Positions 1 through 33,958 are shown, numbered from the stretch's first letter. The stretch: DNA of 33,958 bases from an uncultured Verrucomicrobiota bacterium (GCA_964472515.1 CAYYMW010000020.1:1-33958), one strand, 5' to 3'. The notes: generated from the sequence alone by a model not told the origin. Numbers and translations are program-made.

Positions 1-61
1 GCGATTACCCGAGCTGGCCCAACAACCACGGGCCGCCCGTCTCCCAGAAACAGGCAGGAGC

Positions 62-1474
62 CTACGGGAGCTGCGGCAGGGCCTGGGCGATCACTTGGAA
101 CACCGCATTGGGGGCAACCCCAAGGCCGATGATCGCCACGATCAGCACCACGCACCCGAACCGAGCGGGCAAGGTGAGGGTGATGGGGGGGCGGTCGCCG
201 GGATCGCGGAAGCAGGCTTCGCGAACGATCACGAGATAGTAATACACGGCGATGGCGGCGTTCAGCATCGCCAAAATGACGAGCGCCAGATAACCCTTGG
301 CCAACGCGGCTTTGAGCAGGGCGAATTTGCCCATGAAGCCCGCAAAGGGCGGCAGGCCGGCCAGCGCAAACACTCCCACCAACAAGGTGGCAGCCAGCAG
401 CGGCGAACGCCGGTGCAGTCCGGCGAGGTCGGTAATCGCCAGGTTCACCCCGTCCTTGGAGGTCCAACCGATCACGAGGAAGCAGGCCAGGACCATCAAG
501 GCGTAGCCGAAGATGTAGTAGAGGGAGGCGGTGTAACCATCCGTGCTGAGCGCCACAAACCCGACGAGCGCGTAGCCGGCGTGGGCGATGCCCGAGAAGC
601 CAAGCAACCGTTTGAGATCCTGCTGCATCAGGGCCACCAGGTTGCCATAGAACATGGAGGCCACGGCAAGGCCGGCCAACAGAGTCGGAATGACATGGTC
701 GGTCCCCGGGGTGAGGGTGGTGAAGCGCACCAAGACCGCGACCGCGCCGATCTTGGGGGCGGAGGCGATGAAGCTGGCCGTCTCGTGCGAGGCGCCTTCA
801 TAGACATCGGGCGTCCAGAAGTGGAAAGGAAAGATCGCGAGTTTGTAGAGCAGGCCGGCGAAGAGCATGGCAAGGCCCACCGTCGCCACCGTGGCTTCCT
901 TGGTGACGGCCAGCTTTTGCAGCATGACCGGCAGGAAGGTCGTGCCGGTCAGGCCGAACAGGTAGCTGACGCCGAAGAGCATCACCCCCATGGCCACGAT
1001 GCCGTACATGATGTACTTGATGGCCGATTCCATCTGGCTGCGCTGTCCCTCGCGTTCCCGGCGCATCGGCACGAGGAAGTACAGGGGGAAGGAGGAAAGC
1101 TCGAGGGCGATGATCAGGGCAAGCAGGTCCTGGCAACTGACGAGGAACACGAGTCCGGTGACGCTCAGGGTAAGAAAGAGGTAGTACTCCGGCTTCACGT
1201 CTTCGCGGATGTCCGGGAGGTTTCGGTCCATCGACACCACCAGCAGGAACACGAGCGACAAGCCGACCTTGAGCCATTGGGAATACGCGTCGACCAGGTA
1301 GGCGTCGTTGAAGAGGCTGGCGTGGCAGCCAACGGTGGCAAGCGCGGCGATCGCACCGGCCATGGCGATGATTTGGGCGGTGATCCGCGCGGCCGCGAGC
1401 CGCGAGTCTCCCAAAGCGATCACAAAGAGCGCCAGGGCTCCGAAAAGGAAGACAAGTTCAGGAAGAAAGACCAT
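62..1474 (-). CDS. nuoN: NADH-quinone oxidoreductase subunit N (complex I antiporter-like subunit)
   Basis: 470-aa polytopic membrane protein with NuoN/ND2-family conserved blocks (FHFWTPDVYEG, GFxGKFALL). It is the last gene of a nuoA..N-ordered minus-strand operon. Confidence 0.88.
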   Translation of the reverse strand: MVFLPELVFLFGALALFVIALGDSRLAAARITAQIIAMAGAIAALATVGCHASLFNDAYLVDAYSQWLKVGLSLVFLLVVSMDRNLPDIREDVKPEYYLFLTLSVTGLVFLVSCQDLLALIIALELSSFPLYFLVPMRREREGQRSQMESAIKYIMYGIVAMGVMLFGVSYLFGLTGTTFLPVMLQKLAVTKEATVATVGLAMLFAGLLYKLAIFPFHFWTPDVYEGASHETASFIASAPKIGAVAVLVRFTTLTPGTDHVIPTLLAGLAVASMFYGNLVALMQQDLKRLLGFSGIAHAGYALVGFVALSTDGYTASLYYIFGYALMVLACFLVIGWTSKDGVNLAITDLAGLHRRSPLLAATLLVGVFALAGLPPFAGFMGKFALLKAALAKGYLALVILAMLNAAIAVYYYLVIVREACFRDPGDRPPITLTLPARFGCVVLIVAIIGLGVAPNAVFQVIAQALPQLP

Positions 1475-1535
1475 GCGTCAAAGGGAGCCTGGCCCCACCT
1501 TCAGGGGGGCGGCCAAGGCCGGGATGGTTTGCGCT

Positions 1536-3038
1536 TCAGGGAACGGCGACATAGGCATTCGAACGTTCCACCTGCTCGAGCAAGTGGTTTACACTGGCGT
1601 GGAGCACGTTGGTAAAGGGGCGCGGATGGAGGCCGATCCAGAACACGAATACGAGGAGCGGCGTGAGGGTGGCGATTTCCCGCCAGCCGAGGTCGGGAAT
1701 GGTGGAATGATCGGGATTACGCGTCCCGCCATAGGCGACTTTGAGGAGCAGGCGCAACATGTAGGCTGCGGCCAACACCACTCCCGGGACCACCAAGAGG
1801 GTGACCGGCTTCGACCAGGCGAAGCTGCCGCTCAGCACCAGGAACTCACCGATGAAACTGTTCGTGCCCGGGAAGGCCAGCGACGACAGGGAGAAGATCC
1901 CGGCGAAAAAGGCGAGGATGGGCATCTGCTTGCCGAGGCCGGCGACCTGCGCCAGCTCGCGGGTATGGAGGCGCTCATAGATGATGCCGACCAGGATGAA
2001 CAAGGCGCCGGTCGTCACGCCATGGTTGATCATGACCAGGAGGGCGCCTTCCACCCCCTGTGAATTCAGCAGGAAGATGCCGAGGGTGGCAAAGCCCATG
2101 TGGCCCACGCTCGAATAGGCCACGAGTTTCTTGAGGTCGCTTTGCGCCAGGGCCGTCAGGCCGCCGTAGAGAATCCCGAGGATGGACAGGCCGATGAGCC
2201 AGGGCATGAAGACATGCGTGGCGTGGGGGGTGATGGGGAGGCAGAACCGGAGGAAGCCGTAGGTGCCCATCTTGAGGAGCACGCTGGCCAGAATCACACT
2301 GCCCGCCGTGGGCGCCTCGACATGCGCCGCGGGCAGCCAGGTGTGGAAGGGGAACATCGGCACCTTGATGGCGAAGGACAGGGCGAAGGCCAGGAACACC
2401 CAGAACTGAAATTGCGGCGAATAAGCCCGCCCCATCAAGTCGGGGATGTAGAAGGTGTCCGCCTCCAGGTACAAGGCAATGATGGCGACCAGCAACATGA
2501 CCGAACCCGCCATCGTATAGATGAAGAACTTCAGGGCGGCGTAGATGCGCCGCGGGCCGCCCCAGACACCGATGAGCAGACTCATCGGGATGAGCATCGC
2601 TTCCCAGAATACGAAGAAGAGGACCAGATCCAAGGCGCAGAACACGCCTACCATGGCTCCTTCCATGATGAGGAGGCAGACGAGAAATTCCTTCACCCGC
2701 GTCTCGATGTACCGCCACGAAGCGGTCACGCACAACGGCATGATCAGGGTGGTCAGCAGCACCAGCAGCAGGCTGATGCCGTCCACGCCGAGCGTGTAGT
2801 TGATCTTGAGCCACGGAATCCAGGCGGCATGCTCGACGTACTGGAAGGCGGCAGACTGGGCCTCGAAGCGCCAGTACAGGGGGAGGGAAGCCCCGGCCAG
2901 AACGAGGGTGGACAGGAGAGTCCACCACCGGAGCGCGCGGGGGTTCTTCAGAAACAAGGCGACGACGGCCGCGGCCAGCGGGCCGAAGATCAGCACGCTG
3001 AGCAAGGGGAAGTCGATAGCGGAGGCGGTTGAACTCAT
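1536..3038 (-). CDS. nuoM: NADH-quinone oxidoreductase subunit M
   Basis: 500-aa membrane protein with NuoM/ND4 motifs (FFVFWEAMLIPM, LVAYSSVGHMG, HTWLPAAHVEAPT). It sits between nuoL and nuoN. Confidence 0.9.
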   Translation of the reverse strand: MSSTASAIDFPLLSVLIFGPLAAAVVALFLKNPRALRWWTLLSTLVLAGASLPLYWRFEAQSAAFQYVEHAAWIPWLKINYTLGVDGISLLLVLLTTLIMPLCVTASWRYIETRVKEFLVCLLIMEGAMVGVFCALDLVLFFVFWEAMLIPMSLLIGVWGGPRRIYAALKFFIYTMAGSVMLLVAIIALYLEADTFYIPDLMGRAYSPQFQFWVFLAFALSFAIKVPMFPFHTWLPAAHVEAPTAGSVILASVLLKMGTYGFLRFCLPITPHATHVFMPWLIGLSILGILYGGLTALAQSDLKKLVAYSSVGHMGFATLGIFLLNSQGVEGALLVMINHGVTTGALFILVGIIYERLHTRELAQVAGLGKQMPILAFFAGIFSLSSLAFPGTNSFIGEFLVLSGSFAWSKPVTLLVVPGVVLAAAYMLRLLLKVAYGGTRNPDHSTIPDLGWREIATLTPLLVFVFWIGLHPRPFTNVLHASVNHLLEQVERSNAYVAVP

Positions 3039-3045
3039 CGCGGGG

Positions 3046-4827
3046 TCAGAAGAGGTAGACCAGGAGCAGCGTCAGAAGCAAGGCGGCGGCGAACACCAAA
3101 ACGAGGCTTTGCTGAATCTGGCCGCGCTGGGCCGTGCGCAGGCGGCCGCCGACGCCGCGAATGGTGGTGGCCAGGCCGTCCACCAGGCCGTCGATCACAC
3201 GGTTGTCGAAGCGGCCGGCGAGGCGGGCGGAAACCATGAGCGGAATCAGGCCGGCCACGCGGTAGAGTTCGCCGACGGCGGTATCGGCCCATTGCACCGG
3301 TTTGCGGGCCAGCCAGGCGAACGCCCGGCCGCCCTTGCGGTAGAACCAGTCGGTATCGAGGCTGATGGTGGCTTCCGGTTCGAGCTTCTTGATCAGGAGG
3401 AAGAAGCCGACGGCGGTGAAAAGCAGCAACTGGAGGGTCTCCGAGACGTGGTAGGCGGTGTAGGGTTCGTACTCCACCTGGAAGGGGAGCTTGCCGTAGA
3501 GATACGGGGTGTAGCACCCGATGAAGATGCAAAGGACCGAGGTGATCGCCATGGCGACGTTCATGTTCCAAGGCGGCTCGCTGGCACGCTGCCAGGTGGT
3601 TTCCGAGCAATGGCGTTTGCCGAACCAGATGAAATACGGGACCTTCAGGCCGGTGTGGAGGAACGTGCCGACGGACGCCAGCATGAGGAGGTAGCCGACC
3701 CAGAGCTTGTGTTCCTCGAAGCCGGCGGTGACGATCATCGATTTGCTGACGAAGCCGCTGAACAGCGGAAAGGCGGAGATCGAGAGGCCGCCAACCAGCG
3801 TGAAAGCGAAGGTCCAAGGCATCTTCTCCCAGAGCCCGCCCAGGTTGGTGAACTTGCTTTCGCCGGTCTGGTGCAGCACCGCCCCGCAGCCCATGAAGAG
3901 GAGTCCCTTGTAAAGAATGTGCGCGAAGGCATGCGCGCAGGCCCCGTTGATGGCCAGTTCCGTGCCCAAGCCCACTCCCGCGACCATGTAGCCGACCTGG
4001 CTGATGATGTGGTAGGCGAGCAGGCGGCGGCAGTCGTTCTCGAGCACCGCGTAAACGACGCCGTACAGGGCCATCGCCACGCCGAGGGGGACCAGGATTT
4101 CCATGCCCGGGAAACCACGACAGAGCGCGTACACGGCCGTCTTGGTCGTGAAGGCACAGAGGAAGACGGAGCCGTTGAACGTGCCCTCGCCGTAAGCGTC
4201 GGGCAACCAGGCGTGCAGCGGCGGCACGGCGGCGTTCAGGATGAAGCCGATCAGGACCAACCACGCGGCCAGCGTGGGGTGGTGAACGTCAAAAGTGGTA
4301 AACGCGAGACTCCCGCCCTGGGAGTGCGCGTGAAGGATGATCCCCGCCAGCAGGGAGATGCCGCCCGCCACGTGAACCAGCAGGTAACGGTAGCCGGTGG
4401 CCAGAGACTGAGGACGGCGGCGGAACCAGATCAGGAACACGGACGAAAAAGCCATCAACTCCCAGAAGAGGAACAGCGTCAGGAAGTCTCCGGCGTAGAT
4501 GGCGCCCAGGGAACCCGCGGCATACGTCCAGGCGGCGGTGTGCTGCAGGCTTCCCTTGACGTGCAGACCGTACAGGGTCGAGATGATGCACATCAAACCC
4601 ATGATGTAGCCGAAGACCGAACTGAGGCGGTCCACCCGTCCGAAGACGAGGGTCCAATCGAGGAACTTGACCTCACCGAACGTTCCCGCGGACAGTTGGC
4701 AGATGCGGGCGAAGGTCAGCAGAGGAACCAGCAACAGAACCGCCGGGCGGGCGCGCTTTGGCACCAGCGGAAGCAGTAGACCACCGAGGATCAGGATCGC
4801 AGCGGGATGAATCCAGAGGCTATTCAT
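3046..4827 (-). CDS. nuoL: NADH-quinone oxidoreductase subunit L
   Basis: 593-aa Proton_antipo_M-family protein (LLAYHIISQVGYM, WLPDAYGEGT). Its C-terminus is a long, mostly charged amphipathic segment followed by a single final TM (..RLRTAQRGQIQQSLVLVFAAALLLTLLLVYLF), the hallmark of the NuoL lateral helix. The ATG at 4827 overlaps the stop of the upstream small ORF by 8 nt. Confidence 0.85.
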   Translation of the reverse strand: MNSLWIHPAAILILGGLLLPLVPKRARPAVLLLVPLLTFARICQLSAGTFGEVKFLDWTLVFGRVDRLSSVFGYIMGLMCIISTLYGLHVKGSLQHTAAWTYAAGSLGAIYAGDFLTLFLFWELMAFSSVFLIWFRRRPQSLATGYRYLLVHVAGGISLLAGIILHAHSQGGSLAFTTFDVHHPTLAAWLVLIGFILNAAVPPLHAWLPDAYGEGTFNGSVFLCAFTTKTAVYALCRGFPGMEILVPLGVAMALYGVVYAVLENDCRRLLAYHIISQVGYMVAGVGLGTELAINGACAHAFAHILYKGLLFMGCGAVLHQTGESKFTNLGGLWEKMPWTFAFTLVGGLSISAFPLFSGFVSKSMIVTAGFEEHKLWVGYLLMLASVGTFLHTGLKVPYFIWFGKRHCSETTWQRASEPPWNMNVAMAITSVLCIFIGCYTPYLYGKLPFQVEYEPYTAYHVSETLQLLLFTAVGFFLLIKKLEPEATISLDTDWFYRKGGRAFAWLARKPVQWADTAVGELYRVAGLIPLMVSARLAGRFDNRVIDGLVDGLATTIRGVGGRLRTAQRGQIQQSLVLVFAAALLLTLLLVYLF

Positions 4828-5080
4828 CGTAATAGTCCTCCCGGGTCATGATGCCGGCATGGCCGAAGGCTTTGGAGAGCAGGATCAACACGACGCAGCC
4901 GACAAAACCGAACACCGCCCAGAAGCCGGGAATGGTCTCGGTCTTGGTGTGGGCATGGTGTTTGTCCACCAACATCGGGATGGCGTCCAAAATGACCAGC
5001 AGGGCCAGCAGGACCCAGCACAACCGGATCACCGGCTTGAGGCGTTGGCGGATAAACTCGATGAAAGCGCGGAGTCTCAT
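4820..5080 (-). CDS. Small membrane protein (86 aa), translationally coupled between the extra antiporter-like gene and nuoL
   Basis: 86-aa ORF. The N-terminal amphipathic basic segment (MRLRAFIEFIRQRLKPVIRL) is followed by two hydrophobic helices. Its start overlaps the upstream stop as ATGA at 5077-5080 and its stop overlaps the nuoL start. It is in the coding-sense orientation of the operon. I recognise no family. Confidence 0.5.
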   Translation of the reverse strand: MRLRAFIEFIRQRLKPVIRLCWVLLALLVILDAIPMLVDKHHAHTKTETIPGFWAVFGFVGCVVLILLSKAFGHAGIMTREDYYDE

Positions 5081-6555
5081 GGCATAACGACGGCTTTGGC
5101 AAAGCCCATGAAGAGATCAGGGTAGAAGCCCAGGATGAGCGAGATGACCGCGGTGATGGTCAGCGGCACCACCATGGCAGGGTGGGCTTCTTTATAGTGA
5201 TGGCCGGCATCCGCTGCGGAGGGTTTTCCAAAGAAAGCCTGATACACCACCGGGGCGAAGTAGGCGGTGTTGAGCAGGGTGCTGGCGATCAGCACACAGA
5301 TGATGCCGATGGAGCCCGCATCCATGGCGCCGACCAGCAGGTACCACTTGGAGACGAACCCGCCCACGGGAGGCGCGCCGATCATGCCCAGGGAAGCGAT
5401 CGCAAAGGCGCCGAACGTGAAGGGCATGACCCGGCCCAGCCCACTCATCTCGGAGATGTTCTTCTTGTGCGTGGCGACGTAGATCGCCCCAGCGCAGAAG
5501 AACAGAGTGATCTTGGCGAAGGCGTGGTTGGCGATATGCACCAAACCACCTTCGACCGCCGCCGGTTTGAGGAGGGCGACCCCCAGAATCACATAGGACA
5601 ACTGGCTGACGGTCGAGTAGGCCAGCCGGGCTTTCAGGTTGTCCTTGCTTAGGGCGATGATCGACGCCGCCAGGATGGTGAACGAGACGAAGTAGGCGGT
5701 GGGCAGGCCCAGATTCAGCGCGTCCATTTTGTCCACGCCGAACACGTAGAGCATGACGCGGACGGTCGAAAACACCCCGACTTTGACGACGGCGACGGCG
5801 TGCAGCAGGGCGCTGACCGGGGTAGGGGCCACCATCGCGCTGGGAAGCCAGTTGTGAAAGGGCATGATGCCGTTCTTGGCGAAGCCCAGCAGGCAGGCAA
5901 CGTAAGCGGCGGTGACCAGGCCTTTGTGGGCCTCCGGCGGCAGAATGCCGGTATGGATGTTGTGGGCGAAATCGAGTGTGCCGCTGAGCACGTAGATCAG
6001 CACCATGGCGGGCAGCACCAAGGCCTTCGCGGTGCTGGTGAGGTAGACCAGGTATTTGCGCGCGCCCTCGTAGCTTTCCTCATCCTGGTGGTGGGCCACC
6101 AAGGGATAGGTCGTGATGCTGACGATCTCGTAAAACAGGTACAGGGTGAACAGGTTGTCGGCAAACGCGCACCCCATGGCACCGAACAGGGCCAGGGCGA
6201 AGCAGGCATTGAAGCGGGTCTGAGCGTGTTCCTCGAGACCCCGCATGTAACCGGCGGAGTAGAAGACCGCCAACACCCAGAGGAACGAGGCCGCCACCGC
6301 GAAGATCATCGAGAGAGCGTCCGCGCGGAGAGTGACACTCAGGCCGGGCAGCATGTCGAACAGAACGAACGAGATCGTCTTGCCGGAACGAACAGCGGGG
6401 ATCAGGGAGACGGTTGTGAGAAAGAGGGTGGCGGCGGCCAGGAACGAACAGGCTTCGCGCAGATTGGGGCGCCGGCCGGTGACCATCACCAAGCCCGCGC
6501 CGAGGAGCGGGGCCAGGATGGCCAGGAGCAATCGTGGTTCGGTAATGGTCTCCAT
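5077..6555 (-). CDS. Additional complex I/Mrp antiporter-like subunit (NuoM/MrpD-like paralogue)
   Basis: 492-aa protein with Proton_antipo_M-family signatures (LFYEIVSITTYPLV, FHNWLPSAMVAPTPVSALLHA, LAYSTVSQLSYV). It lies between nuoK and nuoL in addition to canonical L, M and N. It lacks a NuoL-type C-terminal lateral helix. Confidence 0.8.
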   Translation of the reverse strand: METITEPRLLLAILAPLLGAGLVMVTGRRPNLREACSFLAAATLFLTTVSLIPAVRSGKTISFVLFDMLPGLSVTLRADALSMIFAVAASFLWVLAVFYSAGYMRGLEEHAQTRFNACFALALFGAMGCAFADNLFTLYLFYEIVSITTYPLVAHHQDEESYEGARKYLVYLTSTAKALVLPAMVLIYVLSGTLDFAHNIHTGILPPEAHKGLVTAAYVACLLGFAKNGIMPFHNWLPSAMVAPTPVSALLHAVAVVKVGVFSTVRVMLYVFGVDKMDALNLGLPTAYFVSFTILAASIIALSKDNLKARLAYSTVSQLSYVILGVALLKPAAVEGGLVHIANHAFAKITLFFCAGAIYVATHKKNISEMSGLGRVMPFTFGAFAIASLGMIGAPPVGGFVSKWYLLVGAMDAGSIGIICVLIASTLLNTAYFAPVVYQAFFGKPSAADAGHHYKEAHPAMVVPLTITAVISLILGFYPDLFMGFAKAVVMP

Positions 6556-6562
6556 AGGGGCG

Positions 6563-6889
6563 CTAGCCGCGCAGGTCGGTGAGTTGGCGCGGTTCGATCG
6601 ACCGGTAATTGCGGTACACGGCGATGATCACGCTCAGCGCGACTGCGACTTCCGCCGCCGCCAGCCCCATGATGACCAGCACGGCGATCTGGCCGACGGT
6701 CGGGTCAGGCGCGCTGAAGCGGTTGAGCGCCATGATGTTGAGGGCGGCCGCTGAAAAGATGAGTTCGCCGGCGATGATCATGCCGACGAGCGTGCGTCGA
6801 CGCACCAGGCCGAAGACGCCCACTGCGAAAAGGAAAGCGGCGAGGGCCAGATAGACGCGGGGGTCGTTGTAGAGGCCAGTCAGGTTCAT
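6563..6889 (-). CDS. nuoK: NADH-quinone oxidoreductase subunit K
   Basis: 109-aa three-TM protein (MNLTGLYNDPRVYLALAAFLF..AAEVAVALSVI..). It is the C-terminal in-frame part of six-frame ORF 6563..7285. Its ATG at 6889 overlaps the nuoJ stop as ATGA. Confidence 0.85.
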   Translation of the reverse strand: MNLTGLYNDPRVYLALAAFLFAVGVFGLVRRRTLVGMIIAGELIFSAAALNIMALNRFSAPDPTVGQIAVLVIMGLAAAEVAVALSVIIAVYRNYRSIEPRQLTDLRG

Positions 6890-7422
6890 GGTTTGGTGCG
6901 GCCGTAGCGCGCGATGACCAGGGCTCCCAGAATGGCGACGAGGAGCACCAGGGAAATGAGTTCGAAGGCCAGACTGTAGGTCGTGAGCAGCGAGGTGCCG
7001 ATGGCGGCGATGGAGCCGGAGTCGACGCTGGCCGTCGATTTCGGCCAGGCATGGCTGGCACCCACCCAGCAGAGACCTGCAAAGGCGGCGCCCGTGATGG
7101 CGAAGGCCAGTCCGCCCCATCCGAAGGAGGCTAGAGTACGTTCCGGCGGCGGGGGCTCCATAGGTTCGGCCAGCATGACCGCGAAAATGATGGTGATGCA
7201 GACCGCGCCGACGTAGATGAGCATCTCCATGAGCGCCAGGAAGGGACTGCAGAGAAAGTAATACAGGCCGGCCAGGCCGGTGCAACAGAGCGCCAGGCCG
7301 CAGACGCCATGAATGATCTTCGGAGTCAGCACGGCCAGAAGCGCGCCAGTTACCGTGGCGGCGACGAACAGGAGGAAGACGGCCAGAACTGCCGCCTGGG
7401 TGGCGGGGTTGATCTGGGTCAT
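6886..7422 (-). CDS. nuoJ: NADH-quinone oxidoreductase subunit J
   Basis: Real start at internal Met (MTQINPATQAAVLAVFLLFVA...). The ATG at 7422 overlaps the nuoI TGA as ATGA. The 5-TM NuoJ/ND6-like profile is present. The upstream part of six-frame ORF 6886..7560 is rejected. Confidence 0.82.
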   Translation of the reverse strand: MTQINPATQAAVLAVFLLFVAATVTGALLAVLTPKIIHGVCGLALCCTGLAGLYYFLCSPFLALMEMLIYVGAVCITIIFAVMLAEPMEPPPPERTLASFGWGGLAFAITGAAFAGLCWVGASHAWPKSTASVDSGSIAAIGTSLLTTYSLAFELISLVLLVAILGALVIARYGRTKP

Positions 7423-7868
7423 CGGTTTTCCTCCTCGAACCGCTGGACGAGGTCGATCTGGCAGTAGGGGGTCTTGCTCAGGGAGGCCAGGTTGTACGCC
7501 TTCGAGTAGGCCAGAGCATCGGTGGGGCAGACTTCGACGCAAGCGCCGCAAAGACTGCACTTCGTGAAATCCAGTTTGAAATCAGTCACCGACTTGCGCT
7601 TCTCCCCTTCACGCTTGATGCCTTCGACGACGATGCAGTCGCTTGGGCAGGCTTTCTCGCACGACTTGCAGGCGATGCACAGCGTCCGGCTGGGATTCTC
7701 GGGGTCCTTGACGAGAATGATGTGGCCCCGGTAGCGGGGGGCCATCTTCAACGATTCACGCGGATAGTGCAGCGTGACCGGCTTGCGGAAGAACTCGGCC
7801 AGCGTGATGCGCATGCCGACAAAAATGGTCCGCAGGCCCAAAAGAGTGTCGCGCAAGGGAGTTTTCAT
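7419..7868 (-). CDS. nuoI: NADH-quinone oxidoreductase subunit I (2x[4Fe-4S] ferredoxin-like)
   Basis: 150-aa protein with two CxxCxxCxxxCP motifs (CIACKSCEKACPSDC and CSLCGACVEVCPTDA). It starts MKTPLRDTLLG at the ATG overlapping the nuoH stop. The long N-terminal extension of ORF 7419..9029 is an out-of-frame artefact over nuoH. Confidence 0.9.
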   Translation of the reverse strand: MKTPLRDTLLGLRTIFVGMRITLAEFFRKPVTLHYPRESLKMAPRYRGHIILVKDPENPSRTLCIACKSCEKACPSDCIVVEGIKREGEKRKSVTDFKLDFTKCSLCGACVEVCPTDALAYSKAYNLASLSKTPYCQIDLVQRFEEENR

Positions 7869-8860
7869 GAATGAAGGACTTTCAGCATGACCGCCGTGAG
7901 AATCAGGATGGCCAGCGAGGTCGGGATGAGAATCTTCCAGGACAGATTCAGCAGGCCGTAGAATTGGGTCCGGGGCACGGTCCAGCGAATCCAGATGACG
8001 GTGAAGCAAAGCAGGTAGAGCTTGAGCAGGAACCAAGGCAGGCCGCTGAAGGCGCCGAAGGGACTCTGCCAACCACCGAAGAAGAGAATCGTGGCCACGC
8101 TGCAGCCAACGACGATGTTGGCGTATTCGGCCATGAAGAAGACCCCGAACCCCATGCCGGCGTATTCGGTGAAGGCGCCGGCGACCAATTCGCTCTCCGC
8201 CTCGGCCATGTCGAAGGGAGCACGGTTGGTTTCGGCCAGCATGCAGGTGAAAAAGATGATGAAGGTGGCCGGCATCAGCGGGTTGGCGTCCAGGCGGAAA
8301 ATGTTCCAGTGCCAGAACCAGCCGGCCTGCTGGGTCACGATTTTCTGGAGATCCATGGTTCCCGTGACCATCAGCATGGTGGTTACCACCAACAACATCG
8401 GCACCTCGTAGGCGACATCCTGCGAGACCACGCGGGCGGCCGATACAATGGCGTACTTGTTCCGCGAAGCCCAGCCTCCCAGCATGATGGCCATGACGTT
8501 GATCGCGCCGAAGGAAAACATCATCAGCAGCCCGACGTTGAGGTTCCGGGCAACCAGGAAATCGCTGAAAGGCACCGTGGCCAGGCACATCAGCGGCGGG
8601 CTCATGACCATGATGGGGGCCAGCCGAAAGAGGATGCCGTCCACTCCGGCCGGAACGATGAGTTGCTTGGACATCAGCTTGAGGCCGTCCGCCACGGGCT
8701 GAAGCAGGCCGGCGTAGCCGACCTCGGTGGGACCGGCGCGACGCTGGAAGCGGCCGGCGCCCTTGCGCTCCACCCAGACCAGGTAGGCGGCGTTGAAGCC
8801 CACAAAGGCCATGATGCCCGCCAGGAAGGCGATCAGTTTGAAGAGTTCGGGGAGGCTCAT
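7865..8860 (-). CDS. nuoH: NADH-quinone oxidoreductase subunit H
   Basis: 331-aa membrane protein with NuoH/ND1 signatures (GLLQPVADGLKL, ETNRAPFDMAEAESELVAG). Confidence 0.9.
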   Translation of the reverse strand: MSLPELFKLIAFLAGIMAFVGFNAAYLVWVERKGAGRFQRRAGPTEVGYAGLLQPVADGLKLMSKQLIVPAGVDGILFRLAPIMVMSPPLMCLATVPFSDFLVARNLNVGLLMMFSFGAINVMAIMLGGWASRNKYAIVSAARVVSQDVAYEVPMLLVVTTMLMVTGTMDLQKIVTQQAGWFWHWNIFRLDANPLMPATFIIFFTCMLAETNRAPFDMAEAESELVAGAFTEYAGMGFGVFFMAEYANIVVGCSVATILFFGGWQSPFGAFSGLPWFLLKLYLLCFTVIWIRWTVPRTQFYGLLNLSWKILIPTSLAILILTAVMLKVLHS

Positions 8861-8874
8861 GGGAAGAGGGCGGC

Positions 8875-10005
8875 TTACCGGTCAATATCGGGGATGACCA
8901 GATCGAGGGAACCCATGAGGGCCAGGGCGTCGGCGAGCAGCATGCCCTGGCTGGCTTCCTCAAACAGGCTGAGGTTGGAGAAGCAAGGCGTCCGGAGTTT
9001 GAGGCGATATGGCGTATCGGTGCCATCACTGACCGCGCGGACCATGAACCGTCCCCGGGCGGCTTCGACGGCGAAGGAGTAGTTGCCGGGCGGCAGTTTG
9101 ACCGTCTTGGGGACGCCCTTGGCCATCACCGGCCCTTCGGCGATCAAGTCGAGGGCCTGGTCAATGATGCGCAGGCTTTGCACTATTTCCTCCATGCGCA
9201 CCAGATAGCGCGCCATGCAATCACCTTCCGGGAAGGTGGGGATGTCGAACTGAAGTTCCGGGTAGATGGAGTACGGTTCGGCGCGCCTTACATCATAGGC
9301 AATGCCGGAGCCGCGGATAACGGGTCCCACCGCGCCGTACTGGCGGCACAGTTCCGGACTAAGCGGGCCAATATTGGTCAGCCGTTTGCGCAGGATCACG
9401 TTGTCGGTGACCAGCGCACGGTACATGCCAAGCCGGGGGCGCATGGAGATGACGAACTCGCGCACGCCCTTGAGAAAGGCGTCATCGACATCGTTGCAGA
9501 GGCCGCCGAAGCGGTAGTAGCAGTAGGTGAGGCGGGAACCAGTAACGCCTTCCAGCAGGTCGAGAATCTTCTCCCGATCATCGAAGGCGTAGAGCAGGGG
9601 GGTGAATCCCCCCAAATCGAGCAGGAAGGCCCCGAACCAAACCAAGTGACTGGAGATCCGGTTGAGCTCCGAGGTGATGACGCGGATGCATTCCGCCCGG
9701 CGCGGCACCTCGATGGCCAGCGCGCGCTCGACCAAACCCACATAAGCGTGGGTGTAGGTCATCGCCGAGAGGTAGTCGATCCGGCTGGTGTTGGGGAGAA
9801 ACTGGGCCCAAGTCCGGTTCTCGCCCATCTTCTCATGCATCCGGTGGATATAACCGGGGACCGGTTCCGCGCGCCGGATGAACTCGCCATCCATGGTCAG
9901 CTTGACCCGCAGCACGCCGTGGGTGGCGGGATGCTGGGGGCCGAGGTTGAGCACGAAGGTCTCCCGTGGGCCGTGCTCCGCCGGAGTAGTTGGCTCGAGA
10001 ATCAC
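8875..10005 (-). CDS. nuoD: NADH-quinone oxidoreductase subunit D (49 kDa)
   Basis: NuoD signature LNLGPQHPATHGVLRV. There are no hydrogenase-type Ni-binding CxxC pairs. The GTG start at 10005 overlaps the nuoC TGA as GTGA, and the N-terminal 119 aa of six-frame ORF 8875..10362 are rejected. Only 14 nt separate its stop from the nuoH start. Confidence 0.88.
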   Translation of the reverse strand: MILEPTTPAEHGPRETFVLNLGPQHPATHGVLRVKLTMDGEFIRRAEPVPGYIHRMHEKMGENRTWAQFLPNTSRIDYLSAMTYTHAYVGLVERALAIEVPRRAECIRVITSELNRISSHLVWFGAFLLDLGGFTPLLYAFDDREKILDLLEGVTGSRLTYCYYRFGGLCNDVDDAFLKGVREFVISMRPRLGMYRALVTDNVILRKRLTNIGPLSPELCRQYGAVGPVIRGSGIAYDVRRAEPYSIYPELQFDIPTFPEGDCMARYLVRMEEIVQSLRIIDQALDLIAEGPVMAKGVPKTVKLPPGNYSFAVEAARGRFMVRAVSDGTDTPYRLKLRTPCFSNLSLFEEASQGMLLADALALMGSLDLVIPDIDR

Positions 10006-10504
10006 GGCTGGAAGTCCTTCTTCAACGGATGGTAATCGGCGTCGTCCGGCAGCAGAAAGGGCGTCAGGTTGGGATTTCCCAGGAAGCGGATGCCGAAGAA
10101 ATCGTGGGTTTCGCGCTCGTGCCAGTCGGCGCCGGGGAAGACCTTCATGACGGTCGGGAGTTCGGCGGCCGATCTGGGAACCCGGGTGCGGACGGCGGCG
10201 CGCCAGCCAGTCAGCGCATGGAAGTAGTCGTAGATGACCTCCATTTGGTCCTGCTTGATCCAGTCGACGCCGGTGATGGTGTCGAAAGCGAAGCCGTAAG
10301 CGGCCAGCAATTCGGCGGCCGCCACGACATGTTCGGGGGTCACGGTGAAATCCAAGTGGCAACCGCTTGGGCCCAGACGGTCGGAGGGCGCCGGGACAGG
10401 CGCAGGGGGAACCGCCGGCGACGGTGCGGGAGCCGCGGCCGCAGGGGCGACCGGCGCCGGAAACTGATCGGCGAACCGGTGGGCAATGGTTTCCGGGGTG
10501 ACGT

Positions 10505-10508
<4 letters not shown>
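10002..10508 (-). CDS. nuoC: NADH-quinone oxidoreductase subunit C (30 kDa)
   Basis: 169-aa protein starting [12 protein letters not shown]. The NuoC core is [25 protein letters not shown]. The ATG at 10508 overlaps the nuoB stop as ATGA. There is an Ala/Pro-rich N-terminal low-complexity stretch. It is not fused to nuoD. Confidence 0.85.
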
Positions 10509-11005
<497 letters not shown>

Positions 11006-11379
11006 AAAACACCTTTCTTCCAAGCGTAGACGATGACGAGCGAGAGAATCCCCACGAACAAGATCAACTCAACCAGATCCCGGTAGGCAAACTGCCGGTT
11101 GTAGACAAGGGCGACCGGAATCAGGAAGAGCACATCGACCGCGAAAGCCACAAAGATCAAAGCGTAAAGGTAGTAGACCGCGCTATAGCGAATCCACGCA
11201 TCCCCAATCGGGTCCATGCCGCATTCCACGACCTGCTCCGCCTTTTGGGCGGCCTGGCGCGTCTCGCGGGGGGAGAGCAGGGCCACGACGACGAATGGAC
11301 CCGCGGCGAACAGAAGTCCGCCGAAGCAGAAAGCCATGACGTAAAGTAAGTCTATCAGATATGCGTCTTCGAGGATCAT

Positions 11380-12117
11380 AGAAGCACTACCGGCCTATCG
11401 CTGCAAATGGTCGTTGCCGCCTTGGCAGGTTCAAATTACGGGAACCGGCCAAAGAGATCAAGCATTCGTTGAAGCCAGGCCGCCGGGCGGGCGCGCTGAT
11501 ACCGGCGCGCGTCGCCACAATCGACTCTGGCCCAAGGCATAGACACGTCATGATCACACCCGTTGATTTGGGGCGCAGAGTCATCGCGGGAAAGGCCCCG
11601 GTTCATCCGCAGAGCCCGGCGGCAAGGGGGCGTCAGCCTTCGCCAACCACCTCTCCAGCGCAGGGGTTTGAAAGTGTAAACTACACGCCGCCAAGGAGCT
11701 TCGGTTGTTCGCGCAGGTTGGCGTCGGTTGGCGGGTGGCTTGCTGGCGACCCATAAAAACTGGACCCAGCATGGCATGAGAGGGATTAAGAATCAAGCGG
11801 TAGCATGGAAGAAATAAGAGATGCGCATGCTGTAATTTATTGAAGAGTAGTGGGAGTGATGAGGTGCGTTAGCGTGAGTCAATTGCGCGGAGAGGTGTCT
11901 GCGGCCGCTTGAGGGCGGATTCTGGCAAAGCGCACCAGGATGGTGCGTGAACGGTGAAGGAGCCCCAGCCAAAGGAACGCCAAAGCCAACAGGACCGGGC
12001 CAACCCGCGCCGGGAGGACAAAACCATCATCCTAATAAACTAAAGGCGAATCACTTATGTATGGGGCTGACTGGGTGTGGTTGGGCGAGGCGTGAAACCG
12101 GGCGCTGGAAATGAAAC
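11380..12117. promoter_or_regulatory. Long non-coding leader/promoter region of the nuo operon with an AT-rich island (about 11765-11875)
   Basis: About 740 bp carry no credible ORF; all six-frame ORFs there are Arg/Pro-rich, low-complexity translations. There is a sharp local GC drop at around 11765-11875, a GTGTAAACTACAC hairpin at 11676-11688, and tandem GGTTGGCG repeats at 11720-11742. Confidence 0.35.
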
Positions 12118-12143
12118 GGGGCTCCACCTTGCGATGGAGCCCC
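12118..12143 (-). terminator. Candidate intrinsic terminator of the ThuA-like gene
   Basis: Perfect 9-bp inverted repeat GGGGCTCCA-N8-TGGAGCCCC, 34 nt downstream (on the minus strand) of the 12177 stop. On the minus strand it is followed by GTTTCATTTCC, a weak U-tract. Confidence 0.45.
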
Positions 12144-12176
12144 TGGCGTACGGTGAGCGGCGGAATCCCCGATGGT

Positions 12177-12920
12177 TCAGTCCTTTCCAGCGACCCAGCG
12201 GATGGCTTGCGCCACGAGCTTTCGATAGCCGGGGTTCTCGTAAGCGAAATGATCGTGCCCGAGCTGGAGGTAGACGATCCGCCCCTTTTTGTACTGATTG
12301 CTCCAGCCGATGACCGGGGCGCTGGTCTTCTCCTTGGTCGTGAGCAGCGGCTTCGAGGTGGGCGCGACGTCGAAGAGGTTGTAGGTCTCGTCCAGGATTT
12401 GAAAGTCCGTGAGGCCCTTCGTGACTGGGTGGGAAGGATCGGCGATGCTCACGGTGAACTTCACCCCGTGTTGGTAGATCGACCGGGCCTTCTCCACCCC
12501 GCGCACCGTCTTCTTGGAGAGGTAGTAACGTCCGCCCAGAATCTTCTCGTACTCGTCCCAGTTCTGGTAGTTGGCCACGCTGTGGTGGAGCGTCACCATG
12601 CCTTTGCCTGCCTTGAACCATTGCTGCAGGTCGGCTTTGGTCTCGTCAGTGATTTCCTGGTGCATGTCGTAAACGACCAGCACGTCGAACTTTGCGGCCG
12701 CTTCAGGGCGGAGATAGGCGTGGGCGTTGGGATGTTCCACGGCGGTGAAGACGATCTCCGGGTTGTCCTTGAAGAGCTGGAAGAACTGGGGCTGCTCGAA
12801 GTCATGCCCGCCCGTGAAAAGCAGCACCCGCAGTTTTCCGCCGTCGGCCGCCGCTGCGGTCGTTGCGAGCCAACCGGTCGCTGCAAGAGCGGCCGCGCAC
12901 CATATCAGCCATCGCTTCAT
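12177..12920 (-). CDS. Secreted ThuA-like (trehalose-utilisation / class I glutamine-amidotransferase-like fold) protein
   Basis: 247 aa with an N-terminal signal peptide (MKRWLIWCAAALAATGWLATTAAAA). ThuA-family blocks are LRVLLFTGGHDF, MVTLHHS and GRIVYLQLGHDHFAYENPGYRKLVAQAIRWVAG. Confidence 0.65.
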   Translation of the reverse strand: MKRWLIWCAAALAATGWLATTAAAADGGKLRVLLFTGGHDFEQPQFFQLFKDNPEIVFTAVEHPNAHAYLRPEAAAKFDVLVVYDMHQEITDETKADLQQWFKAGKGMVTLHHSVANYQNWDEYEKILGGRYYLSKKTVRGVEKARSIYQHGVKFTVSIADPSHPVTKGLTDFQILDETYNLFDVAPTSKPLLTTKEKTSAPVIGWSNQYKKGRIVYLQLGHDHFAYENPGYRKLVAQAIRWVAGKD

Positions 12921-12956
12921 ATTTTGTCCGTTGGGTTGCGAGCCCGTTTCCAGGCT

Positions 12957-15668
12957 CTATTTGCCGCGTGTCACCACGGTTTCCCGTTCCACGTCGTGGA
13001 GGGAGCCGAGCACCTGCACGCGAGTGTCGCCAAAGCCATGATACACCCTGACCTGGCGCGCCGCCTCCAAGGGACGCTTGTCCAGACTCCGCAGCGCAAA
13101 GAGCGGGGCCTGGGCGTAGCGCACGCCCTTCCAGTTGAGTGCATGGAAGGCGGTAAAAGTCGGTGATTCCACCAGGAATCCATAGGGTGGAAGGTGAACG
13201 TTGCCGGCGTAGCGGCTCCGGCAGCGGTAGTTGGCGGCGCCGAAATTGACAAACACCTCGGTGCGATCCTCCCCGGTGCCAAACACACTGTGCTGCACCT
13301 TGCGATCCGCCGTGAGGAACTCGTGCCGGGTCATGGGTTGGCGGCTGGTCAGTTCGTTCAACGGCGAGAGAATCTCGTAGGTGTTCTTCACGAACCGGTC
13401 CATCGGGTGCAGCCCGTCCGACCAGCCCTTGTCGCCGCGGACGAAGAGGCCGGGGTCCAGGCCGGGGGCGGTTCCGGTGTGAGCAACCGGCGCGAAGCGG
13501 GCGCTGCCAGGGCCATCGGCGGTCAGTTCGCCGAGGATATGGCGGCGCTCGCCATCGTCCGGCCCACGGAGGCGCACGCGCTGGCCGCCGGCTTCTTGGA
13601 AGAGGCCGAGGCGGAGTTGGGCGCGGCCGCTGAAGCCCTTGGGGAGGGTTACCCGGGAGGTGTCCTGGTAGGTCTGGCCCGGCTGCCACTGGCTGGTGGG
13701 CACGGCCGGCTCATAGTCGCCTTGGAACAGAATCTTGCCGTCGGCGTCGGTGAAATGCACCAGAACGCGGTAATCCTTGGCCGGGGTCGTTTCCGCCCGC
13801 CAACCGCAGGTGAGGCGCACTTCCACCTGGTCGCCGGGGCCGGCTTTGATGGCGACGCCGTCGATGCCCGGTTGGAGGGCCAGCGGCAGTTGCTCGCTGA
13901 TGGTCTCCTTCCAATACAAGTGGGCGGGGATGTTGTGGTGATTCAGGGTGCGACCGAGGATCAGGTGCTGCAGCACATAGGGCGCGGCGTTCGCGGGCTC
14001 GTAGCCGTACTTGCCGTACATCGCGATGGTGTCCCGATAGACGAGCTCGAAGAGCGGAATCACCGTGGCGCCCAGGTCGCGCTCCAGGTTCTCGTTGTGG
14101 TAAGCATGTCCGCTAACACCGGTCAGGCCCTCGAAGAAATCGCTGTGAGGAATCGCCCATTCGCGACCGCACTCGCTGCCGAAGATGGAGAACTCGCTCC
14201 GCGCATAGTCGGAGAGCGCCTGCTTCCATTTCATGTCCCCAGCCCGATCCAGCGGGTGCTGCGGATCATGGCACTCCATGAGGCCGGAGGCGTAGGTGGT
14301 GTCGATGAAGTAGGCATCGGCGCCGGTCAACCGCTTCACGGCAGGGAGGTTCTGGGGCCGCCGCGCGAGCTCCAAGGCCTTCTGCGAGCAGGTCAGGTAG
14401 GCGCGTCCTCCGGCCCAGACGCCCCCTTTCGCCAGGTTTCCGTCGGGCGTGCGCATCAGGTAGCTCTCGTCCCAAGAGGGCGCGTCGCGGTACATGTCCT
14501 GGTAGTTGTCGTGCAGACCGAAGAGGTAGCCCAACTGGCGGACGCGGCCCGCGCATTCGTGGAACGCAAAGTCACCGCCGCATTCCGGGGCGGCAGGCAG
14601 GATGTCGGGATGCTGGTTGTCGTACCCGCGGTGAATCCAGCCGCCCATCAGGAAGAACACCTTGTCGAGTTGGAGGTCCTGTTTCAGGTGTTCCGCCACC
14701 TGAGCGGCTTCCTCAAAGGTCCAGTTGACCCGCGAGTGCTCCTCCTTGGTGCTGGTCTCGTTCATCTGGCGGTCCAAGGCGCTCCAGAGCTTGAAGTTGA
14801 TGGCGCCGAAGAGCCGGGCGCGCTCGGGATGGCGTTTGAGCTTCTGGTCCCAGGTCACCAGCCAGCCGCGTTCCCTGGCCATTTCCCGGTACGCCTGCCC
14901 AATCTCATTGTAGTCACCCTGGCCCAGCAGGCTGATGCGGCAGTGTGCGGCGCTCCGCCGCAGCACCAAGGAGAGGGAAAGGACATCCCGCCCACCGAAG
15001 CGGCCGCCGAGGGGCTGTTCCTGGCGGACCTCCGCCGTGACGTTGGGATCCTCCCAACTCACCAGGAGGGCCGTGCCGCGTTTGAGCATGCCCGCCATGG
15101 TCAGGTGACAGCCCTCGTAAGCATAGGTATCGAAACTATGCCGGAACGTCTTGCCGCTGCCTGCGGGGATCAGCAGACCTTCGCGCGCGGGGATGACGGC
15201 GGAGCCGCGATCCGCTTCGGTGGTCCAGAACGCTTCGTCCAGCAGTCTCAGGCTCTGAACGGTCAGTGCCTGGTCGGCCAGGTAGGAGAAGTCCAGACTG
15301 CGTTCGTCGGGTCCTCGCCTTATAAATACGGTCACCGCGGCCCCGGACTGATTTGGATCCGGGCGAAACAAGGCCTCCAACCGGTCGGGAAACTCGTGGA
15401 TCTCACACGCGCTCAAAGGTTGCCGGAGCGCCTTGCCGTCCACCACGAGGGTGATTTCGCCAAACCGACTTTGATGGGGATTCGAGCGCCAGACGACGCC
15501 GCTGGCCTTGTCCAGCAGTTGATACTCGCCGTTGGCAGGGCTTAGTTCGAGCCGGTATTGCCCGGTTTCCAGTTGCGCGCGGGGGGCCGCCAAGACGGCC
15601 AGAGAGGCGGCAGCCGTCAGGAGAAGCAGGAACGCCTGTCGGGCCAGAAACCGATGCTGCGAATTCAT
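12957..15668 (-). CDS. Secreted 903-aa protein, putative glycoside-hydrolase-like TIM-barrel protein
   Basis: Has a signal peptide. It is a long ORF that uses the high-GC3 codon style of neighbouring genes. Central blocks (FFLMGGWIHRGYDNQHPD, AYFIDTTYASGLMECHDP, FGSECGREWAIPHSDFFEG) are reminiscent of GH-like TIM-barrel domains (DUF5696-like). A 36-nt gap to the downstream ThuA-like gene suggests an operon. Function is low-confidence. Confidence 0.55.
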   Translation of the reverse strand: MNSQHRFLARQAFLLLLTAAASLAVLAAPRAQLETGQYRLELSPANGEYQLLDKASGVVWRSNPHQSRFGEITLVVDGKALRQPLSACEIHEFPDRLEALFRPDPNQSGAAVTVFIRRGPDERSLDFSYLADQALTVQSLRLLDEAFWTTEADRGSAVIPAREGLLIPAGSGKTFRHSFDTYAYEGCHLTMAGMLKRGTALLVSWEDPNVTAEVRQEQPLGGRFGGRDVLSLSLVLRRSAAHCRISLLGQGDYNEIGQAYREMARERGWLVTWDQKLKRHPERARLFGAINFKLWSALDRQMNETSTKEEHSRVNWTFEEAAQVAEHLKQDLQLDKVFFLMGGWIHRGYDNQHPDILPAAPECGGDFAFHECAGRVRQLGYLFGLHDNYQDMYRDAPSWDESYLMRTPDGNLAKGGVWAGGRAYLTCSQKALELARRPQNLPAVKRLTGADAYFIDTTYASGLMECHDPQHPLDRAGDMKWKQALSDYARSEFSIFGSECGREWAIPHSDFFEGLTGVSGHAYHNENLERDLGATVIPLFELVYRDTIAMYGKYGYEPANAAPYVLQHLILGRTLNHHNIPAHLYWKETISEQLPLALQPGIDGVAIKAGPGDQVEVRLTCGWRAETTPAKDYRVLVHFTDADGKILFQGDYEPAVPTSQWQPGQTYQDTSRVTLPKGFSGRAQLRLGLFQEAGGQRVRLRGPDDGERRHILGELTADGPGSARFAPVAHTGTAPGLDPGLFVRGDKGWSDGLHPMDRFVKNTYEILSPLNELTSRQPMTRHEFLTADRKVQHSVFGTGEDRTEVFVNFGAANYRCRSRYAGNVHLPPYGFLVESPTFTAFHALNWKGVRYAQAPLFALRSLDKRPLEAARQVRVYHGFGDTRVQVLGSLHDVERETVVTRGK

Positions 15669-15834
15669 GGACTTGTGAGATTGCTTTCGATCGTTCGCTG
15701 AACCCTAGGCTAACGAGCAGGCGGTTGTGTGGCGAGCCAAACTTCGCCCCCCTCCGCGGGCACAGGCGAGCCGGTTCCCGCAGCCAGCTTTGTGCTCGCC
15801 TTCCCAGTCGGGGACGGGCTACGTTGGCGGCTGC

Positions 15835-17394
15835 ATGGCTGAGGCGCCTGTCGTTGGTTCGACTCGCAAGACGCTACGGGTCCTTCTTATCGAGGACTCG
15901 GAGTTCGATGCTGTCCTGCTGGTGAACCTGCTGAGGCAGGGAGGGTATGCCATTGCCTATCGGCGGGTTCAGAGTGCGGCGGCGATGGACGAGGCCTTGG
16001 CGGCCCAGGAGTGGGATTTGATCATCTCCGATCATGAAATGCCTGGCTTCAGCGCTCCGGAGGCGCTGGCTATCCTGCAGCGGTCAGGTCGCGATTTGCC
16101 CTTCCTGATTGTCTCCGGCGGCATTGGGGAGGCGACGGCGGTTGCGGCCATGAAGGCGGGGGCCAGCGACTACTTGATCAAAGGGCAGTTGGGCCGCTTG
16201 GTGCCCGCGGTGGAGCGGGAATTGCGGGAGGCGGCCAATCGACGGGCCAAGCGTCAGGCGGAGGCTTCCCTCCGCGAGAGTGAACAGCGTTATCGTCTGC
16301 TTTGGGAGAACTCCCCGGACGCGGTGGTCCTCATGGATGCCGACGGCCGCATCGCCTTCGCCAATCCGGCGGTGGGCACCACTTTCGGGTTCGCGCCCCA
16401 GGGCCTGGTTGGCACGCATTTCGAGGCTTTGCTGGCGGACCGCGGCGTCGGGGGGGATATCCCCGGTCTCTCCAGCCATTGGGAGCCAGGCAAAGGGATG
16501 GTGATGCGCCAGATGGTGGAGACGGTTGGCCTGCACCAGCAAGGCCACGCCATCCCCATCGAAGTCGGGCTCAGCAGCATGGAGATGGAAGGACGCACGT
16601 GGTTCATCGCCTTCATCCGCGACATTACCCAGCGCAGGCAGGCCGAACTCGCCCTGCGCGACACCGAGGAACAATTGTTCGTGGCGCGGGAGATCCAGCA
16701 GCGCCTTTTCCCCCGCAGCTTCCCTGACTGCCCCGGGTATGACATCGCCGGAGCCTCCTACCCGGCGGAGGCGACCGGTGGCGATTACTTCGACTTCTTT
16801 CCCATGCGCGATGGCGGGCAAGGGATTGTCATCGGTGACGTCAGCGGCCATGGGGTCGGCCCGGCCCTGCTCATGGCCGAAACCCGGGCGTATCTCCGGA
16901 TCGTGGCGCTCAACCGGGCGGAGCCTTGCGCCGTGCTCGCCCAGGCCAATCGTGCGTTGGCCGAAGATGTTGGAGGAGAACGCTTTGTGACCGTCCTGCT
17001 AGCACGGTTGGACGCCGCACGGAGGCACTTGACGTACGCCAGTGCCGGTCATCCCGGAGGTTTTTTGCTTGGACCTGACGGAGCGCTCAAGCTGATCCTC
17101 AAGCGCACCGGACTTCCGTTGGGCATCCGTCCGGAGGGGGTTTTCGAGCCGGGCAATCCCATCGATCTGGAGACGGGTGATCTGCTGGTAATGCTCACTG
17201 ACGGGTTTGAGGAAGCCACCGCGCCCGATGGCATGCCCTTTGGGGTGAACCGCGCCCTCGCCCTGGTCAGAGAGCACTGCAACCGCACTGCCAAGGAGAT
17301 TGTGGAGGCCCTCTACCGGGGCGTGCGCGCTTACGCCCAAGGGGAGGCGCAGTTGGACGACCTTACCGCCGTGGTGGTGAAGGTCTTGGGCTAG
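15835..17394 (+). CDS. Response-regulator receiver - PAS - PP2C (SpoIIE/RsbU-type) serine phosphatase
   Basis: REC domain (LRVLLIEDSEFD...LIISDHEMPG...DYLIKG), a PAS segment (RYRLLWENSPDAVVLMDADGRIAFANPA) and a PP2C/SpoIIE domain (GGDYFDF, GDVSGHGVGPALLMAE, YASAGHP, MLTDGF). The start is taken at the ATG at 15835, and the 36-codon upstream extension of the six-frame ORF is rejected. Confidence 0.8.
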   Translation: MAEAPVVGSTRKTLRVLLIEDSEFDAVLLVNLLRQGGYAIAYRRVQSAAAMDEALAAQEWDLIISDHEMPGFSAPEALAILQRSGRDLPFLIVSGGIGEATAVAAMKAGASDYLIKGQLGRLVPAVERELREAANRRAKRQAEASLRESEQRYRLLWENSPDAVVLMDADGRIAFANPAVGTTFGFAPQGLVGTHFEALLADRGVGGDIPGLSSHWEPGKGMVMRQMVETVGLHQQGHAIPIEVGLSSMEMEGRTWFIAFIRDITQRRQAELALRDTEEQLFVAREIQQRLFPRSFPDCPGYDIAGASYPAEATGGDYFDFFPMRDGGQGIVIGDVSGHGVGPALLMAETRAYLRIVALNRAEPCAVLAQANRALAEDVGGERFVTVLLARLDAARRHLTYASAGHPGGFLLGPDGALKLILKRTGLPLGIRPEGVFEPGNPIDLETGDLLVMLTDGFEEATAPDGMPFGVNRALALVREHCNRTAKEIVEALYRGVRAYAQGEAQLDDLTAVVVKVLG

Positions 17395-17460
17395 CTGGAG
17401 GGGCCGCTGTCCGTGAACCCGCTCAGCGTTTTGCTGCGGCAGTGGGGTTTTGAGCAGGAA

Positions 17461-17482
17461 CATATCTTCATATCAAGATATG
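17461..17482. promoter_or_regulatory. AT-rich 22-bp near-perfect palindrome (candidate operator) upstream of metH
   Basis: CATATCTTCATATCAAGATATG matches its own reverse complement at 20 of 22 positions. It lies about 110 bp upstream of the metH ATG in an otherwise GC-rich leader. A TTGACT hexamer follows at 17491-17496. Confidence 0.3.
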
Positions 17483-17593
17483 ATGATTTTTGACTTGTTT
17501 CGCCCCTGATCACGCGTTACCTTCTTCTCTGCGCGCAGCCGGCCACGCCCGCCCGTAAACGCCCGCGTGGGCCGCTCGCGCCCGACGATCAAC

Positions 17594-20500
17594 ATGACTG
17601 ACTCTACTCTGCATGGCCGGTCTCTGGACCTGGAGCTGCGACGGCGAATTCTCATCCTCGACGGGGCCATGGGTACGATGGTTCAAGCCCTGAACCTGCA
17701 AGAGGCGGACTACCGCGGGAGCATCTATGCGGGCGTTGACCGCTTACTCAAGGGGAATCACGATCTCCTGTGTGTTACCCAACCGGCGATCATCGAGAAG
17801 ATCCACCGCCAGTATCTCGAGGCCGGGGCGGAGATTCTGGAGACCAACACCTTCAACGCGAATGCCATCTCGTTGGCGGACTACGGCTTGGAGAGCCAGG
17901 TGCGCGAGCTGAACCTGGCCGCCGCTCGCGTGGCCCGTCGGGCAGTTGACGCCTTCCGCAGGAACTCGCCGGCGAGCCTGTGTTACGTGGCGGGCGCCCT
18001 GGGGCCCACCAACAAGACCGCGTCGCTTTCTCCTGATGTCAACAACCCTGCCTTCCGGGCGGTGAGCTTCGACCAACTCGTAGCGGTCTATGCCGAGCAG
18101 GCGCGCGCCCTGATCGAGGGTGGGGTGGATCTGCTGCTGGTGGAGACCGTCTTTGACACACTGAACGCCAAGGCTGCCTTGTTTGCCGTCGAACAGACCT
18201 TCGACGCCGTCGGTCGCAAGCTGCCGGTGATGCTCTCCTTCACCATTACGGATCGCAGCGGTCGGACGCTCTCGGGCCAGACGGTGGAAGCGTTCTGGAA
18301 CTCGGTCTCCCATATTCCGGTGCTGAGCGTCGGGATCAATTGCGCCTTGGGTGCCAAGCAGATGCGTCCGTACTTGGAAGAACTCTCGCGAGTGGCGCCG
18401 GTTCCTCTCAGTTGCTATCCCAATGCCGGGCTGCCCAACGCCTTCGGCGGCTTTGACGAGACGCCCGAAACGATGGCTGCCGATCTGCGCGAGTTCGCCC
18501 AACGCGGGTGGCTGAATCTGGTTGGCGGCTGTTGTGGGTCCACGCCTGAGCATATCCACGCCATCGCCGAGGCGGTGCGCGATCTGCCCGCCCGCCACAT
18601 TCCCGAGGTGGAACCGTATCTGCGTCTCAGTGGCCTTGAGCCCGTGACCGTCCGCCCGGACAGCAATTTCCTGAACGTTGGGGAACGAACCAACGTTGCC
18701 GGTTCGCCCAAGTTCGCCAAGCTCATCCTGGCGGGACAATATGACGAAGCCCTGACCATCGCCCGCCAACAAGTCGAGAGCGGCGCCCAGGTGATCGACG
18801 TCAACATGGACGAAGGCATGCTCGATGCGCTGACGGCGATGCCCCATTTCCTGCACCTGATCGCCTCGGAGCCGGAGATCGCGAAAGTCCCGATCATGAT
18901 CGATTCCTCGAAGTGGGAGGTCATCGAAGCCGGCTTGAAGTGCCTCCAGGGCAAGGGGGTGGTCAACTCCATCAGCTTGAAGGAGGGTGAGGAACGGTTC
19001 CTGGCGCAGGCTCGCCGCCTCCGGCGCTACGGTGCGGCGGTGGTGGTCATGGCCTTTGACGAGCGCGGCCAGGCGGACACCTACGAGCGGCGCATCGAGG
19101 TCTGCGGCCGGGCCTACCGGTTGCTGACCGAGCGGGTCGGTTTTCCACCGCAGGACATCATCTTCGATCCGAACGTCCTCACGGTTGGCACGGGCATGGA
19201 GGAGCACGCCAACTATGCGGTCGATTTCATCCGCGCCACCCGTTGGATCAAGGAGAACCTGCCGCTGGCCAAGGTGAGCGGAGGCATCAGCAACGTTTCC
19301 TTCAGCTTCCGGGGCAACAACGCGGTTCGCGAGGCGATGCACAGCGCCTTCCTTTTCCACGCCATTCGAGCGGGCCTGGACATGGGCATCGTCAACGCCG
19401 GCATGCTGGCGGTCTACGAGGAGGTCCCGAAGGACCTGCTGGAGCTGGTCGAGGACGTGCTTCTCAACCGCCGGCCCGACGCCACCGAGCGCCTGATCCG
19501 CTTCGCCGATTCCCTCAAACAACAGGGCAAGGCGGTGGAGGCGACGGAGGCTTGGCGGCTCGCACCAGTCGAGGAGCGCCTCTCGCACGCGTTGGTGAAG
19601 GGAATCGTCGATCACATCGACGCTGACACCGAGGAGGCCCGCCAGAAGCTGGGCTCCCCGCTGGCCGTGATCGAGGGGCCCTTGATGGCTGGGATGAACG
19701 TCGTGGGCGATCTCTTCGGCAGTGGAAGGATGTTCTTGCCGCAGGTCGTCAAGAGCGCGCGGGTGATGAAGAAGGCGGTGGCTTATCTGACGCCGTTCTT
19801 GGAGGCCGGTCAGGCTGCCGGAAGCGGCAAGCAGGGCAGGGTGCTCCTGGCCACCGTCAAGGGGGACGTGCATGACATCGGCAAGAACATCGTTGGAGTG
19901 GTGTTGGCCTGCAACAACTACGAGGTGATCGATCTCGGGGTGATGGTTCCCGCCGAGAAGATCATCGCCGCCGCCCGCGAGCAGGCCGTGGATATCGTTG
20001 GGCTCAGTGGTCTGATCACCCCGTCGCTCGACGAAATGGTGCATGTGGCCGGGGAACTGGAGCGCGAGGGGTTGCCGCTCCCGCTGCTCATCGGCGGCGC
20101 CACCACCAGCAAGGTTCACACGGCGGTCAAGATCGCGCCGGCCTTTCGACAGCCCGTGGTGCATGTGCTCGATGCCAGCCGGGCGGTGCCGGTGGTGGGC
20201 CAGCTTCTCGGCGCGGAAACGAAGGAAGGCTTCGCCGCGAAGAACCGCGAGGAACAGGATCACTTGCGCCAGATGCACGCGGCCCGTGAGACGCCGCTGG
20301 TCTCGCTGGACGCCGCGCGGCAGCAGGCCCCGAAGTTCGACTGGACGGCCTACACACCGCCGGCGCCCGACTTCCTTGGATTGCGACTCGTGGCCTCGCC
20401 GGAAGACGCAGGTGTGGCGAAGGACTTGGCGGTCGTGCCCGTCACGCTTCAGGACTTGGTGCCGCTCATCGATTGGTCCCCGTTCTTCCACGCTTGGGAA

Positions 20501-21328
20501 CTGCGCGGGCGCTATCCATCGATCCTCAACCACGAGAAATACGGGGAGCAGGCGCGAAAACTCTTTGCCGACGCCCAGGCCCAACTGGAGGGCATGGTGC
20601 GGGACCGCTCCCTCAAGCCGCGCGGGATTTACGGTTTCCTGCCGGCCAACCGGATCGGTGACGACGTGGAGGTGTACGCGGATGAGACCCGCACGCGAAC
20701 GGCGGCCCAATTCCACTTCCTCCGCCAGCAGACCGCCAAACCACAAGGGCAGACCTACGCGAGCCTGGCTGATTTCGTTGCCGGCCGAGGCGCTGGTGAG
20801 CCGGTGCGTGACTACCTGGGCTTCTTCGCGGTAAGCACCGGGTTCGGTTTGGATGTGTTGCGCGAGCGCTTCAAGGCCGACCACGATGACTATCAGGCGA
20901 TCATGGCCGAGGCGCTGGCGGATCGTCTGGCCGAGGCGTTTGCCGAGTATCTTCACCGACGTGCCCGTCAAGACTGGGGTTACGGCCGGGCCGAAGGCCT
21001 CACCAACGAGCAACTCATCGCCGAGGAATACCGGGGGATTCGTCCCGCCGCCGGGTACCCGGCCTGTCCCGATCACACCGAGAAACGCACCCTCTGGTCG
21101 CTGCTATCCATCGAGCAACGCACGGGCATCAAGCTGACGGAGAACGGCGCCATGTGGCCGGGCAGCAGTGTCTCGGGGCTGTACTTCTCGCATCCGGAGT
21201 CCAGGTACTTCGCCGTGGGGAAGCTGGGCCGAGACCAGGTGCTCGACTACCAGCAACGCAAGCAGATGCCCCTGGCCGAAGTGGAACGCTGGCTGGGACC
21301 GTATCTGGGCTATACCCCCGGCAAGTAG
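17594..21328 (+). CDS. metH: Cobalamin-dependent methionine synthase (5-methyltetrahydrofolate-homocysteine methyltransferase), full four-module form
   Basis: N-terminal Hcy-binding module ([11 protein letters not shown]...ETNTF), pterin-binding module, B12-binding module with the [15 protein letters not shown] DxHxxG motif, and a C-terminal AdoMet reactivation domain. Total 1244 aa from ATG 17594. Confidence 0.95.
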
Positions 21329-21346
21329 TCGCGTCGGCTAAACGCA

Positions 21347-21376
21347 CCCCGGTCACCGCGCTGGGCGGTGCCGGGT
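21347..21376. terminator. GC-rich hairpin between convergent metH and the CGS-like gene
   Basis: CCCCGGTCACCGC-gctgg-GCGGTGCCGGG imperfect inverted repeat lying in the 78-bp gap between two convergent stops. No clear U-tract on either strand. Confidence 0.3.
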
Positions 21377-21406
21377 CGGATCAAGCCGCCGGTGGGGGCG
21401 GCCCTG

Positions 21407-22612
21407 CTATATCTTCCGCAGGGCTTGATCGAGGTCATCGATCATGTCCTGGATGTCTTCGAGGCCCAGGGCGATCCGGACCAGGTTGTCGACCATGCCG
21501 ATCGACTTCCGATACTCCGGCGAGTAGTCGAAGAACGACATCGTTGACATCTGGGTGACGAGGCTCTCCGAGCCGCCGAGGCTCGGGGTGATGGTGAACA
21601 ACCGCAACGAGTCTACAAAACGTTGCGTTTCCTTGTTGCCGCCTTTGACCAGGAAAGTGATCATGGAGGCGGAGCCGCGCATCAGCTTGCGCGCGAGGCG
21701 GTAGTCGGGATGCGATTTCAATCCTGGGTACCAGACCTTTTCGACCTTGGGATGCGCCTCCAAGGCCTTGGCCACGGCCAGCCCCGCCTTGTTGTGATGC
21801 TCCATCCGCAACGCGAAAGTCTTCAGCCCTCGTTCGAGCAAGAAGCAGGTGAGGCCGCCGGGAATCGCCCCCACCATGCGCTGCATTTTGTACACCTCTT
21901 CCATCAGCGCGGCGCGCCCCAGGGTGGCACCGGCCAGCAAATCGTTGTGCCCGCCCAGGTACTTGGTTGCCGAGTGGATGACCAAGTCCACGCCGAGTTC
22001 GAGCGGCCTGAGGTTGTAGGGTGTAGCCAGCGTGGAATCGATCATGGTGAGCACGCCTCGCTGGCGTGCCACTTTGGCAATGGCCGGGAGATCCACCATC
22101 CGCAGGTAGGGGTTGGTGGGGGATTCCGTGAAGATGATGTTCGTATTGGGCTGAATGGCGGCCGCCACCGCCTTGGCGGTGGGCTCGACGAGGCTCGTTT
22201 GCACCCCGAGCTTCCCCAGGTAGTTGACGGCGAAATCGCGCGTCTGCCGGTAGCAGTCGCTCGTGAAGATGATGTGCCCGTCCTTCTTCAAGAACGCCAT
22301 GAGGGTCAGGATCACCGCGCTCATACCGGACGAGAACAAGACCGCCCGCTCCGCCCCTTCGATGGCCGCAAGCTTGCGTTCGGTCTCCTGCTGCGTGGGA
22401 TTCCCGTAGCGGCCGTACTCGGCCTCCCGGATGTGGCGGCCTTCTCCTTTGGCCTTCATGTACTCCACCACCTCGGTCATGTTCCCGAAGCAGTAGTTCG
22501 AGGTCTGCACGATCGGGGTGGAGACCGCGTGATGGGCTTTGGCGCGGCGGCTGCGACCGTGGATGGCCAGGGTGGCGGCTCGCCATTCCGGCAGGGTGGA
22601 TTTGGCAGGCAT
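21407..22612 (-). CDS. PLP-dependent Cys/Met-metabolism enzyme, cystathionine gamma-synthase / O-acylhomoserine sulfhydrylase family
   Basis: 401 aa. PLP-lysine motif SATKYLGGHNDLLAG, and clear collinearity with MetB/MetZ (YGRYGNPTQ, GMSAV, ESPTNP). Competing same-strand six-frame ORF 21435..22742 is an Arg/Gly-rich artefact. Confidence 0.85.
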   Translation of the reverse strand: MPAKSTLPEWRAATLAIHGRSRRAKAHHAVSTPIVQTSNYCFGNMTEVVEYMKAKGEGRHIREAEYGRYGNPTQQETERKLAAIEGAERAVLFSSGMSAVILTLMAFLKKDGHIIFTSDCYRQTRDFAVNYLGKLGVQTSLVEPTAKAVAAAIQPNTNIIFTESPTNPYLRMVDLPAIAKVARQRGVLTMIDSTLATPYNLRPLELGVDLVIHSATKYLGGHNDLLAGATLGRAALMEEVYKMQRMVGAIPGGLTCFLLERGLKTFALRMEHHNKAGLAVAKALEAHPKVEKVWYPGLKSHPDYRLARKLMRGSASMITFLVKGGNKETQRFVDSLRLFTITPSLGGSESLVTQMSTMSFFDYSPEYRKSIGMVDNLVRIALGLEDIQDMIDDLDQALRKI

Positions 22613-22642
22613 GGGCGTGCTTTCGCTGGAGAGTGGCTGTGA

Positions 22643-23986
22643 TCAGAGGGCCACGTTGCGTTCCTTCAGTGCCTGGTCGAGCGCCGCTTTGACGGCATCC
22701 ACCCGCGGCGGGAGTTCCACCGGCGTGTTGGCCTGGTTGCACGGGAAATCGAGCGTTCGTTCATGGTAGCGCACCTTGAAGTCCGTGAACTTCAGCCCAT
22801 GGGCCGTGGAGACCACCACGACGCGCTCGGATTTGTCGATCTTCCCGGCCTTGAGCAGCTTGATCAGGGCGGCCAGCGCCACGCCGGTATGCGGGCAATT
22901 GAACATGCCTGTTTTGTCGCCCAACGCCGCGGCGTTGGCCAATTCCTCCTCGGTGGCCTGCTCCACGATCCCGTCGAATTGCTGCAGGACCCGCACGGCC
23001 TTCTCGATGCTCACGGGATTGCCGATCTGGATGGCGCTTGCCAGGGTCTTCTGGGCTTGGATCGGCTCGAACGATTTGAACCCGTTCAGGTAAGCGCGAT
23101 AGAGCGGATTGGCCCGTTCGGCCTGGGCCACGACGATGCGCGGCAGCTTATTCACGACCCCGAGTTCCTTCATCATCATCAACCCCCGGCCCAGGGCGGA
23201 AACGTTGCCCAGGTTCCCGCCCGGGATGATGATGACATCCGGCACCTCCCAGTCGAACTGTTGCACAATCTCGATGCCCACGGTCTTCTGCCCCTCGACG
23301 CGGAGCGAGTTCATGGAGTTGGCGAGGTAGATCGTCTCGTCTTTGGTAATCTCCTGCACCACCTTCATGCAGCCGTCGAAATCGGTGTCCAGCGAGAGCA
23401 CCAGTGCGCCGTTGGCGATGGGTTGCACCAACTGCGCCGTGCTGATCTTGCCGCGGGGCAGCAGCACGATGGACTGGATGCCCGCCGCCGCGCAGTAAAC
23501 CGCCAGCGCGGCTGAGGTGTCTCCCGTGGACGCACAGGCGACCGCCTTGATCGGCGCGCCTTCCGCGATCATCTGCTTCACCTGGGAGACCAACACGGTC
23601 ATGCCGAGGTCCTTGAACGAACCGCTGTGGGTGTTGCCGCACAGCTTCACCCAGAGGTCCTTGACGCCAATCACCCTCCCGAATCGCTCCGCCCAAAACA
23701 GGTTGGTGCCGCCTTCGTAGAGCGACACGATGTTCTCGTCCTTGATCTCGGGCAGCACCCATTCCTTCTTGCCCCAGATGCCGGAGCCGAACGGCCAGGC
23801 GTTGCTCTTGTAACGATCCTCAAAGAGCTTCATCCACGCCACCCCGCTCCGGCGGGCCAGGGCCGTCATGTCGTGCTGGACTTCCAACAGCGACTGGCAC
23901 CGCTCGCATTGGTAGATGATCTTGTTCAGCGGGTAGGTGGCCTTGCACGCAGGGTTAATGCATTGGAAGGAGGCTTGGTAGGGCAT
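22643..23986 (-). CDS. thrC: Threonine synthase-like PLP enzyme with N-terminal zinc-ribbon
   Basis: 447 aa. N-terminal CxxC...CxxC ribbon ([23 protein letters not shown]). ThrC-type PLP lysine region ([12 protein letters not shown]) and a glycine-rich loop ([15 protein letters not shown]). It lies 30 nt upstream of, and is co-oriented with, the CGS-like gene. GGAGA Shine-Dalgarno 8 nt before ATG. Confidence 0.8.
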
Positions 23987-24535
23987 GAAATGGGATCTCC
24001 GGCTGGGGGTGGCGAACGTGCCGCGTGCGGTTCACCCGGAAGGGTGCCGCGCGCGTGCCAAGACAGCAATAGATGGCCGCCTCATGAACCGCAGCATCCC
24101 AATAACCCGTCCTGATATCAATCCTTTTGGTGCCGGCCGTGCAGATCTGACTGGGTGCAAGGCAGCACCTGGGGGGGCGTCCGTGGGCGTCCTGCCAAAG
24201 GCCGGTAGCAGACCAGATCGTGATGTTGCAAGGCCTTGACCGCAAGCAACATAACCGAGAACGGCACCGCCAGAGATGGCTTGCTTCAGCGGGCTGACAC
24301 GCAGCCCTCCCGATCCCCACGCCGCCAGGAAGTTTGGTGGAGCTTCGAGATCGAGGGCGCGGGGCAGGGGAGGGGTGATGAGTCGTCAGTCAGCGCCCGG
24401 TCGCTTCCCGGCTACAAAGCCCTCTGGAAATTGTAAGTGAAAACTCGCACCAGCCATGGTTAAGTACCCGTGTACTAGCTCTGAGACAGTGTTGCGCGGG
24501 TGTGCGGAAGCGACTTTGGCATTCAACTTCTGGCG

Positions 24536-25339
24536 ATGGCTATGATGGAAGTCCTGACAGAAGCGGTCCGGCCGGCGAATCTGCCGTTTACGGCGGTGCT
24601 GGGCGGTTTGGCCATTTACTGGCTGCTCGTGGCGGTCGGCTTGCTGCAATCCGACTGGGGTGGCGATGCGGCGGTGCATGGCGGGCCTGACGCGCACGTC
24701 GATGCTCACGCCCACCTTCACGGGGACGGACTGTCGGGGATGGACGGCGATCTGAGCACCGATGCGGATGTCAGTGGCGATGGGTTGTCGGGCGATGCCC
24801 ATGCGGACGCGCATGCGGATGGCCACGGCGGCGACGCAGACCACGATGCCCACGCGGATAGCGGCCCGGGCCTGCTCACCCAAGTGATGCGCTTCGTCCA
24901 TATGGGGGATGTGCCGGTGATGATCGTGGTCAGCATCCTGGCCTTGTGCGCCTGGATCTTCTCGATGATCGCCAACCACTACTGGACCGGCCATTCCCTT
25001 CCCCGCGTCTTGATCATCCTGGTTCCCGTGCTGTTGCTCAGCGCGCTGCTGACCCGGTATTTGACCCTCCCGCTGGCCGGTTTCTTCCGCGCGTTGAACC
25101 GCGAGTATGAGGAGCATCAGCCCTTGGTAGGACGCACCTGTGTGATCACCACCAGCGAGGTCACCGCCGATTTCGGCCAGGCGCGCATCGAGACCAAGGG
25201 CGCGCCGGTGATCGTCAATGTGCGGGTGTCGGAGGGCGGTCCGCTGCGGAAGCACGACGCCGCGCTGTTGGTGCGCGAAGACCGGCAAAAGGGGATTTTC
25301 TATGTGGTCAAGGTAACGTCGGACAAACTCGAGGTTTGA
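24536..25339 (+). CDS. YqiJ/NfeD-like inner-membrane protein with His/Asp-rich loop and C-terminal OB-fold-like domain
   Basis: An N-terminal NLPF-containing TM helix is followed by a His/Asp-rich repeat segment of about 65 aa, then 2-3 TM helices, then a soluble C-terminal beta-rich tail (VGRTCVITTSEV...IVNVRV...IFYVVKV). The stop overlaps the flotillin gene start. The first ATG is at 24536; the ORF is open from GTG 24500. Confidence 0.65.
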   Translation: MAMMEVLTEAVRPANLPFTAVLGGLAIYWLLVAVGLLQSDWGGDAAVHGGPDAHVDAHAHLHGDGLSGMDGDLSTDADVSGDGLSGDAHADAHADGHGGDADHDAHADSGPGLLTQVMRFVHMGDVPVMIVVSILALCAWIFSMIANHYWTGHSLPRVLIILVPVLLLSALLTRYLTLPLAGFFRALNREYEEHQPLVGRTCVITTSEVTADFGQARIETKGAPVIVNVRVSEGGPLRKHDAALLVREDRQKGIFYVVKVTSDKLEV

Positions 25340-25341
25340 TT

Positions 25342-27417
25342 ATGCTACTATTCGTTGATGTGTTGTTGGGGCTCGGCGGCATGCTGCTGGTCCTGATTCT
25401 GATCGCGGGCGTCATCAGCGTGCTGACCTGCTATCGCAAGGTCGAGCAGGGACGTGCGCTGGTTCGCAACGGCATGGGGGGCACCCGGGTCTCGTTCTCG
25501 GGCATTGTGGTCTTCCCCATCATTCACAAGTGCGAGATCATGGATATCTCGGTCAAGCGGGTGGAGATTGACCGCCAGGGCAAGAACGGCCTGATCTGCA
25601 TGGACAACATGCGTGCCGACATCAAGGTGGCCTTCTTCGTGCGCGTCAACCAGACTCCGGAGGATGTACTCCGGGTGGCTCAGGCCATCGGTTGCGAACG
25701 GGCTTCGAGCCAGGAGGCCATGGTTGATCTGTTCGACGCCAAGTTTTCCGAGGCCCTGAAGACGGTCGGCCGCCAGTTCCAGTTTGTCGACCTCTACAAC
25801 TCCCGGGAGAAACTCAAGGAGGGGATCATCAAGACCATGGGAACGGACCTGAACGGCTTTGTGCTGGAGGACGTCGCGATCGATTACCTGGAGCAGACCC
25901 CGGTCGGCCTGCTCAACCCGGATAACATCCTCGACTCCGAAGGCATCAAGAAGATTACCGAACTGACCGCGACCCAGAAGGTTCTCTCGAACAAGATCGA
26001 CCGCGATCGCGAGAAGACCATCACCAAGCAGAACGTCGAGACCAAGGAGGCGATTCTGGAGATGAACCGGCAGTTGGCTGAGGCGGAGGAGAAGCAAAAG
26101 CGCGAAGTGGCGAGCATCAAGGCTCGCGAGGAAGCGGAGGCCAAGAAGGTGCAGGAAGAGCAGCGGCTGCGTTCCGAGCAGACCCGCATCAGCGTCGAGG
26201 AGGAATTGCAGGTGGCGGAGGAGAACAAGAACCGCCAGATCATCGTGGCGCAGCGCAACAAGGAGCGAACCGATGCCGTCGAGCGGGAACGGGTAGAGAA
26301 AGACCGCCAGGTCGAGGTGACCGAACGCGAGCGGACCGTGTCGCTGGCGCGCATCGCCCGCGACCGGGAGGTCGAAATCCAGCAGAAGGAGATTCAGAAC
26401 GTGATCCGGGAACGGCTCGAGGTCGAGAAGACCGTGGTCCAGGAGCAGCAACGGATCAAGGATACCGAGGCGCTGGCCACCGCCGACCGGGAGAAGAAGG
26501 TGGCCATTACCAGCGCCGAGCGCGAGGCCGAACAAGCCCTCGTCAAGAACATCAAGGCTGCGGAGGCCGCCCGCAAGGCCGCCGAACTCAAGGCCGAGCA
26601 GGACCGTTTCACCATCGTCAAACAGGCCGAAGCCCAGAAGGAAGCGGCCGAGCGACACGCCCAGGTGACGATGATCGAGGCCGAGGCGGCCGAGACCGCC
26701 GCGACCAAGCAGTCCGCCGCCAAGCGGTTGCTGGCGGAGGCCACCTCGGCGGAAGCGGCGGCGGTGGGATTGGGCGAAACCCGCGTCCTCGAGGCCAAAG
26801 CGGCTGCGACCGAAAAGCAGGGCACCGCCGATGCCAAGGTCATGCAGCTGAAGTTCAGTTCCGAGGCGCGTGGTATCACCGAGAAGGCCGAGGCCATGAA
26901 GCTCTTCAGCGGCGTGGGCCGCGAACACGAGGAGTTCAAGCTGCGCCTGAACAAGGACCGCGACATCGAGTTGGCCGAAATCCGCGCCCGGCAGGAGATC
27001 GCCTCCCATCAGGCGGAGGTGATGGCGGAAGCCGTGAAGCACGCGCGCATCGACATCGTTGGCGGCGAGACCCAGTTCTTCGACCGCATCACCAGCGCCA
27101 TCGCCGGCGGCAAGGCCATCGACCGGTTGGTGCAATCGAGCGAGACCCTGACCGACGTGAAGGACACCTTCTTCAACGGTGACCCGGAGCATTTTCAGGC
27201 GCAATTGAGGACCTTCGTGGAGCGCTTCGGTCTCACCAGCGAGGACGTCAAGAACCTCACCATCTCGGCGGCGGTGGGGCAGATGATGGGCCTGGCGGAC
27301 GACGGCAAGACCAAGGGTTTGCTGGGTGGCCTCCTCTCACAAGCAAAGAAGGCGGGCTTGGCGGACAAACTGATCGGTTCGCTCTTGGGAAATGCTGCGC
27401 CTCCCAAGGCGGGTTGA
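25342..27417 (+). CDS. Flotillin-family (SPFH/band-7) protein, long form with extended E/A/K/R-rich coiled coil
   Basis: N-terminal TM, then an SPFH domain (ALVRNGMGGTRVSFSGIVVFPIIHKCEIMDISVKRVEID...), then about 330 aa of E/A/K/R/Q heptad-like repeats. GAGG Shine-Dalgarno 7 nt upstream of ATG 25342. Pairing with an NfeD-like gene is as in yqiJK. Confidence 0.85.
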   Translation: MLLFVDVLLGLGGMLLVLILIAGVISVLTCYRKVEQGRALVRNGMGGTRVSFSGIVVFPIIHKCEIMDISVKRVEIDRQGKNGLICMDNMRADIKVAFFVRVNQTPEDVLRVAQAIGCERASSQEAMVDLFDAKFSEALKTVGRQFQFVDLYNSREKLKEGIIKTMGTDLNGFVLEDVAIDYLEQTPVGLLNPDNILDSEGIKKITELTATQKVLSNKIDRDREKTITKQNVETKEAILEMNRQLAEAEEKQKREVASIKAREEAEAKKVQEEQRLRSEQTRISVEEELQVAEENKNRQIIVAQRNKERTDAVERERVEKDRQVEVTERERTVSLARIARDREVEIQQKEIQNVIRERLEVEKTVVQEQQRIKDTEALATADREKKVAITSAEREAEQALVKNIKAAEAARKAAELKAEQDRFTIVKQAEAQKEAAERHAQVTMIEAEAAETAATKQSAAKRLLAEATSAEAAAVGLGETRVLEAKAAATEKQGTADAKVMQLKFSSEARGITEKAEAMKLFSGVGREHEEFKLRLNKDRDIELAEIRARQEIASHQAEVMAEAVKHARIDIVGGETQFFDRITSAIAGGKAIDRLVQSSETLTDVKDTFFNGDPEHFQAQLRTFVERFGLTSEDVKNLTISAAVGQMMGLADDGKTKGLLGGLLSQAKKAGLADKLIGSLLGNAAPPKAG

Positions 27418-27512
27418 TGGGGCACGCTGACTCATTCCTTGCGCGCCCCCGGCCGAAATTGCCTGCGGCCGGGGGCGTTCTGGCAGGCAATCCCGTTCAC
27501 TGACCCGTCATT

Positions 27513-30500
27513 ATGGCCGACGCCGTTCCGAAAACCGAAGCCGCGGCTCCGCCGTCACCGGAGTCCGTCGCACCCTCCCTTGAACAAGGGACCTACGAGA
27601 TCCTCCGCGCCCGACTGACCAAGCACGGCGCCGATCTACGCGAACGCCTGGCGAAGCTCAACCAGGCGCGCCAGGAGGTCTTCGGCACCATCCACACCTC
27701 GCTCGTCGCCACCGAACGGGTCACGACCCGCAACAATTGCGTGCCGCGCGACATGGTGGCGGTGGATGGGAACCAGTTCCTGTTCGGATACAACGTCCAG
27801 TTCGGGTTGCGCAGCGACATTCAGTTGGCCGACGTCTTCGCCCTCTACGAACACCGGGATCACCATTTTGCCGAGCTCCCGCTCGATGCGTTGTCGGTGG
27901 AGCAGTTCGAGACCGACTTCAAGACCCTCTACCGTTACTACCGCAACACGGTCTTCACCAAGTTCTCCCTCGTTGGCCCCCATCTCTACATGGTCTTCCG
28001 CACGGGCAAGAGCCTGGACGACATCAAGACGTTCAAGTGGCTCTGCCAGGACGGCAAGCTGACCTATCTGGGCAACCGGTTCGACCACGAGTTCAAGTAT
28101 CCCGCCCAGCACGAGTTCGCCTGGACGCGCACCCACCGTGAACTCCACCGCCAGGGCCTCCACCCTCACATTTCGATCGAAGATCGCCTGTTTGTCGAGT
28201 GCATCGGCGGCGACCTGACCATCAAGGTCGAGGACAACACCGACACGGGCGAAGGCATCTACGCCGAACCGGTGGAGCACGTGGACCAGACGCTGGACGA
28301 TGCCGAGATTTTCTACTCCGTGGTCGGTCATCTGGTCCTGCTCAAGATTCGTCCCTACCAGGAGAAGGCGTCCCGGTATTTGGTCTACAACGAGAAGATC
28401 AAGGAAGTGCGCCGCATCGATGCCATCGCCGATGCCTGCGTGCTCCTGCCCGACAGCCAGGGCATCATTTTCCCCTCGGGCTACTACCTGCAGAGCGGCG
28501 AGTTCAAGCTCTTTGACACCGAGCTGAAGGACATGATGTTCTACCGGCGCATCGCGGCGCCCAACGGCGAGGATATCCTGCACGCCTTCCACAACCGCGA
28601 AAGCGGTCACCACGTGCTGCTGTCCTACAACCAGATTGCCCACACGGTCGAAGTACCCATTGTCTGCGGCGGCTTCTCCTTGTTCGAAGACGGCGAGATG
28701 GCCTTGTTTCTGCCCTCCGCCGAGCCCCAGAGGCATCACAGCATCCAGATCTGGCAGACTCCCTACGTGGGTTTGTCCTGGCGGCCGGAGGTCAAGACCG
28801 GGTCCTATCTGGGCAAACTCGGAAACCCCGCGCTCGTCCGCTGCCTGGCCGAATGTCATGAGGTCCTCACCTTGCTGGGCAAGGATGACACCTATGCCGG
28901 GCTGTACCTCGATTTGGTCAAGCAGACCGGCGACCTGATCGATGCTCATTTCTGGCTCGACCGCCCCGAGGCCTTCCAAATCCGGGAGCCGTTGTCGGAG
29001 ATACGCGCCGCCGCCAGCAGCGCGCTCGCCGAATTCGACAAAGTCGTACACCTGCGCCGCAAGGCGGCCGCCGAACTCTCGCGCGTCACCGCCAAAGTCA
29101 CCGAGACGTTGCGCGGGGTTCAGCGCGACCGGTTCGAGGAGATAGGCCGTTTCGTCCAGCGGTTGACCGAACTTCGCAGCCTGCGCGGCGAGCTCATCTC
29201 CCTGAAGGAGGTGCGGTACATCGATGTGGCGGTGCTGGACAAGCAGGAGCAGGAGGTCCGCGCCGCCGGAGACCAGTTGGCTCAGAAGACGGTCGTCTTC
29301 CTGTTGAAGCCGGAGGCGTTGCTTCCCTTCCGGCAACGGGGCGAAGCGCTGCGGGACGCGGTGCCCGGGCTGGCGAAGGCCACCGACGCCCGGCAGCACG
29401 AGGAGCAGCTCAACGCCGCTGCCGCCGATCTTGATCTCCTGGTGCAGACCGTCACCAACCTCAAGATCCAGGACGCCACGGAGTCGACCCGCATCGTGGA
29501 GAACATCTCCTCCCTCTATGTGGTGCTTAACCAGGCGCGGGCCGCCCTCAAGCAGCGCCTCCGGGCGTTGCGCGGCACCGAGGCGGCCGCAGAGTTCGCC
29601 TCGCAGATGCGCATGTTGGACCAGGGGTTGGCCAACTACCTGGATTTGTGCGGCACGCCGGAGAAGTGCGACGAGCACCTCAACCGGTTGCTGGTGCAGG
29701 TGGAGGAACTGGAGGCGCGCTTCTCGGATTTCGACGAATACGTCGTTCAGTTGGCCGAGAAGCGGGGCGCATTGGCCAGCGCTTTCGAGGGACGGAAAGT
29801 GGAGCTTGTCGAGGCCCGCAACCGCCGCGCGAATGCGCTGCTCACGGCCGCGGAGCGCATCCTGAAGGGCATCGCCGGCCGGGCCGGGCAGCTGGCCGGT
29901 TTGGACGAGATCAACGCGTACTTCGCCTCCGATCACATGGTGGAGAAGGTGCGCGATCTCGTGCGCCAATTGCTCGAAATGGGCGACACCGTCAAGGCGG
30001 AGGATCTGCAGACCCGGCTCAAGACGATTCACGAGGAAGCGGTTCGCCAATTCAAGGACCGACAGGAACTCTTCGCCGGCGGGAAGGACGTCATTCAGTT
30101 GGGCAGACATCAGTTCCGGGTCAACACCCAGGAATTGGCGCTGACGGTGGTCCAACGGGGCGAGAACCTCTGCCTGCACGCCACGGGAACGGGCTTCTTC
30201 GAGCCCATCGAAGATCAGGAGCTGCGGTCCGCGCAGAGTGTCTGGAATTTGGAGACTGGGGCGGAGACTCCGGAGGTCTACCGGGGCGAGCATCTGGCCG
30301 GGCACGTGTTCGAGGAGTTCGAGCGGGGGGGAGGCTTGGAGGCGGCGGGCCAGCTCAGCCCGGCGGACTTGGAGGAGAGAGTGCGCGCTTTCATGCTTCC
30401 GCGTTTCCGCGAGGGCTATGTCAAGGGGGTGCATGACTACGATGCCAGTCTCATCCTCAGGGCGTTGCTTGAACTGCATGCGCGGCTTGGGCTCCTGCGC

Positions 30501-32759
30501 TACAGCCCTCGATCCCGCGCTCTGGCGGGTGTCTTCTGGGACCTGTTTCCAGAAGGCGATAACAAGGCTCTGCTGCTGGGCAAAGTGCAGGGTCATGGGA
30601 CCATCGAAAAGCACTTCGAGCATCACAACGCCGCGGAAGCCTGCCAGCCGGAGTTGGAGCGGCTCATCGCCGATTTTGCGAGCCGCACCCGGCTTTTCGA
30701 CGCGGAGTGGGTGCCGGATGCGGCGGAGTATCTGGCCCGCCAGTTGGCGCAGGGGGGACGAACCGTGGTCAGCGCCCAGGCCATGGAGCTTTGCGCCGGC
30801 TTCGAGCGTCACATGCAAACCCAGCGGTTCACGGACGCCTTTCGCGCCGCGCGCCAGGCGGTCGAAAGCGATCCGGTGACGCTCTACACCTTGCTGCGGG
30901 ATTGGCTCCGCGGTTACGTGGGGGTGACGGCGTTGGCTCCCCAGCCGGGCTTCATCGACGAAGCGGCCTGGCTGCTGCTGCGAGGCTCCCGCGTTCCCGG
31001 AGAGACCATCGATGCTTCGGCGGTGCATGAATTGGAGGGGTTGCGTGGGACTCATCCCCGGGTGCAGCAGGGCCGGCTGCGGCTTGACTATCACGATTTC
31101 GTGCGGCGCTTGCGCCATCACGAAAAGGTGGTCTCCCCTCAGTATGAGCGTTGCCAACTGCTCAAGAAGAAGGCCGTCGATGCGGCCGCCGAACGCCTGC
31201 GACTGGACGAGCTCAAGCCCCGCGTGCTGACGACCTTCGTGCGCAACCGGCTGATTGACACCGTCTATCTGCCCTTGGTGGGGGACAACCTCGCCAAGCA
31301 ACTCGGAGCCGCCGGCGAGGCCAAGCGTACGGATCGCATGGGGATGTTGTTGCTCATCTCCCCGCCGGGCTACGGCAAGACGACCCTGGTGGAGTACCTC
31401 GCCAACCGTCTGGGACTCGTCTTCGTCAAGATCAATGGCCCCGCCATCGGCCATCGGGTAACTTCCCTTGATCCGGCCGAGGCCACCAACAGCGCCGCCC
31501 GGGAGGAGTTGGCCAGGCTCAACCTCGCCTTCGAGATGGGCGACAACCTCATGGTCTGCTTGGATGACATCCAGCATCTGAATCCCGAGTTCCTGCAGAA
31601 GTTCATCTCGCTCTGCGACGCCCAGCGGCGCATCGAGGGCGTTTACCAAGGCAAGCCGCGGGCGTACGACCTGCGCGGCCGCAAGGTGGCCATCGTCATG
31701 GCGGGCAACCCTTACACCGAGAGTGGCGAGCGGTTCCGGATTCCGGACATGCTCGCCAACCGGGCGGATACCTACAATCTTGGCGACGTGATCGGCGGTC
31801 ACGAGCAGGTCTTCCAGCTCAGCTATCTTGAAAACGCCGCCGGTTCAAACCCCACGCTGGCCCGGTTGGCGGGCCGCCATCCCAAGGATTTGCACGCGCT
31901 CATCCAATTGGCCACCCAGGGGACACGCGAAGGGGTCGAGTTCGAAGCCCAGTATTCCCCGGAGGAGCTGAGTGAGTTCGTGAACGTGATGCGCAAGCTC
32001 ATGCGCGTTCGGGACGTGGTGTTGCGGGTGAACGAGGCCTACATTCGCTCCGCCGCCCAGGCCGACGCCTACCGCACCGAACCTCCCTTCAGACTCCAGG
32101 GTTCCTACCGCAACATGAACCGGCTGGCCGAGAAAGTCTCCCCGGTCATGAACGATGCGGAAATCGAGGGCCTGCTCCAATCGCATTACCGCAACGAGGC
32201 TCAAACCCTGACCCAAGGGGCTGAGGCCAGTCTGTTGAAGTTCCGCGAACTCAGCGGCGCGCTGACGCCGGCGGAGGCCGGGCGATGGGAGGAGATCAAG
32301 AAGACCTTTCGCAAGAACCTGCTCTTTCGTGCCGGGGACGAGCAGGATCCCGTGGGACAGGTGGTCCGGCAGCTATCCGCGTTCCATGATGGGCTGGATT
32401 CGATTCGCGAGGTGCTGTCCGAGGCCGCCAACCGTCCCGCGCCTCCGCCTGCGCCACTTCCTCCGCCCCCCGCGCCGGTCACGTTGATTGTGGCCCCGCC
32501 TGCGCCTCCGCTCCCGCTCATCCCCCCGGCGACCACCGCCCCTGCGGTTTCGTCCCCCGCGCCGCCCATTTCCGTGAGCGACGGGGTGCGTGAGGTGCGC
32601 ATTACTCCGGAGACGCTTCGAAGAATCTGGGACTTGATCGAGCAGCAGGTCGCCGCCAAGGACGGGCCGGTTTCGTCGGAACCCCAGATGACGGTGCAGA
32701 TGCCGGGAGTCATGAGTACGGGAGAGGCCAGCGGCAAGAACCCTCCGGGCAAGGTCTAG
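27513..32759 (+). CDS. Giant (1748-aa) protein with C-terminal MoxR/AAA_5-type ATPase domain and Pro-rich tail
   Basis: Continuous ORF with gene-like composition. Around nt 31359-31385 there is a Walker A (LLLISPPGYGKTTL). Walker B/DD box is MVCLDDIQHLNPEFLQKF. Sensor-1/Arg-finger region VAIVMAGNPYTESGERFRIPDMLANRADTYNL matches the AAA_5 (MoxR/dynein-like) pattern. The N-terminal ~450 aa is unassigned, the middle is helical, and the C-terminal tail is PAPPPAPLPPPPAP... It lies 95 nt downstream of the flotillin gene on the same strand. Confidence 0.8.
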   Translation: MADAVPKTEAAAPPSPESVAPSLEQGTYEILRARLTKHGADLRERLAKLNQARQEVFGTIHTSLVATERVTTRNNCVPRDMVAVDGNQFLFGYNVQFGLRSDIQLADVFALYEHRDHHFAELPLDALSVEQFETDFKTLYRYYRNTVFTKFSLVGPHLYMVFRTGKSLDDIKTFKWLCQDGKLTYLGNRFDHEFKYPAQHEFAWTRTHRELHRQGLHPHISIEDRLFVECIGGDLTIKVEDNTDTGEGIYAEPVEHVDQTLDDAEIFYSVVGHLVLLKIRPYQEKASRYLVYNEKIKEVRRIDAIADACVLLPDSQGIIFPSGYYLQSGEFKLFDTELKDMMFYRRIAAPNGEDILHAFHNRESGHHVLLSYNQIAHTVEVPIVCGGFSLFEDGEMALFLPSAEPQRHHSIQIWQTPYVGLSWRPEVKTGSYLGKLGNPALVRCLAECHEVLTLLGKDDTYAGLYLDLVKQTGDLIDAHFWLDRPEAFQIREPLSEIRAAASSALAEFDKVVHLRRKAAAELSRVTAKVTETLRGVQRDRFEEIGRFVQRLTELRSLRGELISLKEVRYIDVAVLDKQEQEVRAAGDQLAQKTVVFLLKPEALLPFRQRGEALRDAVPGLAKATDARQHEEQLNAAAADLDLLVQTVTNLKIQDATESTRIVENISSLYVVLNQARAALKQRLRALRGTEAAAEFASQMRMLDQGLANYLDLCGTPEKCDEHLNRLLVQVEELEARFSDFDEYVVQLAEKRGALASAFEGRKVELVEARNRRANALLTAAERILKGIAGRAGQLAGLDEINAYFASDHMVEKVRDLVRQLLEMGDTVKAEDLQTRLKTIHEEAVRQFKDRQELFAGGKDVIQLGRHQFRVNTQELALTVVQRGENLCLHATGTGFFEPIEDQELRSAQSVWNLETGAETPEVYRGEHLAGHVFEEFERGGGLEAAGQLSPADLEERVRAFMLPRFREGYVKGVHDYDASLILRALLELHARLGLLRYSPRSRALAGVFWDLFPEGDNKALLLGKVQGHGTIEKHFEHHNAAEACQPELERLIADFASRTRLFDAEWVPDAAEYLARQLAQGGRTVVSAQAMELCAGFERHMQTQRFTDAFRAARQAVESDPVTLYTLLRDWLRGYVGVTALAPQPGFIDEAAWLLLRGSRVPGETIDASAVHELEGLRGTHPRVQQGRLRLDYHDFVRRLRHHEKVVSPQYERCQLLKKKAVDAAAERLRLDELKPRVLTTFVRNRLIDTVYLPLVGDNLAKQLGAAGEAKRTDRMGMLLLISPPGYGKTTLVEYLANRLGLVFVKINGPAIGHRVTSLDPAEATNSAAREELARLNLAFEMGDNLMVCLDDIQHLNPEFLQKFISLCDAQRRIEGVYQGKPRAYDLRGRKVAIVMAGNPYTESGERFRIPDMLANRADTYNLGDVIGGHEQVFQLSYLENAAGSNPTLARLAGRHPKDLHALIQLATQGTREGVEFEAQYSPEELSEFVNVMRKLMRVRDVVLRVNEAYIRSAAQADAYRTEPPFRLQGSYRNMNRLAEKVSPVMNDAEIEGLLQSHYRNEAQTLTQGAEASLLKFRELSGALTPAEAGRWEEIKKTFRKNLLFRAGDEQDPVGQVVRQLSAFHDGLDSIREVLSEAANRPAPPPAPLPPPPAPVTLIVAPPAPPLPLIPPATTAPAVSSPAPPISVSDGVREVRITPETLRRIWDLIEQQVAAKDGPVSSEPQMTVQMPGVMSTGEASGKNPPGKV

Positions 32760-32931
32760 GCAGACCCGGCGAAGGCTCAACCGCAGGCGGTTGGGACTTG
32801 CGCTACCCGTGGGTGGTTGCCCGGTCTTCCGAAACCAGATCGACTCCTGTCCGGACTCTCCCGGGCCCGCCGACATCCCGCGCTTGAAGTGCGGGTGGCA
32901 ATCAAGGCAAGATGGCCCCGGCAAGTTACTT

Positions 32932-33681
32932 ATGAAGCGACTGCATCTTCGCAACTGGCTTTGGAGTGGTCTGGTGGCGCTCTGCCTTGCTCTTCCCGGT
33001 GTGAACGGCGCCGACGGGAGCAAGAAGCCTCAACGCCAGACGCTTTTTAACAGGCACAATTTCGAAGGGTGGCGAGCCCCCACCGGGGAGTGGGTTGCGG
33101 CTGGCAAGGCGCCGCTGGATTCTGCGGATGCCCGGTTGTTCCAGATCCAACCCGGCGAGGGAATCCTGGTCAATGGTGCGAAGGGCAAGACGGTGGATTT
33201 GAAGACGGAGGCTGAGTATGGGGACGTGCTCGCGCATGTTGAGTTCGTGGTGCCCAAGGGGTCGAACTCGGGGGTGTATTTCATGGGCCGCTATGAGGTT
33301 CAGGTGTACGACAGCTACGGCGTCGCCCAACCGAAGTACAGCGACTGCGGCGGCATCTACGCCAGTTGCAGCGAGCCCAAGCCCGATTGGCCGGGCTGCC
33401 CGCCCAACCTCAACGCGAGCCGGCAGCCGGGCGAGTGGCAAACCCTGGAGGTTCTGTTTCGCGCCCCCCGGTTTGACGCCCAGGGCCGCAAGACGGAGGA
33501 CGCCCGGTTCGTCAAGGTGCTGTTGAACGGCAAGGTCATCCATGAGAATGTCAAGGTGCCCCGGCCGACCTGCTCGGCGGCCTGGCTGGATGAGCAGCCC
33601 AAAGGCCCCCTCATGCTGCAGGGTGACCACGGCCCCGTGGCCTATCGCAACCTTTGGGTCCAACCCACGATGCTCGAATGA
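32932..33681 (+). CDS. Secreted DUF1080 (3-keto-disaccharide hydrolase-like, LamG/concanavalin fold) protein
   Basis: Signal peptide (MKRLHLRNWLWSGLVALCLALPGVNGA). DUF1080 blocks are NSGVYFMGRYEVQVYDSYG and PLMLQGDHGPVAYRNLWVQP. Start set at ATG 32932; the six-frame ORF opens at TTG 32791. Confidence 0.78.
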   Translation: MKRLHLRNWLWSGLVALCLALPGVNGADGSKKPQRQTLFNRHNFEGWRAPTGEWVAAGKAPLDSADARLFQIQPGEGILVNGAKGKTVDLKTEAEYGDVLAHVEFVVPKGSNSGVYFMGRYEVQVYDSYGVAQPKYSDCGGIYASCSEPKPDWPGCPPNLNASRQPGEWQTLEVLFRAPRFDAQGRKTEDARFVKVLLNGKVIHENVKVPRPTCSAAWLDEQPKGPLMLQGDHGPVAYRNLWVQPTMLE

Positions 33682-33958
33682 GGTCGTTCGCTTGCTGGAT
33701 CGGCCTGCTGGCGGTTGGCCTGTACCTCGGTTTGACGGGCGGACTGTTGGCCGCCAGTCGTGGCGAGACAACGTCGAGCGCGTCCGCGCTTCCCCAGATC
33801 GAGCTTTACGGCCGCCAATGCGTGGAACTCCCGGCGTGGGCTCGCCGTCAGGGGCTGGCGTACAGCTTCAACCGGGAAACGGGTCAGATTGTGTTGTCGC
33901 GGAAGGGGGTGCGGCTCGAGTTCGCCGTGGATTCGCGTCGTTCGGTTATCAATGGGAT
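33677..33958 (+). CDS. Secreted hypothetical protein (5' fragment, continues beyond window)
   Basis: The ATG overlaps the upstream stop as ATGA. It has a signal-peptide-like N-terminus (MRSFACWIGLLAVGLYLGLTGGLLAA). The following domain (LAYSFNRETGQIVLSRKGVRLEFAVDSRRSVING) resembles secreted-protein targeting/stalk domains. It is truncated by the window edge. Confidence 0.45.

Follow-up and report, generated by a model that had tools for sequence, protein, structure and literature searches.

A complex I operon without nuoEFG in which a portable three-gene cassette replaces nuoL

[quoted passage not shown] An operon of Desulfovibrio africanus has been labelled 'NUO11+M' (Degli Esposti, 2015; PMC4758237). 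The 2M complex I of Nitrospira (Chadwick et al., 2018), as described in PMC9040806 and PMC7419157, has gained a true NuoM and has a NuoL lateral helix about 26 amino acids longer. In the MBS complex of Pyrococcus, the lateral helix of MbsH' holds a two-pump unit together, while MbhI of MBH is a separately encoded lateral element (6u8y, 6cfw; PMC7684303).

The DNA considered in this study, which I will call the window, is a stretch of 33,958 nucleotides from an uncultured Verrucomicrobiota bacterium (GCA_964472515.1 CAYYMW010000020.1:1-33958). It contains a complex I operon of 13 genes, all on the minus strand, in the order nuoA-B-C-D-H-I-J-K, X492, S86, Y593, nuoM, nuoN. Genes nuoEFG were not found in this operon. 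Homologues of X492, S86 and Y593 in other loci will be referred to as X, S and Y. The genes are as follows, with the evidence for each:

nuoA: 10969..11379, minus strand, first gene of the operon (ORF and synteny)
nuoB: 10505..11023, minus strand (ORF and synteny)
nuoC: 10002..10508, minus strand (ORF, mapped start and synteny)
nuoD: 8875..10005, minus strand (ORF with GTG start; nuoH follows directly, without nuoEFG between)
nuoH: 7865..8860, minus strand (ORF; orthologues in related loci have PF00146)
nuoI: 7419..7868, minus strand (translation with two 4Fe-4S Cys motifs; synteny; mapped start)
nuoJ: 6886..7422, minus strand (PF00499 match; mapped start)
nuoK: 6563..6889, minus strand (PF00420 match; NF004320 at 70 against a cutoff of 57; mapped start)
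X492: 5077..6555, minus strand, 492-aa ORF with ATG start, first gene of the X-S-Y cassette (PF00361 and PF00662; NF006236)
S86: 4820..5080, minus strand, 86-aa ORF with ATG start, middle gene of the cassette, encoding a predicted two-TM protein of an unnamed family
Y593: 3046..4827, minus strand, antiporter-like, with TM15, lateral helix and TM16 predicted at its C-terminus ('MrpD2-like'; NF009310)
nuoM, canonical: 1536..3038, minus strand (TIGR01972 at 594.8 against a cutoff of 263.8; TM12 Glu; NuoM clade with 100% support)
nuoN, canonical: 62..1474, minus strand (TIGR01770 at 333.3 against a cutoff of 332.6; NuoN clade with 100% support)

The single nuoL is replaced by a portable cassette of three genes, X492-S86-Y593, and a profile search finds four proteins with PF00361 encoded by the operon. 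An earlier note on this DNA had reported a 492-aa Proton_antipo_M protein, an 86-aa ORF coupled to it through ATGA, and four antiporter-like subunits in all. These observations hold: the larger ORF lies on the minus strand and matches PF00361, the smaller one overlaps it by 4 nt, and X492 keeps every proton-channel residue. The overlap between X492 and S86 (...ccATGAgac) is matched at the other end of S86 by an overlap of 8 nt with Y593 (gATGAATAGcc), so that the two ends of S86 overlap their neighbors by ATGA and ATGAATAG, respectively. Related loci keep the first as ATGA in 61 of 80 cases and the second in 71 of 80. Judging from these overlapping stop and start codons, S86 is translationally coupled to both neighbors.

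The order nuoABCDHIJK-X-S-Y-nuoMN is found in all 80 of the 80 related genome loci, spread over at least five phyla (the taxa are Verrucomicrobiota, Desulfobulbales, Desulfovibrio desulfuricans, Acidoferrum, Latescibacterota and Planctomycetota). The spacing from nuoD to nuoH is at most 656 nt in 69 related loci, leaving no room there for nuoEFG. More distant homologues of S occur within the same trio in two other contexts: complex I operons that do contain nuoEFG (L082, L084, L085, L086, and L088 on pSymA of S. meliloti) and Mrp-type operons with the order MnhE-MrpF-MnhG-MbhD/E/MnhB-MrpC-MrpD-X-S-Y (L083 and L087). MrpB, C, E, F and G are present in the latter two and were not found in the window operon or the 80 related loci. 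Among plasmid records, S occurs in 99 and Y in 99, with the same breakdown by taxon and mobility (rhizobial megaplasmids, complex I containing NuoEFG). X-S-Y is one portable cassette, conserved across phyla and found both in complex I and in antiporters of the Mrp type.

The first protein of the cassette, X492, matches PF00361 (186.3 bits, cutoff 21.5) and PF00662 (Proton_antipo_N), and it matches NF006236 (PRK08375.1-1, 'putative monovalent cation/H+ antiporter subunit D') end to end with a score of 831.7, against an equivalog cutoff of 663. On the NuoL, NuoM and NuoN models it falls below the cutoff (for NuoM, TIGR01972, 201.1 bits against 263.8). It has 14 TM helices without a lateral helix ('MrpD1-like'). 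Its channel residues, E143, K227, H252, K258, H340, H344, K348 and K403, are invariant or nearly so among 78 orthologues, and they include the TM5 Glu (E143), TM7 Lys (K227), TM8 Lys/His (H252/K258) and TM12 Lys/Glu (K403) of a proton channel. At TM12, X492 has Lys403, as opposed to the Glu of the true nuoM of the window, and Glu at this position is a stated trait of Nqo13/NuoM (PMC7419157). A neighbor-joining tree of antiporter-like subunits, a small one without MrpA or MrpD of the Bacillus type, groups X492 and the X subunits from Mrp-type operons in a clade of their own (86% bootstrap), outside the NuoM clade (100%); the earlier note had named a grouping of this kind as refuting its reading. 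The description of X492 in the earlier note as NuoM-like, and hence as the second NuoM of a 2M enzyme, is rejected on these three counts: the NuoM model, the TM12 Lys and the separate clade. A stretch in TM8, PTPVSAL(I/L)HA, is common to X492 and E. coli NuoL, which fits a position beside NuoM. The best match of X492 in the PDB by sequence is MbhH (1.4e-44), and that of Y593 is MbsH' (1.5e-39); the PDB search gave no orthologue of either above 23% identity. Judged by its residues, X492 is a complete pump of antiporter-like type and NuoL/MrpA flavor, lacking the lateral helix.

The third protein, Y593 (593 aa), matches PF00361 at 153.9 bits (cutoff 21.5) and, end to end, NF009310 (PRK12668.1, 'Na(+)/H(+) antiporter subunit D') at 771 against an equivalog cutoff of 564. 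Its scores on NuoL models lie below the cutoffs (TIGR01974 NDH_I_L, 163.9 against 407.5; PRK06590, 160.9 against 556), with the TIGR01974 alignment reaching model position 627 of 630. The AlphaFold2 model has helices at 458-482, 493-566 and 570-592, corresponding to TM15, a helix of 74 residues and TM16, the predicted NuoL-like arrangement at the C-terminus, with low confidence in the lateral-helix part (pLDDT 40-60). Foldseek ranks MrpA, NuoL and NdhF as the best matches, at no more than 23% identity. At the position of the TM7 Lys, all 73 of 73 orthologues have Asn (Asn198 in Y593); otherwise the channel residues are complete, and they are invariant or nearly so in the orthologues. In the columns of E. 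coli K229 (TM7) and H254 (TM8), Y593 has Asn198 and Cys, and X492 has Lys and His. An inspection of TM7 and TM12, proposed earlier as a check, thus found K227 and K403 in place in X492 and Asn at TM7 of Y593. With its score on the NuoL model, its match to NF009310 and its invariant Asn, Y593 is not the bona fide nuoL that it had been taken for but the second member of an Mrp-type pair. On the evidence of its sequence and model, it nonetheless appears to fill the structural role of NuoL or of the N-terminal part of MrpA.

The connector between TM15 and TM16 is 84-93 aa long in the Y proteins of complex-I-type cassettes, as compared to 74-83 aa in five canonical NuoLs, an excess of about 10 residues where about 26 have been reported for 2M enzymes. 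In the two Mrp-type Y proteins it is 70 and 90 aa and does not track pump number. With so small an excess, the lateral helix of Y593 may fall short of covering all three neighboring pumps.

The protein between them, S86, has 1357 homologues at an E-value of 1e-3 or better, the most distant at about 30% identity; at 50% identity they form 451 clusters, and in S. meliloti its gene is annotated as a CDS by PGAP. No match was found in Pfam, NCBIfam, PDB or Foldseek searches, and the protein appears, from its sequence, to be an unnamed subunit. The AlphaFold2 model (mean pLDDT 88) consists of a helix at 3-12, a TM helix at 14-33, a loop at 34-52, a second TM helix at 53-77 and a tail. The loop, TM2 and the EDYYD tail are conserved throughout the family, with D32, H42, G58, C62, K70, G73 and E81-D82-Y83-Y84 as the conserved residues. 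The N-terminal helix is conserved only in the clade without NuoEFG (I7 99%, R11 97%, L14 91%); in alphaproteobacterial and Mrp-type homologues it is divergent or contains Pro, it is absent from some proteins (P0253, P0256, P0240), and others have a Cys-rich N-terminal extension (P0179). The basic amphipathic helix ahead of two TM helices claimed in the earlier note is partly borne out. A helix does precede two TM helices, and six of the first 19 residues are basic, which indicates a cytoplasmic N-terminus; but the helix has only about 10 residues (about 15 Å in the model), and the hydrophobic moment of residues 2-16, 0.45, is reached by 32% of shuffles.

Taken as a whole, it is quite probable that this is a complex I operon without nuoEFG in which nuoL has been replaced by the X-S-Y cassette, giving four antiporter-like subunits and with S86 as a structural subunit. 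The likely order of the four in the enzyme would be NuoN-NuoM-X492-Y593, with the lateral helix and TM16 anchor supplied by Y593, and one more ion would be moved per two electrons than in the canonical enzyme. An extra pumped ion had also been suggested in the earlier note by analogy to 2M enzymes; the analogy fails, and the suggestion survives in the form proposed in the literature for four-pump complex I. Without its TM7 Lys, Y593 could be something other than an independent pump, and the ion total could then stay at four. S86 would be a hairpin of two TM helices, produced in step with both partners through the overlapping codons, and a stoichiometric subunit bound to the X-Y pair or close by. 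Both of its termini would face the cytoplasm, with a conserved Asp/His/Glu/PGFW cluster at the periplasmic face and the invariant K...G...EDYYD tail on the cytoplasmic side, where the basic lateral helix of Y593 would run. No gene of the operon encodes the electron donor, which would probably be ferredoxin or a carrier of similarly low potential, in line with proposals for other enzymes of 11 subunits.

A bolder version, which I offer tentatively, is that the S86 family is an obligatory subunit of a portable double-pump cassette that, in many phyla, has taken the place of NuoL in complex I and of the N-terminal part of MrpA in antiporters of the Mrp type. The hairpin would staple the helix-less X492 to the helix-bearing Y593, because the lateral helix of Y593 is too little lengthened for a fourth pump, and a periplasmic Asp/His/His/Glu cluster might help ions to leave beside a Y subunit with an input half-channel disabled by the change of TM7 Lys to Asn.

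S86 might instead be an assembly factor or membrane chaperone for X and Y, absent from the mature complex. It is small and without a recognizable catalytic motif, and S strictly accompanies X and Y in host complexes of two kinds. The overlap of S with the frames of both neighbors in most loci suggests stoichiometric co-production, however, and the invariant small-residue face of TM2 (G58, C62), together with the invariant tail, resembles a permanent packing interface. Dedicated assembly factors of bacterial complex I are, as a rule, not encoded in the midst of the genes for core subunits. I regard this explanation as unlikely.

It is also unlikely that X-S-Y is a module for Na+/H+ (or K+/H+) exchange, autonomous or within complex I, through which the arm handles sodium with no proton pump added. 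The presence of the trio in Mrp-type antiporter operons and the NCBIfam assignment of both X492 and Y593 to antiporter subunit D lend it some appeal, as does the altered input half-channel of Y593 (TM7 Lys to Asn). The nuo operons, however, have no genes for MrpB, C, E, F and G, which make up the Na+ path of Mrp (PMC7419157, PMC7684303), and X492 keeps the full set of proton-pump residues. Furthermore, no other subunit with a lateral helix is encoded in the operon, and Y593 must therefore serve the arm of complex I.

The proposal of the earlier note, a second NuoM ahead of a normal NuoL, with S86 as a separate amphipathic clamp to compensate for too short a lateral helix, is improbable. It accounts for four PF00361 subunits, and the connector of Y593, just 10 residues or so longer, could leave one pump beyond the reach of the lateral helix and in need of a tether. 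A lateral helix encoded by a gene of its own has a precedent in MbhI of MBH (PMC7684303), and the N-terminal helix of S86 is conserved in the clade without NuoEFG. Against this, neither X492 nor Y593 belongs to the family required of it (above), and the S86 helix, which is not conserved family-wide, would span about 15 Å where one pump takes about 39 Å (26 residues). MbhI is moreover arranged as TM-lateral helix-TM, S86 as helix-TM-TM; with its helix too short and no sequence or fold match in the PDB, S86 is rejected as an MbhI-like clamp, and the evidence does not support the clamp proposal in its stated form.

GC-rich DNA gives many overlapping ORFs, and four of 79-92 aa overlap the S86 stretch, but a chance open frame is refuted, to near certainty, by the 1357 homologues, an invariant motif, fixed neighbors across phyla (the ORF always co-occurs with them), the PGAP CDS in S. 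meliloti and the pLDDT of 88.

How then does the probable complex I with an X-S-Y cassette relate to known systems? It resembles green complex I, with two MrpD-like subunits for NuoL and four antiporter-like subunits in total. The X and Y subunits of green complex I are orthologous to X492 and Y593 (they share clades, and Y593 and its S. meliloti counterpart are 51% identical), and the same small ORF lies between them in L088. The rhizobial operon is rearranged, however (nuoJ-K-X-S-Y-M-N-A-B-C-D-E-F...), and includes nuoEF(G), whereas the window has the standard A-B-C-D-H-I-J-K without nuoEFG; and the host is a verrucomicrobium of Opitutaceae type as opposed to an alphaproteobacterium. As this locus shows, the replacement of NuoL by two MrpD-like subunits is no peculiarity of rhizobia; the enzyme without NuoEFG has it as its standard form in Opitutaceae-type Verrucomicrobiota, Desulfobulbales and Desulfovibrio. 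Variants of complex I with four pumps bear on the number of ions coupled per quinone reduction and on how enzymes may be tuned for low-potential donors or reverse electron flow. An invariant Asn at the TM7 Lys of the helix-bearing subunit and a conserved small subunit without a family name are natural experiments on coupling, and culturable hosts carry such cassettes (S. meliloti on pSymA, Desulfovibrio).

The NUO11+M operon resembles that of the window in being an 11-subunit operon without NuoEFG and with an added antiporter-like gene, and the Desulfovibrio loci recovered here (L055 and others) have a 13-gene order identical to that of the window. The label counts the extra gene as a copy of M; in the window the extra gene is not NuoM, the neighboring 'L' is not NuoL, and a third, small gene is present. 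The 2M complex I of Nitrospira resembles the window in its four antiporter-like subunits and in the fifth translocated proton proposed for it, and differs in that the window replaces NuoL itself, with an extra subunit that is not NuoM and a connector only about 10 aa above canonical.

The Mrp-type operons with three large subunits (L083 from Microbulbifer, L087 from a metagenome) have the same X-S-Y with its overlaps, downstream of MrpC and MrpD, and their X and Y belong to the clades of X492 and Y593. These operons lack a quinone or Fe-S module but include MnhE, MrpF, MnhG and MnhB, and the Y protein of L083 keeps the TM7 Lys, unlike Y593. In the Pyrococcus complexes, MbsH' and MbhH are only about 22-23% identical to Y593 and X492, an S-like subunit was not found in MBS, and TM7 of MbsH' has Lys (K217; PMC7684303) in place of the Asn of Y593. 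The four-pump design has been described before; the small protein of the cassette, by contrast, would seem to be a subunit without a name.

The operon genes of the window, as defined by ORF listing and translation, Pfam and NCBIfam scans, and the mapping of starts, are as follows:

10969-11379, minus strand, nuoA
10505-11023, minus strand, nuoB
10002-10508, minus strand, nuoC
8875-10005, minus strand, nuoD
7865-8860, minus strand, nuoH
7419-7868, minus strand, nuoI
6886-7422, minus strand, nuoJ
6563-6889, minus strand, nuoK
5077-6555, minus strand, X492 (antiporter-like protein, 492 aa)
4820-5080, minus strand, S86 (two-TM protein, 86 aa)
3046-4827, minus strand, Y593 (antiporter-like protein with a lateral helix, 593 aa)
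1536-3038, minus strand, nuoM
62-1474, minus strand, nuoN

Since nuoH directly follows nuoD, the operon lacks nuoEFG. The genes for X492 and S86 share an ATGA overlap, and those for S86 and Y593 overlap by 8 nt (ATGAATAG). The coordinates, the ATGA coupling, and the assignment to PF00361 put forward in the earlier note were found to be correct by ORF listing, reading of the junctions, and Pfam scan. I will refer to X492, S86 and Y593, together with their homologues, as the X-S-Y cassette, which stands in the place of nuoL. Between nuoA and a ThuA-like gene (12177-12920) lies a gap of about 800 bp (11380-12176), presumably the nuo promoter region, and the lowest GC content of the window (0.58 at 11001-12000) falls partly within it.

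Elsewhere in the window, three co-directional ORFs on the plus strand (24500-32759) may constitute one unit: one of 279 aa belonging to no family, one of 693 aa (25336-27417, plus strand) with no Pfam match at 1e-4, and one of 1748 aa that combines AAA domains with DUF3686 ("ATPase involved in DNA repair") and DUF7902 and has a weak PADLOC match to LmuB (1.4e-6). The 693-aa protein has an N-terminal TM segment, a start that by eye is SPFH/flotillin-like, and a very long coiled coil rich in Glu, Lys, Ala and Arg, which explains why the AT skew stands at 0.44 in positions 26001-27000 of the composition profile.

X492 had been described as NuoM/MrpD-like and likened to a second NuoM, and Y593 had been taken for the product of a bona fide nuoL. 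Neither the NuoM nor the NuoL identification survives comparison with the NCBIfam models. X492 scores 831.7 bits with NF006236 ("putative monovalent cation/H+ antiporter subunit D"; cutoff 663) and 201 with the NuoM model (cutoff 263.8), and it lies below the cutoffs for NuoL and NuoN as well. Y593 scores 163.9 with the NuoL model, as against a cutoff of 407.5, and passes NF009310 ("Na(+)/H(+) antiporter subunit D") with 771 (cutoff 564). The window's nuoM and nuoN products pass their own models. A small neighbor-joining tree was constructed from the window proteins, cassette proteins of rhizobial, betaproteobacterial and Mrp-type origin, six canonical NuoLs, and NuoM and NuoN of E. coli. The tree, which contains no Bacillus-type MrpA or MrpD and does not fix deep relationships, separates clades of NuoL (97% bootstrap), X (86%), Y (100%), Mrp-type D (100%), NuoM (100%, with the window's nuoM) and NuoN (100%, with the window's nuoN), and it places X beside NuoL at just 27% support. 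It is clear that X492 is no paralogue of NuoM.

The cassette was sought in other organisms by running a narrow S alignment against species-representative genomes. Of 284 confirmed places, 80 loci were kept, a set biased toward the closer S subfamily and close relatives, and distant S homologues were looked up one by one. Represented among the 80 are Verrucomicrobiota and Opitutaceae, Desulfobulbales, Desulfovibrio desulfuricans, an Acidoferrum MAG, Latescibacterota and Planctomycetota. When the 13 window proteins were mapped onto them by tblastn, every locus read A B C D H I J K X S Y M N, as far as the contig reaches. The 4-nt overlap of X and S recurs in 61 of the 80 and an S-to-Y overlap of 8 or 11 nt in 71, and the spacing from D to H is no more than 656 nt in 69, so nuoEFG is absent from those as well.

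Among the distant homologues, the core K-X-S-Y-M-N occurs in four complex I operons that contain NuoEF(G), from Leisingera (L082), groundwater (L084) and marine alphaproteobacteria (L085 and L086). Two others, from Microbulbifer (L083) and locus L087, lie in Mrp-type operons without a Nuo Q-module, in the order MnhE-MrpF-MnhG-MbhD/MbhE/MnhB-MrpC-MrpD-X-S-Y. In the plasmid collection, 99 records have an S homologue and 99 a Y orthologue, split in both cases into 67 Sinorhizobium, 18 Rhizobium, 11 Ensifer, 2 Phyllobacterium and 1 Pararhizobium. The annotated order on S. meliloti pSymA is nuoJ, nuoK, X, S, Y, nuoM, nuoN, nuoA-F, with X called "monovalent cation/H+ antiporter subunit D family protein", S "hypothetical protein" and Y "Na(+)/H(+) antiporter subunit D". 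The synteny survey that the earlier note proposed for the 86-aa ORF thus finds fixed neighbors, X and Y, across the 80 loci and the distant homologues. S86 is real and belongs with the X-Y pair. Opitutaceae-type Verrucomicrobiota and several Desulfobacterota normally have the operon in this cassette form.

Some of these loci have peculiarities of their own. The green-type operon of Leisingera encodes a 147-aa CBS-domain protein between nuoI and nuoJ (6153-6596 of L082), and its Y protein has a low-complexity C-terminal extension of about 90 aa. In L087, the Mrp-type X-S-Y operon is followed immediately (11675-15585) by a set of ATP synthase Fo genes (ATPase_gene1, AtpI, a, two c genes, one of them 304 aa, and b), resembling N-type or Na+-type ATPase clusters. 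Y homologues of greater length (P0449, P0452, P0476) do not represent S-Y fusions, their extra length being confined to C-terminal tails resembling read-through; the apparent fusion of X to S in P0163 and P0269 looks to be an artefact of a frameshift in the ATGA overlap.

The small protein has 1357 homologues at E<=1e-3, falling into 451 clusters at 50% identity. Nothing matching S86 was found in Pfam, NCBIfam, PDB sequences or PDB folds, nor did Foldseek return matches to its model. Its homologues are annotated as "hypothetical protein" or with automatic names at odds with each other, and none of the papers found in a literature search of limited scope mentions the small ORF. Conserved across the family are Asp32, His42, Glu48, Pro51-Gly-Phe-Trp54, Gly58, Cys62, Lys70, Gly73 and the C-terminal Glu81-Asp-Tyr-Tyr84, with His44 conserved in a closer set of homologues. 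The AlphaFold2 model (54-sequence alignment, mean pLDDT 88) consists of a helix (3-12), a TM helix (14-33), a loop (34-52), a second TM helix (53-77), and a tail of lower confidence. Because six of the first 19 residues are basic, the N terminus, and hence the C terminus, is predicted to be cytoplasmic. Some homologues (P0179, P0195) have N-terminal extensions of 70-90 aa, one with a Cys-rich motif like a zinc ribbon (CSACE...CEACG), which fits a cytoplasmic N terminus. Their sequences suggest lineage-specific cytoplasmic additions to the small subunit.

The four antiporter-like proteins of the window were aligned with NuoL, NuoM and NuoN of E. coli, a check of proton-channel residues called for by the earlier note. 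X492 proves to have the full set of a working pump: Glu143 in TM5, Lys227 in TM7, His252 and Lys258 in TM8, His340/His344/Lys348, and Lys403 in TM12. In TM8 it has the stretch PTPVSALLHA, which differs little from the E. coli NuoL counterpart, and its TM7 is likewise NuoL-like. The window's nuoM has the NuoM-specific Glu in TM12. Y593 has Glu123, Lys229, His299/His303/Lys307 and Lys362, with Cys at the position of the TM8 His of NuoL and Asn198 at the TM7 position where every other aligned subunit has Lys. The channel positions are invariant or nearly so across orthologues from the 80 loci, Asn198 being present in 73 of 73. All Y proteins examined have this Asn, including the Mrp-type Y of L087, except that of Microbulbifer (L083, 9332-11038), which keeps Lys (AFGIKCAF). 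The substitution suggests that the cytoplasmic input half-channel of Y593 is unlike that of a canonical pump; Y593 may pump alone, or it may mainly pass on and release ions.

Among the operon's proteins, Y593 alone has a lateral helix and TM16 anchor, according to NCBIfam, AlphaFold2 and Foldseek. From this, the NuoL-like TM7 and TM8 of X492, and the Mrp-type gene order C-D-X-S-Y, which agrees with the physical order expected there, I infer the order NuoN-NuoM-X492-Y593. Y593 would be distal, with its lateral helix running back over its neighbors on the cytoplasmic side. Complex-I-type Y proteins have a connector of 84-93 aa between TM15 and TM16. In five canonical NuoLs, those of E. coli, Legionella, Tsukamurella, Sphingomonas and Prevotella, it measures 74-83 aa, and in the two Mrp-type Y proteins 70 and 90 aa, that of L083 being shorter by about 20 aa. 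An excess of just 10 residues or so means that the lateral helix is not lengthened by the width of a whole pump. Either TM16 anchors at a point that falls short of the canonical site by one pump, or the fourth pump is held with the help of another element.

For such an element the obvious candidate is S86, though not by way of its N-terminal helix, which the earlier note proposed as a clamp. That helix, conserved inside the NuoEFG-less clade, spans about 10 residues in the model and is moderately amphipathic at most; alphaproteobacterial and Mrp-type homologues have instead an unrelated sequence containing Pro, and some lack it altogether. What is conserved everywhere is the face of TM2 made up of small residues, Lys70 and Gly73 next to the membrane, the tail of acidic and aromatic residues, and the Asp/His/His/Glu/PGFW cluster. 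The tail would lie on the same side as the Arg-rich lateral helix of Y593, and the cluster would sit at the periplasmic face. S86 is likely to be a structural subunit that accompanies the X-Y pair in stoichiometric amounts; any specific contact or role in the ion path is speculative. Two other roles were considered and rejected: if S86 replaced TM15/TM16 from a NuoL-like ancestor of X492, its topology would have to be the reverse of the predicted N-in/C-in one, and the Y593 model already has all 16 helices, leaving none for S86 to supply. A PDB search with the C-terminal 157 residues of Y593 gave only noise.

By established thermodynamics, the span from ferredoxin to menaquinone leaves room for five ions per two electrons. 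In NADH-linked versions a fifth ion would bring the reaction near equilibrium and favor reversibility. The same energetic argument appears in the papers cited here. In its treatment of four-pump complex I, Yu, Chadwick et al. (2022; PMC9040806) lists two kinds, for which five translocated ions are proposed; the "2M" kind of Nitrospira has an extra NuoM and a 26-aa insertion in the lateral helix of NuoL, and in the other kind, green complex I of Rhizobiaceae, NuoL gives way to two MrpD-like subunits. An operon of Desulfovibrio africanus is labelled "NUO11+M" by Degli Esposti (2015; PMC4758237). The observation in the earlier note is real and the extra antiporter pump genuine, but the architecture, misread there as 2M plus NuoL, is one already known. 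The window operon is not of the 2M type; it is a relative of green complex I that lacks NuoEFG and has the standard gene order. What the analysis adds is that the cassette comprises three genes rather than two, that it is common to complex I and Mrp antiporters, that its small member represents an unnamed, strictly co-occurring family, and that its helix-bearing member carries an invariant change of the TM7 Lys to Asn.

Follow-up and report, generated by a model that had tools for sequence, protein, structure and literature searches.

Gene layout of the cassette

The cassette described here belongs to an uncultured Verrucomicrobiota bacterium (GCA_964472515.1 CAYYMW010000020.1:1-33958), and the window is the whole 33,958-nt stretch that was analysed. 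An ORF map revealed three co-directional genes on the + strand: g1 (24536-25339), encoding a YqiJ/YuaF-type (NfeD-like) inner-membrane protein of 267 aa; g2 (25342-27417), encoding a flotillin-type SPFH protein of 691 aa; and g3 (27513-32759), encoding a cytoplasmic AAA+ ATPase of 1748 aa. The ATG at 24536 agrees with the N-termini of aligned g1 homologues. Only 2 nt separate the g1 stop from the g2 start, which is preceded 9 nt 5′ by GAGG, and a 95-nt spacer lies between g2 and g3. These ORFs and spacers match an initial sequence-only reading of the locus, which had also described a divergent promoter region on the left and a gap of 170 bp on the right. The left-hand neighbor, the nearest gene there with Pfam support, is indeed divergent and encodes a PALP enzyme (22643-23986, minus strand); the right-hand gap is 172 nt and is followed by a DUF1080-type gene with a likely start at 32932. 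A 121-aa minus-strand ORF at 23955-24320 had no Pfam match. We infer from position that the cassette promoter lies in the intergenic region between the PALP-enzyme gene and g1 (23987-24535), where a sigma-70 consensus scan found no candidate. The neighbors of the cassette in the window are housekeeping genes, namely metH, Cys/Met enzymes and complex-I-like genes.

The same initial reading had seen no terminator-like structure between the genes, a view contradicted by a strong GC-rich hairpin in the g2-g3 spacer (27443-27478, + strand; 13-bp stem, 10-nt loop, -31 kcal/mol). This hairpin is unique in the window and is the strongest inverted repeat within the 10 kb scanned (23900-33958); a consensus terminator scan missed it because it is not followed by a U-tract. 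Among homologous loci, 20 of 41 spacers hold significantly stable hairpins (z < -2) that are unrelated to that of the window, and in two of these loci (L027 and L074) a run of six or seven U follows the hairpin. The element may act as an attenuator, a partial terminator or an mRNA-processing/stability element, and would probably lower expression of the ATPase relative to the scaffold proteins.

A YqiJ-type membrane protein and a flotillin

The first gene of the operon encodes a protein with three hydrophobic segments in hydropathy analysis (about residues 14-39, 119-149 and 150-181), and a His/Asp-rich loop (residues 40-115) separates TM1 from TM2. A family profile built on g1 matched E. coli YqiJ with an hhalign probability of 96.9% (E 1.4e-10), and 18 of 40 g1 homologues matched the Pfam model YqiJ_N. 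The C-terminal ~85 aa of g1 form a beta-rich domain that aligns with the C-terminus of YqiJ; the NfeD C-terminal OB-fold domain (PF01957) was matched by 2 of 40 homologues, weakly (E ~2e-3). Overall, g1 has the character of a 3-TM YqiJ/YuaF-type protein, and YqiJ and YuaF have been treated as NfeD homologues (PMC2636767).

The second gene product aligns with E. coli YqiK at 32% identity over 433 aa (E 2e-44). The protein starts with a membrane anchor (residues 1-35) that leads into a Band_7/SPFH domain (about 33-180), followed by a long helical region rich in Glu, Ala, Arg and Lys, an arrangement characteristic of bacterial flotillins of the SPFH2/YqiK type. The Band_7/SPFH match (E 5e-10) appeared only when the N-terminal 253 aa were scanned alone, and the Pfam 'Flot' model did not match g2. 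The bulk of the protein is predicted to be cytoplasmic. In a profile of 66 ATPase-linked flotillins, the C-terminal region is conserved and longer than in E. coli YqiK, which does not possess these ~100 additional residues. E. coli yqiJ-yqiK and B. subtilis yuaF-floT, which are NfeD-like/flotillin operons of two genes (SPFH2 of Hinderhofer et al. 2009, PMC2636767), share the gene order of g1-g2, with genes tightly spaced or overlapping, but in E. coli yqiK is not followed by an ATPase gene.

Architecture of the giant ATPase

Pfam scans of g3 returned DUF3686 (E 8e-176) and DUF7902, with AAA and AAA_5 above cut-offs, and more than 5049 homologues were found with E < 1e-10. None of the papers in the library searched mentions DUF3686, PF12458 or DUF7902. 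Hydropathy analysis found hydrophobic segments in g1 and g2 and none in g3, so we assign the ATPase to the cytoplasm, in line with the initial reading.

An AlphaFold model (m53410b903d98) and Foldseek searches resolved the N-terminal part of g3, whose domain parsing had been suggested at the outset; all coordinates that follow are on the + strand. An N-terminal helix (residues 27-57) precedes an all-beta propeller, corresponding to DUF3686 (residues 60-420; 27690-28772), with block pLDDT values mostly of 72-94 and Foldseek matches to the Elp1 WD40 domain, prolyl oligopeptidase, Ski8, Ycf48 and the clathrin N-terminal domain. Full-length homologues range from 1590 to 2036 aa, and their propeller is always N-terminal. 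Long alpha-helices follow in the model as a coiled-coil or helical-bundle arm (residues 432-853; 28806-30071), inside which lies DUF7902 (residues 601-684). Next come a small beta domain (860-898) and an alpha-helical domain (924-1157), together spanning residues 860-1157 (30090-30983); residues 859-1149 had no Pfam match when scanned alone. The modeled propeller and long helices are parts of a kind that typically serves in targeting and spacing, and would fit a targeting role.

The AAA+ module (residues 1246-1480; 31248-31952) comprises an alpha/beta core, a pre-sensor-1 beta-hairpin and a lid. Fold searches placed it closest to CbbQ and NorQ, then to midasin and dynein, which, together with the beta-hairpin, supports the MoxR/dynein-type assignment made from the sequence at the outset. 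The models and fold searches thus describe a MoxR-clade AAA+ ATPase with a beta-propeller and a coiled coil fused at its N-terminal side. The VWA/MIDAS partner usual for MoxR proteins was not found, as g1-g3 contain no VWA match and no fourth gene is conserved. The ATPase motifs are intact: Walker A (PPGYGKTT, 1284-1291), Walker B (VCLDDIQ, with D1351-D1352), sensor-1 (N1399) and a candidate arginine finger (R1417 in PDMLANR) are invariant or nearly so across 83 homologues, suggesting that g3 is an active enzyme. Walker B reads hhhhDD-I-Q in all 83, in contrast to the canonical MoxR hhhhDE. This Asp-Asp in place of Asp-Glu raises the possibility that g3 switches slowly instead of working as a processive motor.

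Beyond the AAA+ lid, the model and invariant alignment columns define a conserved helical extension (residues 1483-1640; 31959-32432). Composition and C-terminal alignment set this apart from a variable tail (residues 1641-1748; 32433-32756), in which proline accounts for 25% of the last 108 residues, as expected from the Pro-rich tail first noted. The tail carries REVRITPETLRRIWDLIEQQ, a short, clade-specific and probably helical motif common to verrucomicrobial homologues.

Conservation of the cassette

The three-gene unit is kept together in hundreds of bacterial species. When loci were collected from the ATPase, 59 of 63 independent genome loci, drawn from ~9 phyla, had the flotillin gene immediately upstream in the same orientation, and a g1-type gene preceded the flotillin gene in 57 of the 63. 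The same flotillin-ATPase adjacency was found in 7/7 distant loci (~40% identity), from Proteus, Pseudomonas pQBR103, Streptomyces, Nonomuraea, Deinococcus, Vibrio and Halomonas. Reciprocally, collection from the flotillin placed an ATPase gene downstream in 46 of 47 metagenome loci. Such recurrence of gene order establishes the three genes as a real conserved cassette, beyond chance. The initial proposal was to fall if homologues of the giant protein never adjoined SPFH/NfeD genes; the counts show decisively the opposite.

Pairwise identities of the ATPase correlate with those of the flotillin (r = 0.79) and of the YqiJ-like protein (r = 0.69), indicative of co-evolution, while the lengths of flotillin and ATPase do not co-vary (r = -0.11). 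The ATPase gene lacked an adjacent flotillin gene in 4 of the 63 loci, and unrelated genes were interposed between the two in ~15 loci; these interposed genes, together with the spacer hairpins, make strict co-transcription putative. No further gene was conserved on either side in the neighborhood survey. CesT/Tir-like and PspA/IM30 genes precede the module in 13 Bacteroidota loci and on pQBR103, the PspA linkage being confined to a minority of loci.

Comparison with known systems

The attachment of a giant ATPase to an NfeD-flotillin pair, initially thought undescribed, is in fact on record. Ravi et al. 2024 (mSystems 9:e00847-23; PMC11237479) reported, both in their text and as row ANH61663.1 (Dokdonia donghaensis) of Table S3, an operon of CesT/Tir-PspA-YqiJ/YuaF-Band-7/flotillin-(beta-propeller + coiled-coil + AAA+ ATPase), in a full form and in a widely distributed 'abbreviated' form without the CesT/Tir-PspA pair; the ATPase is treated there in one paragraph, without numbers, structure or mechanism. 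The window has the same three core genes in the same order and with the same domain architectures; no CesT/Tir-PspA pair adjoins its cassette, which is consequently of the abbreviated form. The full form recurs among the Bacteroidota loci collected here, for example in L023, where the divergent HTH-S24 regulator is present as well. To that report the present analysis adds linkage counts in both directions, the placement of the ATPase in the MoxR clade, the Asp-Asp form of Walker B and the recurrence of hairpins in the spacer.

Other systems share parts of this organization. The MoxR ATPases CbbQ and NorQ act by remodelling partner complexes once these are assembled. Each is a protein of ~260 aa acting with a separate VWA-domain adaptor (CbbO and NorD, respectively), whereas g3 has 1748 aa, a fused propeller and helical arm, no VWA partner and a Walker B of DD rather than DE; sequence identity is only 14-15%. 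The ESCRT-III/PspA-Vps4 systems likewise link an AAA+ ATPase bearing an N-terminal targeting domain to a membrane-remodelling polymer, and the PspA genes that adjoin the cassette in some lineages add to the likeness. Vps4, however, belongs to the classical clade, carries an MIT domain and ranks far below MoxR proteins in g3 fold searches, and the invariant partner of g3 is flotillin, not PspA. A possible further parallel, drawn from published work, is HflK/C-FtsH, in which an SPFH cage and an AAA+ protease of the inner membrane function as a pair. FtsH is a membrane-anchored protease of the classical AAA+ clade and the HflK/C cage is periplasmic; g3 is a soluble MoxR-clade protein devoid of a protease domain, and the bulk of g2 is predicted to be cytoplasmic.

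Proposed function and alternatives

We tentatively favor, at somewhat less than even odds, a single module at the cytoplasmic face of the inner membrane in which the ATPase remodels the flotillin/YqiJ scaffold or its clients in membrane-stress maintenance. The N-terminally anchored flotillin g2 would be expected to build a large oligomeric membrane scaffold like other SPFH proteins, with the 3-TM g1 as its usual NfeD-like membrane partner. As a dedicated MoxR-clade AAA+ machine, g3 may be targeted to this scaffold via its beta-propeller and long helical arm, such that the three products would interact physically. HflK/C with FtsH offers a published precedent for an SPFH assembly that works with an AAA+ protein. 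ATP use by g3 could then drive assembly, disassembly or reshaping of the scaffold or of client proteins held in it, a scheme in which both the substrate and the direction of remodelling are putative. The module would serve a membrane-maintenance or envelope-stress response, in some lineages together with PspA/IM30. A membrane-remodelling or stress role had been among the first suggestions for this locus; it fits the recurrent linkage to PspA/IM30 and the CesT/Tir-like protein, and we keep it as a putative role.

The roles could also be reversed, which we regard as unlikely though worth weighing. Here the flotillin/YqiJ scaffold would corral or gate the ATPase, which would act as a MoxR-like chaperone, in extraction or in cofactor insertion, on other membrane or membrane-proximal proteins or complexes, the scaffold itself not being a substrate. 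The linkage data (59/63, 7/7 and 46/47 loci) are as compatible with this arrangement as with the favored one, the targets of the MoxR relatives CbbQ and NorQ are third-party complexes, and the g3 propeller could bind diverse clients. The published HflK/C cage, which holds FtsH, is the model for such a reversal. Without a membrane anchor, g3 has nothing to place it inside a membrane-attached cage, and the neighborhood contains no conserved gene for a third-party substrate.

Phage defence, another early suggestion, now appears improbable. An anti-phage or conflict system would have the ATPase sense infection and the flotillin/YqiJ pair act as membrane effector in abortive infection. Some copies do reside on plasmids or megaplasmids, distribution across phyla is patchy, some loci have toxin-antitoxin or immunity-type genes (AbiEii, DMP19-like) lodged between the cassette genes, and one (L069) has a Uma2-type gene upstream. 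Against this, PADLOC-DB 2.0 gave no specific match: none for g1 and g2, and for g3 only weak partial ones (LmuB, P-loop-only), the match to SMC-like LmuB (E 1.4e-6) being confined to the coiled-coil-like helical part. No g3 homologue was found in IMG/VR viral contigs, Pfam scans detected no nuclease, protease or pore-forming effector domain, and the neighbors in the window are housekeeping genes. Moreover, g3 retains ~50% identity over ~1700 residues across phyla with a fixed architecture, unlike fast-diversifying defence genes.

That g3 is a DNA-repair ATPase merely adjoining a flotillin operon, as the NCBI and Pfam family names ('DNA repair ATPase', 'ATPase involved in DNA repair') and weak RuvB P-loop matches would have it, is very improbable: the RuvB and CDC48 matches are limited to the ~40 residues surrounding Walker A and score far short of family cut-offs, the AAA+ module is single, contiguous and of the MoxR clade rather than an SMC/Rad50/RecN ABC-type head split by a coiled coil, Pfam scans detected no DNA-binding or nuclease domain in g3, and the sole conserved neighbors are membrane proteins. 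We therefore regard the database name as unsupported; it presumably derives from coiled-coil similarity to an SbcC-type COG annotation.

Returning to remodelling of the flotillin/YqiJ scaffold by g3, a more specific and more speculative form of this proposal, to which we give perhaps one chance in a handful or slightly better, is that g3 represents the first ATP-driven machine dedicated to the assembly and disassembly of an SPFH (flotillin) scaffold, standing to it as Vps4 stands to ESCRT-III. A MoxR-type ring with propeller-tipped helical arms would take hold of the flotillin dome and, under membrane stress, open or recycle it. Were this correct, the flotillin microdomains of many bacteria would undergo active remodelling instead of being passive structures.

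A three-gene cassette and its genomic surroundings

The ORF map of the window contains three consecutive plus-strand genes: g1 (24536-25339, 267 aa), encoding a YqiJ/YuaF-type, NfeD-like protein; g2 (25342-27417, 691 aa), encoding a flotillin/SPFH protein; and g3 (27513-32759, 1748 aa), encoding a giant AAA+ ATPase. Just 2 nt separate the g1 stop codon from the g2 ATG, which is preceded 9 nt upstream by GAGG, and a spacer of 95 nt lies between g2 and g3. The nearest supported gene on the left is a divergent PALP (PLP) enzyme gene on the minus strand (22643-23986), and on the right a DUF1080-type gene follows ~172 nt after g3. Consensus scans of the window returned no promoter match, and terminator-like sites at the background rate. 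Minus-strand ORFs of 618 and 1388 aa overlapping g2 and g3 were rejected as genes and treated as GC-rich shadows, because plus-strand homologues are abundant and the conserved minus-strand clusters simply underlie conserved plus-strand genes.

The neighbors at 12957-23986 are housekeeping or regulatory genes without defence-island character. Besides the PALP gene, they encode a DUF6259/DUF5696 glycoside-hydrolase-like protein (12957-15668, minus strand), a REC-PAS-SpoIIE phosphatase (15727-17394), MetH (metH, 17567-21328) and a Cys/Met PLP enzyme (21407-22612, minus strand). Further away, the minus strand at 62-11012 carries a complex-I/Mrp-like gene cluster comprising four Proton_antipo_M subunits (62-1474, 1536-3038, 3046-4827 and 5077-6555), a 4Fe-4S protein (7419-9029), and Complex1_49kDa (8875-10362) and Complex1_30kDa (10002-11012) proteins, the last two of which overlap as called.

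Conservation of gene order across phyla

In a genome scan seeded with the ATPase, at least 584 species genomes contained relatives, and the best 80 loci were studied. These derive from Verrucomicrobiota, Planctomycetota, Bacteroidota, Desulfobacterota, Kiritimatiellota, Omnitrophota, Hydrogenedentota and Clostridia. Linkage was counted over the 63 loci whose upstream DNA extended to 3.2 kb or more; in 59 of them a flotillin homologue with 43-72% identity to g2 lies directly upstream of the ATPase gene in the same direction, and a YqiJ-like gene is also present in 57. Between the YqiJ-like and flotillin genes there is typically a 20-nt gap or a 4-nt overlap, and from flotillin to ATPase the median distance is 134 nt. 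A flotillin gene is likewise directly upstream in all seven more distant loci (~40% identity), from Proteus mirabilis, Pseudomonas fluorescens pQBR103, Streptomyces, Nonomuraea, Deinococcus, Vibrio campbellii and Halomonas, where NCBI labels the pairs "SPFH domain-containing protein / DNA repair ATPase" or "flotillin family protein / DNA repair ATPase". From the other side, a flotillin-seeded metagenome scan gave 47 loci with 2.5 kb or more of downstream DNA, and 46 of these have the ATPase gene downstream. Pairwise identities of flotillins and ATPases are correlated (r = 0.79), and no co-variation in their lengths was seen. The flotillin-ATPase linkage is reciprocal, spans phyla and lies far beyond chance.

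Four loci (L021, L026, L049 and L069) have no flotillin gene adjacent to the ATPase gene; TonB_C and Uma2-type genes lie upstream in L069, and the upstream ORFs of L021 and L049 have no Pfam match. Apart from clade-specific CesT, PspA and HTH-S24 genes, no fourth conserved gene family was found upstream of g1 or downstream of g3. The sequence-only reading had proposed these co-directional genes as a candidate cassette, a view that the ORF map and the recurrence of gene order across phyla confirm, and had held that it would fall if homologues of the giant ATPase never adjoined SPFH/NfeD genes, which the upstream flotillins of both locus sets contradict.

The YqiJ-like and flotillin proteins

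The g1 protein has three hydrophobic segments and a C-terminal beta-rich block. Between TM1 and TM2, residues 40-115 (24653-24880) form a His/Asp/Gly-rich low-complexity loop (e.g. HADAHADGHGGDADHDAHAD), and DxDxD runs that differ greatly in length occupy the same loop in homologues, which suggests a candidate site for cation or polyamine binding. Although g1 alone scores just under the cut-off of Pfam YqiJ_N, 18 of 40 homologues match, and a profile of the whole family can be aligned with E. coli YqiJ from one end to the other (hhalign probability 96.9%, E 1.4e-10). The g2 protein consists of an N-terminal membrane anchor, a Band_7/SPFH domain and a long Glu/Ala/Arg/Lys-rich region; an alignment of 433 residues with E. 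coli YqiK gives 32% identity. Band_7 was detected (E 5e-10) only when the N-terminal 253 aa were scanned alone and was missed in the Pfam scan of the whole protein, probably because of composition bias in the helical region. ATPase-linked flotillins are conserved over their whole length, with a C-terminal region extending ~100 residues beyond YqiK; C-terminal fragments of g2 gave no match to the Pfam "Flot" domain. The NCBIfam library assigned no family to g1, g2 or g3.

Domains and ATPase site of the giant protein

Predicted AlphaFold models divide g3 into an N-terminal helix (residues 27-57), an all-beta propeller (60-420) matching those of Elp1, prolyl-oligopeptidase, Ski8, Ycf48 and clathrin, ~420 residues of long helices (432-853), a small beta domain (860-898), a helical domain (924-1157), an AAA+ module with pre-sensor-1 hairpin (1246-1480), a helical extension (1483-1640) and a Pro-rich variable tail (1641-1748). 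The propeller delimits a compact family, which falls into 770 clusters at 50% identity; its full-length members span 1590-2036 aa and always carry the propeller N-terminally. The g3 family is large, looks ancient and almost certainly bears the wrong name in databases.

Motifs were compared across 83 homologues from more than 10 phyla. Walker A (PPGYGKTT), sensor-1 (GN) and PDMLANR, which includes a candidate arginine finger, are invariant or nearly so, and Walker B (hhhhDD-I-Q) is Asp-Asp, never DE, in all 83 (D1351-D1352 of g3, 31563-31568). This invariance places the ATPase site under strong selection. For an AAA+ ATPase it is unusual to find a conserved Asp as the catalytic-base residue. 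In the tail, a short motif following the Pro-rich linker (residues 1684-1703, 32562-32621; REVRITPETLRRIWDLIEQQ) is common to verrucomicrobial homologues, and planctomycete homologues bear a different C-terminal motif, VVNKIP..LNVLQQQF.LMQGWM.P. Such clade-specific motifs could be docking helices.

The flotillin-ATPase junction

The g2-g3 spacer had been described from the sequence as free of terminator-like structure, which is incorrect: positions 27443-27478 form a hairpin with a 13-bp GC stem (-31 kcal/mol), and no other inverted repeat within the scanned 10 kb (23900-33958) is as strong. The hairpin lacks a U-tract and was for that reason not flagged by the consensus terminator scan. It was also considered as a REP-like repeated element, an assignment rejected since it occurs as a single copy in the window. 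Significantly stable hairpins of unrelated sequence occur in 20 of 41 homologous spacers, strong examples including L002, L014, L016, L027, L029, L036, L051 and L074; those of L027 and L074 are followed by six or seven U, resembling a classical terminator. Furthermore, about 15 loci carry one to four unrelated small genes between flotillin and ATPase (DMP19-like, AbiEii toxin, DUF3784, esterase), which show no kinship among themselves (L015 8609-9695, L018 8085-9383, L037 9179-9928, L066 2478-3347 and ~10 other loci). Together, hairpins and inserted genes mark the junction as a tolerated break point, and it behaves as an insertion-tolerant spot. Attenuation at the hairpin probably holds ATPase levels below those of the scaffold; good support for tight coupling is limited to g1-g2.

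Relation to published operons

The sequence-only reading regarded the arrangement as undescribed, yet the operon is already published. Ravi et al. 2024 (mSystems, PMC11237479; preprint 2020) described an operon of four elements, including a CesT/Tir-PspA pair and a YqiJ/YuaF-type 3-TM protein, and noted that the abbreviated versions, which lack PspA, "are more widely distributed". Thirteen Bacteroidota loci match this operon exactly: they have an HTH-S24 regulator in divergent orientation, and CesT_Tir_1 (E 4e-54) and PspA_IM30 (E 4e-41) genes precede the three cassette genes. Both full and abbreviated operons were described there, and the window cassette is the abbreviated form of a published operon type. 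In the pQBR103 locus (L082, 84458-105332; PQBR_RS00460-00470) the cassette comes directly after a yjfI-pspA-like cluster encoding YjfI, PspA/IM30, a rhomboid, DUF2491, DUF350, DUF1190 and a glutathionylspermidine-synthase-family protein. An MvaT/MvaU gene comes after the cassette on this Pseudomonas fluorescens megaplasmid. The SPFH survey of Hinderhofer et al. 2009 (PMC2636767) and the Shewanella SO1376/SO1377 study treat the two-gene form, the latter of YqiJK type, and the ATPase is absent from both texts; in contrast to the window cassette, E. coli yqiJK is without an ATPase gene. The literature searched contained no mention of DUF3686, PF12458, DUF7902 or "DNA repair ATPase" together with flotillin.

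Possible function and implications

The three genes are inherited together and comprise a membrane scaffold pair (g1 and g2) and a soluble giant that combines propeller and helical arm with an ATPase site of the MoxR clade, on which purifying selection is strong. SPFH proteins assemble into large oligomers attached to the membrane and are bound by NfeD-like partners. MoxR ATPases, CbbQ and NorQ among them, act on already assembled complexes to remodel them, and HflK/C partners the AAA+ protease FtsH. We tentatively favor a reading, leading though still short of probable, in which g3 would dock through propeller and arm onto the cytoplasmic flotillin/YqiJ assembly and use the energy of ATP for building, opening or recycling the scaffold or its clients, within a membrane-maintenance system coupled to PspA in some lineages. 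Some observations count against such remodeling: the cassette has no VWA adaptor, four loci lack an adjacent flotillin gene, and the Asp-Asp Walker B may make g3 a slow switch.

A less likely arrangement, which the present data cannot separate from scaffold remodeling, is that the scaffold regulates g3 and that the substrates are other proteins. An anti-phage role is improbable: PADLOC assigned the cassette proteins to no specific defence family, no homologue was found in IMG/VR viral contigs, evolution is very slow and no effector domain was found. Most improbable is true DNA repair, as the database labels would have it, since the RuvB and CDC48 matches of g3 are confined to the P-loop, its fold class is wrong for SMC/Rad50-type repair ATPases and its neighbors are membrane proteins. 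The widespread name "DNA repair ATPase" is almost certainly misleading.

With the arrangement already in the literature, the value here lies in an uncharacterised function rather than in a new locus. A huge, slowly evolving AAA+ ATPase almost obligately adjoins one flotillin subfamily, a coupling whose reach extends to the species genomes recovered in the ATPase-seeded scan. Its substrates, localisation and mutant phenotypes are approachable in tractable hosts such as Pseudomonas fluorescens SBW25 with pQBR103, Proteus mirabilis, Streptomyces and flavobacteria, and the coupling offers a concrete handle on both the role of bacterial flotillins and the assembly and disassembly of SPFH scaffolds.
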